From assembly GCA_963783885.1 (NCBI GenBank), contig CAWAPJ010000001.1:64001-128000 (forward strand): a DNA stretch of 64,000 bases. Direction: 5' to 3'. Numbering within the stretch: the stretch's first letter is position 1; every line of letters starts with the position of its first letter. This DNA is from Waddliaceae bacterium. Its GTDB lineage: Bacteria > Chlamydiota > Chlamydiia > Chlamydiales > SLFE01. Made by a program: the position numbers and the translations under genes. Below the pieces are notes generated by a model. It ran no database searches. It saw only the letters and a list, made by a program, of their open reading frames with translations, and was not told where the DNA came from. Shown here one piece after another: positions 1-64,000 of the stretch.

Positions 1-10
1 GGAGATGGAA

Positions 11-580
11 ATGCCAATTTATACTAAAACGGGTGATAAAGGCGAAACATCATTATTTTCCGGACAGCGCATACCTAAAGACGATTCGTTCATGCACGCC
101 CTCGGAACCATTGATGAATGCAGTTCGGCCATAGGGCTGGCGCTGGCGCTGCTGCCTGCAGAAAACAGCCTATCCCCTGCTTGCCAGCAGCTAGTTTCCA
201 TTCAACACGCCTTATTTGATTTGGGAGCCGCCGTCGCCACGCCGCGCAATCGTTCCTCGGAAAAAAAGGTCAGCAAAACTCGATTTGGCAATGAAGGGAT
301 AAAACTCCTGGAAAAATGGATTGATGAAATGGATGAAACCCTCCCGAAGCTAAAAACCTTTATACTCCCCGGAGGGCATCCTGGCGCCGCCGCGCTGCAT
401 TTGGCGAGGAATATGTGCAGAAGGGCCGAGAGGCACGCCATTCCCCTCCACTACCATGCCGCTATAGACGACAACGTCATTATCTACCTCAACCGCTTAT
501 CGGATTATTTGTTCGTTCTAACACGCCTGATCAACCACATAACAAAGACACCCGAAACTATCTGGGAGCATAGAACTTAA
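11..580 (+). CDS. pduO: ATP:cob(I)alamin adenosyltransferase (PduO/MMAB type)
   Basis: IYTKTGDKGETSL N-terminal motif, GTIDE, FILPGG, RRAER, YLNRLSDYLF; GGAG at 1-4 favours the ATG at 11. Confidence 0.92.
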   Translation: MPIYTKTGDKGETSLFSGQRIPKDDSFMHALGTIDECSSAIGLALALLPAENSLSPACQQLVSIQHALFDLGAAVATPRNRSSEKKVSKTRFGNEGIKLLEKWIDEMDETLPKLKTFILPGGHPGAAALHLARNMCRRAERHAIPLHYHAAIDDNVIIYLNRLSDYLFVLTRLINHITKTPETIWEHRT

Positions 581-583
581 CTT

Positions 584-1522
584 ATGAAAAAAATTTGCAA
601 GATTTTTCTCATTCTATGGCTAGGATTTATTCCGCTTGTTTTTTGTTCCGAAGAGTTTGGATACATTTCTTATTCATCTTACAATATAGGAGATGACATT
701 CAGTCGCTTGCCGCTAAGCGTTTTCTTCCTGAAGGCAGTATTCCGATCGATCGTGAATTTCTTGGGAGCTTTCAACACGACTGCCCGGTATCGACCATTA
801 TCAACGGATGGCTGATGCACACAAAAAAGAACGCATGGTACCTGAATTTTATCGCGCCTCCCGAGAAAAGCTGGCCCCCTCCGTCTAGCATTTCACCTTT
901 ACTGATTTCACTTCACTTCACAAAAGGCTTTCTTCCTGAAGCCTTTGCTCCGGAAGCTGTGGATTATATGAAGGCATACGGCCCCGTTGGCGCCAGGGAT
1001 TTATTCACCCTCCAGGAATTGCAAAAAAGAGATATTCCGAGCTATCTTTCCGGTTGTTTAACCTTGACGCTCGACAATCCCTTCACCGAAAGAGATAATA
1101 TCATTTACATTGTTGATCTCGACAAGGCAATTACCAACTACGTAAGAAAGAATACAAATGCAAAAGTAATTGAAATGACGCATAAGATTCCTCTGTCAAT
1201 CCAATTTGATCATAAAAATCGGTTGAAATATGCAGAAAATCTCCTCAACAAATATCGTAAAGCAAAATGTGTTCTTACCTCGCGGTTTCATGCGACGATG
1301 CCGTGCCTTGCGTTTGAAACTCCCGTCATTCTTGTCAATAAACTCGACTATCGTTTCAAAGGCCTGAAAGGTCTCGTCAACCACTGTTCTCCCCGAGACA
1401 TTTTAAGGGGAAAATATGACCTGCAGCATCCCCCGCAAAATCCCCAAGGTTATCGGATTTTGAGAGAAAATATGATTGAAATTGTGACTCACTGGGTCAA
1501 TTCCTCACTCGCTCCTGAATGA
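584..1522 (+). CDS. polysaccharide pyruvyl transferase family protein with N-terminal signal peptide
   Basis: NIGDDIQS, VGARD, TSRFHATMPCLAFETP motifs; basic plus hydrophobic N-terminus. Confidence 0.75.
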   Translation: MKKICKIFLILWLGFIPLVFCSEEFGYISYSSYNIGDDIQSLAAKRFLPEGSIPIDREFLGSFQHDCPVSTIINGWLMHTKKNAWYLNFIAPPEKSWPPPSSISPLLISLHFTKGFLPEAFAPEAVDYMKAYGPVGARDLFTLQELQKRDIPSYLSGCLTLTLDNPFTERDNIIYIVDLDKAITNYVRKNTNAKVIEMTHKIPLSIQFDHKNRLKYAENLLNKYRKAKCVLTSRFHATMPCLAFETPVILVNKLDYRFKGLKGLVNHCSPRDILRGKYDLQHPPQNPQGYRILRENMIEIVTHWVNSSLAPE

Positions 1523-2248
1523 AGAATATTCATAACGGTATATTAACATACATGCATCCAACACGGCTGTATTTTTAAAAATTCTAATGCATTGACGATT
1601 AAATTTAATATCTTCTCCCACTTTCAGAAGAGTAGACCAGTGAATTTTTTCCCAAACAGATTTTCTTATTGCAATGCAACCATAAGTTAAACAATCGAAT
1701 CGCTTCAAATCTTTTATGGAGTTTATTTTGTAAGTGTGAAGGTGGTGACAGTCGTAATCATGCCATTTATCGCCAAGATCCAGCTGATCGACTCTAATCC
1801 AGCGATGAATAATATGATCAAACTTAGAGTGCCGAAATAGGTATTTAAGAATCTCGACTCTCTGAGGGTGGGGAAGATCATCTGCATCCTGACAAATAAA
1901 AATATCTCCGCTTGAATTTTCGCAGGCGATATTCCGATTACTTCCTGCGCTTTGACTATCATTATTTGACACTAAAATCACTTTGAAAGGCCAAGGCTTA
2001 TTTGTTAAAGAGGTAATATCATCCTCAGGAATCCTATAAGCTTCCGATAAGGAAATCACCATTTCATCAGGAAGCTCAGTTTGACAAGCATAGGAATTTA
2101 TGAGCTCTTCTAAAAAATAAAAATGTCGGTAATGGCAAGGGACGATGACTGTAACACCTTCATCTGCAGATAGATATGAAGTGAAGCTCCAAAATGAAAG
2201 AAAAATCAGCACCAAGCTGCATTTAATTTTCTCTGCCGATAAACGCAT
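1505..2248 (-). CDS. glycosyltransferase family 2 protein with putative signal peptide
   Basis: VTVIVPC, AGSNRN, QDADD (DxD), GED motifs; likely start MRLSAEK at 2248 (ORF extends to 2323). Confidence 0.8.
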   Translation of the reverse strand: MRLSAEKIKCSLVLIFLSFWSFTSYLSADEGVTVIVPCHYRHFYFLEELINSYACQTELPDEMVISLSEAYRIPEDDITSLTNKPWPFKVILVSNNDSQSAGSNRNIACENSSGDIFICQDADDLPHPQRVEILKYLFRHSKFDHIIHRWIRVDQLDLGDKWHDYDCHHLHTYKINSIKDLKRFDCLTYGCIAIRKSVWEKIHWSTLLKVGEDIKFNRQCIRIFKNTAVLDACMLIYRYEYSSFRSE

Positions 2249-2369
2249 TTTGAAAATCTTTGTTGTTAATAAACTAATATTCGAACATGACCATTCAGTC
2301 AAGACAAATACAGCAGGGTACAATTCACTAACATAGATAACACTTTAAAGTTTAGTAAATAATGCTCAG

Positions 2370-2786
2370 ACCCTGATTGCTACCTAAACTTGTTGTTAAA
2401 GTCTTTCGTTGGATTCAGATGCGTAGACTCGATTTGAAGGCAAGGGTAATCCCCTGCCGATAATCGAGGCTTAGCAGATGGATTCAATGAAAGATTTTAA
2501 CGACAATAGTCTCTATGATACTTCCTTAGCCAAAAAAGGGGGCATCATGGAAACTTACGCAACAACAGTTTATGTCAGCAGTGAAGAAATCCTTCGAATT
2601 TTGGGGATTAAAGACGATCCTCAATCTCAAATGCCCAACGCAGAAGTGATAACTTTTGCTATTTTATCAGCAAAATATTTTTCTTGTAACTATAAAATGT
2701 CCAGATATTTATGTAAAAGATTACGATTATTCAGAGCTATTTTAAACAATAGCCGGCTAAATCGCCGAATTCATAAAATTCCTTGG
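2370..2786 (+). mobile_element. truncated IS982-family element (left end plus 5' third of transposase)
   Basis: Begins with TIR ACCCTGATTGCTACCTAAAC; near-identical to the copies at 24978 and 55939 up to the internal CTTGG, where a MITE begins. Confidence 0.9.
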
Positions 2787-2901
2787 ACCCTGATTGCTAC
2801 CTAAACCTTAGCTAGAGCTTACACGAGCACACCGTCGACGCTACAGTTGTATCTGGCGCACTCGTGTAAGCTCTAGCTAAGGTTTAGGTAGCAATCAGGG
2901 T
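2787..2901. mobile_element. palindromic MITE made of two IS982 right ends
   Basis: Perfect 42-bp inverted arms 2786-2827 / 2861-2902 matching the IS982 right end; no ORF. Confidence 0.88.
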
Positions 2902-2986
2902 CTTTGCATTTCAATTTTTTTAGGCTATACTTTCACAACAAGACACTAACTCAACCAATTTTTGAATTTACTTCGGTATATAAGAA

Positions 2987-4759
2987 TTAATCAATAGTTT
3001 CGATTGAAACACCGTTTTTTTCAAGAAGTAAAATCAATTCAGGAGAATAAATTGTGGGGTTTTCTGTAATCATTCTTAAGTGGCGGACGCAAGGCTTTTC
3101 TCCTTGATCAATAAAACTTTTGACCCGCTTGTAAGTTTCGTCATTTTGATTATAAATAGCAAGAGATATGGGATCTTTCAGAATTTCATTCGTTAGAGGC
3201 GGTTTAGACTCGCCGTTTTGCGAATTTTTGCGTTCCTTCAGTTTTTTGATCAATTCATGAGTGACATCTTTTGGTTGATACAAAATAGATTGAATGACAT
3301 TTTTGATTGTCAAATGAAACCCCTTCTCCATAAGACTGAAAATTATTTCTTTGTTCGATGTTTGTATCGCATTTTCTAAAAGCCGCTGATTTCGATCATT
3401 TGCCTCAAATAAAGCCTCCTTTTCAAGCAAATGTTCAAAGAATTTTCTTTTAGGAATCTCGTGGAAACCCATCTCCAACTCGAAGCTTGGATGCACTCTG
3501 CTCTGTATCAAAAGTTCAAATAGGCCGGGAGAATTTTGGACATAAGTCTCAATAAGTTTTTTCAACTCGGCTTTATTCATTTTTGGATAGCAATCTGTCG
3601 CTCCGAATAGAGCATCAAGGTTTTTTTTATTATCAAGTTCATTTGAAGCCATTTCATTTGTAATCTTTAACCCATACATGCGCGCAAGTTTAATGATAAA
3701 TAATGACCTTTCGCTTTTGCTGCTTAGCAATTTCCGGAGCTGACTCGTAGATAATTGATACCCGGAAATAAAAAAGACATGCAAAAGCTCTATGCTATAA
3801 TCCACACATTCCTTTCCGCTTACTACTTGGTTGACAAGTTTGTTAAATCCCCAGTTATTTAATAACGTACCTTTATAAATATGAGTAACCAAATCTCTTA
3901 AGGAATCTTTATCGGGATTATTGATGATGTCATTAAATTTTCTAAAAGAGTGATCGGGCGACTGAGAATTCATAAAGAAATATTCATCTGCGACTGAATG
4001 CGGGCCGCATTTAAACTGTTCTTGGCAAAATGACGTCAAATGCCTGCTGGCAAAACTTCTATGATACTCTTCGGGAGAAACTTTATTTTTCAGTAAAAAA
4101 TCAACAATCTTTTTAAGATGATCCTGGCAGTACCTGAGAGCAAAAGTAAAACATGAAGCACTGAAGCATTGCTTAGAAGTTAATGCCTCCAAAATATCCA
4201 CAGTATGAGAGGTATCATTAACAAAAAGGAAATTAATGTTCTCATCTTCTGGGACATATCCTATGCTCAAAAGAGCTTCCACCACTGCGGCGGTATGTTC
4301 GTTCTGATTCTGAAAGAGAGTGCGATATATGTCATAGGATTGCAGGCTCGACCCTTCTTTAAGCCATTCTGAAATCAACTTTGGCGAATCTTCTGTCAGA
4401 GATTCCAGTTCGAGGTGCAGGCAATTATCATTTCTCTGAATTTTCCATTGATTCCAATATTTCTGCATCATGTTGTTGATAATCTTATTGACATGATCTT
4501 TATTCCAGCGCAAAGGGTCGTTGCCCAGTTGCTCTAGTTGTGCAAGAACGTTCTTTTTTAGTTCTTCAATCTGACCATCTAGATGGGATATCGCTCCAAT
4601 CGCTTCAATGTCGTGCTCTTCAAGATAACATTCTTGGATTTTACGCGATGAGATCCAATCTTTAAAAATCGTTCCAAAGCGTTGAGACCTTTGTTTCGAG
4701 GGTGAAAAATCGGCAAACTCCTGGCAAACCCTATTGGCAAAGTTAACTTCTGAAACCAT
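2987..4759 (-). CDS. hypothetical protein with degenerate ankyrin-like helical repeats (candidate effector)
   Basis: 590-aa AT-rich ORF; recurring units VEALLSIGY, VDFLLKNKV, IFSLMEKGF, LLLEKNGV. Confidence 0.6.
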   Translation of the reverse strand: MVSEVNFANRVCQEFADFSPSKQRSQRFGTIFKDWISSRKIQECYLEEHDIEAIGAISHLDGQIEELKKNVLAQLEQLGNDPLRWNKDHVNKIINNMMQKYWNQWKIQRNDNCLHLELESLTEDSPKLISEWLKEGSSLQSYDIYRTLFQNQNEHTAAVVEALLSIGYVPEDENINFLFVNDTSHTVDILEALTSKQCFSASCFTFALRYCQDHLKKIVDFLLKNKVSPEEYHRSFASRHLTSFCQEQFKCGPHSVADEYFFMNSQSPDHSFRKFNDIINNPDKDSLRDLVTHIYKGTLLNNWGFNKLVNQVVSGKECVDYSIELLHVFFISGYQLSTSQLRKLLSSKSERSLFIIKLARMYGLKITNEMASNELDNKKNLDALFGATDCYPKMNKAELKKLIETYVQNSPGLFELLIQSRVHPSFELEMGFHEIPKRKFFEHLLEKEALFEANDRNQRLLENAIQTSNKEIIFSLMEKGFHLTIKNVIQSILYQPKDVTHELIKKLKERKNSQNGESKPPLTNEILKDPISLAIYNQNDETYKRVKSFIDQGEKPCVRHLRMITENPTIYSPELILLLEKNGVSIETID

Positions 4760-4873
4760 GATGAGAATCTCCTGTTGCTGGCAATATTGATTTAAAGCTA
4801 GTAAAATAACTATTTTTTTAAAAGGATTTTCTGACTTGACGTGTTAGGACTTTCCTATTATGTTAATAATGCT

Positions 4874-7483
4874 ATGAAACAAAATTTTACTGAAGCCGCT
4901 TCGGAATCCTTGCAGTCGGCATTTGCTGATGCGCAAGAAAGAAATAATACTGAAGTAACAGAAAATCATTTGCTTAAGACACTTTTATCCGATCAGGAAG
5001 GATATTTTATATCCCTGCTGCAGGATTTGAAGACGAATCCTTCAGTCCTTCAGTCAAAAGTCGAAGACTCCTTATCGACTCTGCCAACTTTCTCGGGTGA
5101 AGGAGGGGAGCTTCAGATGGGGAGAAGTCTGCAGGGACGCATCGCCGATGCACAGACAATCGCCAAAAAAATGAACGACTCATACATCAGCCAAGACCAC
5201 TTCCTGCTCGCATTCTGGAAAAACGGAGGGGAGCCGTTTGCCTCATGGAAAAAGGGGACAAAACTCTCCTACCAGGATGTTGAATCCAAGATCAAAGAAA
5301 TTAGAGGAGACCGTCATATGGATTCCCCAACAGCAGAATCAAGCCTCAAGACGCTGGAAAAATACTGCAAAGACCTGACAGGCCTTGCCAGAGAAGGAAA
5401 GCTCGATCCGGTCATTGGAAGGGAAGAAGAAATTCGGCGTACCATGCAGGTTCTTTGCAGGCGCACAAAAAACAATCCGATGCTGATCGGCGAACCGGGT
5501 GTCGGCAAGACCGCGATTGCCGAAGGTCTTGCCCATCGCATCATTCAGGAAGATGTGCCCGATTCATTGAAAGGAAAACAAATTCTTGCGCTTGATATGG
5601 GAAGCCTGATCGCCGGCACCAAATTTCGCGGTGAATTTGAAGAGCGGTTGAAAGGGATTTTACAGGAAATTGAAAAAAGCGAAGGGCAGATCATTTTATT
5701 TATCGACGAAGTCCACACCCTTATAGGAGCAGGAGCATCCGAAGGAGCCATGGACGCCGCCAATTTGCTCAAGCCAGCACTGGCCAGAGGCGTGCTCCAT
5801 TGCATCGGCGCCACAACTTTAAGCGAATACCAAAAATACATTGAAAAAGACGCTGCTCTGGAGAGACGCTTTCAACCAGTTATGGTCCGAGAGCCAAGCC
5901 TGGAAGAAACAATCGCCATTTTGCGCGGCATCAGAGAGCGATACGAGATTTTTCACGGAGTGCGGATTACAGAATCTGCCATCCATGCCGCAGCGTTTTT
6001 GTCCCACCGCTATATAACCGATAGATTTTTGCCTGATAAGGCTATTGACCTGATCGATGAAGCGGCTAGTTTGATCAAAATGCAGCTCGGCAGCCGTCCT
6101 CTGCCGATCGATAACAAAGAACGGCAGCTATCAAGCATGATTGTCGAGCAGCAAGCCCTCAAAAGAGAGGGCAGTACCGGCTCCAATGAAGCAGCAAAAA
6201 AGCTCGAAGCCAAAATTGCCGAGGTCAAAGAGGAGCTTGCCAAGCTCAGGTCCCAGTGGGATAAGGAAAAGCAATTAATCCAAAACCTCAAAGATAAAAA
6301 AAATCGCTTCGAACAGCTCCGTTTCGAGGAAGAGGACTCCGAGCGGAAAGCCGATTACAACAAAGTCGCCGAACTGAGATACAACAGCATTCCTGCCCTT
6401 CAGAAAGAAATCGAGCAGGCCGAACACAAACTCAATGAAAAAGAACACCGTCTTCTTCAGGAAGAAGTCGACGAGCCGCTCATCGCGCAAATCGTCTCAA
6501 AATGGTCGGGAGTTCCCGTCTCAAAAATGCTCGAAGGCGAAGCGCAAAAACTCCTTAACCTTGAAAAAGAGTTGGGAAAGCGAGTCGTCGGACAAGATTT
6601 GGCGATTACAGCGGTCAGCGAAGCGATCAGGCGCTCGAGAGCCGGCCTCAGCGACCCCGACCGCCCTATGGGCGCATTCCTCTTTTTAGGCCCCACAGGG
6701 GTCGGAAAAACCGAGCTGGCCAAAACCCTGGCGTATCAGTTATTCAATCAGGAAGAGGCCTTAATCCGCCTTGACATGTCCGAATACATGGAAAAACACA
6801 GCGTCTCCAAGCTAATTGGATCGCCTCCCGGGTATGTGGGCTACGAAGAAGGGGGCCAGCTGACAGAAGCCATACGCCGCCGCCCTTATGCAGTTATCCT
6901 TCTCGATGAAATTGAAAAAGCCCATGAAGATGTATTCAACATCCTCTTACAAGTCTTTGACGACGGCCGGCTGACAGATGCCAAGGGGCGCGCGGTCAAC
7001 TGTAAAAACGCCCTCTTCATTATGACTTCAAACCTCGGGTCGGCCCAGCTTTTGGAGCAGCTTGAAAAGTCTCATACCGAATTTTCGAAAGATGCCATTA
7101 TGGCTCTCCTCGAGCCGATCATCCGCAGGCATTTCCGACCTGAATTTCTTAACCGGCTCGACGACATTCTCCCTTTCCTCCCCCTGCGCGAGGAGGAAAT
7201 GCACAAAATCGTCGAGATTCAACTCACTCGCGTGGCCAAGCGCATCAGCGAGAGGCACGTGACGCTTTCCTGGTCGAAGGAAGTTGCCGATTCCTTAGCC
7301 AAAGAAGGGTACGACCCCATTTTCGGCGCCCGTCCTCTAAAGCGGCTCATTCAACACAAGGTATCCAACATGCTGGCGACAGCCATTCTCGAAGGTCGCA
7401 TCCCATCCGACAGCGAAGTCATGCTCAGCGTAGAAAATGGTAAGATTGGCTTCGACCTCGTCGCCGTTGTGGAAAGCAGATAG
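4874..7483 (+). CDS. clpB: ATP-dependent disaggregase ClpB
   Basis: Two AAA+ modules ([16 protein letters not shown]), coiled-coil M domain, [23 protein letters not shown] start at 4874 preferred over GTG at 4841. Confidence 0.97.
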
Positions 7484-7578
7484 CAGAGATATTAAATAGT
7501 ATCCGTTTTGTTCAATAACAAAGTTTCTTAATAACTGTTATTTAATTGACAAAAGTGTAGTATTACTGCTTTCTGCTC

Positions 7579-8013
7579 TCACATATAGTCTTTCATATGG
7601 GGATACATGACGCGGGTAAAAATATTTTTCTGCCAGTCTTCATTAATTTGAGAAAAGTAATAGGCTATGATGATAATGCCAAGTGGAAAATTGAAAAAAG
7701 AGACCACAAGTCCCAATGTAACGACAGCGCCCCCCTTAAACCAGGACCAGTACATTTTCGTAAGGCGTTTTAGGAGGGGAAAAGAATTGAAAGTGATGAG
7801 CGCGGCCAAACCCATGCAAGCAAAGCAAAACAGCGAGCCGACTGTCCAAATAAACGACACAAAAGAGGAGAGGAGAAACACAAACCTCAGCTTCCACGAT
7901 GTTTGTTTCGGCAAAGTTTTTTTGAATCGGGGGAATTCCTGCTCGCCGTAGGGCTGTTCATCATCCTCAATGATGATAAACTCGGGCATTTTCGGTTTCT
8001 CGTCTTCGTTCAT
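7579..8013 (-). CDS. hypothetical membrane protein
   Basis: 144-aa ORF with hydrophobic segments; 4-bp overlap with sthA stop suggests coupling. Confidence 0.7.
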   Translation of the reverse strand: MNEDEKPKMPEFIIIEDDEQPYGEQEFPRFKKTLPKQTSWKLRFVFLLSSFVSFIWTVGSLFCFACMGLAALITFNSFPLLKRLTKMYWSWFKGGAVVTLGLVVSFFNFPLGIIIIAYYFSQINEDWQKNIFTRVMYPHMKDYM

Positions 8014-9446
8014 AACTTGCGCTTGATCTTGTTTATGCCATTCAAAGCGGCTATGCGGTAACCTTCCGCATAGGTAGGATAATTAAAAACCTGGTCAATA
8101 AAATAATCGATTCTGGCATTAAATCCCATAGCTAATTGACCGATATGGATAACCTCGGTCGCTCCACGCCCGATGACATGCACTCCCAGGATCTCCAACG
8201 TCTCTCTGTGAAACAGGATTTTAAACATCCCTACATTGCTTCCAGCTATGTGACTGCGTGAAATCTCATAATAATAAGCCCTGCCCACTTCGTAGTGGAA
8301 GCCCATTTCCTGAAGATCCTGTTCTGTAAAACCGCAACAGGAAATTGTCGGAATTGTATAAATGCCGACAGGATAAAAATTCGGGAACTGATGTGTGTCA
8401 ATGCCGCAGGCGTGCCTCGATGCCAGCCTTCCCTGCTCCATGCTTGTCGATGCTAAGCAAGGGCCTCCGACAACATCTCCTACAGCATAGATATGAGGAA
8501 CCTTTGTCTGAAAAAGCGAGTTGACCGGAATATACCCTCTGGGACTGACGCCGAGACCGGCATTTTCAATGTGAAGTCCTTCTACATTCGCAACGCGCCC
8601 CAATGCATAGAGCAAAACATCGGCTTTGAGACATGTATCATCTTCAAAAAGGACTTCGGCCCTATTATCGACCCGTTTAATTTCTTTGGGCATTTTGCGC
8701 CCTTTAAACCTCAGCCCCAAATTGGTCAATGCCGTCTGGAGGTGTATGCCGATTTCGTGATCGAGCAAAGGAAGCAAATGATCTTTTTTATCGATGACAG
8801 TCACCTCTGTCCCTAAAGCAGAAAAGAAACTGGCATATTCGGAGCCAATGATCCCCCCTCCCAATACCAGCATAGTTTTGGGCACCTCTTTAATCGCAAG
8901 AAGCCGGGTAGAATCTAAAATGACTTCATCATCAAAGGGGACTTCGATCGGATTTCTCGGTTTTGAGCCTGTTGCTATAATGAACTTGTCAGCGTGAATC
9001 TGATGCGTTAATCGAAAATTTTCATCGACAACGATCAGCATATTCTTATTCTCGAAACGAGCCATCCCCACAACAAACCGAATATCATTCTTTCTAAATT
9101 GCCGGGTGATGATCTGCCCCTGCTGCTCGACAACCTGTTTGAGCCTGTAGTTTAAGTCCTCTATCGTCACATCGCGCATAGGGAAATTCTTCCCGTAAAT
9201 GACGCGCTGCCTAAATCCGGTCAGATCAACAATTGCCTCGCGAAGAGTTTTAGAGGGAATTGTTCCCTCATAAAGGCAAGCTCCTCCCGGTCCGCCCGAT
9301 TTTTCGATAACCACAACTTTTTTACCGAGCTTAGAAGCTTGTATAGCCGCTTTTTGCCCTGCCGGCCCCGATCCGATTATGGTGATATCTGCTTGAATTT
9401 CTTCCATATCAAACCCCATTATCTCAGAAATAGGCCTGAAGGTCAA
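8010..9446 (-). CDS. sthA: soluble pyridine nucleotide transhydrogenase
   Basis: GSGPAG FAD motif, GGAC..GTIPSKTLRE, GGGIIG, FNYPTYAEGY; real start may be 9407 (MEEIQAD). Confidence 0.92.
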   Translation of the reverse strand: MTFRPISEIMGFDMEEIQADITIIGSGPAGQKAAIQASKLGKKVVVIEKSGGPGGACLYEGTIPSKTLREAIVDLTGFRQRVIYGKNFPMRDVTIEDLNYRLKQVVEQQGQIITRQFRKNDIRFVVGMARFENKNMLIVVDENFRLTHQIHADKFIIATGSKPRNPIEVPFDDEVILDSTRLLAIKEVPKTMLVLGGGIIGSEYASFFSALGTEVTVIDKKDHLLPLLDHEIGIHLQTALTNLGLRFKGRKMPKEIKRVDNRAEVLFEDDTCLKADVLLYALGRVANVEGLHIENAGLGVSPRGYIPVNSLFQTKVPHIYAVGDVVGGPCLASTSMEQGRLASRHACGIDTHQFPNFYPVGIYTIPTISCCGFTEQDLQEMGFHYEVGRAYYYEISRSHIAGSNVGMFKILFHRETLEILGVHVIGRGATEVIHIGQLAMGFNARIDYFIDQVFNYPTYAEGYRIAALNGINKIKRKL

Positions 9447-9512
9447 AATTATTGCATCCTATTCACCCTTAATCCTATAGTAGAGAAATAAAAAATTCGT
9501 TATAATATTATC

Positions 9513-9980
9513 ATGAGTAAAATCAATTTTGAAAAAGCCGAACAGTACTTTGACAAGGGCCTGGCCCGTATGGAAGTGGAAAATCTGCTCTATCTTGCCG
9601 AGCTTTCCGATTCGCTTGGATCACTTGTCAGCAAACCAAAACGAGGCAAAAAAACTAAGGAACAAATCAAAAGAGAGAAAGCCTTTTTAGTCATCAATAC
9701 CAAAAGAGAGATCAAATTTATCGCCAGAGTACGCCGCGATCTGGTCGAAGAGCTTGGCATCGACCGGGAAACGGCCGAAAGACTCTTTAAAGACCCTGAT
9801 AATGTCTCTGATGAGGATATTGAAGAAATTCTTAAAATTCGCGCTAAAATCCGCAATTTTAGAGATGAAATCAAAAAAAGCCTTCAAGATATTAATACCG
9901 AAGAAATGATCCAGAAGCAAATTGCCAAGGCTAAAAATAAACGTTTTAACATTCGCGACAGCTGGCTCCCCCTTCAATAA
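9513..9980 (+). CDS. hypothetical protein (basic, coiled-coil)
   Basis: 155-aa ORF filling the gap upstream of rpmB. Confidence 0.7.
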   Translation: MSKINFEKAEQYFDKGLARMEVENLLYLAELSDSLGSLVSKPKRGKKTKEQIKREKAFLVINTKREIKFIARVRRDLVEELGIDRETAERLFKDPDNVSDEDIEEILKIRAKIRNFRDEIKKSLQDINTEEMIQKQIAKAKNKRFNIRDSWLPLQ

Positions 9981-10046
9981 ATTTTGATTGTAAAGAAAGT
10001 ATCGCTATGCTATGATTTTCGATATACTGGAATTTAGGAGACAATC

Positions 10047-10352
10047 ATGCAAAAATCCGCAAAAAAGAAACTTGTCCATGGGAAAAAGTGCCAGGTAACG
10101 GGAAAACGGCCTGTCAAAGGAAATACATACTCCATCCGCGGTATTGCCAAGAAAAAGAAAGGGATCGGCCTTAAAATTACCGGTAAAAACAAGCGTGAAT
10201 TCAAGCCGAACGTTCAAAAAAAACGTTTCTGGCTGCCGGAAGAAAACCGTTTTGTTACCCTTAATGTTTCAGCCGCGGGTATCCGCACAATCGAAAAACG
10301 AGGGATCATGTCGGTTGTGAAAGACATGCGCACTCAAGGCTACAAAATATAA
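10047..10352 (+). CDS. rpmB: 50S ribosomal protein L28
   Basis: KCQVTGK...RGIAKKKKGIGLKITGK..FKPNVQKKRFW (PVC-type L28); AGGAG RBS. Confidence 0.95.
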   Translation: MQKSAKKKLVHGKKCQVTGKRPVKGNTYSIRGIAKKKKGIGLKITGKNKREFKPNVQKKRFWLPEENRFVTLNVSAAGIRTIEKRGIMSVVKDMRTQGYKI

Positions 10353-10357
10353 AGCTC

Positions 10358-10386
10358 GCAAGCACTGAGATGCTTGCGTTTTTTTT
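10358..10386 (+). terminator. intrinsic terminator after rpmB
   Basis: GCAAGCA-ctgaga-TGCTTGC stem followed by a T-run. Confidence 0.75.
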
Positions 10387-12568
10387 ACTCGCATTGTTTT
10401 GCAATTTCCCAATAGTCTCTTAGGGATAATGGAATGTGTTGTAATGAATGCCGAAAATCGGTATAAGCCTTAGGCATCTTTTGCGGCACCTTCATTTTAC
10501 ATCGATAAAATTCATCAAACTGCCGGTACAACTCTTCAACCTTGTCATAGTTAATATGATCGCAATCCCAATCGGCCATTCCGGAAGTCTTCTCAAGATC
10601 GCGAGAAATAAATTGGATTGGAAAACAGTAGGCAGATTGTTCATTAGTATTGGTAAAGTGAGCAATTTTATTGCGGAGATATCGATGATTTCCATCCCCG
10701 GAAAACAGAGGCTCCATTTCCTCTAATTTTTGACTGGATTTTTTCTTTACATGAGTCCAGGATTTTTTGAGATTTTTGCATTCTGAACAACAAAGTGCGG
10801 TATAGATGGGAAAGCACGAATAAAAATCGCCAATTTCTATAAGCTTATAGCAAAGATCAATAAAAAAGCTGATTTTGACTCCCCTCTTGGTTTGCTCGGA
10901 CTTTTTATTAGATTCACTGCGAAAAATATGACTTTTAACCCATAAAGAAAGATTGTTAGAATGCTGGATGAGTTTTCGCATGCCGGAAACTGGCCCGGGC
11001 GATATCCACCTAATATTAAGAAATTCCTCTATGTCGACTTTTTGTATCAATCCAACTGTATGCAGTTTAATATCGGAAGCGAGCTTATCTAACTGCTCTT
11101 TGTAACCTTTGCCCGCACAATACGATTCAAGTACTTTGTCACAAGATTCCTCGCTTGGCCGCGGACTGTTGGATCCCTCATTTGTACAGAGATTTTTAGA
11201 TCGTTTAACCCTTTTTATAAATCGCCGCTTTGCCGCCTTCAATTCATTTTCCGGCTGATAGTTAAGAAATTTTTCAAACGTATACATTTTGAATCTATCG
11301 GTACGAACTTCTAAAAGTTTGCACAGCAACCCGTACAGATTTCTCCTCAAATATGTAGAAGTTTCTTCATCAAAAAATTTATCATAAATGCATTCCAATA
11401 GCACCTTATCCGTTATAAATAAAGGAAAAGTTAAAACAATTTTCATCAAGCGTGCATCTAATCTCTTTAGTGATTTTATATCCACAAGCTTAAGAAGATC
11501 CTGAGCCAATTTCCTTTCTAATACGCCGTTTACATAGTCCTTCAGTGGTGTTTTCAAAAGCATCTCTTTTAAAAGAATACAATACTCTTCGTCATTGGCC
11601 AGAAAGTTATAAGCGTCATTTTCCCTTTTATTTTCTATCAATTTAGTTAAATAGAGCTGCACATTAAAAAATTTTGAATTCTCAAGGTCAATTTTTTGGA
11701 TGTTGAGTCTGAATATTTCTTTTGTGGATTTACTTTGTGTTTGATTCTGAATAATATCAAATAATTCCTGAATATGAGGTCCTGTACATTTTTTGAGCTG
11801 CTGGATTGTCGATTTTTTCCGAATTAACTGATCAAATAAGGGGATATAGTTTTCAGCAATCTTCTTAAAAGCTTCGATATCAAGAAATCTGAGCAGACGA
11901 ATTTTCAGTTTATCGGGTAGCTGTTCAATACATCGGTTGAGAAAGTCTTGAGGCACTACCCCAATGAATCTGGAAAGAACTTTTAGGACAAATTCTCCAT
12001 TCTTTTTTGTATGATTGGAAAAGTTTCCCCAAAACTGCTCTTCTAAGCCTCCGCGCCCAAATCCAGCAAGGAGAAACTGGGACTCAAAACTAAATCGGTC
12101 GATTAATTCCTTTTTTTCAGAGCTGTTAGGGAGCTTCAAAAAATATTGTGCAGCATCATTAAATCCCCCCAACTTCATGCGCCTTTCGACAAAAGGAGGA
12201 ATATCTCTTTGCTGTTTCTTGACAGCAAATGAAATCGCCTGCTTCATAGACATTTTAGAAAGACAGTCTTGGGTATCTTCGTCAGAAAGATGTTTGATAA
12301 GTTGATCAGCGCTACTCGAAAACTCATCCAGCAAGTAGACTTTAGACTCGGCATTGGACCGTTCAAAAACCGCGCTAAGAAGTTGCTCGCCGGATTGTTC
12401 GACAGCTTTTTGAAACTTTTGGGTGATTGTCTCTCGTTTATTGGCACTATCAAAAGATTTAACCCACCTGGCCACCCTCCTCTTTTCCAATTTGCCGGAG
12501 GCACGTGTTTTTAATTGCTTTGCCGACTGGGAAAGAGGTTCATACCCAATTCTGACCGCATCCATCAC
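10385..12568 (-). CDS. RasGEF (CDC25-like) domain protein, candidate secreted effector
   Basis: C-terminal ~230 aa follow the CDC25 pattern: EEFLNIRW, SNNLSLWVKSHI, KISFFIDLCYKLIEIGDFYSCFPIYTAL, LKKSW, NHRYLR, FISRDL, INYDK. Confidence 0.8.
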   Translation of the reverse strand: MMDAVRIGYEPLSQSAKQLKTRASGKLEKRRVARWVKSFDSANKRETITQKFQKAVEQSGEQLLSAVFERSNAESKVYLLDEFSSSADQLIKHLSDEDTQDCLSKMSMKQAISFAVKKQQRDIPPFVERRMKLGGFNDAAQYFLKLPNSSEKKELIDRFSFESQFLLAGFGRGGLEEQFWGNFSNHTKKNGEFVLKVLSRFIGVVPQDFLNRCIEQLPDKLKIRLLRFLDIEAFKKIAENYIPLFDQLIRKKSTIQQLKKCTGPHIQELFDIIQNQTQSKSTKEIFRLNIQKIDLENSKFFNVQLYLTKLIENKRENDAYNFLANDEEYCILLKEMLLKTPLKDYVNGVLERKLAQDLLKLVDIKSLKRLDARLMKIVLTFPLFITDKVLLECIYDKFFDEETSTYLRRNLYGLLCKLLEVRTDRFKMYTFEKFLNYQPENELKAAKRRFIKRVKRSKNLCTNEGSNSPRPSEESCDKVLESYCAGKGYKEQLDKLASDIKLHTVGLIQKVDIEEFLNIRWISPGPVSGMRKLIQHSNNLSLWVKSHIFRSESNKKSEQTKRGVKISFFIDLCYKLIEIGDFYSCFPIYTALCCSECKNLKKSWTHVKKKSSQKLEEMEPLFSGDGNHRYLRNKIAHFTNTNEQSAYCFPIQFISRDLEKTSGMADWDCDHINYDKVEELYRQFDEFYRCKMKVPQKMPKAYTDFRHSLQHIPLSLRDYWEIAKQCE

Positions 12569-12578
12569 TGACTCCTTT

Positions 12579-14249
12579 TCAGCTTTGCAGTTTCTTTAGC
12601 TCTTGTTCGATTTCAGTATCTTCTATTTTTCGAAACAGAATGACTGGTTCTCCGAGAAGCGTCCCCTCTTGAAGAGGCTCAGCAAGAACGGCATCCCAGG
12701 ATTGTTCATCAATGCGGCTTGTGTGCCCCAGCATTTTCCACACCTTATCTGCTGCTTCGGGAATTACAGGGCAGGAAACCAAAGCGAGGACCTTAAGACA
12801 TTCCAGGCAGCAGCGGATTGTCGTCTGCATAGCTTCTGGATTCTCTTTGACTTCCTTCCAGGGACGTTTTGAGTCGAAATAGGCATTTCCGGCGGCGGCA
12901 AGCTCCATAATGAGCCGGCAGACCTGCCTGAGCTTAAAATCTTGGTAGTTTGACTCGATCAAATCGGCAAGCTTGTCAATTTTTTCAAGGAAAATCTTAT
13001 CTTCCTGACCGAGCGTTCCAAATGTGGGAATAGCGGCGCCGCACTGCTTTTTGGCAAACACCATCACGCGATTGACTAGATTGCCGTATTTTCCTAGCAG
13101 CTCGGAATTGCAGCGCAGTTGGAAGTCCTTCCAGCCAAACTCCGAATCTGTTGTTTCCGGAGCATTGGACGCAATCGCAAATCGAATTTGATCGGAAGTG
13201 TAATTATTTAAAAACTCATCAAGATGAATAAACCATCCTTCGGATTTGCTGAACTTCTTCCCCTCTAGATTATAGAACTCATTAGCCGGAATCTCATCGA
13301 CAAGTTTATAGGGTTGGTTCTGTCCCATGACCATCGCAGGGAAAATCGCGGCATGGAACGGAATATTGTCCTTCCCGATAAAATGGACAAGCCGAACATC
13401 GGGGTCAAGCCAATACTCTTTCCATTTATCGGGAGCGTGAATCTTTAGCGACCATTCCATCGTTGCCGATATGTAACCGATCGGAGCGTCAAACCAGACG
13501 TAGAGAACTTTTCCTTGAGTTTCGGGAAGGGGAATGGGAATACCCCACTCAGTATCCCGGGTGATTGCCCGGGGGTGCAGATTTTTGATATATCCCTTGA
13601 TAAAGTTCACGACATTAGGCTTCCAATTCTTCTCGGAGAGCCAGTCTTCAAGACGGTCCTTAAACCGGTCCAACAGCAAAAACCAATGCTTTGTGGGTTT
13701 GTGGGTCAGCCTGGCGCCGGAAACCTTTGATCTGGGATTTTTCAGTTGAACGGCGTCATAGCTGGCGCCGCATCTGGGACACTCATCCCCACGGGCGGCG
13801 TCAAACCCGCAGGAGGGACATTCACCGACAACATAACGATCGGCGAGAAATCGATTTTCTTCCTCTGAATAGAGCTGGTCGGTCACTTTATCTTCAATAT
13901 AGCCGTTTTCCAGAAGATCCAGAAAAAACTGTTGAACAGGCTCTTTGTGCCCTTCCCATGTGGTTCTTGAGTAGTGATCGAAAGAAATGTTCAAACGCTC
14001 AAATAGAGCGCTGTTCGTTTTATGATAGAAGTCCACCTGTTCTTTTGGCGTCCTCCCTTCCATCTCAGCGCTTAAGGTAATGGCAATGCCATATTCATCG
14101 GAACCGCTGATAAAGAGAACGTCATTTTGTTTCAGTCTCTGAAACCTGGCATAGCAGTCGGCGGGAAGGTAAGCACCGGCAATATGGCCAAAATGAAGAG
14201 GGCCGTTGGAATAAAGCAGAGCGGATGTGATAAGGATCTTTTCTTTCAT
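12579..14249 (-). CDS. metG: methionine--tRNA ligase
   Basis: HFGH (HIGH) and KFSKS (KMSKS) motifs, zinc knuckles, YVWFDA, GKDNIPFH. Confidence 0.97.
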   Translation of the reverse strand: MKEKILITSALLYSNGPLHFGHIAGAYLPADCYARFQRLKQNDVLFISGSDEYGIAITLSAEMEGRTPKEQVDFYHKTNSALFERLNISFDHYSRTTWEGHKEPVQQFFLDLLENGYIEDKVTDQLYSEEENRFLADRYVVGECPSCGFDAARGDECPRCGASYDAVQLKNPRSKVSGARLTHKPTKHWFLLLDRFKDRLEDWLSEKNWKPNVVNFIKGYIKNLHPRAITRDTEWGIPIPLPETQGKVLYVWFDAPIGYISATMEWSLKIHAPDKWKEYWLDPDVRLVHFIGKDNIPFHAAIFPAMVMGQNQPYKLVDEIPANEFYNLEGKKFSKSEGWFIHLDEFLNNYTSDQIRFAIASNAPETTDSEFGWKDFQLRCNSELLGKYGNLVNRVMVFAKKQCGAAIPTFGTLGQEDKIFLEKIDKLADLIESNYQDFKLRQVCRLIMELAAAGNAYFDSKRPWKEVKENPEAMQTTIRCCLECLKVLALVSCPVIPEAADKVWKMLGHTSRIDEQSWDAVLAEPLQEGTLLGEPVILFRKIEDTEIEQELKKLQS

Positions 14250-14251
14250 AA

Positions 14252-14839
14252 CTAAATGTGTTTTATGGTTTCCTTGACTACGAGAACTTCAAGATCGGTG
14301 TCAGGAATGATCTTCCATCCCATGACCTCGTCATTTTCCAAATTAACATATAAGGGACCGGGTTTAAAATAAACATATGGCTTTTCAATATCCTTTGGCA
14401 GTGGGTTGGGACATGAAAAGTCAGTCTGAAATTCGGCCAGCGTTCCATGTTTATCGATAAGATCCTGTTTTCTGTCATCGGGAAGACTCCCCCACGAAAC
14501 CCAATTTCCCGGTTTCCTCTTTTGCAAAAACGACCAATCAAGTTCGATTTTTCCGGCCCACGTAACGCAGTCGGGAAAAATCCTCCCTGTTTCCCTGTCA
14601 AGAGCGGCGCGGTCTAAATCAAAAATGCGGTTGTTATAGTCTTCCATGTCTATTAAATATCTCTTAACTTTATAAAGTGTAGTATAGCGAAGCGTATTGG
14701 CGCGCCTTAAGGGAACTTTACTATAAGGACTGAGCGTTTGTCTGGGTTTTTCCGTCAGTTTTTTTCCAATCCAAAGAAGAGCGAGCATAAAAAGAATAAC
14801 CAGAAGCAAAAAAACAAAGACAGAAAAAGCCGATTCCAC
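14252..14839 (-). CDS. hypothetical protein with N-terminal membrane anchor
   Basis: 195-aa ORF tightly packed in the operon. Confidence 0.75.
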   Translation of the reverse strand: MESAFSVFVFLLLVILFMLALLWIGKKLTEKPRQTLSPYSKVPLRRANTLRYTTLYKVKRYLIDMEDYNNRIFDLDRAALDRETGRIFPDCVTWAGKIELDWSFLQKRKPGNWVSWGSLPDDRKQDLIDKHGTLAEFQTDFSCPNPLPKDIEKPYVYFKPGPLYVNLENDEVMGWKIIPDTDLEVLVVKETIKHI

Positions 14840-15124
14840 TTATGAGCTCGCAAGTTCAGGTTCTTCCTCCGGAGTCGGAACTTGATTATCAATTTCGACT
14901 TTCACTTCCTTTTCAATGATATTTTGCTTTGGCAGCTTCCCTTTTTCCGACATAATTTCAGCCACGACATTAACAGCGATATTATCTGATCCGGTGCTGA
15001 CTCTTGCTCCCCGGCCAGTTTTAATCATGTCCCTGGCTTCTTCAATCAGGTAATTGACCATGCCGAACTGACTATCAAAATTTTTCTTTATTTTTTCATT
15101 GGTGATATAATTATCAAATTCCAT
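14840..15124 (-). CDS. rpoZ: probable RNA polymerase omega subunit (chlamydial type)
   Basis: Small ORF directly after gmk (conserved gmk-rpoZ order); TNE...F.SQFGMVNY.I motif; start MEFDNY at 15124. Confidence 0.7.
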   Translation of the reverse strand: MEFDNYITNEKIKKNFDSQFGMVNYLIEEARDMIKTGRGARVSTGSDNIAVNVVAEIMSEKGKLPKQNIIEKEVKVEIDNQVPTPEEEPELASS

Positions 15125-15734
15125 AATGATTCTCCTTGCTGTGATCTTCTGCAATGACGATGCTTCTCAGCACTTGATAAGCTATTCTTAGGTCATCATT
15201 GACAATATTGTATTGATAAAGGCTTCCGGCTTCGAGTTCATTTTTCGACCAGGAAAGCCGCTCTTCAATGACCTTCCGGCTTTCCGTCTTTCTCTCCTCC
15301 AGCCTCTCTTTCAATACATCAAAACTTGGGGGAAAGACAAAAATAAAGACAGCAGAAACAGTCCCCATAAGCTGTTTGGCTCCTTGAGTGTCGATAACAA
15401 GAAAAACATGTTTTCCCTCCTCAAGCCTTTCTTCGACCCAAAGGCGGTCGGTTCCATAGTAGTCTTCATATACAACGGCATGCTCGAAAAAATCTCCGTG
15501 TTTTATCTTCTTTTCAAATTCTTCCTTCGATACAAAATGATAATCGACGCCAGATTGTTCATGCGGCCTCTTTTGTCTTGAGGTATAAGAGACGCTTTGC
15601 ACAACTTCTGGAAATTCGCTTGTCAGCATGCGAACTAGCGTTGTCTTTCCAGTTCCGGCAGGGGCGCTGAGGACAAAAAGCTTTCCTTTGGCAGCGCTGC
15701 CGACCAATTTTCCTGTCCTTCTGAAATCGTTCAT
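15114..15734 (-). CDS. gmk: guanylate kinase
   Basis: SAPAGTGKTT, SYTSRQKRPHEQSGVDYHFV, IDTQGA. Confidence 0.97.
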   Translation of the reverse strand: MNDFRRTGKLVGSAAKGKLFVLSAPAGTGKTTLVRMLTSEFPEVVQSVSYTSRQKRPHEQSGVDYHFVSKEEFEKKIKHGDFFEHAVVYEDYYGTDRLWVEERLEEGKHVFLVIDTQGAKQLMGTVSAVFIFVFPPSFDVLKERLEERKTESRKVIEERLSWSKNELEAGSLYQYNIVNDDLRIAYQVLRSIVIAEDHSKENHYGI

Positions 15735-15737
15735 AAT

Positions 15738-16619
15738 TTATTCAACGTTTTGCAGTTGTTCCCTGATTCTTTCAAGTTCGTTTTTTATCTCTATTGTTTT
15801 ACGGGAAATTTCAATATCATTTACCTTTGAAGCTATGGTATTGGTTTCGCGAAACAGCTCCTGCGCGATAAACTCCAGGGTTTTTCCCACAGACTTGCCG
15901 CTTTCCATGGTTTCCACAAAATGCTCCAAGTGGGCATTAAACCGGGTGATTTCTTCGGAAATATCGACTTTTTCCGCATAAAGGCACACTTCCCTTAGAA
16001 GCGCTTCTTCATTTTCAACTTTTCCGGGAAAGGCGGCTTCAAGCATCTCCGTCAATTTCTCTCTCATTGTCTCGACAGACCGTCCCGACAATTTATTGAT
16101 CTCTTGAATCACGCGGCTTAATCGGTCAATGCGTTCGTTGAAATCCTCAAATAACTTGCCGCCCTCATAATCTTTCATTTTCATAAAAGGATTCAAGGCT
16201 GCACTAATTGCGTTTTCCAGCGCCAGCTTCCACGCCTTTTCATCAGCGATCTCATCGCTATAATCCAATATGTCCTTGCTGCTGCTGAGAAGGCGGATTG
16301 AAAAATCCGAATTGCTAATTTTCAGCATCTCGGCGATTTCGTCGGCTGACTTTTTCATCTGCCTGGCCAATTCGATATTAGGTCTTATGGAAACGGGAGG
16401 CTGCTTTTCAAAAGACGAAATGATCTTGACACTCACTTGTCCTCTAAAAACAGATTCGGAAATTTGTTTTTGGATATCCAATTCAAAACGGCGAAGCTCA
16501 GGTGGACAGTGGACTTTAACATCAAGATATTTCCGATTGACAGACTGGATTTCAACTGTCACTGTCCCGATTGCCGTTGACTCGACTATCCGACCAAAGG
16601 CTGTCATGCTCCTGAGCAT
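15738..16619 (-). CDS. yicC: YicC/YloC family endoribonuclease
   Basis: SMTAFGR, SVNRKYLD, DISEEITR, GKTLEFIAQELFRETNTIASK, REQLQNVE. Confidence 0.93.
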   Translation of the reverse strand: MLRSMTAFGRIVESTAIGTVTVEIQSVNRKYLDVKVHCPPELRRFELDIQKQISESVFRGQVSVKIISSFEKQPPVSIRPNIELARQMKKSADEIAEMLKISNSDFSIRLLSSSKDILDYSDEIADEKAWKLALENAISAALNPFMKMKDYEGGKLFEDFNERIDRLSRVIQEINKLSGRSVETMREKLTEMLEAAFPGKVENEEALLREVCLYAEKVDISEEITRFNAHLEHFVETMESGKSVGKTLEFIAQELFRETNTIASKVNDIEISRKTIEIKNELERIREQLQNVE

Positions 16620-17257
16620 AGATTTAATTCCTTTTTGAGTGTCTTAACCGGTTCAAATGAGGCCCTGTGTATCTCGCAAGGGCCGTGCTCTTTCAGCATA
16701 CGGATATGTTCTTCAGTAGGATACCCCTTATGCCGGATAAAATTGTAACAAGGCCATTTCTCGTGAAATTTTCTCATGATGCCGTCCCTAATGACTTTCG
16801 CCATGATCGAGGCAGCCCCAACCGAAAGCGACAGGGTATCCCCTTTAATCACTTTTTCAGTGACAATATTGGGATGGGGCAGGTTCATCCCGTCAACAAT
16901 CACATAATCGGGGTTCTTGCTCATTCCATCGATAGCCGCGAGCATCGCATTAATTGTCGCCTGGTAGATGTTGATCCTGTCGATCTCCCGAGCATCAACA
17001 ACACCGACAGAATAATGCACGTCGGAATGGCTTGAAAGGATTTGATAAATTTCTTCCCGTTTTTTTGGCGTTAGCTTTTTACTGTCGTCAATGCCTTCAA
17101 TTCGCAAATTTTTCCCTAAAGAACAGCAAACGGCGACCACAGGTCCAGCTAAAGGCCCCCGGCCTGCTTCATCGACACCGGCGATCATGGTATAGCCCAA
17201 ATCGCGGGCGCGCTTTTCGTAGAAAAGCTTATCTCCTCTAAGACTGACCCCACCCAT
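16604..17257 (-). CDS. rnhB: ribonuclease HII
   Basis: GVDEAGRGPLAGPVV, DDSKKL, KGD, AASIMAKVIRD, HKGYPT. Confidence 0.97.
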   Translation of the reverse strand: MGGVSLRGDKLFYEKRARDLGYTMIAGVDEAGRGPLAGPVVAVCCSLGKNLRIEGIDDSKKLTPKKREEIYQILSSHSDVHYSVGVVDAREIDRINIYQATINAMLAAIDGMSKNPDYVIVDGMNLPHPNIVTEKVIKGDTLSLSVGAASIMAKVIRDGIMRKFHEKWPCYNFIRHKGYPTEEHIRMLKEHGPCEIHRASFEPVKTLKKELNLCSGA

Positions 17258-17269
17258 GTATTCGCTACA

Positions 17270-17713
17270 TTAGCTCTCGTCATGAGAAGTTTCGTTTTCC
17301 TCTTTTGCAGGCTCTTCGACTGCAACCTCTTCCTGAGCATTTTCTTTAGCTTCCTTATAGAAGGCGGCCAGGTCTCCGCGAACCTTGGCTCCTTTGCCCT
17401 TTTTCCCGCGAATGTAGTTCAATTTTGCCCGTCTTACACGACCGCGGCGCAATATTTCGATCTTCGAGATGCGGGGGCTGTGCAGCAAGAATACCCGCTC
17501 CATGCCTTCGCCATATGCCACCCGGTGCACGGTAAATGTCTCGGAAAGTCCCGAGCCTTTTTTGGCAATCACGGTCCCCTGAAAAATCTGGACACGCTCT
17601 TTTGATCCTTCAATAATCCGGGTATGAACGTTGACAGTATCTCCCACTTTGAAATTCGGTCTCTTTTTCAAAGATCCCTCTTCCAGTTTTTGTATTACTG
17701 CTGATTTACTCAT
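17270..17713 (-). CDS. rplS: 50S ribosomal protein L19
   Basis: [28 protein letters not shown]; start MSKSAV at 17713. Confidence 0.96.
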
Positions 17714-18422
17714 GAGTCTCGACTCCTTTATTCTGTAGCAGATCGGGCCTCGCGGCACTCGTTTTTCTAACCGCTTGCTGTTTGCGCCACTTATCTATCT
17801 GCTGATGATTTCCACTTAATAAAATTTTCGGGACTTCCATCCCTTCAAAAACTTCAGGCCTTGTGTAATGAGGGCAATCCAAAATTCCTTCGGAAAAAGA
17901 ATCCTGAAGAGAGGCGCACTCATGACCTAAAAATCCCGGAACAAATCTGAGCAAGGCATCAATCACGACGATCGCCGCCAAACAGCCGTTGGTGAGCACA
18001 TAATCGCCGATACTGATCTCCTCATCGACTTCAAGATCCAAAGCTCTCTGATCGATACCCTCGTAGTGACCGCATAAAAACACGACATGGCTGCGGGCGG
18101 AGAGCTCTTTGCATTTATCGGCCGTCAATGTCTTCCCTTGCGGACTGAGATGCACAACATGCGCCTCGTCCGATTTAACGCTGCGGACGGCATTGACGAC
18201 AGGCCCTGCCATCATCAGCATACCGGGTCCGCCTCCGTAGGGTCTGTCGTCGACCTGCCTGTGCCTCCCTTCCGAAAAGCTTCGAATATCCGTTAATCGA
18301 ATATCGATCAGCCCCGCATCCCGGGCTCTTTTAATCATGCTATGATCAAAGGGACCCGAAAAGTACTCGGGAAAGAGAGACAAAATATCAATGGTTATCC
18401 GGGGATTTTGTTCTCTTTCCAT
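17706..18422 (-). CDS. trmD: tRNA (guanine37-N1)-methyltransferase
   Basis: [41 protein letters not shown]. Confidence 0.97.
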
Positions 18423-18436
18423 AAAAGCACGATTGC

Positions 18437-18769
18437 TTATTTGTTTTTATGTCTCGCTGCACGTTTTTTAGCGGCCATTTTCACGCGATGAGCCGCTTTT
18501 TTTTCTTTATGCGTCTTCAAAGCCGCGGGCGCTCCCTGAGCGACCAGCGCTTCAACTTTTTCACTGAGCTCGGCACCGGTATTCAACCAATGTTCAATTC
18601 GCTCTTCTTTGAGATGCAATTTTTTCTCTTGCTCATTTTCAAAAGGGTTATACCAACCCACACATTCGACATATTTACCATCTCGTGGAGAGCGGATATC
18701 TGCGACCACAACCCGGTAAAAGGGACGGTTTTTCCTCCCTTGCTGTCTCAGTCGAATCTTTAGCGCCAT
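18437..18769 (-). CDS. rpsP: 30S ribosomal protein S16
   Basis: MALKIRL..GRKNRPFYRVVVAD.RSPRDG. Confidence 0.97.
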   Translation of the reverse strand: MALKIRLRQQGRKNRPFYRVVVADIRSPRDGKYVECVGWYNPFENEQEKKLHLKEERIEHWLNTGAELSEKVEALVAQGAPAALKTHKEKKAAHRVKMAAKKRAARHKNK

Positions 18770-20082
18770 TTGGCACCTCCCATCATCTTTTGCATTTGTT
18801 TCATATTTGGCATTTTCTTAAAAAACTGTTTTGCCTGCCTAAATGACTTGGCAAGCTTGTTAACATCTTGAACCGATGTACCGCTGCCGCGCGCGATTCT
18901 CTTGCGGCGGCCCGGGATCAATTCGACGCTCCCAACACGTTCATCGATTGTCATCGACAAAATGATCGCTTCGACTTTATCAAGTTCAGAGTCGTCTAGA
19001 TCCATATCTTTTATTTGCGACATTCCGGGAAGCATATTCAACACGGACTTAAAAGATCCCATCTTTTTCACCATTTGAATCTGCTTCAAATAGTCCGTAT
19101 AAGTAAAGGATGCCGATCTTAGCTTCTTTTCAAGCTGCTTAGCCTCGTCCTCGTCAATATGCTCCTGAGCTTTGCGCACAAGGTTAATCGTATCGCCCAT
19201 GCCCAGAATACGGTCTGCCATCGAAGAGGGATTGAATATCTGGATATCATCCATCGTCTCGCCGATCCCTTCGAACTTGAGCGGCTTTCCGGTCACTTCT
19301 TTAATGGAAATGGCAGCGCCTCCCCGAGTGTTTCCATCCAGCATGGTGAGGATTGTTCCGGTCAGTTCAATCTGCTGGTTAAACTCGGCGGCGACATTCA
19401 CAGCATCCTGGCCGATCGTCGCGTTGACAACAAAGAGGATTTCATTCGGATTTGCTGCCTGTTTGACCTCTTTAAGCTCTCCCATCAACTCCTGATCGAT
19501 ATGAAGCCTGCCTGCCGTATCCACGATGACCAGATCATGCCGGTTGACATTGGCATACTCCATGCCGGCTTTGACCACTGACACTGCACTGCCCGATCCG
19601 GTAAACACTTCAACACCGATCTGCTCTCCCAAAAGTTTCAACTGCTGGATCGCAGCCGGCCTCTGCAAATCGCACGCCAGTAAAAGCGGCTTCTTTTTGC
19701 CATGATTTTTCATGAGAAACCGAGCCAGCTTGGCGCATTGGGTCGTCTTCCCCGATCCCTGCAGACCGCAAAGCATGATGACAGCCGGCCAGCCGCTCAG
19801 ATCGAGAGGGGCCTCGCTGCCTCCCATTAGCTCCACAAGCTCGTCATGAACGCATTTTATAAACTGCTGTCCAGGCGATACCGACTGAAGAACTTCGCTG
19901 CCAAGCGCTTTCTCCTTAATCCTTTTGACCAATGTTTTGGCCACGCCATAATTGACATCCGCTTCGAGAAGCGCAAGCCGAACTTCGCGCACAGCATCGG
20001 AAATATTGTCTTCACTAAGCTTTTTCTTTCCGCGAAGCTTAGAAAATATTCCCTGCATTTGGTCTGTTAGAGTGCCAAGCAT
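18760..20082 (-). CDS. ffh: signal recognition particle protein
   Basis: ALLEADV, GLQGSGKTT, DTAGR, DGNTRGGAA, RILGMGD, M domain. Confidence 0.97.
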   Translation of the reverse strand: MLGTLTDQMQGIFSKLRGKKKLSEDNISDAVREVRLALLEADVNYGVAKTLVKRIKEKALGSEVLQSVSPGQQFIKCVHDELVELMGGSEAPLDLSGWPAVIMLCGLQGSGKTTQCAKLARFLMKNHGKKKPLLLACDLQRPAAIQQLKLLGEQIGVEVFTGSGSAVSVVKAGMEYANVNRHDLVIVDTAGRLHIDQELMGELKEVKQAANPNEILFVVNATIGQDAVNVAAEFNQQIELTGTILTMLDGNTRGGAAISIKEVTGKPLKFEGIGETMDDIQIFNPSSMADRILGMGDTINLVRKAQEHIDEDEAKQLEKKLRSASFTYTDYLKQIQMVKKMGSFKSVLNMLPGMSQIKDMDLDDSELDKVEAIILSMTIDERVGSVELIPGRRKRIARGSGTSVQDVNKLAKSFRQAKQFFKKMPNMKQMQKMMGGAKWR

Positions 20083-20136
20083 CCTTATTTAGTATCCTCT
20101 GTATACATGAGATCGGCATTCATAATACTCAAAAAT

Positions 20137-20982
20137 TCATTCATTTTCAAGTGAAAAGAAGCGATTTTGTCCCGACAGGTCGTCCTCGACGCATGATTTA
20201 GCAAAACCCGCCTGTTCAAAAATGTCCTTGACATACTCCCCCTGGCGGTGTCCGATTTCCACCCACATCTTCCCCCCGGGACATAAATGCCCTTTCAAGT
20301 CTCCTGCGATCAGACGGTAGACCTCAAGTCCGTCAACTCCGCCGACAAGCGCTAGCCTCGGCTCGAATCCCTTAACGCTCAAACTCAGGCCATCATATTC
20401 ACGCTCGGAGACATAAGGAGGATTAGAGACAATAAAATGGGCAGCCTCCCCCGCAAAAGGAGCAAACAGATCCCCTTGCAGACACCTGGCCTCTACCTCG
20501 TTTTTCCGAATGTTTTCCCTGGCGGCCCCGCAGGCATCGGCGGAAATGTCGGAGAGCGTCACATCAAGCTCGGGACAAGCTTTTTTAATGGCAATCCCCA
20601 GACAGCCCGATCCGCAGCAAAGATCCCAGAGTTTTTTTCCCCTAACATCGCGCGTCTTTAAATAATTGATAATCTTAGCGGCCATTTCTTCGGTTTCGGG
20701 GCGTGGTATGAGAACTGAGGGGTTCACAACAATCTCGCAGCCCAAAAAATCGACAACCCCTTCGATGTATTGAATCGGCTCCCCTTTCCCGAGTCTTTTC
20801 AGCCGGCTTCGGCACTGCTCAATCTCCCCATCATTCAATGGCTTGTCATAATCCAGATAGAGCTCCATTCTCGAGAGATTCAGAACATGGGAAAGCATTT
20901 TTTCGGCAAGACGTCTCGGCGACTCGATTCCCTTCGTCTCCAAATACTTAGTAGACTGTGTCAGAATTTCCTTAACCTGCAT
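20137..20982 (-). CDS. prmC: release factor glutamine methyltransferase
   Basis: [28 protein letters not shown]; follows prfA. Confidence 0.95.
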
Positions 20983-22039
20983 TCATTTTTTGGTGGTGAA
21001 AGTGTTTGACAAGAGCAGAGGTCACCTCGTCGATCTCTCCCTGCATAGCTCGATCGAGATGATATAAGGTCATGTTAATACGGTGATCGGTCAAACGGTT
21101 TTGAGGGAAATTATACGTGCGGATCCTTTCGGAGCGATCCCCTGTCCCTACCTGCAAAGACCGCTTCGAGGCCATCTCTTTTTCCCTTTGTATTCTCTCC
21201 TGTTCAGCAATTTTCGCCGAAAGAAAGCGCATTGCCTTTTCCTTGTTCTTGTGCTGGCTCCTCTCTTCCTGGCAGGCAACGACTATGCCGGTCGGAATAT
21301 GCGTGATGCGGACAGCGCTGTCTGTCGTGTTGACATGCTGTCCTCCCGCTCCCGAAGAGCGGAACGTATCGATCCTCAGGTCTTTTTCTTCCACCTTAAC
21401 TTCTTCCTCTTCGGAAGGTTCGGGAAGTGCTGCCACTGTGATGGCGGAAGTATGGACCCTCCCTTGAGCTTCGGTTTCGGGAACTCTTTGCACCCGGTGG
21501 GTGCCCGCTTCGTGCTGGAGGAACCTGTACACATTAGACCCGGAGAGAACCATAACGTATTCTTTAAACCCTCCCATTTCGGAAGGGGTGCAGGAGAGAA
21601 GTTCATAGCGCCATCCCATACGGTCGGCATAGAGCTTATACATTCTGACACAATCGGCAACGAAAAGAGCCGCCTCCGCCCCGCCCGTACCGGCTCTCAG
21701 TTCCAGAATTGTATTGCGGTTGTCCAAGGGATCGGGAGGAACAAGAAGGTTGTCAAGTTTGACTGTCAGCTCATGAACCACCTTTTCCAGCTTCTCTATA
21801 TCTTCTTCCAAAACGATGGTAAATTCGGGATCTTCTTCACTTTCAAGCATTTTTTGATTATCGCCCAGCTGATGCTCGGCATTTTTCAATTCGTTCCAGC
21901 AATTCTTGATCTCGGATAATCGGGAGTGCTCCTGGGTCAAGGTTCGGTACTTTTCCTGATCCTGGATGATATCAGGCTGGCCGAGAGCCTGCTCGACTTC
22001 GTCCAACCGGCTGATCAGAGACTTTATCTTTTCTTCCAT
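20972..22039 (-). CDS. prfA: peptide chain release factor 1
   Basis: PET anticodon loop (VQRVPETE), GGQ motif, [14 protein letters not shown]. Confidence 0.97.
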
Positions 22040-22119
22040 TTTTACCTTTTAACAATAAAAAATATCCGCCACGCCTGCTCTTGGCAGACAGGACGGATGA
22101 AAATCAAATGAAAATGAAG

Positions 22120-22455
22120 TTACTTTTTCTTCTTTTTCGCTGTTTTTTTCTTGGCAGGCTCTTCAGCAGCTTCCTTCTCCGCTTCCGCCTGCATTTTAGC
22201 CGCTTCCCGCTTTGCCTTTTCCTTGTAACGCTTTGTAAATTTATCTATGCGCCCTTCGGTATCGACCAAACCCGATTTACCGGAGAAAAAGGGATGCGAG
22301 TGGGAGGAGATAGGGACATGGTAAACAGGATACTCGACGCCTTCAAAAACCTCTTTTTCCTCCGGGTTCAAAGCGGCTCCACAGACAAATTTGTGCCCGG
22401 TTGAGGAATCGACAAACAAAATTTTCTGATATTTAGGGTGTATCTCTTTCTTCAT
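22120..22455 (-). CDS. rpmE2: 50S ribosomal protein L31 type B
   Basis: [29 protein letters not shown]; no CxxC zinc ligands. Confidence 0.93.
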
Positions 22456-22632
22456 TAATCACTCCAATATGAAATTTTAAGGCTTATCATACAAAATTTT
22501 GCCATTAACCACAAGCCTGAAATGGTGTTATTTTGTGGCAAGGTTTTTTAAAATGACTCACAATAAATGACATACAAACCTCATTTGGAATAATAAAAAA
22601 AATATTATAAAATAAGTCGAAAAGGAGGTTTT

Positions 22633-23706
22633 ATGATCAGCTGTTATCGCCTGGGTGGGGCCATTAAAAGGCCTCCTTTTTTTGCTCTCAATTCCTACTG
22701 GAAACGCTATTCAATTCATTACTTTCCAGGGATTAGCGGTCCTATAGGAGGCATTTTTCGAATAGCTATCAGCAGCCTGTACGGGTTCTACCACACCCTG
22801 TCCTTAAAAACTCATCAGATTAGGCCATTGCCCGGAGGATTTAAGAATCCCAATCAATTCTGTTTCGGGCATGCTCTTTTTCAGGTTCTCTTTGCTTCAG
22901 ACAAATTTTCAAAATATTTGTCGCCAAAGAAACACAGTTTGAAGCCATACCACAATGAAAACTCGGAAAATTTAAACCTGAGAATCAAAGTCCAGCATCA
23001 TCTCAATAAAATGCGAAGAAAAATCACTGGTCACAAAACCGTAAGCGCTTCCGAATCCTTCCGGCTAAGGCATCAGTTTCACCTCGCAAACCACAATATT
23101 CCTGAAAAAGGACAATGGGATCTTTGCGAATTCTCCGATCACGTTTTCAAAATAATAGAGGTTCCTCCTATAGAATTTTCTTTAGATGTCCTCCCTCTTC
23201 GCTATTTTGCCAATTCGTTTTATCTCAATCCCAATATGATGAGAGTTAAGAAAACCATTTCCCTGGATTCAATTCCACTTCTTAACGAAAAACTTGAAAC
23301 AATACCGGAAGATCCCGAAATTATCAGCCAGCTGCCTAAAGTGACACTAAAAAACATTATGTTCAACACAAAGCACACTCCAGACTACCTATCGGTTCAA
23401 ATTTCGCGCTTTCATCATGATTTGACATCGACTAGGAAAAAGTCTATTCAACTCAAAGATATCTCCCGACTCAAGTTCCGCCTGAACAATTCGAAAGATA
23501 AAATCGATTATCAACTTATCGGATCCTGCGAGCACGAAGGTACAATTAGACAAGGACACTACTATTCAATTATCCGCTATCTTCATGAAGGAAAGCATTA
23601 TTGGATCAAATGCGACAGCGCTTCAATATCCTTTTTTAACACTAAAAAAGTCAATGACATGATAGGCAAAAAGGGGTGTTATTATTTCTATGAAAGAGTA
23701 TCATAG
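22633..23706 (+). CDS. ubiquitin-specific protease (USP, peptidase C19)-like protein, candidate effector
   Basis: Cys box GFKNPNQFCFGHALFQVL; His box YQLIGSCEHEGTIRQGHYYSII; WIKCDS. Confidence 0.75.
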   Translation: MISCYRLGGAIKRPPFFALNSYWKRYSIHYFPGISGPIGGIFRIAISSLYGFYHTLSLKTHQIRPLPGGFKNPNQFCFGHALFQVLFASDKFSKYLSPKKHSLKPYHNENSENLNLRIKVQHHLNKMRRKITGHKTVSASESFRLRHQFHLANHNIPEKGQWDLCEFSDHVFKIIEVPPIEFSLDVLPLRYFANSFYLNPNMMRVKKTISLDSIPLLNEKLETIPEDPEIISQLPKVTLKNIMFNTKHTPDYLSVQISRFHHDLTSTRKKSIQLKDISRLKFRLNNSKDKIDYQLIGSCEHEGTIRQGHYYSIIRYLHEGKHYWIKCDSASISFFNTKKVNDMIGKKGCYYFYERVS

Positions 23707-23712
23707 AAGGGT

Positions 23713-24585
23713 ATGAGAACGACTCTAGGACAAATCGGCCCCTCCCAAACTCCGGGAATCATCCGGACAATTATTATCGCCACCTCTGCCACCACACTCT
23801 TAACTGCCCTCGTCGATCCGCTGATTTTTGGACATTTTCACTTCAGCCTGCAATATTTTCTTAGCCTCTCCGCATCGATGTTCAAATCGCTCTACCTATG
23901 GCAGCCGTTCACTTATCTTTTTGTCCTGCAGCCTTATGGCGGAATCACATTCGGATTGATCTTCAGCCTCTTTTTCCAAATGCTTATACTTTGGATGATG
24001 GGCGCTGCAATTGCAGAAAGATATGGGGAAAAATCCTTTTCCAAACTTTATTTCGGCTCAGGAATTCTCGCCGGACTACTGACACTTCCCTATTACCTGT
24101 CATTTCCCCATACATTTCCTATTGCGGGCCCCACAGCAAGCCTATACGCTGTCTTTGTTGTCTGGTGCATGCTGCACCAAGAGGCGCAAATTTTGCTCTT
24201 TTTCATCATCCCCGTCAAAGCGAAATGGCTTCTTGTCGGAGGCCTTGCCGCCTCGCTTTTGGTTTTCCTTTCCGAAGTTTCCGTCCTTTCTTTGATTTTG
24301 CTGGCCATAGGTACTCTTTACGGCTATCTCTATGCGGCATTTTTTAAAGAAACGATCTCGCCTTATCCCTTTTTAAATAAAGTGGACCGCTTCTTCATTA
24401 ATTTTGGGAGAAAATCAAGGCAAAAAAAGAAAGAATCTAAAATCGTCAAGTTTCCCGGAGGAAAACGTGAGGAATCCGATGAAGAGTTTGTCGACCGCAT
24501 GCTCGACAAAATTTCCAAAAAGGGAGCGGATTCCCTGACTAAAAAAGAGCAAGACCGCCTCGACAAAATCTCCAAAGGCAAGTAA
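23713..24585 (+). CDS. rhomboid-like membrane protein, probably catalytically inactive
   Basis: LWQPFTYLF, E..YG...F..LY, PVKAKW, C-terminal VDRMLDKISKKG.DSLT tail; AGPTAS in place of GxSG. Confidence 0.8.
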   Translation: MRTTLGQIGPSQTPGIIRTIIIATSATTLLTALVDPLIFGHFHFSLQYFLSLSASMFKSLYLWQPFTYLFVLQPYGGITFGLIFSLFFQMLILWMMGAAIAERYGEKSFSKLYFGSGILAGLLTLPYYLSFPHTFPIAGPTASLYAVFVVWCMLHQEAQILLFFIIPVKAKWLLVGGLAASLLVFLSEVSVLSLILLAIGTLYGYLYAAFFKETISPYPFLNKVDRFFINFGRKSRQKKKESKIVKFPGGKREESDEEFVDRMLDKISKKGADSLTKKEQDRLDKISKGK

Positions 24586-24648
24586 TCCTTTTGACAAATA
24601 CTAGCAGTGAGCCTATCCTTACTTTCCAAAACAGACAGGGAGGAAAAT

Positions 24649-24921
24649 ATGGTTTCAACCGTATCAAACGAATATAAAATCATCTACTGGGCAGGTGAAT
24701 TTCTATCAGCTATCTGCGACATCGATATCAAAATTAAAAAAAAGTTCAAAGAAATGACGCCATTAGTTTCTGAACATGTGAAAAAACACAAATGGAAACT
24801 GCTGGGAGGCGCGTCATTTTCCTTAGCTATTTGCATCTTTGCCCTTTACCGACTTCACGAATCCCGCTCATTATTACAAATTAGAGCCCTAAGGTCATCG
24901 GATGAGAACAAATCAAGTTAG
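24649..24921 (+). CDS. small hypothetical membrane protein
   Basis: GGAGG RBS before ATG 24649; one hydrophobic helix after KKHKWKLL. Confidence 0.6.
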   Translation: MVSTVSNEYKIIYWAGEFLSAICDIDIKIKKKFKEMTPLVSEHVKKHKWKLLGGASFSLAICIFALYRLHESRSLLQIRALRSSDENKSS

Positions 24922-24977
24922 AAAAATATGGAGGAATCATGCAACCATCTGATCAACTTCCCCCGCTTATTACTATG

Positions 24978-26121
24978 ACCCTGATTGCTACCTAAACCTT
25001 AGCTAGAGCTTACACGAGTGCGCCAGATACAACTGTAGCGCCTCGGCAAGGGTAATCCCTTGCCGAGGCGCTACAGGCAGTAGATGGTGTGCTCGTGTAA
25101 GCTCTAGCTGAGCTCCCCTTTGCATAAAAACGAAACACTATAGGCAAGAATTGCACAGAATACTTTTATCAAAAAGCCTTGTTCAGTGCAGAACTTAAAA
25201 GTTCTGGGGAAAAGGTTTGTTATGCAGCTAAATGTCGTCTCGACAATCTGTCGCTTGCTGCTAATTTCCCTCTCTTCAATTGGTGTTCGGACTCTATTCT
25301 TTGCTTTACATCCCCGTTTTGCAAGCAATGTAATTTGTTCTTCTTTCAAGATGTCTTCTAAATCAAAGCAATTATACGCACCATCTGCATAAAGTTTAGA
25401 ATCTGGTGGAATGTCCAGTTTCATTTCCCAGAGCACCTTTACATCGCTTACTGCTCCTGGCTTGAAAAGAACTTCAACCGGCTTGCCTTCGCTCGTCACA
25501 ATCATATGAACTTTTATGCCGCAAAAGTAACGCTTTTTAGAAGCTGCGAAACCTAAATACCTTCGTTCTAGAAAAACCTTCCGTTTATCGATTCTATTTT
25601 TCTGACAACATGAAACTGGAAAGCTGTCTATAGCAAAACCCTGATCTTTATTTATTTGCTTAAAAAATAGAGCTAAAAAACGGAAAATGGCGTTCCAACA
25701 AATCCAAGGAATTTTATGAATTCGGCGATTTAGCCGGCTATTGCTTAAAATAGCTCTGAATAATCGTAATCTTTTACATAAATATCTGGACATTTTATAG
25801 TTACAAGAAAAATATTTTGCTGATAAAATAGCAAAAGTTATCACTTCTGCGTTGGACATTTGAGATTGAGGATCGTCTTTAATCCCCAAAATTCGAAGGA
25901 TTTCTTCGCTGATGACATAAACTGTTGTTGCGTAAGTTTCCATGATGCCCCCTTTTTTTGGCTAAGGAAGTATCATAGAGACTATTGTCGTTAAAATCTT
26001 TCATTGAATTCATCTGCTAAGCCTCGATTATCGGCAAGGGATTACCCTTGCCTTCAAATCGAGTCTACGCATCTGAATCCAACGAAAGACTTTAACAACA
26101 AGTTTAGGTAGCAATCAGGGT
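24978..26121 (-). mobile_element. IS982-family insertion sequence, full length
   Basis: TIR ACCCTGATTGCTACCTAAAC at both ends; 5-bp direct repeat CTATG. Confidence 0.95.
25104..25943 (-). CDS. IS982-family DDE transposase
   Basis: IDSFPV, YFCGIKVH, ADGAY, RQIVETTFS motifs; 279 aa. Confidence 0.93.
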   Translation of the reverse strand: METYATTVYVISEEILRILGIKDDPQSQMSNAEVITFAILSAKYFSCNYKMSRYLCKRLRLFRAILSNSRLNRRIHKIPWICWNAIFRFLALFFKQINKDQGFAIDSFPVSCCQKNRIDKRKVFLERRYLGFAASKKRYFCGIKVHMIVTSEGKPVEVLFKPGAVSDVKVLWEMKLDIPPDSKLYADGAYNCFDLEDILKEEQITLLAKRGCKAKNRVRTPIEEREISSKRQIVETTFSCITNLFPRTFKFCTEQGFLIKVFCAILAYSVSFLCKGELS

Positions 26122-26254
26122 CTATGGGCGATGTTGTAAAATTTGCAGCAAGCGAACTTTGCCCGAAAAAAAATCAATGGAAACTCATTCTCGGCACCTG
26201 CTTGATTACATATTTAGCAATAAGAACCTTTGATTATATCAGAAACAATGAAAC

Positions 26255-27892
26255 TCACGCGAGAAGGTTTCTGATCAATTTTTGGGACTCGTCAGAAAGC
26301 GGGTCGGCAAGAAGATTCTTGAGACTTTTCTCTTCTACCCGCACAAATCGGTAAAGCGGAATCCCTTTTCTGATTAATGAAAGGGTGTATTGGGGCTTGC
26401 TTAGGAGAATCTGAAAATGGGGAAGGTGAATTTCTGCAAGCTGCTTTATATCCACACCGCCATTTTTTAAAATCGAAAGAGATTTCAAGTTTGAAAGAGC
26501 TACTTTGAACTCCTCAAGCAAAAATGGCTCAAGATCGCTTATAGAAAGGCCCAGTTCAGGCATTATTTCCAGGAGTGGAAAACGAGAAAAAGCATAAACA
26601 GCCTGATCTTTGGACAGTTTGAAAAGCTCTTTTGGAGGTGTTCCCGATTTCTCAAGTTTCAGAATACTGGCGGCATGCCTTAAAACCTCGGAAAGAATCA
26701 AAGGATAACGAGTCAGATCATTTAAAGTGAGGCCGCTTTTTATCAGCTTTTCTACCTGCGCAGGATAAGCAGTCAGAGTCTCGATGACATCGATATCGAT
26801 TTCAAGTATTGATTGCCTAAAAACGCCAAGCTTTTCTGATATGTCTATCATAGGGCCGTAGCGGTCCTGATGTTTTAGGACATCTTCAAACTGCCGGTCG
26901 GAAAGCGGACTGAGATCCTTGAGACCCACCCCCACCTCCGACAACGCTAAAAAACCTTCTCGATTTTGGAGTAATAGGTCTGTTTTGGCATGCTTTAACG
27001 TTGCCAAGCCCATGAAAATATCCGTGTCTCTCTCTTTTGCTGTGAGAAAAAATCCACTATTTTTAAAAAGTTTCTCCAAATTATACGAATCGATTTTAAA
27101 CAGAATTTTTTGGGGCGCGTTTTGACCGAGAAGACGTGAAAACGCCTCTCCATGAGAAAGGATCATAAACATCTGCCAAAAATCAAGTCCTTCCAGATCC
27201 TTTCTTTCAATAAGCGGTTGAAAAGCCTCAGCCTCTCTGAGCTTGCCCGAATCTATCGTTCCAATCGTTTCGAACTCGACACCCAAATCCAGCAGCTTGA
27301 TAATCTCGGGAACATGTTTTAAAAACCATCCGAAATCCCAATCGGGAAGGGGGACTAGCTGCTCCCATTTGACGCCATGCTCCAAAAGAGACAGTGTTTG
27401 CTCGGGCCGAATCAGCATCTCCTCAACCCAATTCCATCTCAATTTCAGAAGATCATCGACAGTTTCGAACTTTTTTAGGATAGAGGAAATCGCATCGGGA
27501 TGCTGGAGAATCAATCCAAGCTGATAACCACTGAAGCGGACAAGCTCTCGAATAGAAATTCCCGACTGAAGAATGACAGCAAGACCTTCTGTATGATGCA
27601 GCACCTCGATAAGCTGGGGTGAATCAAAAAGGTAAAAATCCTGAGAAGAAAATCCTTTTGAAACCAGTTCAATGACCCGCTCCGACTCGATGCAAAGAAC
27701 CTGCAGTTCCTGCCAAGAAAATTCTAAAAGCTCGTTAAAAGTAAAAATCTTTTTAGCGATGAGCTTCCTGACAGCTGAAGGATATTCCAAAATTGCAGTC
27801 CGATGCCCGACTTTCGTGCTTGCAGCGATTTTTGGCCAATCTTCTTCTGCTATGACTCCTTTAAGCTCATCGGGCATCTGCGGAACAGTCAT
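26255..27892 (-). CDS. hypothetical protein built of ~31-aa tandem helical repeats
   Basis: Consecutive units VILQSGISIRELVRFSGYQLGLILQHPDAIS, SLLEHGVKWEQLVPL..., KLEKSGTPPKELFKL..., ILKNGGVDIKQLAEI... Confidence 0.75.
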   Translation of the reverse strand: MTVPQMPDELKGVIAEEDWPKIAASTKVGHRTAILEYPSAVRKLIAKKIFTFNELLEFSWQELQVLCIESERVIELVSKGFSSQDFYLFDSPQLIEVLHHTEGLAVILQSGISIRELVRFSGYQLGLILQHPDAISSILKKFETVDDLLKLRWNWVEEMLIRPEQTLSLLEHGVKWEQLVPLPDWDFGWFLKHVPEIIKLLDLGVEFETIGTIDSGKLREAEAFQPLIERKDLEGLDFWQMFMILSHGEAFSRLLGQNAPQKILFKIDSYNLEKLFKNSGFFLTAKERDTDIFMGLATLKHAKTDLLLQNREGFLALSEVGVGLKDLSPLSDRQFEDVLKHQDRYGPMIDISEKLGVFRQSILEIDIDVIETLTAYPAQVEKLIKSGLTLNDLTRYPLILSEVLRHAASILKLEKSGTPPKELFKLSKDQAVYAFSRFPLLEIMPELGLSISDLEPFLLEEFKVALSNLKSLSILKNGGVDIKQLAEIHLPHFQILLSKPQYTLSLIRKGIPLYRFVRVEEKSLKNLLADPLSDESQKLIRNLLA

Positions 27893-28110
27893 TGGAAATC
27901 TTCAGCTCCCCTAAGAGCGATTAACGTCAGTTGAACCCCATGAAGCACGCCCTCTTCATACCGAAATTCCGGGTGGTTTTCCAGTTCGGGAAAGTCGTTT
28001 GGCTGAAGTAGATCGTCCTTAGTCACGTGAGGAACAATTCTTTTCGCCAATTTGAGCAATTTTGCCTCCTGCCCAGAAATCAATTCCAATAAAAGATTTT
28101 CAGTCTGCAT
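27889..28110 (-). CDS. small conserved-looking hypothetical protein
   Basis: 73 aa, DDLLQPNDFPELENHPEFRYEEG; overlaps the tadA stop region. Confidence 0.75.
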   Translation of the reverse strand: MQTENLLLELISGQEAKLLKLAKRIVPHVTKDDLLQPNDFPELENHPEFRYEEGVLHGVQLTLIALRGAEDFQ

Positions 28111-28591
28111 GCGACTGTCTCCTTTTAATAAAAAACTCTTTTAAAAGAAAAGAGGCTTCATCCGCATAAATCCCTTTCCGGATTTCAATTGCGTGCGTGG
28201 GGTGTTTATTTTCAAACAAATTGATCCAGCTCCCTCCGGCGCCGTGCCGAATATCGGGAGCGCCCCAAACAACGGTTTTCACCCTTGAAAGCAGCGTGGC
28301 TCCAGCGCACATCGCACAAGGTTCAATCGTGCAGTAAAGAGTCGTATCGAGAAGCCGCCAATCCCCCATTGCATTCGCCCCTGCTGTGAGGCAAAGCATT
28401 TCGGCATGAGCAGTGGCGTCCTTTAAAAGCTCCACCTGATTATATCCCTTAGCAATCACCCTTCCCTTTAAGACCAGCACGGCACCTACAGGAACTTCTT
28501 CATTTTGAAAAGCTTTCCATGCTTGCTTCAAAGCCTCCAGCATAAATTTTTTATCGTCGCTATCGGGTGTTAAATGAAAAGGAAACGTCAT
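28100..28591 (-). CDS. tadA: tRNA adenosine(34) deaminase
   Basis: EVPVGAV, AHAE, EPCAMC zinc motifs. Confidence 0.95.
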   Translation of the reverse strand: MTFPFHLTPDSDDKKFMLEALKQAWKAFQNEEVPVGAVLVLKGRVIAKGYNQVELLKDATAHAEMLCLTAGANAMGDWRLLDTTLYCTIEPCAMCAGATLLSRVKTVVWGAPDIRHGAGGSWINLFENKHPTHAIEIRKGIYADEASFLLKEFFIKRRQSHAD

Positions 28592-29064
28592 TCTTGATCC
28601 TTATGAGCCGCCTCCCTCAATTCCTTGTAAACGCTTTCGGGAAAAACGACTGTATTCAAGACGCAAAAGATATAGGTATCGAGAGCTCCGAAATGTTTTA
28701 CCGACTCACTGGCTAGCCGTTTGGAAAATTCTTCGTCAAGTTCTTCCAGCTCTGTAAAATCTTTGGCGACTGTCATAAGCCCGGCCTCGAAAAAGTCGTA
28801 AATTCCACCGTGCTTCATCAACCACCTTTCAGTAAAAAACTCCCAGATTTTCTCATCCCCCTCTTTTAAATAGGGGGAGTAAACCGGGACCAAATCCTCG
28901 GTTTTCAGCTTATTAGGACTTTTTTTCCCGAAATGCTTCTTTAAAAACCCGTCATCCTGCTTCAGATGGTCCACCCTTAAATCCCGTCTGATGCTTCTGA
29001 TGATATCCGGGATGCACTCTTCCAAAAGCGCATATTGCTGGTCATATGTTGAATCTTTAAGCAT
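28588..29064 (-). CDS. hypothetical protein
   Basis: 4-bp overlap with tadA start; likely start MLKDST at 29064 after an AAGGA RBS (ORF extends to 29169). Confidence 0.7.
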   Translation of the reverse strand: MLKDSTYDQQYALLEECIPDIIRSIRRDLRVDHLKQDDGFLKKHFGKKSPNKLKTEDLVPVYSPYLKEGDEKIWEFFTERWLMKHGGIYDFFEAGLMTVAKDFTELEELDEEFSKRLASESVKHFGALDTYIFCVLNTVVFPESVYKELREAAHKDQE

Positions 29065-29198
29065 AATCGCGTATTCCTTATTATAGAGGGAATTGAAAAC
29101 TAAGGCAAAACCGGTTTTTGAGCTAATTTGCTTAAGATTTTCTATTCCCTTTATAGGACACTTTATCAATTTTTAGGATCTCGATCAAGGAAGAAACG

Positions 29199-29450
29199 AT
29201 GAGCAGACATGAGCATTACTTCTATGGCAAACCCATTGTTGCCGATCAGGAAATGGAGTATATTCAAAAACTCCTTGCGAAATATAAAAATGAAGAAGTC
29301 ACCGAAGAGCTGAGAGAAAAGATCTGGAACGAACTGCAATGGGAAAAACATCTTGGCAATATCTCCATTCCCTTTAAGATAGTCGCAAGAAAAGACGAAT
29401 ACGGCCGGTACCCCGACACTATAGAAGTAATTCTTGATACCAAACTCTAG
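29199..29450 (+). CDS. small hypothetical protein
   Basis: 83-aa ORF with AAGGA RBS, divergent from the tadA operon. Confidence 0.7.
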   Translation: MSRHEHYFYGKPIVADQEMEYIQKLLAKYKNEEVTEELREKIWNELQWEKHLGNISIPFKIVARKDEYGRYPDTIEVILDTKL

Positions 29451-29606
29451 GCCCTGATTGCTACCTAAACCTTAGCTAGAGCTTACACGAGTGCGCCAGA
29501 TACAACTGTAGCGCCTCGGCAAGGGATTACCCTTGCCTTCAAATCGAGTCTACGCATCTGAATCCAACGAAAGACTTTAACAACAAGTTTAGGTAGCAAT
29601 CAGGAT
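29451..29606 (-). mobile_element. 156-bp non-autonomous IS982 derivative (right end fused to left end)
   Basis: Both TIRs present with single substitutions; internal junction within TCGGCAAGGG shared by both ends; flanks TCTAG/CCTAG. Confidence 0.88.
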
Positions 29607-29827
29607 CCTAGGGAGAGCAGAGAGGTTTAAGTTCCTATCAATTATTAAATAAAGCTCAAACAAAAAATTATTTGAAATGTAAAGGTTTTTATAGTAGAAA
29701 TTCATTTCTTCTTTCTGATCTCCGTTTTCTGATCTCTGCTTTCTGCTTGATATATAATGGCTTTCTGTGCTAAAATGTAAGCTTAGAAACAATTTAAAGA
29801 GGTTTAACACAAGAGGGGGTCCTCAGG

Positions 29828-30097
29828 ATGTCACTAGATAAGGGTACCAAAGAAGAAATCACCAAGAAGTTCCAGCTTCACGAAAAGGATACCGGGTCTG
29901 CCGATGTGCAAATTGCCATTTTAACAGAGAGAATCACCGAGTTGACCGAACACCTGAAACGATCGCCTAAAGACCACAATTCACGTCTGGCGCTCCTTAA
30001 GCTTGTCGGCCAAAGACGACGACTCCTGGATTATTTAAATTCTACCGATACAAAGCGGTATCAAGCTTTGATTAAAAAGCTGAAATTAAGACGCTAA
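29828..30097 (+). CDS. rpsO: 30S ribosomal protein S15
   Basis: [35 protein letters not shown]. Confidence 0.97.
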
Positions 30098-30102
30098 TTG
30101 AC

Positions 30103-30128
30103 AGCGGCCGGCAATCCGGCCGCTTCTC
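30103..30128 (+). terminator. stem-loop after rpsO
   Basis: AGCGGCCGG-caat-CCGGCCGCT followed by pyrimidine-rich sequence. Confidence 0.6.
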
Positions 30129-30195
30129 ATTTGCTCCTCTTTTTTGTTAATTTACCTCTTGAAATTAAATTGCAAAGAACTTAAAAATTAACTGT

Positions 30196-30288
30196 GGAAG
30201 TTGAGGTTGAATTGAAGTCAGAGACTTCTTTTTAACACAACGTGTAAAGAGAACTTTCTGAGTTCTATTCGAGTCTGCCTCGCCTTCC
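30196..30288 (+). promoter_or_regulatory. long imperfect hairpin in the pnp 5' leader
   Basis: Nested pairings GGAAG/CTTCC, GAGG/CCTC, GAAT/ATTC, TCAGA/TCTGA, TTCT/AGAA, ACAC/GTGT. Confidence 0.55.
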
Positions 30289-30313
30289 CAATCAAACGAT
30301 AGGAGAATATCCA

Positions 30314-32428
30314 ATGCAAAGAAACACTATATCTGTGTCTATTGGTGATAAAGAAATTACTTTTGAGACCGGAAAAATCGCAAAACAAGCCAACGGTTCG
30401 GTTGTCGTCAAATGCGGAGAAACCGTTCTCTTCACCTCTGCCTGTGCAAACCTAAAACCCAATACAACAAATGACTTTTTACCCCTGACTGTCGATTACC
30501 GGGAGAAATTCTCATCTGCCGGCAAAACTTTGGGAGGCTATCTCAAAAGGGAAGGCAGGCCAACTGAAAGAGAAATTTTAATCTCCAGGCTCATTGACAG
30601 GCCCATCAGGCCAATGTTTGAAAATGGGTACTTTTGCGAAACGCAGATCCTTGTCTATGTCTGGTCATACGATGGAGTTGTCTCTCCGGATCCGTTGGCC
30701 CTTTGCGCGGCCTCGGCAGCTCTTGTGATTTCCGACATCCCCCTTATCAAGCCAATATCCGCTGTACGCGTTGGGAGAATCGACGGGCGATTCATTATCA
30801 ACCCAACAATGAGTGAACAGGAACAGTCGGATCTAGATCTCCTCATGGCCGGAACCGAAGATGCCGTTCTAATGATCGAAGGGTATTGCGACTTTTTGAC
30901 CGAAGATCAGGTTATCGAAGCCATTGACTTCGGCCACCAGGCCATAAAGAAAATCTGCCATATTCTTTCAGATTGGCAAAAAGAAGTTGGAAAAGCCAAA
31001 AATCGCGAAGGACTCCGTCCGGCCATCTCTGATGACGTGTTTTCTGCTGTCAATCAAATTATTGAGCCTGTTCTGAGTCAAACGCTTCGTATCAAAGACA
31101 AGCTGGAAAGAGAAACAGCTCAATCGGCAATGAAAAAGACTGTGATTGAGACATTGTTTCCCGAGGGTGAAGAACCAAAATTCAACCAGCTTGAAGTTGA
31201 ATCGGCGATTAAAGAAATCCAATCTCAATATCTCCGCCAAATGATCCTCGAAGAAAACCTTCGTTGCGATGGACGAACAAACAAAGATATACGTCCGATC
31301 GACATCGAACAGGGTGTTCTTCCAAGAGTTCATGGAAGCTCCCTCTTCACCAGAGGAGAAACGCAAACGCTGGCTGTCTGCACCTTAGGAGGCGAGACAA
31401 TGGCGCAGCGCTTTGAGAGCCTCGATGGAGAAGGTGCCAGACGGTTCTATCTGCAATACACCTTCCCTCCTTTTTCCGTTGGCGAAGTGGGCCGTTCCGG
31501 CCCTCCGGGAAGAAGGGAGATAGGACATGGAAAACTTGCGGAAAGAGCCTTGCAATACTCTATTCCCAGGCCCGATGACTTCCCCTATATCATCCGTCTA
31601 GAGTCGAATATCACTGAATCGAACGGTTCTTCTTCAATGGCATCGGTTTGCGGGGGATGCCTGGCGTTGATGAACGCCGGAGTCCCGATCAGCCGCCCGG
31701 TTTCAGGGATTGCCATGGGGCTGGTCCTGGAAATGGATCGTTTCTCTATCCTCTCCGATATCCTTGGCATTGAAGACGCTCTCGGAGATATGGACTTTAA
31801 AATCACCGGAGACAAAGACGGGATTACCGCTTTCCAGATGGATATAAAAGTCGAAGGGATCACCGTAGAGATCATGAGAGCCGCTCTTGAACAGGCAAAA
31901 GAAGGACGTATTCACATTTTAGAAAAAATGCTCCAAACCGCTCCAACACATGCCTCCGAAATGTCCAAGCACGCTCCCCGAATCGAAACACTGAAAGTTA
32001 AGCAAAGTCAGATCGGAACGGTTATCGGCCCGGGAGGTTCGCAAATCCGCGATATTGTTGCTAAAACCGGCGTTCAAATCGACATCAATGACGACGGCCT
32101 GATCAACCTGGCCTCTCCTGATAAGGAAGGTCTTGATAAAGCCATTGAAATCATCAAAGCCCTGACCGAGGAACCCGAAAAAGGAAAAACATATAAGGGA
32201 ACGATAAAAAAAATCATGGATTTCGGTGTTTTTGTCGAAATCCTTCCCGGAAAAGAAGGACTCTGCCATATTTCCGAGTTTGACAGACAAAGAATCGACG
32301 ACCTCAAAAAGCATGTTAAGGAAGGCGACCAGATCACAGTCAAAGTCCTGGAAATCAATCAACGGGGGCAAATCAAACTCAGCCGCAAGGCGACACTTGC
32401 CGACCCTGCCAAACAAAGTAACAACTAA
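30314..32428 (+). CDS. pnp: polyribonucleotide nucleotidyltransferase (PNPase)
   Basis: RLIDRPIRP, FTRGETQ, RREIGHG, SNGSSSMAS, GDMDFK, KH and S1 domains. Confidence 0.98.
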   Translation: MQRNTISVSIGDKEITFETGKIAKQANGSVVVKCGETVLFTSACANLKPNTTNDFLPLTVDYREKFSSAGKTLGGYLKREGRPTEREILISRLIDRPIRPMFENGYFCETQILVYVWSYDGVVSPDPLALCAASAALVISDIPLIKPISAVRVGRIDGRFIINPTMSEQEQSDLDLLMAGTEDAVLMIEGYCDFLTEDQVIEAIDFGHQAIKKICHILSDWQKEVGKAKNREGLRPAISDDVFSAVNQIIEPVLSQTLRIKDKLERETAQSAMKKTVIETLFPEGEEPKFNQLEVESAIKEIQSQYLRQMILEENLRCDGRTNKDIRPIDIEQGVLPRVHGSSLFTRGETQTLAVCTLGGETMAQRFESLDGEGARRFYLQYTFPPFSVGEVGRSGPPGRREIGHGKLAERALQYSIPRPDDFPYIIRLESNITESNGSSSMASVCGGCLALMNAGVPISRPVSGIAMGLVLEMDRFSILSDILGIEDALGDMDFKITGDKDGITAFQMDIKVEGITVEIMRAALEQAKEGRIHILEKMLQTAPTHASEMSKHAPRIETLKVKQSQIGTVIGPGGSQIRDIVAKTGVQIDINDDGLINLASPDKEGLDKAIEIIKALTEEPEKGKTYKGTIKKIMDFGVFVEILPGKEGLCHISEFDRQRIDDLKKHVKEGDQITVKVLEINQRGQIKLSRKATLADPAKQSNN

Positions 32429-32586
32429 AGTGTCGCTTGCAAAACTCCGACAAAGCTAATTTTTCAGCTATTTAGTTGAGATTTGCAAGCGGCTCAAAAG
32501 AATGAACTGTCCAGGATTTTCGATCTTGGACATTTTCTCAGTTATTTGGTATATCTTGGTTTCAAAGACACAACAAAGGTGATCCG

Positions 32587-32889
32587 ATGAGAATTGATTA
32601 TCTAAATTTTGAAATCAAAGGTAGCAAATATAAAATCCCAACAGCTTCACGTGCTAAAGGGCTCCATTTAACAAAAGATCAATGCCTTGTAAATATAGAA
32701 ATCATCAAAAAGGCCCTAAAAGAATCCTCCAATCTCTCAAAACACCAAAGAATGAAGCTGCATCGACAAGTTGCCCTCTATCGCCGCATGATGAAAAACA
32801 ATAACAACTTCCCAAAATTCAAACAGCAGACAAACGCGAAAGAAGAGCCTTCCTATCTGTCTTATCTGAATCCCTTCGAATATTTCTAG
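32587..32889 (+). CDS. small basic hypothetical protein
   Basis: 100-aa ORF with AAGGTG RBS. Confidence 0.55.
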   Translation: MRIDYLNFEIKGSKYKIPTASRAKGLHLTKDQCLVNIEIIKKALKESSNLSKHQRMKLHRQVALYRRMMKNNNNFPKFKQQTNAKEEPSYLSYLNPFEYF

Positions 32890-33167
32890 TGTCTAGTCTA
32901 TAAAGTTCTTACAGAAAATTGGGTGGGATTTTTTATCCTGACGTTGCGTGGAGATCGAAGTAAACATAGTGATGTTAGTGAGATTGAACGCTTAGTCAGG
33001 GTAGAATAGATCTATAAATATTTTCTTTGAATTTTTCTCGTCATTTGTTATCGATGAAAAAATAAAGGGGAAAAAATGGCAAAATCGCTATTAAACGATC
33101 ACAGTTCAGGAACTAGTTACAGTTCAACAATTTACAAAACTTAAAAACCAAACAAACGGAGACAAAT

Positions 33168-34721
33168 ATGATGATGAGATCAAAAATTCTATTAACTTTT
33201 CTGACATTTGTCAGCTTGGCATCTCAGGTACAGGGGTATATGAATCCCGATCCAAACCATATCACAATTATAGATAATGGAAGAGTCATCGAGATGACTC
33301 CTAACGGATTTGACACTAATCAACCTTCCCAAGACACAATCAACCTTCAATGGGTGTTCGATACTTTTCCAAATGGCGATATCAGTCTAAGTGCCGGCAC
33401 ATTCCACATCAGCACCATGATTGAAGCCGTTAACTATCAAGGAAAAATTGAAGGAGCAGGGAAAGACTCCACTTTTCTCGTGGGACGAGGACCTCTTGTC
33501 GATGGAGATTATGTTTTTCCAGAACTCAATCAGGATTTTAAAACCAGACTCTACCCATCAGGCGTTCCCCATTTGATTTGGTTTCACCCATCGCAAGGGG
33601 CTGCCAATGATTGGGTTACAAATAAAGTGGATTTAGAAATCAAGGATTTGACAATTCGTCTGGATGGAGTCGGTCCCGCCATCACTTATTTTGGCGTTCC
33701 GGTAAGATCCATTTGGTCTCTTCTCATTATCACAGGAAGCAATGCCGTTATTACAGAGGCTTCCGGCAACGTTTCTCATGTTGACTTGGAGCTGAAAGAT
33801 GTTAACTTACAGGCTCAGGAAGTTTCCTACACTCTCAATGGAAACAATTTAAGCAATCCAAATGCTGCTGCCGGGGTACTTCTTTATGGAGGAGAAAACT
33901 GGGTCCCTTCAATTGGGTTGAATGGATATACTGAAATTGATCATGGGCCTGTCAATGCTGTAGTCGACATTCGCGATTGCACTTTCGACCTCTTCCACCA
34001 ATTCGCTATTGGAGTCGAGGCAACTTATACAACGAATCCGGGAACAGGATATACCTTCCCCGATAATCCCGTATTCCCCCCATCGGCTGTTTCAATCAGG
34101 GATAATACATTTAATGGAGTGGGCAGCAGCCTCGGAATTCCGGGATCATTCGGATTTAATACACTCGTCCTGTCCCCAAGCGAAACTACTATCACAATCA
34201 AAGACAATATATTAAATGACGTTGTGTCAAGCGGGATTGGTTTTTTGAGAGGAGTTGCTATTACGATTCCTGAACTCACCTCATTTGCTACAATTAAGGA
34301 TAATACAATCAACATGGTAGCCAACCCATTAAATGGAGCCGGCATCCGCTTGTTCGATTTCTCCTTTTTTGCTGGCACGCCGCTCATTGTATATGCGCAA
34401 GATAACATTCTAACGGGAGGCACCGGATATAATAAACCTCTGATTGAACATGCTATGGGTACTGCGGCAACCTTTGACGATAATAAGTTCTTCGGAGAAG
34501 CCCAATCGGGAATTTCGGCAGGGAATACGATTTCACCTCTGCCGCCAACTATTCCACTTCCCGTTGTTCAAGATACTATCTTCGACAATGATTTTGGCAA
34601 CTTGACTTCTTCAATTGCCAATATCATACTAGGGCCGGCATCCTCATACAATACAGTAACGGTTGAGAATGCCAGCGATGTTCTAAACCAGGGAGTCGGC
34701 AATACAGTTATTGTAGAGTAA
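33168..34721 (+). CDS. secreted right-handed parallel beta-helix (pectin lyase-like fold) protein
   Basis: Signal peptide; ISLSAGTFHI..I, GAGKDST start motif; repeated IRDNTF/IKDNIL/IKDNTI/FDDNKF asparagine-ladder units. Confidence 0.75.
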   Translation: MMMRSKILLTFLTFVSLASQVQGYMNPDPNHITIIDNGRVIEMTPNGFDTNQPSQDTINLQWVFDTFPNGDISLSAGTFHISTMIEAVNYQGKIEGAGKDSTFLVGRGPLVDGDYVFPELNQDFKTRLYPSGVPHLIWFHPSQGAANDWVTNKVDLEIKDLTIRLDGVGPAITYFGVPVRSIWSLLIITGSNAVITEASGNVSHVDLELKDVNLQAQEVSYTLNGNNLSNPNAAAGVLLYGGENWVPSIGLNGYTEIDHGPVNAVVDIRDCTFDLFHQFAIGVEATYTTNPGTGYTFPDNPVFPPSAVSIRDNTFNGVGSSLGIPGSFGFNTLVLSPSETTITIKDNILNDVVSSGIGFLRGVAITIPELTSFATIKDNTINMVANPLNGAGIRLFDFSFFAGTPLIVYAQDNILTGGTGYNKPLIEHAMGTAATFDDNKFFGEAQSGISAGNTISPLPPTIPLPVVQDTIFDNDFGNLTSSIANIILGPASSYNTVTVENASDVLNQGVGNTVIVE

Positions 34722-34865
34722 CACTCTACGGTAAACCAAGGGCCGGCCCCTCAGGGTCGGCCTAGTTTATTTTAAAGGTCCGGCCAACACTGATCGTAGG
34801 AAAAGTCAAATTCATCTTCAAAACCGAGTCCGCGTTCCATCTTGAGTCTAAATCGCTTTCCTAAG

Positions 34866-35908
34866 ACCCTGATTGCTACCTAAACTTGTCGTTAAGGTCT
34901 TTCATTGAATTCAGATGCGTAGACTCGATTTGAAGGCAAGGGTAATCCTTTGCCGATAATCGAGGCTTAGCAGATGGATTCAATGAAAGATTTTAACGGC
35001 AATAGACTCATGTGATAATTCCTTAACCAAAAAAAGGAGTACATCATGGAAACTTATGCAATAACCGTTGATGTCATCAGCGAAGAAGTCCTTCGAATTT
35101 TAGGGGTTAAAGACGATCCTCAATCTCAAATGTCCAATGCAGAAGTTATAACTTTTGCAATTTTATCAGCAAAATATTTTTCTTGTAACTATAAAATATC
35201 CAGATATTTATGTAAGAGATTGCGATTATTCACAACTATTTTAAGCAATAGCCGACTTAACCGTTGAATCCATAAAATTCCCTGGACTTGTTGGAACGCT
35301 ATTTTCCGTTTTTTAGCTTTATTTTTTAAACAAATAAATAAAGATCAAGGTTTTGCTATAGATAGCTTTCCAGTTTCTTGCTGCCAGAAAAATAGAATCG
35401 ATAAACGGAAGATCTTTCTAGAGCGAAGGTTTTTTGGTTACGCAGCTTCTAAAAAGCGTTATTTTTGTGGCATAAAAGTTCATATGATTGTGACGAGTGA
35501 AGGCGAGCCGGTTGAAGTTCTTTTCAAGCCAGGAGCAGTAAGCGATGTAAAGGTACTCTGGGAGATGGAGTTGGACATACCGCCAGATTCTAAACTCTTA
35601 AGCAGATGGCGCCTATAATTGTTTTGATCTAGAGGACATCTTGCATGAAGAACAAATTACATTGCTTGCAAAACGGGGATGCAGAACGAAAAAACGGGTC
35701 CGAACACCTATTGAAGAGAGGGAAATCAGTAGCAAGCGACAAATTGTCGAAACGACGTTTAGCTGTATAACAAATCTTTTTCCTAGAACTTTTAAGGTCT
35801 GCACTGAACAAGGCTTTTTGATAAAAGTATTCTGTACAATTCTAGCCTATAGCGTTTCATTTTTATGCAATAGTAAGCTCTAGCTGAGGTTTAGGTAGCA
35901 ATCAGGGT
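34866..35908 (+). mobile_element. diverged IS982-family element with pseudogenised transposase
   Basis: Same TIRs, 5-bp direct repeat CTAAG; premature stop at 35265 and stop/frameshift near 35600; lacks the right-end nested hairpin. Confidence 0.92.
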
Positions 35909-36299
35909 CTAAGGCAGCTCTATTACTTATTTGAGTCATATCTTCATCAGAAAGGTCAAAATCAAAAACATTGAAATTATCAGCAATGTGGCTTGGATTA
36001 GAACGGCTTTGTTCTCTAATCGCGCCGTTTTTAGTCAAACATTTTCTCTTCTCCATAAAGAATTTTGAAAAAAGTCTCTTTTATCGCCATAACACACTCC
36101 CTTGGTTCTCTCCGGGATCTACTTTGGAGAGCGGTTTTCTCTGCTCTCGTCCCAATATATTTTTCGAAATAAATCAGGGCAGGCTATGTTGCGTGCGGAG
36201 TCTAAAGCTCCAAACAAGGCCGCGCCTTGACCTGATTCAAATCGGTATGTGTTTCTGGCTTAAAAATTAACTTCTCTCCACCATTTATTCTGGCTTCAA

Positions 36300-36366
36300 G
36301 CTCTGCTTTCCTCTTTTTTCGGCCTCTCACCCGGACTTGAAGGCCGAAAAAAGAGGAAAGCAGAGC
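36300..36366. repeat. perfect 26-bp inverted repeat in the IS110 3' non-coding region
   Basis: GCTCTGCTTTCCTCTTTTTTCGGCCT / AGGCCGAAAAAAGAGGAAAGCAGAGC with a 15-nt loop. Confidence 0.9.
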
Positions 36367-36375
36367 GGGGTAAAT

Positions 36376-37434
36376 TTAAGCTGCTACCGGTTCCTTTTTT
36401 ATACTCTCTTCCTTGCTGTCTCCGTACCGGAAGGGTTCGCGTTTCAAAAGCATCGCATGCATGATGACAGCCAGCTTCCTGCCGAGGGCAACTGTCGCCT
36501 TTTTGAAGCCCTTTTTTCTTTGAAGTTTCAACGCCCATGCCTTAGGTTTACACCAACTTCTAGTTCGGCTTAGCATCACAACTGCCGACTCCACTAACAA
36601 CGACCTGGTTTGTCTAGATCCGCACTTTGACACACGACCTAATCTTTGGGTCTCTCCTGAGGAGTACTGCCTTGGTGTTAGCCCCAAAAATGCAGCGACG
36701 TTCTTCGAGTTTTTGAAGCGGGTGTAATCACCAATCGCCACGAGATAGCTCAAGGACGTTAAAACCCCGATACCAGGAATTGTCATCAGCAGTTGGACAT
36801 CGGCGTTGTCTCGAGCTATCGACGAGATCTGTTTCTCGAGGTTGGTTATTTGTTCGGTTAAACATTCATATCCCTTTAAAAGTGCTTCGATAGCTGCTTG
36901 TACGGAGCTTATTTGATCTTGGATGCACTCCCGAACCAGCTTGATAAACAACAACTTTCCGGTTGTAGAAACAGTTAGTCCATAAGCTTTTAAAAAACCG
37001 CGAATTGCATTTTTTAGCTTTGTGCGCTCTTGAACCAGGGTGCTCCTTGACTGAAGGAGAACGCCTGTATCGACAAGCTCTTGGTTTTTGACGAACACCT
37101 CTTTGTAAAAGCCTCCTCGCATGGCATTAGCTATTCCCCGCGCATCATTGGTATCTGTCTTGTTGATGTTCATGGACAGAATCGAGGACATATGTCTTGC
37201 ATCCACGCATAGGACTGGGAGGCCGAGCTTTCTTAGCTCAGTAACCAACCAGTGGCTTAGGGAGCCTGTTTCAATCCCAATCTTATCGAGCTGAACCCCG
37301 GTTTTCAAAAGCTTCCGTTGGATTGATGAGGGGTCTGTTTTGGTATGTCCTTCATACACTACCTCTCCTTGGTGGTCTACGACACAAATAAAAGTCTCTT
37401 TCAAAGATACGTCTAATCCTACATAATGGTTCAT
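36376..37434 (-). CDS. IS110-family DEDD recombinase/transposase
   Basis: GLDVS, IETG, KTDTNDA (DEDD); TIPGIG, GLTPRQYSSG (catalytic Ser), VALGRKL. Confidence 0.95.
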   Translation of the reverse strand: MNHYVGLDVSLKETFICVVDHQGEVVYEGHTKTDPSSIQRKLLKTGVQLDKIGIETGSLSHWLVTELRKLGLPVLCVDARHMSSILSMNINKTDTNDARGIANAMRGGFYKEVFVKNQELVDTGVLLQSRSTLVQERTKLKNAIRGFLKAYGLTVSTTGKLLFIKLVRECIQDQISSVQAAIEALLKGYECLTEQITNLEKQISSIARDNADVQLLMTIPGIGVLTSLSYLVAIGDYTRFKNSKNVAAFLGLTPRQYSSGETQRLGRVSKCGSRQTRSLLVESAVVMLSRTRSWCKPKAWALKLQRKKGFKKATVALGRKLAVIMHAMLLKREPFRYGDSKEESIKKEPVAA

Positions 37435-37622
37435 GGCTGCTTCTCCTTTTTGGTTTTGGCCTTCGAGGCCGTGTTATTCCAATGGAGAGTTTATATAAAC
37501 TACTCCGCGGCGTTTTGCCAGAGAAGCAGCCTTTCGTTTAACTAAGCAGCGCGATTACAATATGTTGCGTAATTAACCACAGAGCTCACAAGAGCGCACA
37601 GAGAGAATATGAGAGATTTGAT

Positions 37623-38567
37623 TTAAGCTGCTATTAATTCACTTTCAGGCATTCCCAGCTTTGTCATTATATTTAGTGCTTCACATTTTGCCCTTGATTC
37701 AGCCCTTTGGGTTTCCAGAGTTCTACTTCTTAAATCATTTCCAAAGAATCGTTTAAATCTAAACATGGCTGTTTCTGCAAGTGATCGACGATGATAACCT
37801 TTCAACTTTTTCCATAATTTTCTTGCATCATCATCACCTCCTAAACCTGAAATTTCCAGCAAACTGATATTCCGCATCTTCCAAGAAGGAGATATGTTTT
37901 CTCGAAAAACAGCATTCCTATTGGGTGGAATAATAGGAATTGAGCCGTGAACTACATTTGCAGCATAGCATCGCTTAGTATCATAAGCCCCATCTCCATA
38001 TGTGCGCTTAACTGATTTCGGCATTACCTCGAGAAGTTTTGGATACACTTCACAATCTGCAACGTTATTTTCAGTAAGAATTTCGAAAATAATTTCGTGA
38101 GAGTCAGGGCAGACTGCCAGATGGAGCTTTCTCCATGTTCGCCTTTTACTGATTCCATGCTGCCTAACTTTCCATTCACCCTCTCCGTACACTTTCAAAC
38201 CGGTTGAATCGATTACAATATTGGTGACTTTTTTTTTCGAAAGTTTCTTCAACTCTTGCCCCAACAACTTAGCTCTCCGACAAATTTGAGTATAAGAAGG
38301 AATCGATAAACCAACAGATAAAATCATAACAAGAGATGTCAAAAATCCTTCGAGTGCTCTCAATGGAAGATGAAAAACCGATCGAATAATGAGCGCGGTG
38401 AGAATAGCGTCATCAGAATAGAGTTTTGGACGCCCCTTTTTTCCTATTTCTTTTGGAGCCATCCACTTATTGATAGCATCTTCAGAAAACCAAACAGTTA
38501 TGCTTCCCCTTTGAATAAGAGATTTGTTATAGTCGTTCCAGTTGCGAATGCGATATTTTGCCTTCAT
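37623..38567 (-). CDS. IS5-family (IS903 group) DDE transposase
   Basis: NWNDYNKSLIQRGSIT.W, IDSTGLKVYGEGEWKVRQHG, RRTWRKLHLAV, GDGAYD, YHRRSLAETAMFRFK. Confidence 0.95.
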   Translation of the reverse strand: MKAKYRIRNWNDYNKSLIQRGSITVWFSEDAINKWMAPKEIGKKGRPKLYSDDAILTALIIRSVFHLPLRALEGFLTSLVMILSVGLSIPSYTQICRRAKLLGQELKKLSKKKVTNIVIDSTGLKVYGEGEWKVRQHGISKRRTWRKLHLAVCPDSHEIIFEILTENNVADCEVYPKLLEVMPKSVKRTYGDGAYDTKRCYAANVVHGSIPIIPPNRNAVFRENISPSWKMRNISLLEISGLGGDDDARKLWKKLKGYHRRSLAETAMFRFKRFFGNDLRSRTLETQRAESRAKCEALNIMTKLGMPESELIAA

Positions 38568-38651
38568 CTTGATCCTCCAATTTGTTGCAACTAAAAATTA
38601 GAGTATTAGGTATTTGTCGGCAAGCTCGCATTCGCCCTTTTTGGAGAAAAG

Positions 38652-39059
38652 ATGACTAGTACCCACACAACTGAAGAAGCCAACCAAAAAAGAAATGACC
38701 TTTTAACAGGGGAAATCATAGGTGCTGCGATTGAAGTTCATCGAAGATTAGGTCCAGGCTTGCTTGAATCGACATACGAAACTTGTCTTTGCTACGAGTT
38801 GAACCTTGCGGGTTTGAAAGTTAACCGGCAGATACCAGTACCTATTATTTATCGTGATAAAAAGCTAGACTCAGGCTACCGGATCGATATGATAGTGGAA
38901 GATAAGGTTATTTTGGAGATAAAATCTGTGGCCAATCTCTTGCCTGTTCATGAGGCCCAACTTCTATCCTATCTTAAGCATAATGGCGGTGGCAGAGGTT
39001 TGCTCATCAATTTCAATGTAAAACTTCTAAAAAATGGGATTAGGCGTCTAATCATTTAA
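38652..39059 (+). CDS. GxxExxY family protein (PD-(D/E)XK nuclease fold)
   Basis: IIGAAIEVHRRLGPGLLESTYE, YRIDMIVE.KVILEIKSV, HEAQLLSYLK, GLLINF. Confidence 0.93.
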   Translation: MTSTHTTEEANQKRNDLLTGEIIGAAIEVHRRLGPGLLESTYETCLCYELNLAGLKVNRQIPVPIIYRDKKLDSGYRIDMIVEDKVILEIKSVANLLPVHEAQLLSYLKHNGGGRGLLINFNVKLLKNGIRRLII

Positions 39060-39758
39060 TTCCTCTCTCATAATCTCTCAGTGAGCTCGGTGGTCTCAGT
39101 GGTGATTTATGCAACAACGCCGATTAGAACTGCCGGGCAAGGGAATAACCTCTTTTTGAATGATCCAGCGCAATGCAACCTGCCCGGAGCTTTTGCCATA
39201 TTTCTTGCCAATTTCAACAAGCCCCGCATCATTAGCAAGTTTTCCCCGATTTAGTGGCCTCCATGCTTGTATTTTAATCTTATTTCTTTGGCAGAAAGAG
39301 ATTAAACTGTCATCGCAATAGTCGGGATGCATTTCATTCTGAACCCATGATATGGGAACACCCACATCAAAAGCTCGTCGAAGATGGTTGATTGTCACGT
39401 TGCTCATTCCGATTTCGCGAACTTTACCTTCTCTTTGTAATTTCTCCATTGTTGTGAGAGTTTCGGTAACGCTAGTTTGACTGTTCGGCCAAAGGTAATT
39501 GGTGATTTCTGAATAAGGTCATTTCCCAGATGTTATGGTGTTCATGATGACTCCTTTAGAAAAAAGAAAATTCTAAACACTCAACTTAAATTGGTCAATT
39601 TATTCGTCGATTTAGAAAGGGAGCCTGGGCAGTATTTCTTACCAGATCTCGAGGCAAGCTGGGCAGGATGTTGCTTCAGATTTGTTTTTAAATGCCCTCT
39701 GGCATTGTCTGATCGATAAGACGAGGGCATTTGAGGACGAAGATGGAGTGACAAACTG

Positions 39759-40598
39759 TCAAAATTGTCCGATAGCTGGTGAGAAATGCGGCCTAGGGCG
39801 GCGAAAGAAAGAGGGATCCGGCATGCCGCGAAAACACCTGGGCACGAATGGATAATCTTCGGTAATGAAATAATGGTAGATTCCTTCGGGATATTCAGGG
39901 GTGACGCCGAACCGCCCATTGCAGCCGTCGAGGTCCCCTAAACCTTTGACATATTCATAGTCCCGAACAAAAGTACCGTCGTAGCGTCCTCCCGGACCGC
40001 CGGGGCGCTTTCCCCTCTTTATCCGATAGCTGCTTTTCATCTTTTCTATCCCGCTGGAGGCATCCTGAGGATTTTTATATCCGTAGACAGCGTAGATCGG
40101 AAACCCGTCAGCCGCCCAGCCGACAAGTACAGGACGTGTTTTCCAACCCGGCAGCTTCCTCACAAGCCCCCAGGGAACGCCGTGGTAGTGATAAGCGCCG
40201 TTTGGCTGTACATGGGCATCGCTTCGGTCAAATCCGAGGTTGATATGGCCTGAAAGGGCCTCATACTGCCATCCGGAACGAGGATTGCGATTCCAAAATT
40301 CCATTGCCCCGGGATCGAAAGGGACTCCATTGACGGCAACGCCAAAGGGGTGCATGCCTAAAGGAGTCGTATGAGACGCTATTTCCGGATGCAGCGGAAC
40401 GCGGAACATATAATGCTGAGGCTCAATAGTATTTGGATTGTGCGCGTTGGGGAAATGTCCTGTCGGATGATTGGGGATGCCATTGCTTTCGATGATGCGG
40501 AAATTTTGATCTGTGGTTATGCGTACTTCGTTTTTTTCCGCAGATAGTGATGGAAGGGCAAAAAGGAGAATCATTGCCGCTATTTTTCGTATAAGCAT
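39759..40598 (-). CDS. YHYH domain secreted protein
   Basis: Signal peptide; SNGIPNH, GVAVNGVPF, AHVQPNGAYHYHG, GWAADGFPIY, DLDGCNG, YHYF. Confidence 0.9.
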   Translation of the reverse strand: MLIRKIAAMILLFALPSLSAEKNEVRITTDQNFRIIESNGIPNHPTGHFPNAHNPNTIEPQHYMFRVPLHPEIASHTTPLGMHPFGVAVNGVPFDPGAMEFWNRNPRSGWQYEALSGHINLGFDRSDAHVQPNGAYHYHGVPWGLVRKLPGWKTRPVLVGWAADGFPIYAVYGYKNPQDASSGIEKMKSSYRIKRGKRPGGPGGRYDGTFVRDYEYVKGLGDLDGCNGRFGVTPEYPEGIYHYFITEDYPFVPRCFRGMPDPSFFRRPRPHFSPAIGQF

Positions 40599-40607
40599 CC
40601 ATGCCTC

Positions 40608-43373
40608 CTAGGCAGTGGCATTGCCTTCCTGATTTGTCTGCTGGATCGGCTTCGAGGGTTTTCCATCCTCTTCTGCTGGCGGAGGCGGAGGGGGGGGTGT
40701 CTGAGGTTTTTTGTGCATTTCCTCCAGCTTTTTGATCCTGAGCCGTTTTTCGGTATCATCCCATTTATCTTCCATAATCATTCTCAGGTCTTCAGAATCG
40801 AGTGTCTCGTATTCGATAAGGAGCCTTGCCATAAGCTCCACCTGTTTGTGGTGTTCCTTGATGATCTTGTTTGCCGTCTTGTTGGCTTCATCGAGAATAT
40901 GGCGCACTTCCTCGTCAATGGCCTGTGCTGTGGCCTCCGAATACTTTTTCTCGTGATAGCCTTGAATGCCTAAATAAGAACCCGATTCGTTTCTTTCATC
41001 GTAGGCAACAGCGCCCAATTTATCGCTCATTCCCCATTCACAAATCATACTTCTTGCAAGCTGGGTGGCATGATCGATGTCCTGCTTGGCTCCGCTTGAA
41101 ACATCGCCGACAAAAATTTCTTCAGAGCATCTTCCGCCCATTAGCACTGCGAGCTTGTCGATGACCTCTTTTTTCCAATAGCTGGTCCTATTTTTTTCAG
41201 GAAGAAACATCGTCGCACCCAAAGACATTCCTCGAGGAATGATAGTTACTTTGTCAATGGGATCGCTATGCTCGACAACGAGTCCTACAACTGTGTGCCC
41301 TGCTTCGTGATAAGCGGTTGTCCGCTTTTCATTTTCGTCGAGTTCGAGAGAACGTCTTTCTTTACCATAGAGAACTTTGTCGCGGGCTTCGTTCACTTCT
41401 TGCATCGTAACTGCTGTTCGTTCTTTTCTGGCTGCGATCAATGCCGATTCGTTGAGCATATTGGCAAGGTCGGCACCGGAACAGCCCGGCGTTCCTCTGG
41501 CAAGGGCCATAAGGTCGACGGATGTATCCATCTTAATCTTTTTAGCGTGGACTTTTAAAATTTCAAAGCGTCCTTTAATATCGGGAAGGGGAATCACGAC
41601 GTTTCTGTCAAACCGGCCGGGTCTTAAAAGGGCTTTATCCAGGACATCGGGACGGTTTGTCGCGGCCATAATGATCACCCCTTCATTGGTGTCGAAACCA
41701 TCCATTTCGACAAGAAGCTGGTTTAGTGTCTGCTCTCTTTCGTCATGGCCGCCGCCGATTCCTGCGCCTCGATGGCGTCCGACAGCGTCGATTTCATCAA
41801 TAAAAATAATGCAGGGGGCATTTTTCTTCGCCTGTTCGAAAAGATCCCGGATACGGCTGGCCCCGACTCCAACAAACATTTCGACAAAATCGGATCCTGA
41901 TATCGAAAAAAACGGGCGGTCTGCTTCGCCGGCGACTGCTTTGGCTACTAGGGTTTTCCCTGTCCCTGGAGGCCCGATACAAAGAACCCCTTTTGGTATG
42001 CGCCCCCCTAAACTCGTGAATTTTTTCGGATTTTTCAAAAAGTCGACTATTTCTTCGAGTTCCTCAAGAGCCTCATCGATACCGGCTACATCTTTGAATG
42101 TAATCTTCTGATCGCCTTTTGGTTGTATCAGTTTTGCAGGAGATTTACCGAAATTCATAGCTCCGGATCCCACGCCCTTCATTTGGCGGGCAAACAAAAG
42201 ATAGAGAACTGCAAGGACGCCGAAGGCCAGCAAAGCCGGAAATAAGTAGCTCAGGTATTTCGGAGGAGGCTCTTCGCTTCGAAACTTTTTCTTCAACACC
42301 ATATTCAGGGGCTGGTCGGGAGCTTTGAAATATCCCCCTTTGTTTTTATCAAAGCTGTTCCACTCTTCATTTTCATTGAGAAACCACTGTTGATAGGTTT
42401 CCGGATCCTGACGGACAAGGGCGCGGGTGGAAAGTTCTTTATTATTGAAAAACCAGATCACATTGGAAACGGTGTTTTGTGCTTTCTCCAGCTGAGATTT
42501 ATTATCCTGGAGCTGCACGATATTTTGACTATACTTCGCTACGGCCTGCTGATAATTGCGAACCGATCTCAGCTCAGTGAGACGGACGCCGTCAACAGAA
42601 GTATTGAGGTCATTTACAAGGCTGTTTAGGGAATCGAGTGCTTTTTTATAAACTGACAGGCGTTTTTGCTCGGGAAGACTGGCATTATTTGCGTCGGCTA
42701 CATTTTTTTGGATTTCCCGAAGCTCGGCTTTCATTTTTTCGCTGCCGATGCCCAAAAGCGGCGATCTAAAGTTGCGGATCAGTTCGGCAAGTGCAGCGCC
42801 CAATTTTGTAACAGCTGCATCACTTGGATTTTGGGATGCCGCTTCAAATTGCTGCTGCACATCTTTCAGGCTTGTCACATCCGTGGAAGACAGTTTATGG
42901 ATGACAATCGATTTATTGTTGCCGATGGAGCTCTGAAGATCATCAATGACAATATATCCCGATGATGGGGCAGGAATGCCGCTCAAGTGCAAAAAAAGAT
43001 CGGCGCTCTCTTCTACACGCTTTCTATAATCAACCAGATTCCCCTCAATTCGCTCATTTTCATTGGTGAGCTCATGGTTTTGTTCCAAAAGAGATAGAAA
43101 CTTGTATCGTTTTTTTCCCTCATCGGTTAGGCGGTCGCGAAACCGTCCGCTAAAAGTGACAAGGCTGTCGCCTATAGCTGTTTTACGGTTGTCTTCAGGC
43201 TTTACCAGATCGAGGTTGACGAGCGGTTCAAGCTGGTAGCTGAAGGAGACTTTAGCAGTTTTAACTTCGAGAAAGTTTTGTACAACCAAGACGACAAAAA
43301 AAGCGATGATGAGGAACAAAATGAAGTTGCCCGGCATCCCTTTCTTGGTTTCGTTATTATTTGAATCGCTCAT
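40608..43373 (-). CDS. ftsH: ATP-dependent zinc metalloprotease FtsH (long chlamydial-type N-terminal domain)
   Basis: [31 protein letters not shown]. Confidence 0.97.
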
Positions 43374-43580
43374 ATTTGCCTTCTATACAGTGCTGCGTTG
43401 CTGATTTCAGATATAGTAGGAATCATTTTATCACACAAGCTATTCACATTTCAACAGTTATACCCTTAAGAACCAATCACGAACAAAAAAAATATAAATA
43501 ATCGATTCATTTACAATTCCTTAGGGTTCACTCCTCTCTATATCTTCTCTTACTCTTAACTAAAAAACTCTGCGAATATA

Positions 43581-44864
43581 CTAGCAACACAATTTTTTAA
43601 ATTTCAGCAAGACGCTTTGTTTTTTTTGTTTCCCCTGTTTGGCCCTGCCTGTTAATAGCTCGTAAATCGATTGATCCTCGCTGATTAAAACAGGAGCTAA
43701 GTCTCTGACACAAACGGGTATTTTGTTTTTTGACCACCAGTTTCCGAGGGTCGTAGACCCTTGATAAACCAAAGTATTTTTTGCTGTAGCCATTTGATAG
43801 CTGCCTTCAGGAAGAGCTATATCCGCTTCTCCGCTAAAAACTTGAGTCCAGTTGGGGGTATGGTCATGAGTCTGCCGCCCCAATTCGATTTCCCATCTTC
43901 CAAGTGGACTTTCCTCAAGAAAAAAGAGTTTTTTTCTATCGATAGTCAATTCCTTCGCTCCACATCGGATCTTCTTGTTCGCGGCTCCGGTGCTTAAAAG
44001 CAGGGCTGCTGCCTGTAATTTTTCATGGTTTATCGGAAAATCCATATTTCCGCAGCAGCTTTTAACTAAAAATTTCCACTCAATCAACTGCTTGGGAGGA
44101 GATTGAGAAAAATCATAGCAAATACCGAAAGGCCCGGAAATTTCCCTTGGCTGACAGGGTTTTGTAGCAAATGCCAAATAATCGGCAACTTCTTTAAGCT
44201 CGCTTCCAATACGGCAAAGCGGGTCTATAATGTTTTTTCCGAACTCTCTGGAAAGCAACGGGATAAGACTCTTTCTCATTCGTGCCCGCAAAAAGTTCTG
44301 ATCGCTGTTAGTCGGATCTTCCATCCACTTGCGGCCTTGCCCAGTCATGTATTTCACGATATCGCTCCTAGATGACCGGAGAAGCGGCCGCCAGATCGCC
44401 ACTCCCTCCCACAGGGCTGCCGGCCTCATTCCATAAGCCGATAGACATGAAGACCCTTCAAAAAGTCTTTTTAAGACGGTTTCTGCCTGGTCATTAGCGT
44501 GATGGCCAAGCACAATCGCCTGGGCCTTATATTGTTTTGCAAGATCCAAAAAAAAGCGCATTCTTTCGTTTCTGCACGCATCTTCCAAATTTCCCTTAAG
44601 CCGGTGCTTTTCAATCATATGAAGATGGAAGGGGAGGTCATGAAGGCGGGCAAGCTCCTCCACCTCCATAGCCTCGGCAGCGCTCTCTTTTCGCCACCCA
44701 TGGTCTACATGAGCAATATGAAGCACTGAATAAAAGGAGCGGTTTTCCCGAAGCAGATCAAAGAGGCAAAGGGAATCTACTCCTCCGGATAAACCTAAAA
44801 TCAAAGGGCTTTTCGCTTGAGCATGCTCCTCAAGAAATGCTTTAAAGGTTGTTTTCAGTCTCAT
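43581..44864 (-). CDS. tilS: tRNA(Ile)-lysidine synthetase
   Basis: SGGVDS PP-loop, HVDHGWR, GHHANDQAET, RPLL, EDPTN; precedes ftsH. Confidence 0.95.
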   Translation of the reverse strand: MRLKTTFKAFLEEHAQAKSPLILGLSGGVDSLCLFDLLRENRSFYSVLHIAHVDHGWRKESAAEAMEVEELARLHDLPFHLHMIEKHRLKGNLEDACRNERMRFFLDLAKQYKAQAIVLGHHANDQAETVLKRLFEGSSCLSAYGMRPAALWEGVAIWRPLLRSSRSDIVKYMTGQGRKWMEDPTNSDQNFLRARMRKSLIPLLSREFGKNIIDPLCRIGSELKEVADYLAFATKPCQPREISGPFGICYDFSQSPPKQLIEWKFLVKSCCGNMDFPINHEKLQAAALLLSTGAANKKIRCGAKELTIDRKKLFFLEESPLGRWEIELGRQTHDHTPNWTQVFSGEADIALPEGSYQMATAKNTLVYQGSTTLGNWWSKNKIPVCVRDLAPVLISEDQSIYELLTGRAKQGKQKKQSVLLKFKKLCC

Positions 44865-45208
44865 CGAATATATTGAAAATACAAAAATATTAATATTATG
44901 AGAGCCAAAGCCATCAGTATATAATAAAAATAGTTCGGTTCCTGATTCATCTCAAGAATCCGTTCTGGGCCGGGAGTTTCTTTCGCTTCAACTTCTTCCG
45001 GCTCTGTACCCGCTGGAGTTGGGCCCGAGTCTTCAAAAATACTTTTTAATTCGGGAATTTCCCTGATCGGCAGCCAGTTGGGCATCCCAACACGCCAAGC
45101 CAGGGTATAGGGCATCACCCTGCGGTCTCTTTTCAAGTCCCATTTTGAATAAGGGCCTTCGGGTTCTTCACCGACCTTGATATACCACTCTTTGCGCATA
45201 ACTCTCAC
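44861..45208 (-). CDS. GYF_2/DUF4339-like domain membrane protein
   Basis: WYI......GPYS, TLAWRVGMPNWLPIREIPEL; C-terminal TM helix. Confidence 0.8.
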   Translation of the reverse strand: MRVMRKEWYIKVGEEPEGPYSKWDLKRDRRVMPYTLAWRVGMPNWLPIREIPELKSIFEDSGPTPAGTEPEEVEAKETPGPERILEMNQEPNYFYYILMALALIILIFLYFQYIR

Positions 45209-45249
45209 TTTAGTATAACATAGATTTTTGTTTTTGTGTCGTTAAATAT

Positions 45250-46386
45250 ATGATAATTTACCGCTATTTGCTGATAGAGTACCTCAAAGTTCTTTTTCTT
45301 TGCGTGGTCTCGTTTATCGCCATTTTACTGACAACAAGGCTCGAAGAAATCGCCCGCTTTGCCGCATCGGGGGGCAGCGGCTGGACTATTTTAAAATTTG
45401 CCGCTTTGCAAATCCCCTATGTTCTTCCGATTGTCCTCCCGGTCTCGAGCCTGATCTCTGCGATCGTCCTGTCTCTTAGGCTGAGCTACTCGCAGGAACT
45501 CACCACATTAAGAGCTGCGGGATTATCATTAAAAAGTATTTTATCTCCGGTCCTCATCACTTCAGCCTTTTTGTCCCTGGTCAATTTTTATATTGTCTCT
45601 GAAGTGGCTACAGAGTCAATTCTGGGCACTCGTCAAATGCAAAGAGATATTACCCTCATCAACCCATTGACTCTAGTCAAGAACAAACAATTGATCAAAC
45701 ATCGAGATCTTTTTATCGATACCCAAAACCGGTCGATTGCGCAAAATACTTTGGAAGGACTGATCGTGGCGATTTGGAACAGCCAGATGAAACGCATCAA
45801 TTTGGTAACAGTTAAAGAAATCTCTTTTTACGAGCCGCACATATACTCCAAAGGATTAACCATGTTTTCCACCTTTGAGCCCAATGAAAAGAACCGCTAC
45901 GATAATTTATACATTGAAAATATTCACGACTCCTCAATGGATGTGGAAGGCTTTTCCCTTTATCTGAAGCAAAAAGCGGCAAGAATCAATGACGATTACC
46001 TGAAAATGGCTCTTTTATTCGGACATATCAGCATGCTGAAAGATAATATCTTGCTGCCTGACTTGACAGTCGGCGAGAAAATGGATCTTACTGTTAAGAT
46101 TCGTAAATCCTATTCGGAAATATTCAGGCGCCTGTCCATGGGCCTTTCCGTTTTTACATTAACTCTTTTGGGCGCCTCTTTCGGCATCTCTACCGGCAGG
46201 CAGAGAACTTTTCGAAATGCCTACTATGTGATCGGACTCGCCAGCATTCTGCTCATCTGCATTTTTGCGGCTAAAGCCTTCATGCAAGATGTCGCTCTTG
46301 CCACTGCCCTTTACTTTGCGCCCCATATCATTATCATATGGCTGTCTCTTTGGAATTTAAAACGGATAAGCAGAGGCATCGGATGA
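45250..46386 (+). CDS. lptF: LPS export permease LptF (YjgP/Q family)
   Basis: RYLLIE, LPIVLP, RLSYSQELTTLRAAGLS, six-TM layout; first of a tandem pair. Confidence 0.85.
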   Translation: MIIYRYLLIEYLKVLFLCVVSFIAILLTTRLEEIARFAASGGSGWTILKFAALQIPYVLPIVLPVSSLISAIVLSLRLSYSQELTTLRAAGLSLKSILSPVLITSAFLSLVNFYIVSEVATESILGTRQMQRDITLINPLTLVKNKQLIKHRDLFIDTQNRSIAQNTLEGLIVAIWNSQMKRINLVTVKEISFYEPHIYSKGLTMFSTFEPNEKNRYDNLYIENIHDSSMDVEGFSLYLKQKAARINDDYLKMALLFGHISMLKDNILLPDLTVGEKMDLTVKIRKSYSEIFRRLSMGLSVFTLTLLGASFGISTGRQRTFRNAYYVIGLASILLICIFAAKAFMQDVALATALYFAPHIIIIWLSLWNLKRISRGIG

Positions 46387-47462
46387 TATTCAAAAGAATT
46401 TGGGAACGCTATTTCCTAAAGGAAATTCTAAAAATCTTCAGCCTATTCATTTTCTGTTTTTACGGACTTTATATCATTATCGATTATTCCAGCAGGAGCG
46501 CCACTCACTATGCTGGAAAGTTTACCTTTTTAGAAATGGGGAAGCTCTATTTATTCATCTTCATCCAACGGATGGATATTCTCATTCCTTTCGCTCTTGT
46601 AGTCGCGACAGTAAAAACGCTTTGCTCATTGAATGTGCACAACGAAATTGTGGCCTTGATGAGCACCGGAGTCAAACTAAAAAGATTGATGCGCCCATTC
46701 ATTTTAGTGGGGCTGTTTTTTGTCTCCTTGCTTTATATTAATGAACAATTTTTCCAGCCGGCGGCATACAGCCGGATTAACTTTTTGAAAGACAAACACA
46801 ATGATGACGAAGCCCGCCAGGATCAATACAAGAACATACAAAATCTGGAAGTGATCGACAAGGGGCAGATTCTCTTCCACGGATATGACAATGCCCGAAA
46901 GTCCTTTTTCGATGTCTATTGGATCATCAGCTTAGACGATATTTACCGAATTAAATACCTTTTTCCCTATGAAGGGTCCCCAAGAGGAAAATTTGTCGAC
47001 CATTTCACAAGAAGCGGCGATGGCGAGCTTCTTCTTGCCGAATCTTTTGAAACAAAAGACTTTCCTCTCATGCGATTCAACCCGAAGAAACTCAGGCAGT
47101 CGATCATTAATCCGCGGGAGGAATCAATTACCAGCTTATGGGAGCACCTTCCCAAGGGGCAGGAAAAGCTTACCGACGCCAAAGCCAGGGCGCTCACCTC
47201 CTTCTACCACAAACTCGTCATGCCCTGGCTCTGCCTCTTGGCTGTGATCGGTCCTGCCCCCTGGTGTCTGAAGTTTACCCGCCAGCTGCCGGTATTTCTC
47301 ATTTATCTGGTCAGCATGATCACTATGGTCACCTATTATTTGATTATGAACTCGGCGATAATCATCGGCGAGAACCAGGTTTTTCCTCCCATTATTGCTA
47401 TCGGACTCCCCTTTTCGCTTTATTTCTTCTTTTTCAGCTGGAAATATTATAAGCTAAGCTAA
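46383..47462 (+). CDS. lptG: LPS export permease LptG (YjgP/Q family)
   Basis: WERYFLKE, NEIVALMSTGV; ATGA overlap with lptF stop. Confidence 0.85.
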   Translation: MIFKRIWERYFLKEILKIFSLFIFCFYGLYIIIDYSSRSATHYAGKFTFLEMGKLYLFIFIQRMDILIPFALVVATVKTLCSLNVHNEIVALMSTGVKLKRLMRPFILVGLFFVSLLYINEQFFQPAAYSRINFLKDKHNDDEARQDQYKNIQNLEVIDKGQILFHGYDNARKSFFDVYWIISLDDIYRIKYLFPYEGSPRGKFVDHFTRSGDGELLLAESFETKDFPLMRFNPKKLRQSIINPREESITSLWEHLPKGQEKLTDAKARALTSFYHKLVMPWLCLLAVIGPAPWCLKFTRQLPVFLIYLVSMITMVTYYLIMNSAIIIGENQVFPPIIAIGLPFSLYFFFFSWKYYKLS

Positions 47463-47478
47463 AAACTGGAGGCTTCAG

Positions 47479-48636
47479 GTGTCAAGCGAACTTATCATAA
47501 ACCTCGCTGCCATTGGTGAAAATATTGACCGAATCCGCTCCCACCTGCCTGCAAACACCCGCATCATGGCCATTCTCAAAGGGGGAACTTACGGTATTGG
47601 GCGGCCGGTTGAACTCGCGCATTTTTTAAGCTGCCAGGGAATCGATATTTTCGGCTTTGCCTTTGTCGATGAAGCCGTTGAACTCCGCAGGGCAGGTTTT
47701 CAAAACGATCTCTTTGTCTTAAATCCCCTTCCCGGCGATGCCGAAAATGTCGCCAAGCACAATCTTCAGGCAGCCGCAGGCGATATAGAGACGCTGATTG
47801 CCTTTGAGGCAAAAGGAAAAGTGAAAGTCCACCTGAATATCAATACCGGAATGAACCGCCTCGGCAGCCCGCTCCATGAAGCCGCAAGACTTGCCGAGTA
47901 TATTCAGATGTCTAAAAATTTAACGCTCGAGGCTGTGATGTCCCACCTTGTGGCCGCGGAAAATCCCCTGCACGACGCCTTTACCTTAAGGCAAATTCAG
48001 GAGATCATCGCAACTGCAGCCTCTTTGAAGGAGGCGGGTATTGAATTTCCCTTTGCCCATATTCACAATTCCGCAGGCGCCTTAAGATTCGCTCATCCCG
48101 AATTCAATTTGGTCAGAATCGGATTGATCATGTATGGAATCCACCCCTCGCCGGAAACGAGGAAGACACTCCCCTTAATCCCTGCCTTAACCTTGAGATC
48201 CCGCATCGTGTCACTCAACCGGATAAACCGCGGAGACACTGTCAGCTATGGCAGAACCTACAAAGCAAAGGCAATGAGTACCCTGATTGCCACTGTTCCA
48301 CTTGGTTACTTTGACGGCTTGCACCGCAGCTATAGCAATCGGGCATCAGTGCTTGTCAAAGGAAAAAAAGCAAAAATCGTCGGCACAGTCTGCATGGACT
48401 TTATGATGATCGATGTAACCGGCATACCCGATGTCGACGTCGGCGACACTGTCACACTCTTCGGGCAAGACGACTGCGGCAATGAACTCTCGCCTGAGGA
48501 ATTTGCCGCTTCCGGAGGCACGATAGCCCATGAGCTGGTCACTTGCATGGGACCAAGGATTAAAAGGAATTTTTTAGGCGGCCTCGGAGACCTCCCTACC
48601 GAATTCGATCATCGGAATGTAAACTTTTGCACCTAA
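47479..48636 (+). CDS. alr: alanine racemase
   Basis: INLAAIGEN, MAILKGGTYG (PLP lysine), NTGMNRLG, HNSA, VRIGL, VSYG, GYFDG, GTVCMD. Confidence 0.92.
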   Translation: MSSELIINLAAIGENIDRIRSHLPANTRIMAILKGGTYGIGRPVELAHFLSCQGIDIFGFAFVDEAVELRRAGFQNDLFVLNPLPGDAENVAKHNLQAAAGDIETLIAFEAKGKVKVHLNINTGMNRLGSPLHEAARLAEYIQMSKNLTLEAVMSHLVAAENPLHDAFTLRQIQEIIATAASLKEAGIEFPFAHIHNSAGALRFAHPEFNLVRIGLIMYGIHPSPETRKTLPLIPALTLRSRIVSLNRINRGDTVSYGRTYKAKAMSTLIATVPLGYFDGLHRSYSNRASVLVKGKKAKIVGTVCMDFMMIDVTGIPDVDVGDTVTLFGQDDCGNELSPEEFAASGGTIAHELVTCMGPRIKRNFLGGLGDLPTEFDHRNVNFCT

Positions 48637-50808
48637 CATCGGTCTTTTGAACAAAGAATCAAAAGCGCTGCACAGCTCTTTGCCATAGTTTTCAAATCCT
48701 AAAGCTTCGCGCTTTCCCTCCACAACCTGCAAGGCTCCAAGCATCCGATTCAAGGGCTCGGGCAAAATCGCCCTTTCCCGAATGAAAATCGCAGGACCGT
48801 AAATCATCGATTCGATATATTCGATTTCCTCATCGGAAATCTTTTGATTCTGCAAAATTTTATAGAAAGCCAGCATAAATACAGAAGCCGCTCCCCCAAT
48901 GTCAATGGCGTCTTTGCAGCTTAAGCTGAAACTGAAGGGGCGGACGATATCAATGAGTTTAAGCTCTAGGAAAAAATGAAAGAGCGTAATAAAGCTCTGT
49001 CTGTCTTTCATGGATAAATATTTTTCTCCATTGAAAAAAAATTCATGGATTGCTGCTGTCGCATTATCGATAAAGCTTGCAGTCAGATTCTTTTTCACGC
49101 TGTCCGGAAAGTAGTATCCTGCGGAAGAACTTTTCAATTGTTGTTTAAAGCCTTCGATAAAATCTTCGACGTCATCCTGATTTTCATAGGTCCCGCTCTG
49201 ATGATAAAACTCTGTATCGACAGCCAGGGTCAAGACAGTCAAACTATCTGAAAAGAGTGGAGCATTTTGAAGCTGCTCCAAAACCTGGCAGCGTGAGAAT
49301 TCCCTCCAGGATGTTCTGTCCTGTAAATTCACAAGAAGGTGTTTTGCCTTCCTTCCCCTTTGACTTGTCGACAGGAGAAAGCCTTTGAATTCATCGAGTA
49401 CAGACGCCTTATTGACAAAGACCTGCCGTGTTGGAGAGGCCATGCGCAAATTAACAACCCGATCATCGCCAAGATATAAATCGAACCATCTGTGGGGAAG
49501 ATTGTGCTGATGCAACGAGTCAAAAGCGGCATATTTGCCCTCTTCGAGCGATTCAAGAATCCGCTTTAAGGGTCCGCTGGCATGCTTTTTGAAAGATTTG
49601 ACAATTTCAGCGTAATCATAAGCCAGCCTGCTCCATAAAAATATCCCTCTTTCCTGCTCAACGGACGCCGAGCGGGGAATTGCCTCCTTTGCCTCATTCA
49701 AGATCTCGTGGACATTCGGCAGAAGCTCCTGCTGGATGTGCGAATGCAAAAAAGTTGCTCTGCATAGATGCTGCAATACGCTCACGAGGCAGTTTGCCAA
49801 AATGTTTGACGGCTTTGGAGGATAAACCAGTAGTTTTTGATAGTAGCGGTTATTGAGAGCTTCCCTGAGATATCCCTGAAAATCGGCGAAATAGTGAATG
49901 CACGATTTCCCTTCCTTATTTTTTCTGTTGGAATGGAGATTTTTTGGATCTGCGGCGAGCATCAGGGCCATAATCGCGCTGCTCATTTCTCTTACTTGTG
50001 CACGGCCTTTATAACGAAACGCCTCATGGTAGAATCGTTTTAACGACAAATTCAGCGAGTGAAGAATATTGAGCGCTGCCACATGGCACATCACATCGCG
50101 CCAGTTGTATACCCTGGCAAAAATATCGGTTTCTTCATCAGAATAACTTCCGAATTCGCAAACAAGTTTAATATTCCGCAAAAGTCTGGGACTGAAAAAT
50201 CGGCTCCCGTCTTCTTTTCTCATTAATAGAAGCTCATATTCATTGTCCCGCTTAACCATTTCCAGATCCACAAAAACATGCTGGCTCTTTTCTTTTTTTC
50301 TCGCTCTAGCTTTTCTAAGCAATTCCTTGGAAGGACCGGTTTTCGCGAGGCCGAAAATCCATTTGCTGAGCATCCCCTCGTCTACCTGTCTTTCCACTTT
50401 CCTGGTATAAAACTCCTGAAGCCTTTTATATTCGTTCATCTGGGTCACGCTTTTTGTGCTTTTCGTTTTGAAGAGACTAGAAAATTTGTCCAAATTTTTA
50501 GCCGCTTCGCCGACCAGCACCATAATCGACCTGACATCTTCGATTTTTTTCTCCGAAACAACAGGCTCTTCTTCATAGATCAATTTCACGTAGTGCAAAA
50601 TAGTCTGAAAAATCTCCTTAATCCGACCTTCGGAAAGCTCCTTAGAAACATTCTTGATTTTTTTGACCCTTCCAGAAATCGGCTTGACTGTTTCAAGGTT
50701 AGCCAGAGGGACAGCCGGCTCCTCTTCCCCCAGCTGAGCTATAAGAGATAGGGTATTAAGCGCTTCTGAAATACTTACCCTTTTATCATCATCTTTTTTA
50801 CTTTCCAT
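48574..50808 (-). CDS. large hypothetical protein, probably conserved in chlamydiae
   Basis: ~745-aa ORF; likely start MESKKD at 50808 after a GAGGA RBS; SLSCKDAIDIG motif. Confidence 0.75.
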   Translation of the reverse strand: MESKKDDDKRVSISEALNTLSLIAQLGEEEPAVPLANLETVKPISGRVKKIKNVSKELSEGRIKEIFQTILHYVKLIYEEEPVVSEKKIEDVRSIMVLVGEAAKNLDKFSSLFKTKSTKSVTQMNEYKRLQEFYTRKVERQVDEGMLSKWIFGLAKTGPSKELLRKARARKKEKSQHVFVDLEMVKRDNEYELLLMRKEDGSRFFSPRLLRNIKLVCEFGSYSDEETDIFARVYNWRDVMCHVAALNILHSLNLSLKRFYHEAFRYKGRAQVREMSSAIMALMLAADPKNLHSNRKNKEGKSCIHYFADFQGYLREALNNRYYQKLLVYPPKPSNILANCLVSVLQHLCRATFLHSHIQQELLPNVHEILNEAKEAIPRSASVEQERGIFLWSRLAYDYAEIVKSFKKHASGPLKRILESLEEGKYAAFDSLHQHNLPHRWFDLYLGDDRVVNLRMASPTRQVFVNKASVLDEFKGFLLSTSQRGRKAKHLLVNLQDRTSWREFSRCQVLEQLQNAPLFSDSLTVLTLAVDTEFYHQSGTYENQDDVEDFIEGFKQQLKSSSAGYYFPDSVKKNLTASFIDNATAAIHEFFFNGEKYLSMKDRQSFITLFHFFLELKLIDIVRPFSFSLSCKDAIDIGGAASVFMLAFYKILQNQKISDEEIEYIESMIYGPAIFIRERAILPEPLNRMLGALQVVEGKREALGFENYGKELCSAFDSLFKRPMLGAKVYIPMIEFGREVSEAA

Positions 50809-50996
50809 AAAACCATCCTCACAACTATCTACAACTATTATCCCATCATAAAATATTTTATACAATTAAAATTCAAATTAATTTTATTAGGTATTTAAAT
50901 TAATATTTAAAATATGTTATAATCCACCAAATTTTGATCATTTCCATTTAATCTCAAAATCGTTATGGTTAAGTGATTAAGAAGGAGAGCGCCGCT

Positions 50997-51338
50997 ATGT
51001 TAGACAAGCTGCAATTAAACGGGACGTTAACCGGGGCCTATGAGGGCAATGATTTTAAAGCCGAGTTTAAAGACCGCTCATTAAAGCTCTATTTTGACAG
51101 CATCGACACCTTGAAAACGCTGAAAGACCTGCTCTTTGACAAAATTAAGACGCTTAAAGACGACCCTAAATTGAAAGAGACCCTGGAAAAAATCGACATA
51201 GAAATTTATTTAGAAAAAGAGTTGATTATTAAGATCGGCAAAAGCGCGAAAACCAATTTTATCAGCGGAATGCTCGGAATCCCCTATTTTGAAGTTGTGG
51301 CAAACAGCCGCATGTCGGACCTGATGAGTCTTATGTAA
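50997..51338 (+). CDS. hypothetical protein
   Basis: AAGGAG RBS before ATG at 50997. Confidence 0.7.
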   Translation: MLDKLQLNGTLTGAYEGNDFKAEFKDRSLKLYFDSIDTLKTLKDLLFDKIKTLKDDPKLKETLEKIDIEIYLEKELIIKIGKSAKTNFISGMLGIPYFEVVANSRMSDLMSLM

Positions 51339-51342
51339 CGGC

Positions 51343-51371
51343 TTGACACATTTTGGGCAATCAGCTATAAA
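51343..51371 (+). promoter_or_regulatory. sigma70-type promoter of tRNA-Ser
   Basis: TTGACA-17 bp-TATAAA ending 17 bp upstream of the tRNA. Confidence 0.75.
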
Positions 51372-51388
51372 AGTATTCTCATTATTAA

Positions 51389-51473
51389 GGAAGAGTGGCA
51401 GAGTGGCCGAATGCGCCTGTCTTGAAAACAGGAGTCCCGCAAGGGACCGGGGGTTCGAATCCCTCCTCTTCCG
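51389..51473 (+). tRNA. tRNA-Ser(TGA)
   Basis: Acceptor GGAAGAG/CTCTTCC+G, anticodon arm CCTGT-CTTGAAA-ACAGG, long variable arm, GGTTCGAATCC; CCA not encoded. Confidence 0.97.
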
Positions 51474-51541
51474 ACACCTAATATGAGTTTGAAACTGCGA
51501 TCAGCTTATCAAACGGCTCACGCAGTGTTATGATCCTCTTT

Positions 51542-52174
51542 TTATTTTGCTGCTAACCAAAATTGATACAATCCATCAATATCTTCAGAACACAATAATT
51601 TCATCGATTGGGCTAATTGATCCTCAGACCAATCCCACCAAGACATTTCCAGCAATTTCTGTATTTGCCCATCAGAAAATCTTTTCCTGATAGGTTTTGC
51701 AGAATTTCCTGCAACGATGGTGTAGGGTTCGATATCTCTTGTAACTACTGACCGAGCTCCAATGACCGCTCCACTCCCCACCTTTATGCCAGGCATAATC
51801 ATCGTCTCCGCCCCTATCCATACATCATGGCCTATTTCAGTATTCCCGGCTCCTAAGTAACCGTTAGCAGCTTCTTTCATACACGGTTCATCAAAATAGA
51901 AAAAAGGAAAGGAGCTGACCCATTCCATGCGATGTCCCTGATTACCCGCCATAACAAAAGAAACACCTGTACCTATAGAGCAGAAACTGCCAATTATCAG
52001 TTTGTCCACGTCATCTCTATCAGGCATAAGATAGCGAGCGCATTCATCAAATGAATGGCCATGATAGTAACCTGAGTAATAACTGTAACGCCCAACAATA
52101 ATATTTGGATTTTTTACCTGTTGATCGAGTGGAATACCCTTAAATGGACTTTCAAAATAGTTATCTCTAGTCAT
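51542..52174 (-). CDS. catB: type B chloramphenicol O-acetyltransferase (hexapeptide-repeat xenobiotic acetyltransferase)
   Basis: [65 protein letters not shown]. Confidence 0.9.
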
Positions 52175-52212
52175 GAAATGATTCCTTGTGTCTTGTCTCA
52201 AAAGTTTTTTGC

Positions 52213-53276
52213 TTAAGATAGCTGGTTAAAGATAACATTTCGACTTAATAGTTTTGAAATAATGTCAGTAGTTGATTTGTCAGACTCATCTAGAGGACCT
52301 ATACTAAATTCTCTGAGTTTTTCACATTGAAGTATTTCTTTAGGAATGGAAATTGTCGTAGGTCCAGTCAACAAGTCTGACCCGTTAAGAATAAAAATTG
52401 TTTCCAGATTTTGCAGCTTCCCAATTTCTGGGGGAAGGGAACGGAGATCGCAACGGTGAAAATAAATATGTTTTAAATTGGTTAACTTCTCGATTTCCGG
52501 AGGAATCGACTTTATATCCATATACATTGAGGTGAAAGATTCGAGTTTTGAAAAATACTGAATTTCCGGAGGTATGTAATAGAATTGAGGTTTATCTTTT
52601 CTTGGATTTGCAATATTTATTTGTTGAATATCCGGAGACCGGTCTTCAAGGGTCTCTCTCCATCTTTTTGCCTCTTTTTGTGCTTGCTCAGGATCCTCCA
52701 AATGCTCTTCCAAGGATATTTTCCTATCGGATAAAACGATACGGCAAAATTGACAAAGAGCCACATCCTGCTTTTGCTCAATTTCTTTTGTGATGCGCTC
52801 GACGATTTCCGGCTTAATCGTTTCATCCACGTCAATTTCGTAATCACGGCATAGCCTGTCCAGCTCCTTAGAAAAACCTCGACAAAGGCCGCACGATAAG
52901 CACGTGTGTTTGGTTCTATGGGCACTTTTTTGAACTCAGGCTTCTTATCTTTTTTTCGAAATAATTTCGAAATTATGCCTTTCTTTTTTTCCGGTTTTTG
53001 CTCCTCTTCCAAATAGAAGGCCTTATCTGGAAGCATTTTTTCAACCCTTTCCCCGAGTTTAGGGTAAGCTCTCTTCAGGTGTTTCATCGGTGAGAGGCTT
53101 TCATCCTCGCAAATCTGTTTCCATGAACGGCTGACTAAACTTAAATTTTTAACATCTTCTTCATCTAATTTACTGGCAATAAATAATCTAACCTCATCGG
53201 GAAGATTCGAAATAAGGTCTTTTTCCGGGGGCTTAGACCGGTCAATTTTATCTCTATCTGGCGGCAATTTTTGCAT
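52213..53276 (-). pseudogene. F-box plus leucine-rich-repeat gene split by a 1-nt frameshift
   Basis: F-box ISNLPDEVRLFIASKL...LSLVSRSWKQI in one frame; LRRs (IPPEIEKLTNL, LPPEIGKLQNL) in another; frames join at the T5 run 52872-52876. Confidence 0.8.
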
Positions 53277-53382
53277 CTCTCATCTCCTTAATAGCTTTTT
53301 TAAACTGAAGAAGCAGGATTCATGCCAAAACAATTTTTTAACGGCTTGTAGATTAACGTGGATTGAGATAAAATTTCACCTG

Positions 53383-55248
53383 ATGAAGTACTGTGAATTC
53401 GTTTACAAGACGTTAAGGCGAAAGACGCGAGAAGTGATGGTCGGAAGCGTCGGGGTCGGAGGGGCCAATCCTATCCGTATTCAATCAATGACCACATCCA
53501 GCACAAGGGATGTCGAGGCGACGCTCGAGCAAATCATGAGGCTGGCCGATTCCGGCTGCGAAATCGCCCGCGTGACTGTACAGGGCATGAAAGAGGCCGA
53601 AGCGTGCGAGGGGATCAAAAATGGCCTTTTGCGGAAAGGGTATGAGATTCCCCTTGTCGCCGATATTCATTTTTACCCCCCTGCCGCCATGAAAGTGTGC
53701 GAATTTGTCGACAAAGTGAGGATCAACCCAGGAAATTTTGCAGACAGAAGGGCGACTTTCAAGGTTTTGGAATATGATGATGCATCTTATGCCAAAGAGA
53801 TCGAAAGAATCGAAGAGAAATTCACCCCCCTCGTCGTCAAATGCAAGCAGCTCAAACGAGCTATGCGTATCGGGACCAATCACGGATCGCTGTCCGATAG
53901 AATCATGAACCGCTTTGGGGACACCCCTCAGGGGATGGTCGAATCGGCTCTTGAATACGCCAGAATCTGCCGGCAAAATGACTATCACGATTTTATGTTT
54001 TCGATGAAGTCTTCCAATCCGCAAGTGATGATTCAGGCCTACCGGCTCCTCGCGGCCAGGATGTATGAACTGGGGTGGGAATATCCCCTCCATCTCGGCG
54101 TCACGGAGGCGGGAGAGGGCGAAGACGGCAGGGCCAAATCGGCAATCGGCATCGGCTCTTTGCTTCTCGACGGGCTGGGCGATACGATCCGCGTCTCCCT
54201 CACGGAAGATCCATGGCACGAGATCGATCCCTGCTCGCGATTGATACGCTTTGCCAAGAGTTATCAAGGGCGAGGCATTCTTCCGTTCGAAGAAAAACAT
54301 CGCGATATGATGCACATCGTTCGGCGCTCGGTCGATCTACCCAAGCATGTTTCGATGCACCGAGACGGAACAGTCATCCTAAAGATGAGTCGCGAAGCAG
54401 CGGATGATCCATCTTTCTATGAAAAGATTGGATGCTCCGAAATTGGGAGCTTAACCCCGATGAGCGCAGACAGCCTCATTTTTGATCAAATGCCGGAAAA
54501 TGGAAGCGATCTCAAAGAGGCCGGAGTGGGCATCCTGCAGCCTGTTTCGATTCGAGAGCATGAACTCAGGCGCTTTGCGACTCGGCTGGGAGAAAGATAT
54601 CGCGACGCCGTTTATGTTGAGGAAAATGATGAAGCTGTGTGGCAGTCTTTAAAAACGATCAAACCCGCGATGATCTTACTCCGCCCTAAAGAAAACTGCC
54701 TCCATGTTTGCCGCAAATTTTTTGAGTGGCTGCAAGCAAACGATCTAAAAGTTCCTGTGATTCTGAATTTTTCCTATGACTGCTCGAAAGAAGACCTGAT
54801 TATTCGCTCTGCGGCTGAATGCGGCTCTCTTTTCTGCGATGGTCTTGGAGACGGCCTCTGCCTTGAAGGGCCTTATGACCCCGCATTTTTGCGCAATTTG
54901 AGCTTTAACATTCTTCAATCGGCAAGGATGCGCATGATCAAAACTGACTTTATCTCCTGCCCCAGCTGCGGACGGACGCTATTCAACCTTCAAGATGTCA
55001 CAAAAAGAATTCGGAAAAGGACAGCGCATCTTCCCGGCGTCAAAATCGCGATCATGGGATGCATTGTGAACGGTCCGGGGGAAATGGCGGACGCTGACTT
55101 CGGTTATGTGGGGTCAAAACCGGGAAAAATCGACCTGTATGTAGGCAAGACATGCGTTGAGCGCAATATCGACTTCGAGGATGCTGACGACCGTTTGGTA
55201 GACTTAATCAAAGCTCATGACCGTTGGGTTGACCCTACCACTTATTAG
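53383..55248 (+). CDS. ispG: (E)-4-hydroxy-3-methylbut-2-enyl-diphosphate synthase (long form)
   Basis: IQSMT, ADIHF, RINPGN, RIGTNHGSL, HLGVTEAG, CPSCGRT, MGCIVNGPGE. Confidence 0.97.
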   Translation: MKYCEFVYKTLRRKTREVMVGSVGVGGANPIRIQSMTTSSTRDVEATLEQIMRLADSGCEIARVTVQGMKEAEACEGIKNGLLRKGYEIPLVADIHFYPPAAMKVCEFVDKVRINPGNFADRRATFKVLEYDDASYAKEIERIEEKFTPLVVKCKQLKRAMRIGTNHGSLSDRIMNRFGDTPQGMVESALEYARICRQNDYHDFMFSMKSSNPQVMIQAYRLLAARMYELGWEYPLHLGVTEAGEGEDGRAKSAIGIGSLLLDGLGDTIRVSLTEDPWHEIDPCSRLIRFAKSYQGRGILPFEEKHRDMMHIVRRSVDLPKHVSMHRDGTVILKMSREAADDPSFYEKIGCSEIGSLTPMSADSLIFDQMPENGSDLKEAGVGILQPVSIREHELRRFATRLGERYRDAVYVEENDEAVWQSLKTIKPAMILLRPKENCLHVCRKFFEWLQANDLKVPVILNFSYDCSKEDLIIRSAAECGSLFCDGLGDGLCLEGPYDPAFLRNLSFNILQSARMRMIKTDFISCPSCGRTLFNLQDVTKRIRKRTAHLPGVKIAIMGCIVNGPGEMADADFGYVGSKPGKIDLYVGKTCVERNIDFEDADDRLVDLIKAHDRWVDPTTY

Positions 55249-55938
55249 TCTCTTCATAGCCCAACTCGATAAGCAGATCTCCGACATTTTTTTTGAAAAC
55301 ATCTTTTATCTTTTCATCAAAGGATTCTCTCCATATGGAAGTCTTGGCACGGCAGAAGGTCGCTCCTGTTCCATAGACAGAGGAAAACACTTCAAGGAGG
55401 TTTTCGTCCGAGATTTCTATATCGAGAAACCGGGCAATTTTTCTCAGCTCGGCAAGATGCTCCTCTTCGGTTCAACAGCCTCCGGTAGGGCCGATAAGCT
55501 TTTCAAAACTTAAGATGCAGCAATTGGGGCTCTTATGCCACCCCTGAAAAGCCTGGACATGCCATCTGGTGAAATTCCACCAATCGGTCCCCTCGATCAT
55601 GACAATCATCTGTTTGTCGAAAGGGAGACGGGAATACCACTCGAGAGGAAAGGGGCAGCAAATGTTTTTTCCATAATATTTGGCAGCCGAAACGACAAAA
55701 TCCCTGATGTCTCTTGCAATATGAAAAACTTTTGCTCTCTTCCAGATAGGTTCTTAGAGAGTCGCTGCAAGGGATATGAGAAGCCAAAAACCGCCCTTCA
55801 TTTTTATATCGATTCAACATGTCAACAATTCTGCCTTGGGTATGGGCGGCCTGTGAAGATATATCGGAACATAGCCTAGATTTTGAAGAAGATATGTGTA
55901 TTTCCACCGGGAGCAGTCCCTATAGTTGAAGTCCGAAG

Positions 55939-57083
55939 ACCCTGATTGCTACCTAAACTTGTTGTTAAAGTCTTTCGTTGGATTCAGATGCGTAGACTCG
56001 ATTTGAAGGCAAGGGTAATCCCTTGCCGATAATCGAGGCTTAGCAGATGAATTCAATGAAAGATTTTAACGACAATAGTCTCTATGATACTTCCTTAGCC
56101 AAAAAAAAGGGGGCATCATGGAAACTTACGCAACAACAGTTTATGTCATCAGCGAAGAAATCCTTCGAATTTTGGGGATTAAAGACGATCCTCAATCTCA
56201 AATGCCCAACGCAGAAGTGATAACTTTTGCTATTTTATCAGCAAAATATTTTTCTTGTAACTATAAAATGTCCAGATATTTATGTAAAAGATTACGATTA
56301 TTCAGAGCTATTTTAAGCAATAGCCGGCTAAATCGCCGAATTCATAAAATTCCTTGGATTTGTTGGAACGCCATTTTCCGTTTTTTAGCTCTATTTTTTA
56401 AGCAAATAAATAAAGATCAGGGTTTTGCTATAGACAGCTTTCCAGTTTCATGTTGTCAGAAAAATAGAATCGATAAACGGAAGGTTTTTCTAGAACGAAG
56501 GTATTTAGGTTTCGCAGCTTCTAAAAAGCGTTACTTTTGCGGCATAAAAGTTCATAGGATTGTGACGAGCGAAGGCAAGCCGGTTGAAGTTCTTTTCAAG
56601 CCAGGAGCAGTAAGCGATGTAAAGGTGCTCTGGGAAATGAAACTGGACATTCCACCAGATTCTAAACTTTATGCAGATGGTGCGTATAATTGCTTTGATT
56701 TAGAAGACATCTTGAAAGAAGAACAAATTACATTGCTTGCAAAACGGGGATGTAAAGCAAAGAATAGAGTCCGAACACCAATTGAAGAGAGGGAAATTAG
56801 CAGCAAGCGACAGATTGTCGAGACGACATTTAGCTGCATAACAAACCTTTTCCAAAGAACTTTTAAGTTCTGCACTGAACAAGGCTTTTTGATAAAAGTA
56901 TTCTGTGCAATTCTTGCCTATAGTGTTTCGTTTTTATGCAAAGGGGAGCTCAGCTAGAGCTTACACGAGCACACCATCTACTGCCTGTAGCGCCTCGGCA
57001 AGGGATTACCCTTGCCGAGGCGCTACAGTTGTATCTGGCGCACTCGTGTAAGCTCTAGCTAAGGTTTAGGTAGCAATCAGGGT
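55939..57083 (+). mobile_element. IS982-family insertion sequence, full length
   Basis: TIRs as above; 5-bp direct repeat CGAAG. Confidence 0.95.
56118..56957 (+). CDS. IS982-family DDE transposase
   Basis: Differs from the 25104-25943 copy at three residues (S>P, M>R, P>Q). Confidence 0.93.
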   Translation: METYATTVYVISEEILRILGIKDDPQSQMPNAEVITFAILSAKYFSCNYKMSRYLCKRLRLFRAILSNSRLNRRIHKIPWICWNAIFRFLALFFKQINKDQGFAIDSFPVSCCQKNRIDKRKVFLERRYLGFAASKKRYFCGIKVHRIVTSEGKPVEVLFKPGAVSDVKVLWEMKLDIPPDSKLYADGAYNCFDLEDILKEEQITLLAKRGCKAKNRVRTPIEEREISSKRQIVETTFSCITNLFQRTFKFCTEQGFLIKVFCAILAYSVSFLCKGELS

Positions 57084-57262
57084 CGAAGGGATCCAGCAAG
57101 CCTTTTTCTCGGTAAGCTTCTCTAGAATCGGGATGAGAAGATGACTGCCGGTCTTCGGCATTGTCGTGACGATAAATTCGGCAGCTGATAAACTGATCGT
57201 CAGGAATAAAGCGACAAACAAATAGCGAAACATCGCAGTTATTATAGACAAAGTCAGCTATT

Positions 57263-57772
57263 ATGAGAATACTGCTTTTGCTGCTTGCTCTTGGAACACT
57301 CGGAGCAAACGACATCACTTTGACAATTGAACACGCCCAAACCCCCGAAGAGCTTAGCTGGGGCCTAATGGGAAGAGAGGAGCTTTCGGAAAATCACGGG
57401 ATGCTCTTCCATTATCCTCAATGCACAAGACATAAGCTTTGGATGTTTGGCTGTCTTATCCCCCTCTCTGCCGCATTTCTTGACGAGGAAGGGAAAATCG
57501 TCGAAATTCACCAATTGGAAGCCTATCCCGACAAAGTGAAAAATACCGTTCCAATCGAGTCCTATGAAGATCTGGAAAATCTGGACCTCAAGGATCCTGT
57601 CATCCGGTTTTTTATCAAAAAGTCTGTTATATCTTCCAAACCAGTCAAATATGCCTTGGAAATGCCTTATGGCTGGTTTCATGAAAATGGAGTGGCTGAG
57701 GGAGACACCCTCATCTGGGAAAGTCCTGTTGAGAAAATCGGGAATATAGGCTATATTAAAATATATGAGTAA
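57263..57772 (+). CDS. DUF192 family protein
   Basis: E.AQTPEELSWGLMGR, GMLF, LWM....PLSAAFLD, YALE. Confidence 0.88.
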   Translation: MRILLLLLALGTLGANDITLTIEHAQTPEELSWGLMGREELSENHGMLFHYPQCTRHKLWMFGCLIPLSAAFLDEEGKIVEIHQLEAYPDKVKNTVPIESYEDLENLDLKDPVIRFFIKKSVISSKPVKYALEMPYGWFHENGVAEGDTLIWESPVEKIGNIGYIKIYE

Positions 57773-58139
57773 ACCACTTGTCTCTCATCAGAAAGCTGTT
57801 TCTATCGCCGGAGGGGTCCTGCTTATTTGCATCGGCATACTCTTTTATACCAAATTCTGGTGGCCGGGGATTTTGCTGGCCCTTATGGCAACTGTAGGCA
57901 TCAAAGAAGCGCTTAGAGGGCGGTATTACGATATGGCCTTGTCTGTCGCCATTTTCGGTGTATTGTTTTTGTTCTTCTTCTTAAACAGTAGCTGGTCTAT
58001 TGCCGTTCCTGTTTTATTTACTGTCGCAGGAATATGGATTATCTTCCGCGAATTTTTGAGCACGCAAAAACGGACAGGAGACGAGGCCGCTGAAGATGCA
58101 AGCCGGGAGATGAATGACGAGGAAGAAGATGAACAATGA
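57765..58139 (+). CDS. hypothetical membrane protein
   Basis: Four hydrophobic segments, WWPGILL. Confidence 0.75.
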   Translation: MSKPLVSHQKAVSIAGGVLLICIGILFYTKFWWPGILLALMATVGIKEALRGRYYDMALSVAIFGVLFLFFFLNSSWSIAVPVLFTVAGIWIIFREFLSTQKRTGDEAAEDASREMNDEEEDEQ

Positions 58140-58521
58140 TATCATTCATATTGCCAAAATCCTAAGCCGGGGCGAAACTGTTTACCTTTTTTTAAAAAAA
58201 ACGGGTCCGGAAACCTACCAGTGGTTTAGAGGTGAAGAGACGACAGATGTCAAAGGAATCACCCCGGAAGAGGCCATGAGGCTTGCCAAAAGGCAATGGA
58301 GGCATAACTCCTTTCGTTTTGTAAACTGCGGATTTCGTTTTACCCTTCCGGAAAGAGACGAGCACGGAGGCAATGCGCTATTTTGTCAAATGGCCGCCTC
58401 TTATAAGGCATCCAATGGCATCTATTTTGACGAAGAGCTGGGACACAGCTGCATCGTTAAAAAAGCTTCGGACGAGGCAAGCGAATTGCTCAGAAAATTA
58501 AAGAGGGAATTGCAAAAGTAA
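58129..58521 (+). CDS. hypothetical protein
   Basis: CGFRFTLPERDEHG..ALF.QM motif; operon position before pknD. Confidence 0.75.
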   Translation: MNNDIIHIAKILSRGETVYLFLKKTGPETYQWFRGEETTDVKGITPEEAMRLAKRQWRHNSFRFVNCGFRFTLPERDEHGGNALFCQMAASYKASNGIYFDEELGHSCIVKKASDEASELLRKLKRELQK

Positions 58522-58666
58522 TGCAAAACCGATTTTTGAGCGATTTTGCCGAAATTCGTCATTTGATGCAAATTCACATACTCCTAAGAGTAGGGAATTT
58601 GCATCAAATGGCGAAGTTCGGTGAAAGCGCCAAAAAGCGGTCTGCAGGAGTTTTGCAATTCCCTCT
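58502..58666. repeat. 165-bp palindromic MITE-like element
   Basis: Perfect 16-bp ends AGAGGGAATTGCAAAA/TTTTGCAATTCCCTCT; inner CATTTGATGCAAATTC/GAATTTGCATCAAATG. Confidence 0.8.
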
Positions 58667-58687
58667 AAAATCCTGAGGAATCCACCC

Positions 58688-61600
58688 ATGGAACGTCCTC
58701 GCAAAAATGAATCTAAAGAAATCGTTTGTCCTTCCTGCGGCTCCCACTTCTTCTTGTCGGGAGATAAAAAAGCACATCCCGCATTTTGCACCTACTGCGG
58801 CCATACTTTGGACCAGTCGAGAGACCAGGAAACCACCCTGGAGGAAATTTCTTTTGTTCAAAAACATATCCCCGATGAAGAGTCAGTGCAGTTCAGCATC
58901 GGGTCTTATCAAATTCTAAAAAGAATCGGCAAAGGCGGAATGGGCGAAGTCTTTCTCGCCTACGACACCGAATGCGGCAGAAGAATTGCTTTGAAACGTA
59001 TCCGTACGGATTTAAAAAACAGAAAACAGCTGCTTCAGCGCTTCCTGAAAGAAGCGCGCATCACAGCCCAGCTCACCCACCCGTCGATTATTCCTATTTA
59101 TACCATCCACGAAGATGGACAAAATATCTATTATACCATGCCCTTTGTGGAAGGAGAGACGCTCAGGGAAATCATTAATAAAGCCAGAAAACTGGAAAAA
59201 AAAGGAGAGAAATCCGAAAGCGCCGGAACGTCGATCCCCTCGCTGGCGCGCATTCTCGTCAATGTTTGCCAAGCGATCTCCTATGCACACTCACATGGGG
59301 TTCTTCACAGGGATATCAAGGGAGAAAATATCATTGTCGGAAAATTCGGAGAAGTCATGATTCTGGATTGGGGCCTGGCAAAAATTGTGAAGTCTCCTCC
59401 TGAGGATGAAGTTTTTGAAGAAGAAAAGCCGACATCGCCCGATATCACTGCCATAGGGAAAGTTGTTGGTACAATTTCCTATATGGCGCCTGAAAGGGCG
59501 AGAGGCAATCCCGCAACGACTCTAACCGACATCTATGCTTTGGGCGTACTCCTCTTTGTTATCCTCACACTTCGGCATCCCTTTAAACGAGGCAATCTCG
59601 AAGAATTTCGAAAAACCATGGTCAACGAAGTGTTCAAGGATCCCGCAGAAATCGCCCCTTACAGGGACGTCCCCCAACTCCTGGGGCAAATTAGCAGAAA
59701 ATGTTTGTCGGTTAATCCCGAAGAGAGATATCAAACCGTAGACGAACTGATACACGATCTGGAAAACTATATTGAAGGGCGCTCGGAATGGTTCGAAGTT
59801 TGCCAGCTCGATATTCTTCAGAAAGACGATTGGCAGTTTCAAGAACATGTCCTAATGGCAGAGCAGATGGCGATCACAAGGACACCCGAGTCTTCGCAAT
59901 GGGTCACTTTGATGATTTCCGAAAAGTCTTTTGCGGAAAACATACGAATAGACGCCAGGGTCAAGATTTACTCCGACGGACATGGAATCGGTTTTTTGCT
60001 GAGTATACCCGAAACTTCAGAAAGGCGGCATTTAAATGACGGGTATTGCCTTTGGCTGGGTACGGAAGATCATAAGGCGACCAAACTTCTGAGGTCGACA
60101 GTCGAGGTTCTTCACACGCCCGACATCTTTCTCGAAAGCGGCGTTTGGCACCGGATACGCATTGAAAAAATTGACCATAACATCTATTTTTATCTCAACA
60201 AAGCTCTTCAATTTTCCTATATCAGCCATATTCCCTTAACGGGTACCCACGTCGGATTGATCTGCAGAGACACAAACTTCGACCTGGAATCATTTTCAGT
60301 GTCGCTCGGAAGCCAAAGCGTTATGGTCAACTGCCTCACGGTGCCCGACGCATTTTTAGCCCACAAGTATTATGATATAGCGCTGAGCGAATACCGAAGA
60401 ATCGGCTATACCTTTCCCGGACGGCAGGAAGGACGAGAAGCCATGTTCCGGGCGGGGATCACTCTTCTCGAACAAGGCCGCTATCAAAGCGAATTGAAAA
60501 AATCTCAGGAATTCTACGACCTGGCTCTTCAGGAATTCGAAAAGCTTCACCGAACCCCGGGAGCTCCCCTCGAATATTTAGGCAAAGCTCTTGTTTATAA
60601 AACACTACAAGACATATCCGAAGAAGTTAAATGCTACATGCTAGCTTATAGAAGGTATCCGAAACACCCTCTTCTTTCCGTGCTTGACGAGCAGGTTGCC
60701 TACCGGATGCACGAATGTTCCCGATATCATCGCCATGCCACTTATGAACTTGTCCTTCTTGTAAATCGGCATATCCCGACTGTTCAGAAAACCCCGCATA
60801 CACAAAAACTTATCGAAACGCTGCAGAGGCACTGGGAAACGCTTCCCTTCATTCAAAACGATCCTTGCGGCGCACACGTTAGCAAAGTCAGCAATATCTC
60901 TTTTAGCCTTCTCCTAAGTTTTTGGCTGGCCAAACCGCTATTCATCGAAGAGTTGATCGATTCCCTCATCAAACTCGACAACATTTATCCCATCACATTT
61001 TTTAACGCCCTTTACTGCATCCTTGAGCTTGGGGCGGCAGACCTAGTCAGCGAGCTGTTTGCCAAAACATTGGAAACACGTCCTGAAGACGAGAGCAAAT
61101 TTTTAATTAAAGCCTTCACTCCCTTTGCCTTCGCTGTCAAAGCCGAAAGAGCCCCCATACAAGAGGTCCTGGAAGATTTTCTGATCTCCCTCAAGCGGGA
61201 GATCAACTTTAATGAAATGCGCATCCTCATTTATTTAATCGAAAAGGCACTTTCCGAAGAAAAAACCTCCCTAGTCTATGAAGCACTCGATCGACTGAAT
61301 ATCACGCAGCTGGAAACAAAGCAGCGGCTGAGGCTCGACTATTACCGCATCTGGGCGCTTTTGATCGATAAGAGATGGAGCGAAGCGGGAAAAGTATTTG
61401 AGAGGTACCCTCTTGAATATATCGGAGAGGAAAAAAGCGCCTTTCACTTTCTCTACGGATGCTGGCTTTATGTCACTGAGGGACCTGAAATTGCCAAAGC
61501 CCATTTTTCAGGGGTTCTGGAAGTTTCCTTTCCCAGAAGCTGGACACTGGCCACACACTACATCAACGAAAGGTTCTACGACGGACACCGCTGGTTTCAG

Positions 61601-61729
61601 CAGGCCTTTATGTGGGAAAAACGGCAGCTTTACAGACAGCTGTCGCTCTATTACCACTGCCGAGGCGACCAGCAAAAGAAAGATCTTTATCAAGAACTGG
61701 CAAAAAAACAGGTGATCAATGCAGATTAA
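58688..61729 (+). CDS. pknD: serine/threonine protein kinase PknD-like, with N-terminal zinc ribbon
   Basis: CPSC..CTYC; GKGGMGEV, ALK, HRDIKGEN, DWGLAK, YMAPE; long chlamydial PknD-type C-terminus. Confidence 0.9.
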   Translation: MERPRKNESKEIVCPSCGSHFFLSGDKKAHPAFCTYCGHTLDQSRDQETTLEEISFVQKHIPDEESVQFSIGSYQILKRIGKGGMGEVFLAYDTECGRRIALKRIRTDLKNRKQLLQRFLKEARITAQLTHPSIIPIYTIHEDGQNIYYTMPFVEGETLREIINKARKLEKKGEKSESAGTSIPSLARILVNVCQAISYAHSHGVLHRDIKGENIIVGKFGEVMILDWGLAKIVKSPPEDEVFEEEKPTSPDITAIGKVVGTISYMAPERARGNPATTLTDIYALGVLLFVILTLRHPFKRGNLEEFRKTMVNEVFKDPAEIAPYRDVPQLLGQISRKCLSVNPEERYQTVDELIHDLENYIEGRSEWFEVCQLDILQKDDWQFQEHVLMAEQMAITRTPESSQWVTLMISEKSFAENIRIDARVKIYSDGHGIGFLLSIPETSERRHLNDGYCLWLGTEDHKATKLLRSTVEVLHTPDIFLESGVWHRIRIEKIDHNIYFYLNKALQFSYISHIPLTGTHVGLICRDTNFDLESFSVSLGSQSVMVNCLTVPDAFLAHKYYDIALSEYRRIGYTFPGRQEGREAMFRAGITLLEQGRYQSELKKSQEFYDLALQEFEKLHRTPGAPLEYLGKALVYKTLQDISEEVKCYMLAYRRYPKHPLLSVLDEQVAYRMHECSRYHRHATYELVLLVNRHIPTVQKTPHTQKLIETLQRHWETLPFIQNDPCGAHVSKVSNISFSLLLSFWLAKPLFIEELIDSLIKLDNIYPITFFNALYCILELGAADLVSELFAKTLETRPEDESKFLIKAFTPFAFAVKAERAPIQEVLEDFLISLKREINFNEMRILIYLIEKALSEEKTSLVYEALDRLNITQLETKQRLRLDYYRIWALLIDKRWSEAGKVFERYPLEYIGEEKSAFHFLYGCWLYVTEGPEIAKAHFSGVLEVSFPRSWTLATHYINERFYDGHRWFQQAFMWEKRQLYRQLSLYYHCRGDQQKKDLYQELAKKQVINAD

Positions 61730-62246
61730 AACATTGAATAGCAACATTATCCTCGATGAGTTTCTCAAAGTCAAAAAAGAACATCTTCGTTTCCCAAACG
61801 GTTATGAGCACAACCACTACACCCTTACACTGCCTGCGAAAACATCAGTTTCAATCGTACCCGTCACAGAAGATGGGCAGCTAATCATCAACGAAGAGTA
61901 CCGGCACCCCGCCGGGGGAAGAGTTCTCAGCCTTCCCGGCGGTTTTCTTCATGAAAATGAATCGCCCAAAGAAGGAGGCAGACGTGAGCTGCTTGAAGAA
62001 ACGGGCTTTGAGGCAAAGAATTTTAAGGAACTGGGTCGATCATTCCCTATGCCGGGCATCTGCGACCAAAAAGTGATCTATGTTCTCGCTGAAAACTGCC
62101 GAAAAACACGCCAGCCCGAGCTTGAGGGGGGAGAGATTATACAAACGTTTACATTCTCGCTTGAAGAGCTCAGGGATAAAATCAGGCAAGGCGCCGCAGT
62201 CGACGGCATCCTTCTTACCGGCCTGTGCTTTTATCAGATGGGGTAG
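61719..62246 (+). CDS. NUDIX hydrolase (ADP-ribose pyrophosphatase-like)
   Basis: Nudix box GFLHENESPKEGGRRELLEETGF; EYRHP. Confidence 0.9.
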   Translation: MQIKTLNSNIILDEFLKVKKEHLRFPNGYEHNHYTLTLPAKTSVSIVPVTEDGQLIINEEYRHPAGGRVLSLPGGFLHENESPKEGGRRELLEETGFEAKNFKELGRSFPMPGICDQKVIYVLAENCRKTRQPELEGGEIIQTFTFSLEELRDKIRQGAAVDGILLTGLCFYQMG

Positions 62247-63760
62247 GCCGCTTTAAGCGCCTCCTGCCTTTTTTTAAATTCATTTTTAATCGCATCGCAT
62301 CGTTTTATATCTCCGCGCTTCTTAGCAGCCATAAACTCATTTTTGATAAATCCCATGACAGGAACCGGAGGAATTTTGCTGTTTCTTAACTGTTTTTGAT
62401 ATTTCTCTTTAGTGTCGATTATGCTATTAAATGCCTTGCTCAATTCCTTCTTTTGCAAAAGTTGATTCAAACACATTGCAATCTCAAAATTTTTTACTCT
62501 GATAGACTCATTGAACAAAGCGATGAGATTGTCCATGAGATTTTTTCGTTGTTTTATCTTTTTTGTTTCCAAGATCTCTTGATGCAAAACCTGATAAAGG
62601 CTATCAGCAAGCCGATCGATATTACGGGACACGAATTTTTCTATACAATTTGCATGCCACCCTGCCATGATTTCTGTCACTTCATGGACTCTTAATTTTC
62701 TTATAAGCATTCGGCGATCTACGTTTTCGGATAGGCCTGCTTCGCCCGCGCTGCGGTCTCCAGGAACGTATATCAGCGAACGCTTACATTTTCTTTTTTT
62801 CAAGTCTGAAACTTTGGGGGATTTCATCTTATCAATTCGCAATATTAATTGCCTTATGTAGCCCAATCTTTCACACAGAAGATCAGAAGATGAAGTTAAA
62901 ACAAATATTTTCTGAATATAAACTCTTAACTGATATAAAAGGACGAATGTATTGTTGATATTACTTTTCCATATCTTATCAATCACCATTGTGTGATCAG
63001 GGTCTATGACAAATGAACATTGAAAATACCGATTGTTTTCTAGACAATGCTCCAAATAAGAATGCATTAATTCCCTTGTTACGACAATATTATGATCCAA
63101 CAGGCTGATCTGGGGATCTTTGATGTCAGGACCTTGTAGAGTTTCATTAAAAAAAATGCGACGGCATAAATTTTTATATATATCAGGATATTTGTTTTTC
63201 AGAGAATTATAAGTCCTCTTGATTAACAATTGGTATATTTCTTCATCCGACAAATCAGGTTTTTTTTCCCACAATATCTTCATGATAATGAAATGACACA
63301 GTTGGACTGAGCGATAGGATCTTAGACAAGGCTTTAAATCTTCGGATAATTGTTCCAAAGTATATTTGACATTGTTCAAGACGATAGAGTTGTATTCAGA
63401 TTGCAATTGATTTCTAAATTTCTCCGATTTTGATATTAATTGAAAATAGAAGATTCCCGAAAATTTCCAATTATACTCAAATCCAAATTTAGAAAATTTT
63501 GTTGCGACATCCAGATCCGACCAACTGGCAGGTTTCAGTTGAATCACTTTTTGAAGAATATTTGTGACTGTAGACAAATTCCTGTTTTTTTCAATGCAAC
63601 CAATCTGATAAAGGTCTTTTAAACACTCTTCCGCAATGTTGTCAATTTTGGGGCTTTTTTCAATCTGCCGATTGACATATCCTAGAGAAAACTCTACTGG
63701 ATCCGAACCTTCTTTATAATCCGGATATAACGTTCTCCAGTTATTCTGATAAATTATCAT
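62234..63760 (-). CDS. hypothetical protein with degenerate C-terminal RasGEF-like region
   Basis: EILETKKIKQRKNLMDNLIAL...KNFEIAMCL and PPVPVMG resemble CDC25 motifs. Confidence 0.6.
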   Translation of the reverse strand: MIIYQNNWRTLYPDYKEGSDPVEFSLGYVNRQIEKSPKIDNIAEECLKDLYQIGCIEKNRNLSTVTNILQKVIQLKPASWSDLDVATKFSKFGFEYNWKFSGIFYFQLISKSEKFRNQLQSEYNSIVLNNVKYTLEQLSEDLKPCLRSYRSVQLCHFIIMKILWEKKPDLSDEEIYQLLIKRTYNSLKNKYPDIYKNLCRRIFFNETLQGPDIKDPQISLLDHNIVVTRELMHSYLEHCLENNRYFQCSFVIDPDHTMVIDKIWKSNINNTFVLLYQLRVYIQKIFVLTSSSDLLCERLGYIRQLILRIDKMKSPKVSDLKKRKCKRSLIYVPGDRSAGEAGLSENVDRRMLIRKLRVHEVTEIMAGWHANCIEKFVSRNIDRLADSLYQVLHQEILETKKIKQRKNLMDNLIALFNESIRVKNFEIAMCLNQLLQKKELSKAFNSIIDTKEKYQKQLRNSKIPPVPVMGFIKNEFMAAKKRGDIKRCDAIKNEFKKRQEALKAAYPI

Positions 63761-63836
63761 TTGCTTCCCTCATGATTACACAAAAGAGCAATTTTATATC
63801 TAATTTTGCAAAATTAAGTCAAAGAAAAAAATGAAT

Positions 63837-63865
63837 AAAACCGAGGCCTAAAGGCCTCGGTTTTT
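63837..63865 (-). terminator. intrinsic terminator after rpoC (bidirectional shape)
   Basis: AAAACCGAGGCCT-aa-AGGCCTCGGTTTTT. Confidence 0.85.
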
Positions 63866-63870
63866 GTTGA

Positions 63871-64000
63871 TTACTTTTTGGAGTTAACCGGTTCGACAGA
63901 CTCGAAGTCGAAGACAAGGTCTTCGGCTTCGGCAGAATCAATAGACGCATATGTTCGCTTATGCTCATCGAATCCGGTTCCGGCAGGGATAGTGTGTCCC
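63871..64000 (-). CDS. rpoC: RNA polymerase beta' subunit, 3' end (partial)
   Basis: Minus strand reads GHTIPAGTGFDEHKR...EDLVFDFESVEPVNSKK*; IPAGTG is the conserved RpoC terminal motif. Confidence 0.88.
   Translation of the reverse strand, partial: GHTIPAGTGFDEHKRTYASIDSAEAEDLVFDFESVEPVNSKK

Follow-up and report, generated by a model that had tools for sequence, protein, structure and literature searches.

An IS903-type insertion sequence of a Waddliaceae bacterium with a built-in GxxExxY nuclease gene and heptamer arrays in both ends

Layout of the locus and the nested IS110-family element

We analyzed a window of 64,000 nucleotides from a Waddliaceae bacterium (positions 64,001-128,000 of contig CAWAPJ010000001.1, assembly GCA_963783885.1); coordinates are given in window numbering. 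The window holds an IS5-family (IS903-type) insertion sequence (IS), present in multiple copies in this genome, with a GxxExxY nuclease gene built in. At this locus, it spans 36005-39121, including a second element nested in its left end, while the uninterrupted unit is 1,564 bp long with two genes, those for the transposase and GxxExxY. We found the following features.

35880-36056, minus strand: aldo/keto reductase, downstream piece (PF00248 profile positions 262-287, E 0.007); listed open reading frame (ORF), genuine sequence to 36004
35996-36004: target-site duplication, left copy, GATTAGAAC
36005-36013, plus strand: left terminal repeat, bases 1-9, GGCTTTGTT, severed from the remainder by the nested element
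36014-37566, minus strand: IS110-family element, 1,553 bp, foreign to the GxxExxY transposon; junctions ambiguous by 4 bases (TGTT)
36182-36194: GGCTATGTTGCGT, a 12/13 match to the IS110 target word, in the 3' noncoding region of the IS110 element
36376-37434, minus strand: IS110-family transposase gene, 352 aa (NF033542, 270 bits, cutoff 140; PF01548; PF02371)
37567-37616, plus strand: remainder of the left end (rest of the IS903-type tip, 37567-37577; three CACNGAG-type units, 37578-37603; inner ATGAGAG unit)
37578, 37587, and 37597 (starts), plus strand: left units; the middle one, CACAAGAG, is one base longer
37623-38567, minus strand: IS5-family DDE transposase gene, 314 aa (NF033579, 289 bits, cutoff 140; PF13737, 116 bits; PF01609, 75.8 bits)
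38568-38651: divergent intergenic region, 84 bp, from the ORF coordinates
38652-39059, plus strand: GxxExxY (PDDEXK_3) nuclease-fold gene, 135 aa (TIGR04256, 148 bits, cutoff 35; PF13366, 142.7 bits, cutoff 22)
39063-39121, minus strand: right end (inner ATGAGAG unit; three CTCNGTG units, 39077-39101; IS903-type tip to 39121)
39077, 39086, and 39095 (starts), minus strand: right units CTCAGTG, CTCGGTG, and CTCAGTG, read from the sequence
39096-39449, minus strand: aldo/keto reductase, upstream piece (PF00248 profile positions 124-264); listed ORF, genuine sequence from 39122
39122-39130: target-site duplication, right copy, the same 9 bases (GATTAGAAC) beyond the right end, read from the sequence

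The element has split an aldo/keto reductase gene. Its two genes lie back to back, 84 bp apart, enclosed by one pair of ~59-bp imperfect inverted ends, and the region between them presumably holds both promoters. ORFs, profile matches, and ends together confirm the original prediction of a transposase gene and an intact, divergent GxxExxY gene inside a single pair of inverted ends.

The predicted left end had to be corrected. It had been placed at 36182, with a tip rebuilt from GGCTATGTTGCGT; we rejected this tip because it sits inside the nested IS110-family element, which has a second copy on contig C19. From eight uninterrupted copies, we placed the true left tip at 36005-36013 (GGCTTTGTT), continuing from 37567 (GCGTAATTAACC...), and the left tip of intact copies reads GGCTTTGTTGCGTAATTAACC.... 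Loose ends in contigs from public sequencing runs begin at 36004/36005.

The nested element split the left end after base 9. Its copy on C19 shows identity over window positions 35997 to 37572, with differing flanks outside, and one contig of public run X1 joins 36009 to 37563, omitting 1,553 nucleotides with 4 ambiguous letters. It encodes a DEDD transposase with a Transposase_20 domain. Both copies (n = 2 only) lack long terminal inverted repeats and sit at one specific target word, GGCYTTGTT^GCGTAA, in two different IS ends. The 362-nucleotide 3' region of the element has a folding z of -6.8, and GGCTATGTTGCGT may serve as the guide segment in a bridge/seek RNA.

Copies and movement of the IS903-type unit

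IS903 has short terminal repeats and no passenger gene, and IS903-type elements make 9-bp target duplications. Our element shares the DDE transposase of the IS5 family and short terminal inverted repeats of the GGC.TTGTTG type, seen at the tips of nine copies and of relatives, which we take to resemble the terminal repeat of IS903 itself. It departs from the single-gene, passenger-free plan of ~1.05 kb in having a conserved second gene within 1,564 bp.

We found nine full-length copies in the genome, with 98.5 to 100% identity; 100% identical copies of the transposase occur here and in genome G379. Perfect 9-bp duplications flank eight of the nine, and three of the four deletion derivatives that keep both ends (C16, C33, and C28) have such duplications as well. 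In contigs from the public runs, the depth over the IS is ~5 to 10 times that of the flanks, and its ends enter several different flanks; loose ends at 39121, from runs of three studies, do the same. The 1,564-bp unit moves as a whole, making 9-bp duplications, as expected of the single mobile two-gene unit with common ends that had been proposed.

The C16 derivative, only 378 bp long and without either gene, also moved. Help in trans could explain this, as could a lack of any need for GxxExxY.

Heptamer arrays and the GxxExxY gene

Each end carries three CACNGAG units at 9- to 10-bp spacing. This pattern had been predicted, and both direct reading and shuffling agree with it: the window has a single occurrence of the three-unit pattern, and none of 100 shuffles has any. 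The genome (2.16 Mb) contains 23 arrays of at least three strict units, with 18 at ends of the GxxExxY IS, 4 making up two gene-less hairpins (C28:64021-64141 and C40:1138-1236, each folding at ~-50 kcal/mol), and 1 alone.

Such arrays are a hallmark of GxxExxY cassettes across phyla. We took the 71 GxxExxY loci with enough flank, from many phyla, and found that the inverted repeat between upstream and downstream flanks beat every shuffled control in 56 of them, which bears out the earlier suggestion that these genes are bracketed by CACAGAG-type inverted repeats. Unit spacing is mostly 8 to 9 bp (range, 8 to 11), and paralogues within one genome each have their own repeated word. At our locus, the GxxExxY ORF is not directly bracketed by inverted arrays (L035, score 8). 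An array does follow the ORF downstream. Its upstream counterpart is at the opposite IS end, on the far side of the transposase gene, and the ORF-proximal array has decayed; when the 5' region is aligned with intact arrays, the first ~13 codons of the ORF resemble a decayed heptamer array.

Because the arms are complementary, the arrays might instead pair as a long transcript stem that insulates or processes the element's RNA, with the protein unrelated to them. Stems of this general kind occur in rRNA intervening sequences, where RNase III cuts them. The folding of the gene-less array pairs would suit such a stem, as would the cassettes found elsewhere within operons, closely fitted between one stop codon and the next start codon. 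However, arm-to-arm mismatch is 2.4% at core letters, 21% at the fourth letter, and 47% in spacers; thus, it is the words that are conserved and not the helix. The mismatches also show no strand bias toward G-U (63 sense, 47 antisense, and 116 transversion-type). Furthermore, both arrays are conserved across the clade of GxxExxY-bearing elements, although the two genes are transcribed divergently and both arrays therefore never lie on one internal transcript. A stem needs neither one word three or four times nor paralogue-specific words, and we found no Rfam family matching phased heptamer arrays. We consider the RNA reading improbable.

The GxxExxY protein exceeds the curated cutoffs of both family profiles and has the GxxExxY motif and the catalytic D...ExK residues. 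Among 50 sequences, G36, E39, Y42, D79, and K91 never vary, and conservation of E89 is 90% or higher. The structure model (pLDDT, 90.8) has a PD-(D/E)XK fold. Its best Foldseek matches in the PDB are weak (E ~0.01; TM, 0.37 to 0.47) and include Cas4 SSO0001, the RecB-type nuclease domains of AdnAB/AddAB, YraN, and Hjc.

Purifying selection on the gene is strong (dN/dS, 0.03 to 0.10). Between IS lineages, its dN/dS is 0.03 to 0.07, versus 0.08 to 0.12 for the transposase gene, and among copies in this genome, it is 0.07 to 0.10. Two copies with a wrecked transposase are losing invariant GxxExxY residues, one with D79Y plus a 4-codon deletion and the other with G24S/A26V. The dS values of the two genes disagree between lineages, so the gene module is exchangeable.

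Relatives, candidate roles, and known systems

We found the same gene and arrays with transposase relatives at least 67% identical, and one at 61%, in other Chlamydiota and in metagenomes. GxxExxY adjoins the transposase gene divergently in L117 (93% transposase identity), L146 (87%), L166 (74%), L147 (71%), L148 and L149 (70%), L119 (68%), and L157 (61%), and L153, L037, and L051 hold pieces of this arrangement. Tip and arrays are present at both ends wherever both are visible (L119, L123, L146, L147, and L157), and all clade members seen repeat the left-end layout at their transposase-distal end. In a phylogeny of 71 transposases, 11 of the 12 array or GxxExxY bearers group together (SH-aLRT, 81) within a 99% clade. 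L157 falls outside this main group, and a single clade for all 12 was not rejected (AU P = 0.0875).

Relatives at or below 65% identity, L157 excepted, have plain ends. Among loci from the phylum at or below 62% identity, 18 of 25 have both tips 91 to 162 nucleotides from the transposase start, with arrays absent; in metagenome loci, the tip is followed by no units in 54 of 69, and a GxxExxY match was found in none of the 69. The original claim of a special pairing survives these comparisons: GxxExxY-less IS5 relatives, a check set beforehand, lack the arrays, and the pairing, far from occurring only once, recurs in several genomes and metagenome contigs.

These data bear on whether the arrays are extra binding sites of the IS5 transposase, making multisite ends as in Mu or Tn7, with GxxExxY as unrelated cargo. 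The arrays do lie directly next to the ~20-bp tip at each end and are kept across the clade, and other transposons are known to have multisite ends (PMC9308760). Nevertheless, similar arrays flank GxxExxY genes at transposase-free loci in many phyla, the GxxExxY-less relatives have none, and a Pfam search of the 314-aa transposase found no extra domain beyond the same two, PF13737 and PF01609. We therefore regard this possibility as very unlikely.

Outside the clade, most genomes have GxxExxY cassettes without any transposase; thus, GxxExxY must be able to do its primary job without a DDE partner. As cargo, cassettes also occur in two lineages of the IS630 family, with different words, where they lie past the transposase stop but before the terminal 30 nucleotides, and in a plain-ended IS5 relative. 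Ordinary chromosomal cassettes are found in Chlamydiota as well, e.g., L036, whose neighbor we take to be a secG-like gene from reading its ORF.

The cargo cassettes and the ordinary chromosomal ones would fit a pure hitchhiker, a selfish or neutral cassette in a permissive IS spot whose arrays are its own ends and which has no role in transposition; its nuclease may serve the cassette only, e.g., its own spread or retention. The movement of the 378-bp derivative and the discordant dS of the two genes also fit. In contrast, the gene is present in every clade element in which that side is visible, deletion derivatives such as L123 aside, and the clade transposases have diverged to 61 to 70% identity. 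Its dN/dS is equal to or below that of the transposase gene, and such low values in a multicopy element arise most easily because selection acts on the element itself. Finally, all 12 elements with a visible transposase-distal end have kept an array there, at a distance of 1 kb from the gene, while the one at the ORF start decayed. A pure hitchhiker is possible, and we think it somewhat unlikely.

Both genes and the arrays lie within the IS ends, and the proposed fusion of a GxxExxY repeat cassette with a DDE transposon holds. The reading that we prefer, with about even confidence, is that of a chimeric IS, an IS903-group DDE transposon that absorbed a GxxExxY/heptamer-array cassette as a fixed part and for whose nuclease we infer a role. 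The DDE transposase would move the element, recognizing the outer ~20-bp tip only. GxxExxY probably binds the phased heptamer words at both ends, with several protomers per end. More tentatively, it could be an accessory end-processing nuclease at the ends of the element; the roles first suggested for it, in excision, homing, immunity, or addiction, are guesses. In the most concrete version, GxxExxY would cleave what the DDE enzyme leaves uncut, a strand or the flank, much like TnsA in its partnership with TnsB in Tn7, and simple insertions would then be favored over cointegrates. According to passages in PMC11406308, TnsA cuts the donor flank, giving simple rather than replicative insertion. 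As a guess at the origin, the cassette may have landed just inside the right tip, and the tip plus array may then have been copied to the left end; last, the cassette's own upstream array would have decayed.

A bolder version, which we consider rather doubtful, is that GxxExxY proteins bind arrays in a word-specific manner and act as nucleases on their own cassette ends and that here one became the second subunit of a two-protein transposase. The DDE enzyme would handle the transferred strands, and the PD-(D/E)XK enzyme, on the phased subterminal words, would handle the other strands or flanks. If so, the Tn7 TnsA/TnsB principle would have been reinvented independently within the IS5 family, and a nuclease family with members in many phyla would gain its first function.

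Several observations bear on these proposals. Cassettes that are plain cargo in other ISs fit simple hitchhiking and count against an accessory role. The distance from tip to first unit varies from 21 to 31 nucleotides among clade members, which does not suit a rigid TnsA/TnsB-like geometry. The dS discordance and the position of L157 outside the main tree group also count against our preferred reading. GxxExxY has no sequence match to TnsA in Pfam or NCBIfam searches and no close fold match to it among the Foldseek matches listed, which goes against a TnsA-like reading.

GxxExxY/PDDEXK_3 is a large family of many bacterial phyla and some archaea. A 2012 survey (PMC3424549) lists it as "Unknown," and full-text literature searches by name gave incidental mentions only in the passages retrieved. 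Most genomes provide no way to assay the cassette. In this one, the cassette is built into an active multicopy DDE transposon whose movement can be scored genetically, and the roles of the nuclease and arrays are therefore directly testable by deletion or mutation. The element is a practical system for learning what the widespread GxxExxY family does. For transposon biology, a conserved second gene and multisite ends would be unusual in an IS5-family clade, and for annotation, "GxxExxY protein" genes in Chlamydiota can be IS parts and not host genes.

Compared with the IS903 group, the element has the same IS5-family DDE transposase, GGC.TTGTTGC repeats, 9-bp duplication, many copies, and a MITE-like derivative. 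It differs in having two genes in 1,564 bp, versus one gene in ~1.05 to 1.2 kb in plain relatives, and in its ~59-bp ends, in which the tip is followed by three or four phased heptamer units. Transporter ISs (tISs) are insertion sequences with passenger genes. Like them, our element has an extra gene within the terminal repeats that moves with the transposase, but here it is the same gene clade-wide, under purifying selection and accompanied by cis sequences in both ends, a feature unexpected of chance cargo. A literature search for passenger genes in IS5/IS903 elements gave no such case among the matches listed.

With Tn7-type transposons, the element shares a gene for a PD-(D/E)XK-fold nuclease adjoining the DDE transposase gene and several repeated short end sites. 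It has no TnsA/TnsB homology by Pfam, NCBIfam, or the listed fold matches and no TnsC/D/E-like genes; the duplication is 9 bp, versus 5 bp in Tn7, and the GxxExxY family also lives alone, transposase-free. REPIN-RAYT systems likewise have a small enzyme gene between inverted short repeats, scattered gene-less hairpins, and a repeat type for each gene type (described in PMC3116915). We found the gene flanked by inverted repeats and the gene-less hairpin doublets elsewhere. The enzyme, however, is a PD-(D/E)XK hydrolase that matched only PDDEXK_3 and GxxExxY, not a Y1 (HUH) tyrosine transposase, and its repeats are phased 7-mer arrays. The GxxExxY system here is also welded into a DDE transposon. 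We know of no RAYT described in that state. Stand-alone GxxExxY cassettes have the same gene family, inverted phased arrays, and gene-less hairpins, but here, the arrays bracket transposase and nuclease genes together, just inside the IS tips. This fusion of a GxxExxY cassette with an IS seems to be new.

Borders and mobility of the two-gene element

The element at 36005-39121 carries an IS5-family transposase gene and a GxxExxY (PDDEXK_3) nuclease gene, divergently oriented with 84 bp between them. We refer to it as the GxxExxY insertion sequence (IS).

Features of the GxxExxY IS and its surroundings (Pfam and NCBIfam matches for the ORFs of the IS; heptamer units read from the sequence)
35996-36004 and 39122-39130: 9-bp duplication GATTAGAAC
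36005-36013 and from 37567: left tip, split in the window copy into its first nine bases and the remainder
36014-37566: IS110-family element, 1553 bp, interrupting the left tip
36376-37434, minus strand: IS110-family transposase (NF033542, 270 bits)
37578, 37587 and 37597 (starts): left units CACAGAG, CACAAGAG and CACAGAG
37623-38567, minus strand: IS5-family transposase ORF (NF033579, 289 bits with a cut-off of 140; PF13737; PF01609)
38652-39059, plus strand: GxxExxY/PDDEXK_3 ORF (TIGR04256, 148 bits; PF13366, 142.7 bits)
39077, 39086 and 39095 (starts): right units CTCAGTG, CTCGGTG and CTCAGTG
Both flanks: aldo/keto reductase gene broken by the IS (PF00248 positions 124-264 on the right side, 262-287 on the left side)

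The heptamer units lie where the original prediction had placed them, and the strict three-unit pattern was seen once in the window and never in 100 shuffles. The observation as a whole was real; only its left boundary was wrong. The IS had been thought to start at 36182, with GGCTATGTTGCGT as its left tip. We found that eight uninterrupted copies and the duplication set the tip at 36005-36013 and then from 37567. Because the IS110 element occupies 36014-37566, the supposed tip is an internal copy of the IS110 target word, matching at 12 of 13 positions (36182-36194) and lying in that element's 3' noncoding part.

A second, identical IS110 copy is present on another contig of the same genome (C19, ~1950-3502), with identity spanning window 35997 to 37572, at the same point of a different IS5-type end, GGCCTTGTT^GCGTAAG. 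Both insertions are at GGCYTTGTT^GCGTAA, each in the terminal repeat of a distinct IS5-type element. One contig of a public run (X1) joins 36009 to 37563 with 1553 bases absent and, allowing for four ambiguous letters, is exactly the predicted empty form. The 3' noncoding region of the IS110 element (36014-36375, minus strand) has a folding z of -6.8, and the target-word copy within it may be the guide of a bridge or seek RNA. An Rfam search of the region gave only chance miRNA and leader matches, on a perfect 26-bp hairpin (36300-36366) inside the IS110 element.

In the assembly that contains the window (46 contigs, 2.16 Mb), we found nine full-length copies of the GxxExxY IS at 98.5 to 100% identity. 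The intact unit is 1564 bp, and the eight uninterrupted copies start GGCTTTGTTGCGTAATTAACCACAGAG and finish CTCAGTGGTGATTTATGCAACAACGCC. A perfect 9-bp duplication flanks seven of these eight, the exception being the copy at C8:142412, which lacks one. Shortened derivatives are also present. One on C16 (378 bp; bases 1-226 plus 1415-1564) retains neither gene and has the duplication TCCCATACT, while those on C32, C28 and C33 have a common deletion junction, 768/1360, with 9-bp duplications at C33 and C28. Across four public runs belonging to three studies, contigs show the IS at several times the depth of its flanks, and loose ends at 36004/36005 and 39121 lead into differing sequences. All 17 tblastn matches to GxxExxY in the genome fall within copies or fragments of the IS. 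We concluded that the two-gene unit is a real transposon: the proposal that both genes move as one is borne out by the duplications, derivatives, depth and varied flanks, and the role of the DDE transposase is supported by the duplications and the mobilized derivative. The aldo/keto reductase gene, sought as an empty site, was not found in the sister genome (G379).

Other repeats surround the element. To the left of the reductase fragment, window ~35046-35912 holds remnants of another IS, ending ...AGGTTTAGGTAGCAATCAGGGT at ~35889-35911; its ORFs (35046-35267 and 35641-35883) resemble pieces of an IS982/IS4-type transposase. In two decayed GxxExxY IS copies, members of the same family occupy exactly the same insertion site (C6:40377-41470 and C28:22408-23036). 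A ~155-bp stretch at window ~39634-39795 recurs in at least four places in G379 at 73 to 85% identity, where the surrounding reductase gene is missing, and may be a MITE.

Distribution of the pairing and selection on the nuclease gene

The pairing is not confined to one occurrence; we found it in other Chlamydiota genomes and in metagenome loci. Among the 80 closest GxxExxY loci from species-representative genomes, an IS5 transposase adjoins the gene in three. One (L035) is a near-identical copy in a Waddliaceae MAG, and the other two (L037 and L051, Chlamydiota) have GxxExxY proteins 69 to 71% identical, followed after the stop codon by the same arrays and tip. Starting from the transposase, we obtained matches in 106 of 400 Chlamydiota genomes scanned. 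In the 30 best loci of these, the gene lies beside transposases of 100% (the window's genome and G379), 93% (L117) and 68% (L119) identity, and L118 (73%), L119 and L123 (both 68%) have arrays at the tip distal to the transposase. The 25 of these loci with transposase identity of 62% or less gave no GxxExxY match. Both tips were located in 18 of the 25, with the proximal tip 91 to 162 nt from the transposase start codon and unrelated sequence behind the tips; the tips of the other seven were not resolved by k-mer search.

In 80 metagenome loci, the gene and/or arrays occur in L145-L150, L153, L157 and L166. L154 has the gene and tips without arrays, and L175 is cut off on both sides. The other 69 loci (65% identity or less) gave no GxxExxY match; 54 have a recognizable tip and zero heptamer units, and the tip pattern matched nothing in the remaining 15. 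Where their tips were recognized, IS5 relatives without GxxExxY, in Chlamydiota and metagenomes, thus do not carry the same arrays and have plain tips. Where both ends of an array-bearing element are visible (L119, L123, L146, L147 and L157), the layout is the tip, 0 to 10 nt and three units with 1- to 2-nt spacers.

We built a tree of 71 transposases from L115-L189, excluding L166 and L175 for their short length and L116 and L145 because they matched the window's transposase exactly; L190-L224 were not included. Eleven of the 12 loci bearing the gene and/or arrays form one group (SH-aLRT 81) within a 99% clade that also contains L151 and L160. The 12th, L157, is placed in the sister group. 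Uniting all 12 by constraint, a grouping named after the tree was seen, costs 36 log-likelihood units, and because the AU p is 0.0875, a single clade of 12 is not rejected. We concluded that the element represents a new, two-gene form of IS903-type IS that spans a whole clade.

We compared selection on the two genes between IS lineages. The dN/dS of GxxExxY was 0.039 (L146), 0.069 (L147) and 0.029 (L117, 103 codons), and that of the transposase was 0.083, 0.121 and 0.076, respectively; these ratios are rough, because several of the pairs have a dS close to or beyond saturation. Within the window's genome, GxxExxY of the master lineage differs from that of the older C6/C12 lineage by 18 synonymous and 5 to 7 nonsynonymous changes (ratio, 0.07 to 0.10). 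In two old copies with wrecked transposase genes, GxxExxY is altered at invariant positions (one has D79Y plus a 4-codon deletion, the other G24S and A26V); the gene is thus not maintained in dead elements. Upkeep of GxxExxY in decayed copies as a service to the host is ruled out, since both changed at invariant residues. Synonymous divergence between lineages is discordant for the two genes (for example, relative to L117, 0.44 for the transposase and 2.8 for GxxExxY), which points to a gene module that would have been exchanged among related elements.

The GxxExxY protein and its arrays

In 50 aligned sequences, the GxxExxY motif residues G36, E39 and Y42 never vary, and neither do D79 and K91; E89 is conserved in at least 90%. 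The confident AlphaFold model (pLDDT 90.8, pTM 0.83) has as its nearest solved folds Cas4 SSO0001, the RecB-type domains of AdnAB/AddAB, YraN and Hjc resolvases, all of them weak matches (E ~0.01, TM 0.37 to 0.47). Because these residues are conserved and the nearest folds are all weak, GxxExxY is predicted to be a minimal PD-(D/E)XK nuclease without a characterized close relative. A PDB sequence search gave chance-level RelE matches only (E 0.4 to 0.8); PADLOC gave marginal Cas4 matches only (E 0.02 to 0.03) and no defense-system assignment, and PHROGs gave zero matches and no phage-family assignment. In the full-text excerpts retrieved for GxxExxY, PDDEXK_3, PF13366 and TIGR04256, the family is mentioned only incidentally, as in that from PMC8934634; a table row in PMC3424549 lists its function as "Unknown."

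Many proteins of 260 to 340 amino acids among the longer GxxExxY proteins (P0001-P0099) match PF13366 alone with roughly double the single-domain score, and from length and score we read them as tandem doubles. No informative domain fusion was found in this set. Read-through fusions with neighboring host genes (FabZ-like, QueC, SIS, aldehyde dehydrogenase and RND pump) do occur, so cassettes abut host genes tightly.

The original prediction also described GxxExxY genes as often flanked by CACAGAG-type inverted repeats. We compared the 160 nt before the conserved core with the 130 nt after the stop codon in 71 nonidentical loci with enough flank and found that the strongest inverted match in 56 of them scored above every shuffled control. 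Ranked among all 71, a locus's own partner arm came first in 25 loci and within the top three in 38. The word varies by locus (CACAGAG, CACGGAG, CGCCGAG, CACAAAG, CGCAGAG and others). Paralogues that share a genome each use a word of their own, with seven different words in G401 and four in G403, and the arms are always matched. Judged by these comparisons, the arrays mark GxxExxY cassettes generally.

In 34 ungapped arm alignments, unit starts are 8 to 11 bp apart, mostly 8 to 9, and the arms differ at 2.4% of core-letter columns, 21% of fourth letters and 47% of spacers; a unit was called when either arm fit the pattern, which somewhat favors the core. Mismatches show no G-U bias on the sense strand (63 versus 47, with 116 of transversion type). 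In our reading, selection acts on the repeated words, as putative iterated sites for protein binding, rather than on a helix. The two genes of the IS are transcribed divergently, so no internal transcript contains both of its conserved arrays; this argues for a role on DNA. GxxExxY is the sole protein that a cassette encodes, and we consider it most likely that the nuclease acts at the arrays. Gene-less array pairs with short loops are common near GxxExxY genes. The window's genome, whose GxxExxY genes are all IS borne, has two such hairpins (C28:64021-64141 and C40:1138-1236), with inverted three-unit arrays, words like those of the IS ends and folds of about -50 kcal/mol. Rfam found nothing on the arrays of the region and eight cassette loci, and the titles listed for CACAGAG or heptamer inverted repeats held nothing relevant.

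Two further observations concern cassettes elsewhere. At L075:686-1217, an array-bracketed cassette has, in place of GxxExxY, a different 154-amino-acid ORF with an ...EAKG... motif, which may be another nuclease-fold cargo. In several related genomes, cassettes occupy a shared position, flanked by the same pair of host genes (L087, L090, L094, L098, L102 and L106; also L047, L055, L084 and L093, and L060 and L096), for example, before a trpG-like gene in two Betaproteobacteria records, which suggests long vertical residence besides mobility.

Cassettes inside insertion sequences and the build of the chimera

The cassette could be plain cargo, a hitchhiker inside the IS. In support of this, cassettes are also found in two IS630 lineages and in a plain-ended IS5 relative. 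The first is a 1762-bp IS630-family element (L038:3331-5092) with five identical copies (L038-L042) in another Waddliaceae MAG. It has a complete cassette between the transposase stop codon and the terminal 30 nt, with arrays at 3498-3530 and 3903-3937. Because the insert includes ~135 nt of sequence besides the cassette, no clean border or duplication is readable relative to IS630 relatives. In the second lineage (L229:700-1263, minus strand), a GxxExxY gene 34% identical occupies the same spot, bracketed by inverted repeats of a different, CATGAT-type word. The IS5 relative (L154:5-1860; transposase 61% identical, different clade) has a GxxExxY gene at 127-480; a complete array hairpin without a gene (515-556 and 612-652) comes next, upstream of the transposase. 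Only in the GxxExxY IS clade do the arrays form part of both ends. Among the titles listed for passenger genes in IS5/IS903, there was nothing relevant.

Over 58 nt, the two ends of the older C6 lineage share 91% identity. L036, the closest free cassette (71% identical), has an inner ATGAGAG-type unit in common with the IS. At the start of the GxxExxY ORF, ~13 codons can be aligned with intact arrays from ordinary cassettes. The match is decayed and no more than suggestive of a former array at this position. As a guess, a cassette would have entered just inside the right tip, and the tip and array would next have been copied to the left end.

An ordinary cassette consists of an array, the ORF and a second array, so that its arms bracket the ORF. 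In the GxxExxY IS, in contrast, the right array lies between the stop codon and the right tip, directly against the tip, and its partner is at the opposite end of the element, inside the left tip and beyond the transposase gene.

Follow-up and report, generated by a model that had tools for sequence, protein, structure and literature searches.

Targeting of the terminal repeats of other mobile elements is already published, and the mechanism as it is known stands. Muller, Lauf and Hermann reportedly found, in 2001, IS1383 in the inverted repeats of IS1384 in Pseudomonas putida H, and Partridge and Hall are said to have found, in 2003, IS4321 and IS5075 of the IS1111 group in the 38-bp terminal repeats of Tn21-family transposons. 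PMC5141477 tabulates IS1383 under the IS110 family and IS1384 under the IS5 family.

For the IS1111 group, the sections of Siddiquee et al. 2024 (PMC11187229) that deal with the seekRNAs of ISEc11, ISPa11, ISKpn4 and ISPst6 place the guide complementary to the top strand 5' of the guide complementary to the bottom strand. They also describe a GL-P----SG motif in IS1111 transposases and quote members with tips of 7 (or 6) nt at the left and 3 nt at the right end. The bridge RNA of IS621, in the corresponding sections of Durrant et al. 2024 (PMC11208160), has two loops and four guides, with the core dinucleotide in each guide.

We analysed a window of 64,000 nucleotides, i.e. the whole stretch of DNA under study, from a Waddliaceae bacterium (Chlamydiales), in which an insertion splits the left repeat of an IS903-like element of the IS5 family that we called IS-B. 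It is highly probable that the insertion is a single 1,553-bp IS1111-type element of the IS110 family (36011-37565, minus strand; this span counts the core GT at both junctions) with a DEDD recombinase and a two-domain bridge/seek RNA, aimed at IS903-type repeats. As in the case of IS1383 and IS1384, an IS110-family element has the inverted repeat of another insertion sequence as its specific target; the two cases are likened by target habit and family names, and the host here belongs to another phylum. With what is described of IS4321 and IS5075, the element shares subterminal inverted repeats, the lack of a target duplication and one fixed position in the terminal repeat of another transposon, although the repeat is that of a Tn3-family transposon there and of an IS5-family element here.

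The likeness to the four seekRNA elements, for the features treated in those sections (PMC11187229), comprises the 3' arm, the GL-P----SG motif, the subterminal repeats and two short matches to both target strands that overlap at the crossover and follow each other in the same 5'-to-3' order. Their RNAs were shown by co-purification and reprogramming, whereas the RNA described here is predicted from sequence. The likeness to IS621, as presented in the sections on its bridge RNA (PMC11208160), lies in the two loops and four guides, each including the core, but the IS621 RNA is located in the left end upstream of the gene, its guide order is reversed and its core is CT.

Limits of the element and its insertion point

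The first-pass annotation had proposed an IS110 element at 36185-37570, inserted 13 bp into the end of an IS5 element, with a 10-bp shared core. The 10-mer on which it was based, TATGTTGCGT, does occur twice, exactly, in the window (36185-36194 and 37561-37570; chance alone would give 0.03 matches, and none of 100 shuffles gave as many as two), and the gene between the two copies does code for an IS110 recombinase. This gene (36376-37434, minus strand) encodes a protein of 352 residues with an N-terminal DEDD_Tnp_IS110 and a C-terminal Transposase_20 domain (PF01548 at 72.6 bits and PF02371 at 87.4 bits in Pfam). The protein scores 270 bits, against a cut-off of 140, with the NCBIfam model NF033542, 'IS110 family RNA-guided transposase'. 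Its C-terminal domain alone aligns to the IS621 transposase (E = 2.6e-16).

The DNA to the right of the insertion is of the IS5 family, as had been annotated. The remainder of IS-B (37566-39121, minus strand) holds an IS903-like transposase gene (38567-37623, minus strand), a passenger gene of the GxxExxY PD-(D/E)XK type (38652-39059, plus strand) and the right terminal repeat, which ends at 39121. The DDE transposase has the domains PF13737 and PF01609 (Pfam), scores 289 bits with the NCBIfam model NF033579, which places it in the IS5 family, and is 44% identical to IS903B transposases over 99% of its length. In contrast with the annotation, the left 10-mer is not part of an IS5 end: IS-B starts at 36005 with GGCTTT, and this tip together with the core GT (36005-36012, plus strand) is severed from the rest of IS-B by the insertion. 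The 9-bp target duplication of IS-B, GATTAGAAC, adjoins 36005 on one side (35996-36004) and 39121 on the other (39122-39130). A 9-bp target duplication is typical of the IS903 group. We found such duplications at six other IS-B copies as well as at that of the window; the terminal repeats of IS-B begin GGCTTTGTTG, as do IS903B ends read from L089.

The genome of the window has nine full-length copies of IS-B, which is 1,564 bp long, and nine uninterrupted sites, in eight full copies and one derivative on contig C16, read GGCTTTGTTGCGTAA. In silico excision of 36013-37565 (1,553 bp) restores a 1,564-bp IS-B that has two mismatches to an intact copy and is flanked by a perfect 9-bp target duplication. 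The filled site reads GGCTTT-GT-element-GT-TGCGTAATT and the empty sites read GGCTTTGTTGCGTAATT, which establishes the limits of the element and puts the insertion point between G7 and T8 of the left terminal repeat of IS-B rather than at nucleotide 13. Both junctions and the empty site have at most four nucleotides in common, TGTT, and these are the only letters assignable to either side of a junction. The shared stretch is too short for the 10-bp core that had been proposed and for a donor and a target of nearly the same sequence; the left 10-mer is a guide, not a duplicated target. The core is in all likelihood a dinucleotide, GT on the plus strand and AC in the RNA sense, since AC (RNA sense) is all that the two junctions have in common in the clade's other lineages. 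The 1,553-bp element has no target duplication, only a short core, as is expected in the IS110 family.

Comparison with relatives yielded the same limits. The segment 36013-36194 has counterparts 3' of the recombinase gene in relatives with 45-64% protein identity; in these, a stretch of ~190 nt after the gene ends in a conserved right-end motif, and the DNA outside both ends varies from locus to locus. The left- and right-end motifs are 1.35-1.69 kb apart in 40 of the 77 locus records that we scanned, corresponding to 33 distinct elements. The stretch between the 10-mers is present in two 100%-identical copies in the genome of the window, and both also have the 190 bp to the left in common. 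In contigs of two other sequencing runs, 36005-37572 stays together and the flank switches at 36004/36005; contigs of other runs gave no break at 36195. A search of 40 related genomes found no close DNA copies outside the window's own genome.

The recombinase part lies between the 10-mers, which are direct repeats and might mark a boundary between two separately mobile modules, one with the RNA gene and the right end (36013-36194) and the other with the recombinase gene. Such behaviour has a parallel in ISPpu9/ssr9, for which the relevant part of PMC12288879 reports circles that contain only the transposase gene, only the RNA gene, or both. This explanation is nevertheless improbable here: a BLAST search with the left stretch returned nothing beyond the two full copies and short right-end remnants, solo RNA modules and recombinase parts lacking an RNA module are both absent from the genome, and the parts stay together in all 40 loci with both end motifs. 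Among the four runs, no contig skips 36195-37560, although contigs can miss rare forms.

The smaller element of the first-pass annotation, i.e. only the ~1,366 bp between the 10-mers, inserted 13 bp into an IS5 end and with the 10-mer as a long core, is hardly credible. The 10-mer brackets the recombinase gene far beyond chance, and GGCTATGTTGCGT (36182-36194) resembles an IS903-type repeat tip with one change. However, excision of the corresponding 1,366-1,376 bp leaves 177-187 surplus bases that are absent from every intact IS-B copy, and the IS-B duplication adjoins 36005, not 36182. The stretch 36013-36194 that would be left behind is the one conserved 3' of the recombinase gene among relatives with mutually unrelated 5' flanks, and the flank switch in contigs of the other runs likewise falls at 36004/36005.

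A chimaera produced by homologous recombination between the left end of one IS5-family element, an IS110 copy and a second IS5-family element was suggested by the copy on contig C19, where the 190 bp to the left of the 10-mer-bounded stretch are 98% identical and seem paired with a 43-bp inverted copy beyond a different IS5-family transposase gene, but we rejected it as extremely improbable, including in the form 'IS-A left end', IS110 copy and IS-B, since the 190-bp stretch is conserved in all relatives and belongs to the element, the 43-bp copy, which sits in the other terminal repeat, is what is left of a right end of that same IS1111-type element, and the 9-bp duplication is as expected from a simple insertion into IS-B.

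Element ends and group placement

The single 1,553-bp element has a right-end subterminal inverted repeat at 36017-36025 (TAATCGCGC on the plus strand), conserved in relatives, with its inverted copy at 37549-37557 in the left end (37435-37563, minus strand). These repeats fall in the 7-17 bp range of the IS1111 group. The non-coding arm 3' of the recombinase gene is the longer one, with 363 nt (36013-36375) versus 129 nt for the left end, and the recombinase carries GLTPRQYSSG at residues 251-260, which fits the group motif GL-P----S(t)G. Its guides also follow the order reported for IS1111 seekRNAs, with that complementary to the top strand 5' of that complementary to the bottom strand. On these sequence features, the element sorts with the IS1111 group. 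The tips outside the subterminal repeats are ~6-8 nt at the left and 4-6 nt at the right end, depending on how the core is counted, and do not readily fit the 7 and 3 nt quoted for members of the group in PMC11187229.

Near the right end lies a conserved -35-like hexamer, TTGACT (36033-36038, minus strand). When the circle junction is computed, TTGAC(N) and CATAYT are separated by 17 or 18 nt in 12 of 20 relatives; in the element of the window the spacer is too long, and the best hexamer pair matches at 8 of 12 positions. The promoter TTTAGA-17-TGTAAT that had been read from a circle junction joins the wrong ends. Promoter-like sites are not enriched in the integrated element (3 versus 1.7 +/- 1.6 in shuffles). 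By homology with IS621 and ISEc11, the element would transpose via a circle, with putative cleavage positions at the core.

Directly 3' of the recombinase stop codon is a long, near-perfect hairpin (36291-36373, minus strand). By eye, a similar hairpin is seen in the related loci L015 and L016. An Rfam search of 36291-36373 at permissive thresholds returned only sub-threshold look-alikes (Phe leader, microRNA precursors).

The predicted RNA and its guides

Alignment of the 3' arms of relatives, which comprise Chlamydiales and metagenomic sequences, revealed a conserved layout, a long stem around an internal loop with a small hairpin in between. The 5' side of the loop has a variable 6-mer followed by GT, and the 3' side has a variable 5-6-mer followed by AC and then an invariant AT. 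In each element, the 3' variable block reads as the 5' flank of that element does, and the 5' block pairs with its 3' flank as a reverse complement. In the window, the predicted bridge/seek RNA (36093-36246, minus strand) would form two stem-loop domains, each with guides on either side of a hairpin.

In the first domain, the left target guide is contained in the left 10-mer (36185-36194, minus strand), which consists of the guide (5 nt), the core (2 nt) and three letters identical to the left-end tip. A hairpin (36197-36211, minus strand) separates it from the right target guide (36214-36221, minus strand; ACAAGGCC on the plus strand, GGCCTTGT in the RNA sense), so that the two guides address both target strands and overlap at the core. 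The first-pass annotation had recommended looking for ACGCAACATA in a predicted RNA loop; this was borne out, the left 10-mer being that loop sequence. The right 10-mer (37561-37570, plus strand) is composed of the left-end tip (TAT), the core GT and nucleotides 9-13 of the IS-B repeat (TGCGT). The second domain has a left donor guide (36105-36112, minus strand) with the same letters as the right-end tip of the element and a right donor guide (36155-36160, minus strand) complementary to the first letters of its left end.

The three further letters that follow the left target guide and make the 10-mer longer than the guide recall the handshake guides of IS621, as presented in the pertinent section of Hiraizumi et al. 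2024 (PMC11208158), to which they may correspond. Since the guide gene holds a look-alike of the target within the element, elements of this kind can be mis-delimited.

The window sequence has a fold z-score of -3.57. The two-domain architecture is found in 20 of 20 single-sequence folds of relatives, in which the guides were forced to be unpaired, and its fuller form rests on these constrained folds. Compensatory changes affect two helices, in 5 and 8 of the 20 sequences, respectively; RNAalifold on a plain MAFFT alignment recovered only 10 pairs. An Rfam search of the RNA region gave no family above cut-off.

We determined whether guides co-vary with flanks in the 33 aligned elements; the 23 of them that have 9 nt or more of flank on each side, with anchors in register, represent 14 distinct guide pairs. 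Those left aside for short flanks or anchors out of register are L017, L022, L029, L036, L037, L038, L039, L045, L049 and L055. The left target guide (3' block) matches its own flank at 4.93 of 6 positions, versus 2.18 of 6 for the flanks of others, and the right target guide (5' block) at 5.07 versus 1.79 of 6; both differences were reached in 0 of 20,000 permutations, figures that overstate independence given that the relatives are kin. One of the 14 pairs, that of L057, fits its own flanks badly (2 of 6 on each side). Co-variation extends to the ends of the elements. In 20 of 20 relatives, the left donor guide agrees with the right end of its own element at seven or eight of eight letters, and where the right end is variant (L017 and L044) the guide carries the matching change. 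In 17 of 20 relatives, with five tip variants, the first four nucleotides of the right donor guide are the reverse complement of the left-end tip.

The following mechanism can be proposed. The RNA encoded in the long 3' arm beside the DEDD recombinase gene would be made and would bind the recombinase. One target guide of its first domain would read the letters to the left of the insertion and the other the complement of those to the right, and the two donor guides of its second domain would match the right and left tips of the element itself. By homology with IS621 and ISEc11, the complex would pair the circular element with the first ~15 bp of an IS903-type terminal inverted repeat. Strand exchange would then take place at the GT/AC dinucleotide, 7-8 nt into the repeat, with no duplication of the target. 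In the window, such an event would have split the left repeat of the 1,564-bp IS903-like element.

Targets in the genome and in relatives

In the genome of the window, each of the six right-end junctions (two from intact copies, four from remnants) is preceded by GGCYTT, the sequence at the tip of IS903-type repeats. At least two distinct elements of the IS5 family are affected, as is a miniature derivative. The window copy is inserted in IS-B and the C19 copy in IS-A, a second element of the IS5 family, in both cases in the left repeat. The other junctions belong to a 43-bp remnant in the right repeat of IS-A, a remnant on C10, a 16-nt footprint on C12, where a miniature derivative of IS-B carries it in the left repeat, and a 21-nt footprint on C43. 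These junctions, together with target guides that change with the flanks, bear out the idea of an RNA-guided hyperparasite of IS5 ends put forward on first reading.

Ten exact empty sites are unoccupied in this genome; an uninterrupted IS-A-type tip on C14 provides the empty site for IS-A. The right target guide is identical to the IS-A-type repeat tip of C19 and has one mismatch to that of IS-B. Since, in addition to this mismatch, only one of the nine full-length IS-B copies is occupied, the activity of the element on IS-B may be low.

In several relatives the flanks resemble IS903-type tips, and other lineages of the clade use quite different, lineage-specific sites. For the relatives with long flanks (L006/L054 and L035), we found no IS5-family gene among the seven flanking ORFs scanned and no inverted partner of the repeat-like site. 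The flank of L035 adjoins an unrelated repeat of ~75 bp with 96 matches in its genome, and that of L054 has one weak second match. Because these long-flank relatives lack an IS5-family gene or an inverted partner, targeting of IS ends is demonstrated for the element of the window only.

The insertion might spare its host, such that the IS-B transposase still moves the 3.1-kb composite as a unit. We regard this as unlikely. With the insertion in place, the outer end consists of GGCTTTGT and then right-end letters and agrees with the original IS-B repeat at 13 of the first 18 positions, and for this reason the transposase might still act on it. The same IS-B composite is present elsewhere, on metagenome contig L014, with three differences in 3,121 bp. 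However, the L014 site has no clean 9-bp duplication and thus does not demonstrate that the composite moves as one. If the composite did move, the two elements would be vehicle and passenger. They would also reshape transposon ends, in that new variants of IS5-family terminal repeats would arise wherever the guest is lost imperfectly and leaves a short footprint between two GT cores.

The locus provides a second example of an IS110-family element that resides in IS5-family ends, here from the environmental Chlamydiales, a group of hosts that has received little study. Its relatives, with 14 re-targeted guide pairs together with their sites and with co-varying donor guides, constitute a natural data set for RNA-guided target choice.

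Right-end traces of the IS1111-type element in its own genome

Besides the complete 1,553-bp IS1111-type element of the IS110 family (~36011-37565, minus strand), which splits the left terminal repeat of the IS903-like IS5-family element IS-B (36005-39121), the genome contains partial right ends of this element. Two longer remnants, both immediately preceded by GGCYTT, the tip of IS903-type repeats, were found on contigs C19 (~4586-4628) and C10 (~82050-82081), with 43 and 32 bp matched, respectively, including the repeat tip. The C19 remnant lies in the right repeat of a second IS5-family element, IS-A, whose left repeat contains the second intact copy of the IS1111-type element. Thus, IS-A has been struck at both ends.

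Two short footprints of the right end, of 16 nt on contig C12 (~21774-21798) and 21 nt on contig C43 (~23000-23021), are each flanked by two GT dinucleotides, the core found at insertion junctions, and are located within IS903-type repeat tips, in one case that of an ~77-bp miniature derivative of IS-B. Both look like products of imperfect loss of the IS1111-type element. In a contig from a mangrove metagenome (run X12) that aligns with the window from position 37576 onward, the DNA leftward of the IS-B body corresponds to a repeat tip in which right-end-like letters replace those of IS-B itself; this may be a further footprint or a natural variant of the repeat.

Additional features of the window locus

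IS-B carries a passenger gene (38652-39059, plus strand) coding for a GxxExxY protein of the PD-(D/E)XK type (TIGR04256 and PF13366). The nine full-length IS-B copies of the genome, 1,559-1,564 bp long, can be aligned end to end, passenger gene included. Just left of the IS-B duplication, the region 35046-35883 harbours plus-strand ORF fragments (35046..35267 and 35641..35883) that look like putative pieces of another broken transposase gene. Within the IS1111-type element, a near-perfect hairpin of ~27 pairs (36291-36373, minus strand) immediately follows the stop codon of the recombinase gene, with no U run after it. Judged by eye, the equivalent position in the related loci L015 and L016 is also occupied by a hairpin, whose letters differ.

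Computed circle junctions and target sites of related elements

In 12 of 20 relatives (L006, L017, L021, L023, L035-L038, L040, L049, L056 and L057), computing the circle junction places the conserved right-end TTGAC(N) motif 17-18 nt from CATAYT, the first base of which is the last base of the core. On the basis of these motifs, the computed joint would form a junction promoter. This arrangement is absent at the computed circle junction of the window element.

The insertion site of one of these relatives, L035, adjoins an ~75-bp repeat with 96 matches in its 1.7-Mb genome (G227), often in tandem ~119 bp apart. The multi-copy relatives of three other genomes, G303 (L044 and L067-L070), G310 (L048, L071-L073 and L080) and G088 (L053 and L076-L078), have conserved target sites of their own, unrelated to IS903-type tips. 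These copies add natural cases of re-targeted guides.

What the first reader, a model, noticed from the sequence alone, without database searches (positions are those of the whole stretch)
55959..56075. IS982 left end folds into a rod whose stem varies only by G-U pairs
Seen: a 28-bp stem (55959-55986 / 56048-56075) encloses CTCGATT/AATCGAG and a GGCAAGGG-TAAT-CCCTTGCC cap. Across the copies at 2370, 34866 and 55939, non-Watson-Crick pairs fall at seven different stem positions, and all are G-U on the transposase-sense strand with none A-C. Inference: selection on a single-stranded (probably RNA) structure of ~120 nt upstream of the transposase, such as a regulatory leader, RNase III substrate or transposon-encoded ncRNA.
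Basis: partly seen in the sequence, partly recalled or inferred. Interest (0 to 1): 0.7.

Follow-up and report, generated by a model that had tools for sequence, protein, structure and literature searches.

The report
Twin folding rods inside IS982 ends
A small jumping-DNA element of environmental chlamydiae carries a long, strongly conserved hairpin just inside each of its two tips that folds on only one strand, probably as single-stranded DNA during jumping rather than as an RNA leader, and gene-less copies built from this hairpin have spread through many related genomes.

Summary
The rod is real: seven G-U positions and no A-C in the 28-bp stem across the three copies. But it is not a transposase-sense leader. 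The right end carries a second rod that folds on the opposite strand, so each rod folds on the strand read inward from its own inverted repeat (IR). Among IR-anchored rods G-T outnumbers A-C 129:22, and the AGAT mismatch lies 47-48 nt from the tip in 34 of 39. 37 of 39 pairs covary. A model finds the rod in 69 of 150 Chlamydiales genomes: in IS982 ends, in ~160-nt gene-less minis (up to 147 per genome) and right behind tmRNA (5 of 30 loci). G-T bias does not prove RNA: integron attC DNA shows it too. Minis show no sense bias to neighbouring genes; one genome shows a replication-strand bias (72 of 100), three do not. Best reading (0.5): a cis-acting folded single-strand DNA site needed for spread. 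Rival (0.3): an RNA barrier to incoming transcripts. No Rfam match; not found in print. The scan noted the twin rods before on other copies in this genome.

The parts
55934..55938 (+). Left copy of the 5-bp target-site duplication CGAAG
   Evidence: Same 5-mer at 57084-57088; other copies have C-W-N-W-G type flanks
55939..55958 (+). Left terminal inverted repeat, 20 bp, begins AC
   Evidence: Identical to the reverse complement of 57064-57083; 85 IR hits in the genome
55959..56075 (+). Left rod, 117 nt: 28-bp stem with four G-T pairs, tandem G-A, inner helices, second G-A loop, 8-bp cap; folds on the strand read inward from the left IR
   Evidence: covariation
55986..55989 (+). 5' AGAT of the conserved AGAT/AGAT tandem G-A mismatch
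   Evidence: Near-invariant columns in alignment A1; 47-48 nt from the IR tip in 34 of 39 IR-anchored rods
56005..56029 (+). GAA/GA internal loop plus the GGCAAGGG-TAAT-CCCTTGCC cap (56008-56027), shared with the right rod
56045..56048 (+). 3' AGAT of the tandem G-A mismatch
56083..56122 (+). -10-like hexamer TATGAT (56083-56088) and a small hairpin that pairs the ribosome-binding site and start codon in read-through RNA
   Evidence: Predicted; similar hairpins predicted in rod-less relatives. Promoter function is inferred; the consensus scan found no full promoter here
56118..56957 (+). IS982-family DDE transposase, 279 aa, intact
   Evidence: NCBIfam NF033520 152.8 bits, cut-off 130; Pfam DDE_Tnp_1_3
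56949..57063 (-). Right rod: different sequence, same architecture and same cap; folds on the strand read inward from the right IR (antisense to the transposase)
   Evidence: -100.7 vs -84.8 kcal/mol as RNA, -56.1 vs -50.6 as DNA; G-T 4: A-C 1 inward
57064..57083 (-). Right terminal inverted repeat
57084..57088 (+). Right copy of the target-site duplication
2370..2786 (+). Truncated copy (IR, left rod, first part of the transposase)
2787..2901 (.). Gene-less foldback mini made of the right end (IR, collapsed right rod without cap, IR)
24978..26121 (-).
   Evidence: 99.6% identical; ends
29451..29606 (.). Hybrid mini: left and right half-rods joined at the shared cap, transposase deleted
34866..35908 (+). 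Divergent (about 90%) broken copy; left rod intact, right rod collapsed; TSD CTAAG

Best explanation
Each rod is a cis-acting subterminal site that works when one strand folds back on itself, most likely as single-stranded DNA, and the element needs it to spread. Shown: both ends carry a rod of fixed geometry that folds on the strand read inward from the IR; sequence is free but pairing, strand polarity and two mismatch motifs are kept. Inferred: when a replication fork crosses the element, the end it meets first has its folding strand exposed as lagging-strand template. The rod snaps shut beside the IR and presents two G-A distortions at a fixed distance from the tip. The transposase or a host partner reads these, which ties transposition to fork passage. 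Twin rods make this work from either direction. The same folding yields, as by-products, template-switch minis (IR-rod-IR) that can be mobilised in trans.
For: Mirror polarity at the two ends and in related elements of 32-77% protein identity. IR tip to AGAT 47-48 nt in 34 of 39. 37 of 39 pairs with two-sided changes; 88.7% paired against 37-49% in slid controls. Mutation pushes the other way: in this genome 8 right ends have a collapsed rod, each deletion unique, against 14 with a whole rod, and arm-homogenised copies are singletons (counted by hand). New changes in single copies are unbiased (G061: WC to G-T 12, WC to A-C 11; mixed in G000) while family-level differences are 260:46, which points to selection on copies that propagate, not on resident copies. 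Gene-less minis keep the rod at 64-147 matches per genome. No sense bias to neighbouring genes: 3:8 (G136), 8:5 (G061), 12:8 (G039). Single-rod minis in G136 lie with the folding strand on the C-rich strand in 72 of the 100 listed of 113 (p = 1e-5; 59 of 83 without the ambiguous region; 63 of 100 with the other boundary); G000 foldbacks 9 of 12 the same way, two-rod elements 13:12. G136 gave no sbcD match. Foldback, hybrid and homogenised products show the DNA does fold. attC precedent for G-T and purine skew in ssDNA (PMC5027507).
Against: The replication bias is not general: G219 83 of 147 (p = 0.14), G061 16 of 30, G039 16 of 30 (coarse or local skew only). The G136 mini has GGCC ends and no known parent, so it may not report on IS982. 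The bias runs away from the lagging template, which needs the extra assumption that copies in the active orientation are lost. Rod-less IS982 relatives transpose without it (8 chlamydial and 5 plasmid loci; 30 more loci). I know of no DDE transposase that reads folded ssDNA (recalled). About 11% G-U, peaks of G-T about 11 bp apart and the sense orientation at tmRNA fit RNA equally well. Two-sided changes can arise by arm-to-arm copying (seen in G219), so covariation alone overstates selection on pairs. No binding or transposition experiment exists.
Confidence: 0.5

Rival explanations
1. The rods act in RNA on host transcripts that run into the element from either side. The inward strand is exactly what such transcripts carry. 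The long G-U-containing stem is cut by RNase III or bound by a protein, which insulates the transposase gene from read-through and antisense RNA and, in minis, changes neighbouring RNA stability.
For: Same polarity argument as the best explanation. RNase III in 144 of 150 genomes. 28-bp near-perfect stem with about 11% G-U and an ~11-bp spacing of G-T peaks. All 5 of 5 rods at unbiased tmRNA loci, and all 10 tmRNA-type non-redundant rods, fold on the tmRNA strand. G136 minis are enriched in divergent spacers (17 of 29 with both neighbours called) and rarely follow a gene on the folding strand (4 of 30). NEMIS/Correia precedent (PMC2229807).
Against: No sense or antisense bias in tandem contexts in three mini families. 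Read-through protection is already predicted from a separate small hairpin over the ribosome-binding site, present in rod-less relatives too. The strict IR-to-motif distance is not needed for RNase III cutting (inference). Loops are T/A-rich with hardly any GNRA or UUCG. Gene-less minis have no transposase to protect. New mutations in resident copies are not G-U biased.
Confidence: 0.3
2. The rod is a passenger: an independent ~160-nt hairpin repeat of Chlamydiales, or a self-renewing quasi-palindrome kept paired by template switching. IS982 lineages captured it, and it has no role in their transposition.
For: It also occurs with non-AC outer stems (GGCC ends in G136, REP-like palindromes in G034, tmRNA and tRNA 3' ends). 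Rod-bearing transposases are not one clade (p-AU 1e-43, although three 'no rod' rows there are fragments or decayed). Arm-to-arm copying is visible.
Against: Template switching erases mismatches, yet AGAT/AGAT, the GAA/GA loop and G-T polarity persist across deep lineages. Every IR-anchored rod starts about 20 nt inside the tip and faces inward. All transposase neighbours identified were IS982; none at 8 IS1595 loci. Rods are deleted often but rod-less copies do not spread in G000.
Confidence: 0.12
3. One reading: the left rod is a structured RNA on the transposase-sense strand, either a leader of the transposase message or an element-encoded small RNA bound by the transposase (bridge- or omega-RNA-like).
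For: The left rod does fold best on the sense strand. Left and right caps are alike within an element and change together between elements, as a cognate binding site would.
Against: The right rod has the opposite polarity. A -10-like box sits downstream of the left rod. No promoter match upstream of either rod inside the element. No variable guide-like loop is seen in the alignment. No Rfam family.
Confidence: 0.08

Closest known systems
IS982-family insertion sequences (review PMC7335449; ISPasp1-3 from Parachlamydia)
   Same: One DDE transposase gene of about 280 aa passing NF033520, about 1.1 kb, 20-bp IRs starting AC, short target duplication.
   Different: About 117-nt strand-specific rods inside both IRs. 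The review's main text (parts 1-4 of 6 read) mentions none and states that the transposition mode is unknown. ISPasp3 (952 bp, gene at 105-929 in its table) has no room for them.
Integron attC sites (PMC5027507, passages)
   Same: Little sequence conservation, conserved fold and unpaired features, one strand favoured by G-T pairs (1.24 vs 0.39 per site) and purine skew.
   Different: attC is recombined by a tyrosine integrase and lies between gene cassettes. Here the rods sit inside the IRs of a DDE element; no R/L boxes or integrase were sought or seen.
IS200/IS605 subterminal hairpins and REP/REPIN elements (PMC3971601 and PMC3733652, passages; details partly recalled)
   Same: Strand-specific hairpins at element ends; lagging-strand ssDNA as the substrate; derived small repeats.
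   Different: Those use HUH transposases and have no terminal IRs or target duplication; their hairpins are about 20-40 nt. This element has a DDE enzyme, IRs, a 5-bp duplication and 117-nt rods facing inward at both ends.
Bacterial MITEs: Correia/NEMIS, ERIC, RPE (PMC2229807, part 1 of 3), Coxiella QMITEs (PMC5896051, passages), MITECca01 of Cardinium (PMC9769881, part 1 of 3)
   Same: 100-200-nt gene-less repeats that fold into long stem-loops; MITECca01 derives from an IS982 element; NEMIS RNA is proposed to be cut by RNase III.
   Different: Here the long hairpin already exists at both ends of the autonomous parent, and one architecture with fixed internal motifs is shared by many unrelated mini families across an order.

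Membership tests
IS982 | IS982-type DDE transposase | tested here: met
   NF033520 152.8 bits over cut-off 130
IS982 | Terminal IRs beginning 5'-AC, length about 1 kb | tested here: met
   20/20 IR starting AC, element 55939-57083; family traits from PMC7335449
IS982 | Target-site duplication of 2-10 bp | tested here: met
   5-bp duplications at three window copies
Known structured RNA family (Rfam 15) | Score above a family's gathering threshold | tested here: not met
   Only sub-threshold hairpin matches in the window; only tmRNA itself in 8 related loci
Transposase mRNA leader | Structure lies on the sense strand within the transposase transcript | tested here: inconclusive
   Left rod is sense, right rod is antisense; -10-like box downstream of the left rod in 9 of 13; start site not mapped
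RNase III substrate (NEMIS-like) | Long RNA duplex cut by RNase III in transcripts | not testable with these tools
   Stem is long enough and the enzyme is present in 144 of 150 genomes; not found in the 89% complete G000; RNA runs gave contigs only
attC-like folded ssDNA site | One strand favoured by G-T pairs and purine-rich mismatches, fold conserved over sequence | tested here: met
   260 G-T vs 46 A-C; purine-purine mismatches 133 vs pyrimidine 36
attC-like folded ssDNA site | Recognised and recombined as ssDNA by a cognate enzyme | not testable with these tools
   No binding or cleavage assay possible
IS200/IS605 or REP/RAYT (HUH) elements | HUH transposase, no terminal IRs | tested here: not met
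   DDE enzyme, perfect IRs and duplication
MITE (for the ~160-nt minis) | Short, gene-less, terminal IRs, target duplication, many copies | tested here: met
   G136: 254 IR hits, 128 model matches, 8-bp duplications read at three sites; G219 147 matches. In G000 the minis are single and look formed in place
Intrinsic terminator | Short GC hairpin followed by a U run | tested here: not met
   None called at the left rod; one weak call inside the right rod on its poorly folding strand, 3 found against 1.2 in shuffles

The most novel reading that the evidence does not exclude
A branch of DDE transposases recognises its ends partly as folded single-stranded DNA, an attC-like structural site placed a fixed distance inside each IR, and so couples transposition to replication. 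The same ~160-nt hairpin module has become an order-wide family of mobile minis, some stacking in tandem at the tmRNA 3' end.
Probability: 0.27. Interest if true: 0.85.

Novelty: new variant of a known kind. Interest (0 to 1): 0.63.

Why it matters
The transposition pathway of IS982 is stated to be unknown (PMC7335449). These elements offer a handle: a conserved, strand-specific structure of fixed geometry at both ends, rod-less relatives as controls, and natural minis. If the rods are read as folded DNA, structure-specific ssDNA recognition would extend from HUH and tyrosine enzymes to a DDE transposase. If they act in RNA, they define an undescribed structured RNA class spread over about half of the environmental chlamydial genomes searched. 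The case also shows that a G-U-only stem is not proof of RNA.

Tried and rejected
Strand-specific mutation bias as the source of G-T excess: rejected, because one strand has G-T at one end and A-C at the other and coding transitions are symmetric (39:37; private changes 4:7; between-subfamily changes are unpolarised, so this control is weak alone). Rfam: no family. RNA evidence: 17 runs listed for a related element, none with raw reads; 4 laid, contigs only, possibly DNA, so nothing on transcription. Viral contigs: 0 matches to one degenerate rod pattern. IS1595 as parent of the GGCC-ended minis: 5 of 201 genomes have it, G136 not among them, no rod at 8 loci. Rods outside Chlamydiota: none at 5 plasmid IS982 loci; other phyla could not be searched with the model. 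Rod as a core host RNA: 0 of 26 genomes of family f35 (1.0-1.3 Mb) and 25 of 30 tmRNA loci lack it. SbcCD purging as cause of the G136 bias: no sbcD match there; over cut-off in 11 of 150. Covariation of the inner G(A/C)A with C(G/A)A motif (48/15/3/11, p = 2e-4) is confounded by lineage and not used. My first G039 orientation count (9:9) had wrong anchors in some loci and was redone with model strands (12:8); the G039 change counts suffer from the same fault and are not used. A likeness of the cap to an IR-IR junction does not hold in distant members. Transposase structure and complex prediction were not run.

Full report
Observation. The window holds an IS982 element at 55939-57083 with perfect 20-bp IRs and a 5-bp duplication; its 279-aa product passes NCBIfam IS982. 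The left rod is as described: -87 kcal/mol on the + strand (z -11.7) against -65 on the - strand. In the 28-bp stem the three copies have wobbles at seven positions, all G-T. The claim is limited to that stem: the 2370 copy has one A-C in the cap, and the inner rod has seven transversion mismatches.

The missing half. The right end carries a second rod (56949-57063) of unrelated sequence but the same build and the same 20-nt cap. Its wobbles are A-C on the transposase-sense strand and G-T on the other (4 G-T, 1 A-C inward). The rule is therefore 'folds on the strand read inward from each IR'. This also rules out a simple strand mutation bias; coding transitions are symmetric, 39:37.

The genome. 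85 IR hits in 2.16 Mb. Counted by hand: 14 right ends with a whole rod and 8 with a collapsed rod, every deletion different; four left and five whole right foldback minis (IR-rod-IR); two left/right hybrids joined at the cap; two copies whose arms were made perfect by arm-to-arm copying. The DNA folds and template-switches, and mutation pushes toward deletion or perfect palindromes. None of these derivatives is amplified here.

Relatives. Neighbours in the databases are chlamydial; 75 of 301 order genomes match the transposase. Elements of 32-77% identity carry twin inward rods with fully diverged stems. On 26 rods, 37 of 39 pairs show two-sided changes and 88.7% of cells pair, against 37-49% with slid partners; arm-to-arm copying can make such changes, so the kept mismatches are the stronger sign. 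A covariance model hits 69 of 150 order genomes and 57 of 150 in a high-completeness draw, none of 26 in family f35. From 163 held rods I kept 91 at under 80% identity and could anchor 87. Outer stems: 260 G-T, 46 A-C; for IR-anchored rods, whose strand is set beforehand, 129 vs 22; 74 rods favour G-T, 3 A-C, 10 tie (kin are not independent). AGAT lies 47-48 nt from the tip in 34 of 39. G-T pairs cluster 2-7, 16-17 and 24-27 bp from AGAT. Rod-less IS982 exist: no convincing match at 8 chlamydial and 5 plasmid loci among 18 searched without filters or at 30 loci of the canonical group. Rod-bearing transposases fall in several deep chlamydial lineages, not one clade.

Outside full elements. Most other hits are ~160-nt foldback minis: 64 matches in G039, 69 in G061, 128 in G136, 147 in G219; G053 (92) has many two-rod minis. 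Most begin AC like IS982; some do not (GGCC in G136). At tmRNA, 5 of 30 loci chosen by tmRNA score carry a unit directly at the 3' end, all folding on the tmRNA strand. Units are 158-162 nt, start at the tmRNA's last seven bases, are followed by a repeat of them, and form tandem arrays (seven units in L159). G000 has none at its tmRNA.

RNA or DNA. G-T over A-C shows single-strand folding, not RNA: attC bottom strands have 1.24 G:T against 0.39 (PMC5027507, passages). Against a sense leader: the mirror rod, and a -10-like hexamer 5-7 nt after the left rod in 9 of 13 elements with a separate hairpin over the ribosome-binding site, also predicted in rod-less relatives. Minis show no sense bias in tandem gene contexts (3:8, 8:5, 12:8; 30 loci each), though G136 copies favour divergent spacers (17 of 29). 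New changes in single copies are unbiased (12:11 in G061), unlike family-level differences. In G136 the folding strand is the C-rich strand in 72 of the 100 listed copies (63-72 depending on a boundary set from sampled skew windows); G000 foldbacks agree (9 of 12) and two-rod elements are unbiased (13:12). G219 (83 of 147), G061 and G039 (16 of 30 each) show no clear bias. For RNA: RNase III is nearly universal (144 of 150), the stem suits it, and the tmRNA units are all sense. Sequencing runs were uninformative.

Mechanism. I favour (0.5) a cis-acting folded-ssDNA site needed for propagation. A fork entering from either side exposes the folding strand of the first end as lagging template (geometry; hairpins on that template are documented in PMC3315005, passages). 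The rod closes beside the IR and offers fixed-distance distortions to the transposase or a host protein. The fold, polarity and geometry are shown; recognition and fork coupling are inferred. An RNA barrier to incoming transcripts is the main rival (0.3); passenger (0.12) and sense leader or guide RNA (0.08) follow.

Known and new. It is an IS982 by every test run; the minis are MITEs. The twin rods match no Rfam family. Six literature searches on the element or its kind gave no description. Seen: PMC7335449 parts 1-4 of 6 (main text; its three supplements not opened, they hold IR alignments that could bear on novelty); PMC2229807 and PMC9769881 part 1 of 3; passages of PMC3196728, PMC3971601, PMC5027507, PMC5896051, PMC3733652, PMC3315005; listing only for the rest. 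Subscription papers and ISfinder were not searchable. Earlier notes of this scan describe the twin rods on other copies in this genome; I read them after reaching my view. Verdict: real, new variant of a known kind, interest 0.63.

Noticed in passing
L159 1903-3142 (G042), also L171, L176, L186, L188, L063, L069, L152: Rod units of 158-162 nt sit directly at the tmRNA 3' end, pair with its acceptor strand and are delimited by repeats of its last seven bases. L159 has seven tandem units (162, five of 179, 182 nt), then a 1.2-kb insert with one gene and another unit (L101).
   Followed up: partly
G136:C1, e.g. L071 1268-1430, 1480-1642, 2283-2445: About 127 copies of a rod mini with GGCC ends and 8-bp duplications, two subfamilies, no parent transposase found; two copies interrupt a transposase-like gene that looks ISKra4-type (label recalled, not tested).
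   Followed up: partly
G000 C35:5527-6020, C4:15029-15190, C5:36370-36490, C36:7740-7860, C39:16070-16190: Further rod-bearing end families with other IR sequences in the same genome; C36:7740 has a rod without a clear IR.
   Followed up: partly
L061 1480-1719, L094, L057: Rod minis next to tRNA-Gly, a tRNA-Leu-like gene (read by eye) and an rpsN-like gene, folding on the strand opposite to the gene; L094 duplicates the tRNA 3' end.
   Followed up: no
L075, L079, L084, L093 (G034): Rods embedded between short REP-like palindromes that also occur alone nearby.
   Followed up: no
L161, L163, L166, L167, L168, L173, L174, L179, L187 just 3' of tmRNA: A near-identical terminator-like hairpin follows tmRNA in 9 of 30 loci from different families, which may mark the end of a shared integrative element.
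   Followed up: no
G053, e.g. L104 1268-1622, L116, L121: Many two-rod minis of about 400 bp (IR, rod, short spacer, rod, IR).
   Followed up: no
window 36376-37434 (-) and 37623-38567 (-): An IS110-family transposase (NF033542) and an IS5-family transposase (NF033579) lie next to the divergent IS982 copy.
   Followed up: no
window 2987-4759, 10385-12568, 26255-27892, 33168-34721, 48574-50865, 62234-63760: Long ORFs (508-763 aa) with no NCBIfam match; two also had no Pfam match.
   Followed up: no
L013 1318-2484: Contigs of two public runs join across the element, showing the empty site in related strains.
   Followed up: no
G000 IS982 insertion sites: Target duplications follow a C-W-N-W-G pattern of 5 bp.
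   Followed up: partly
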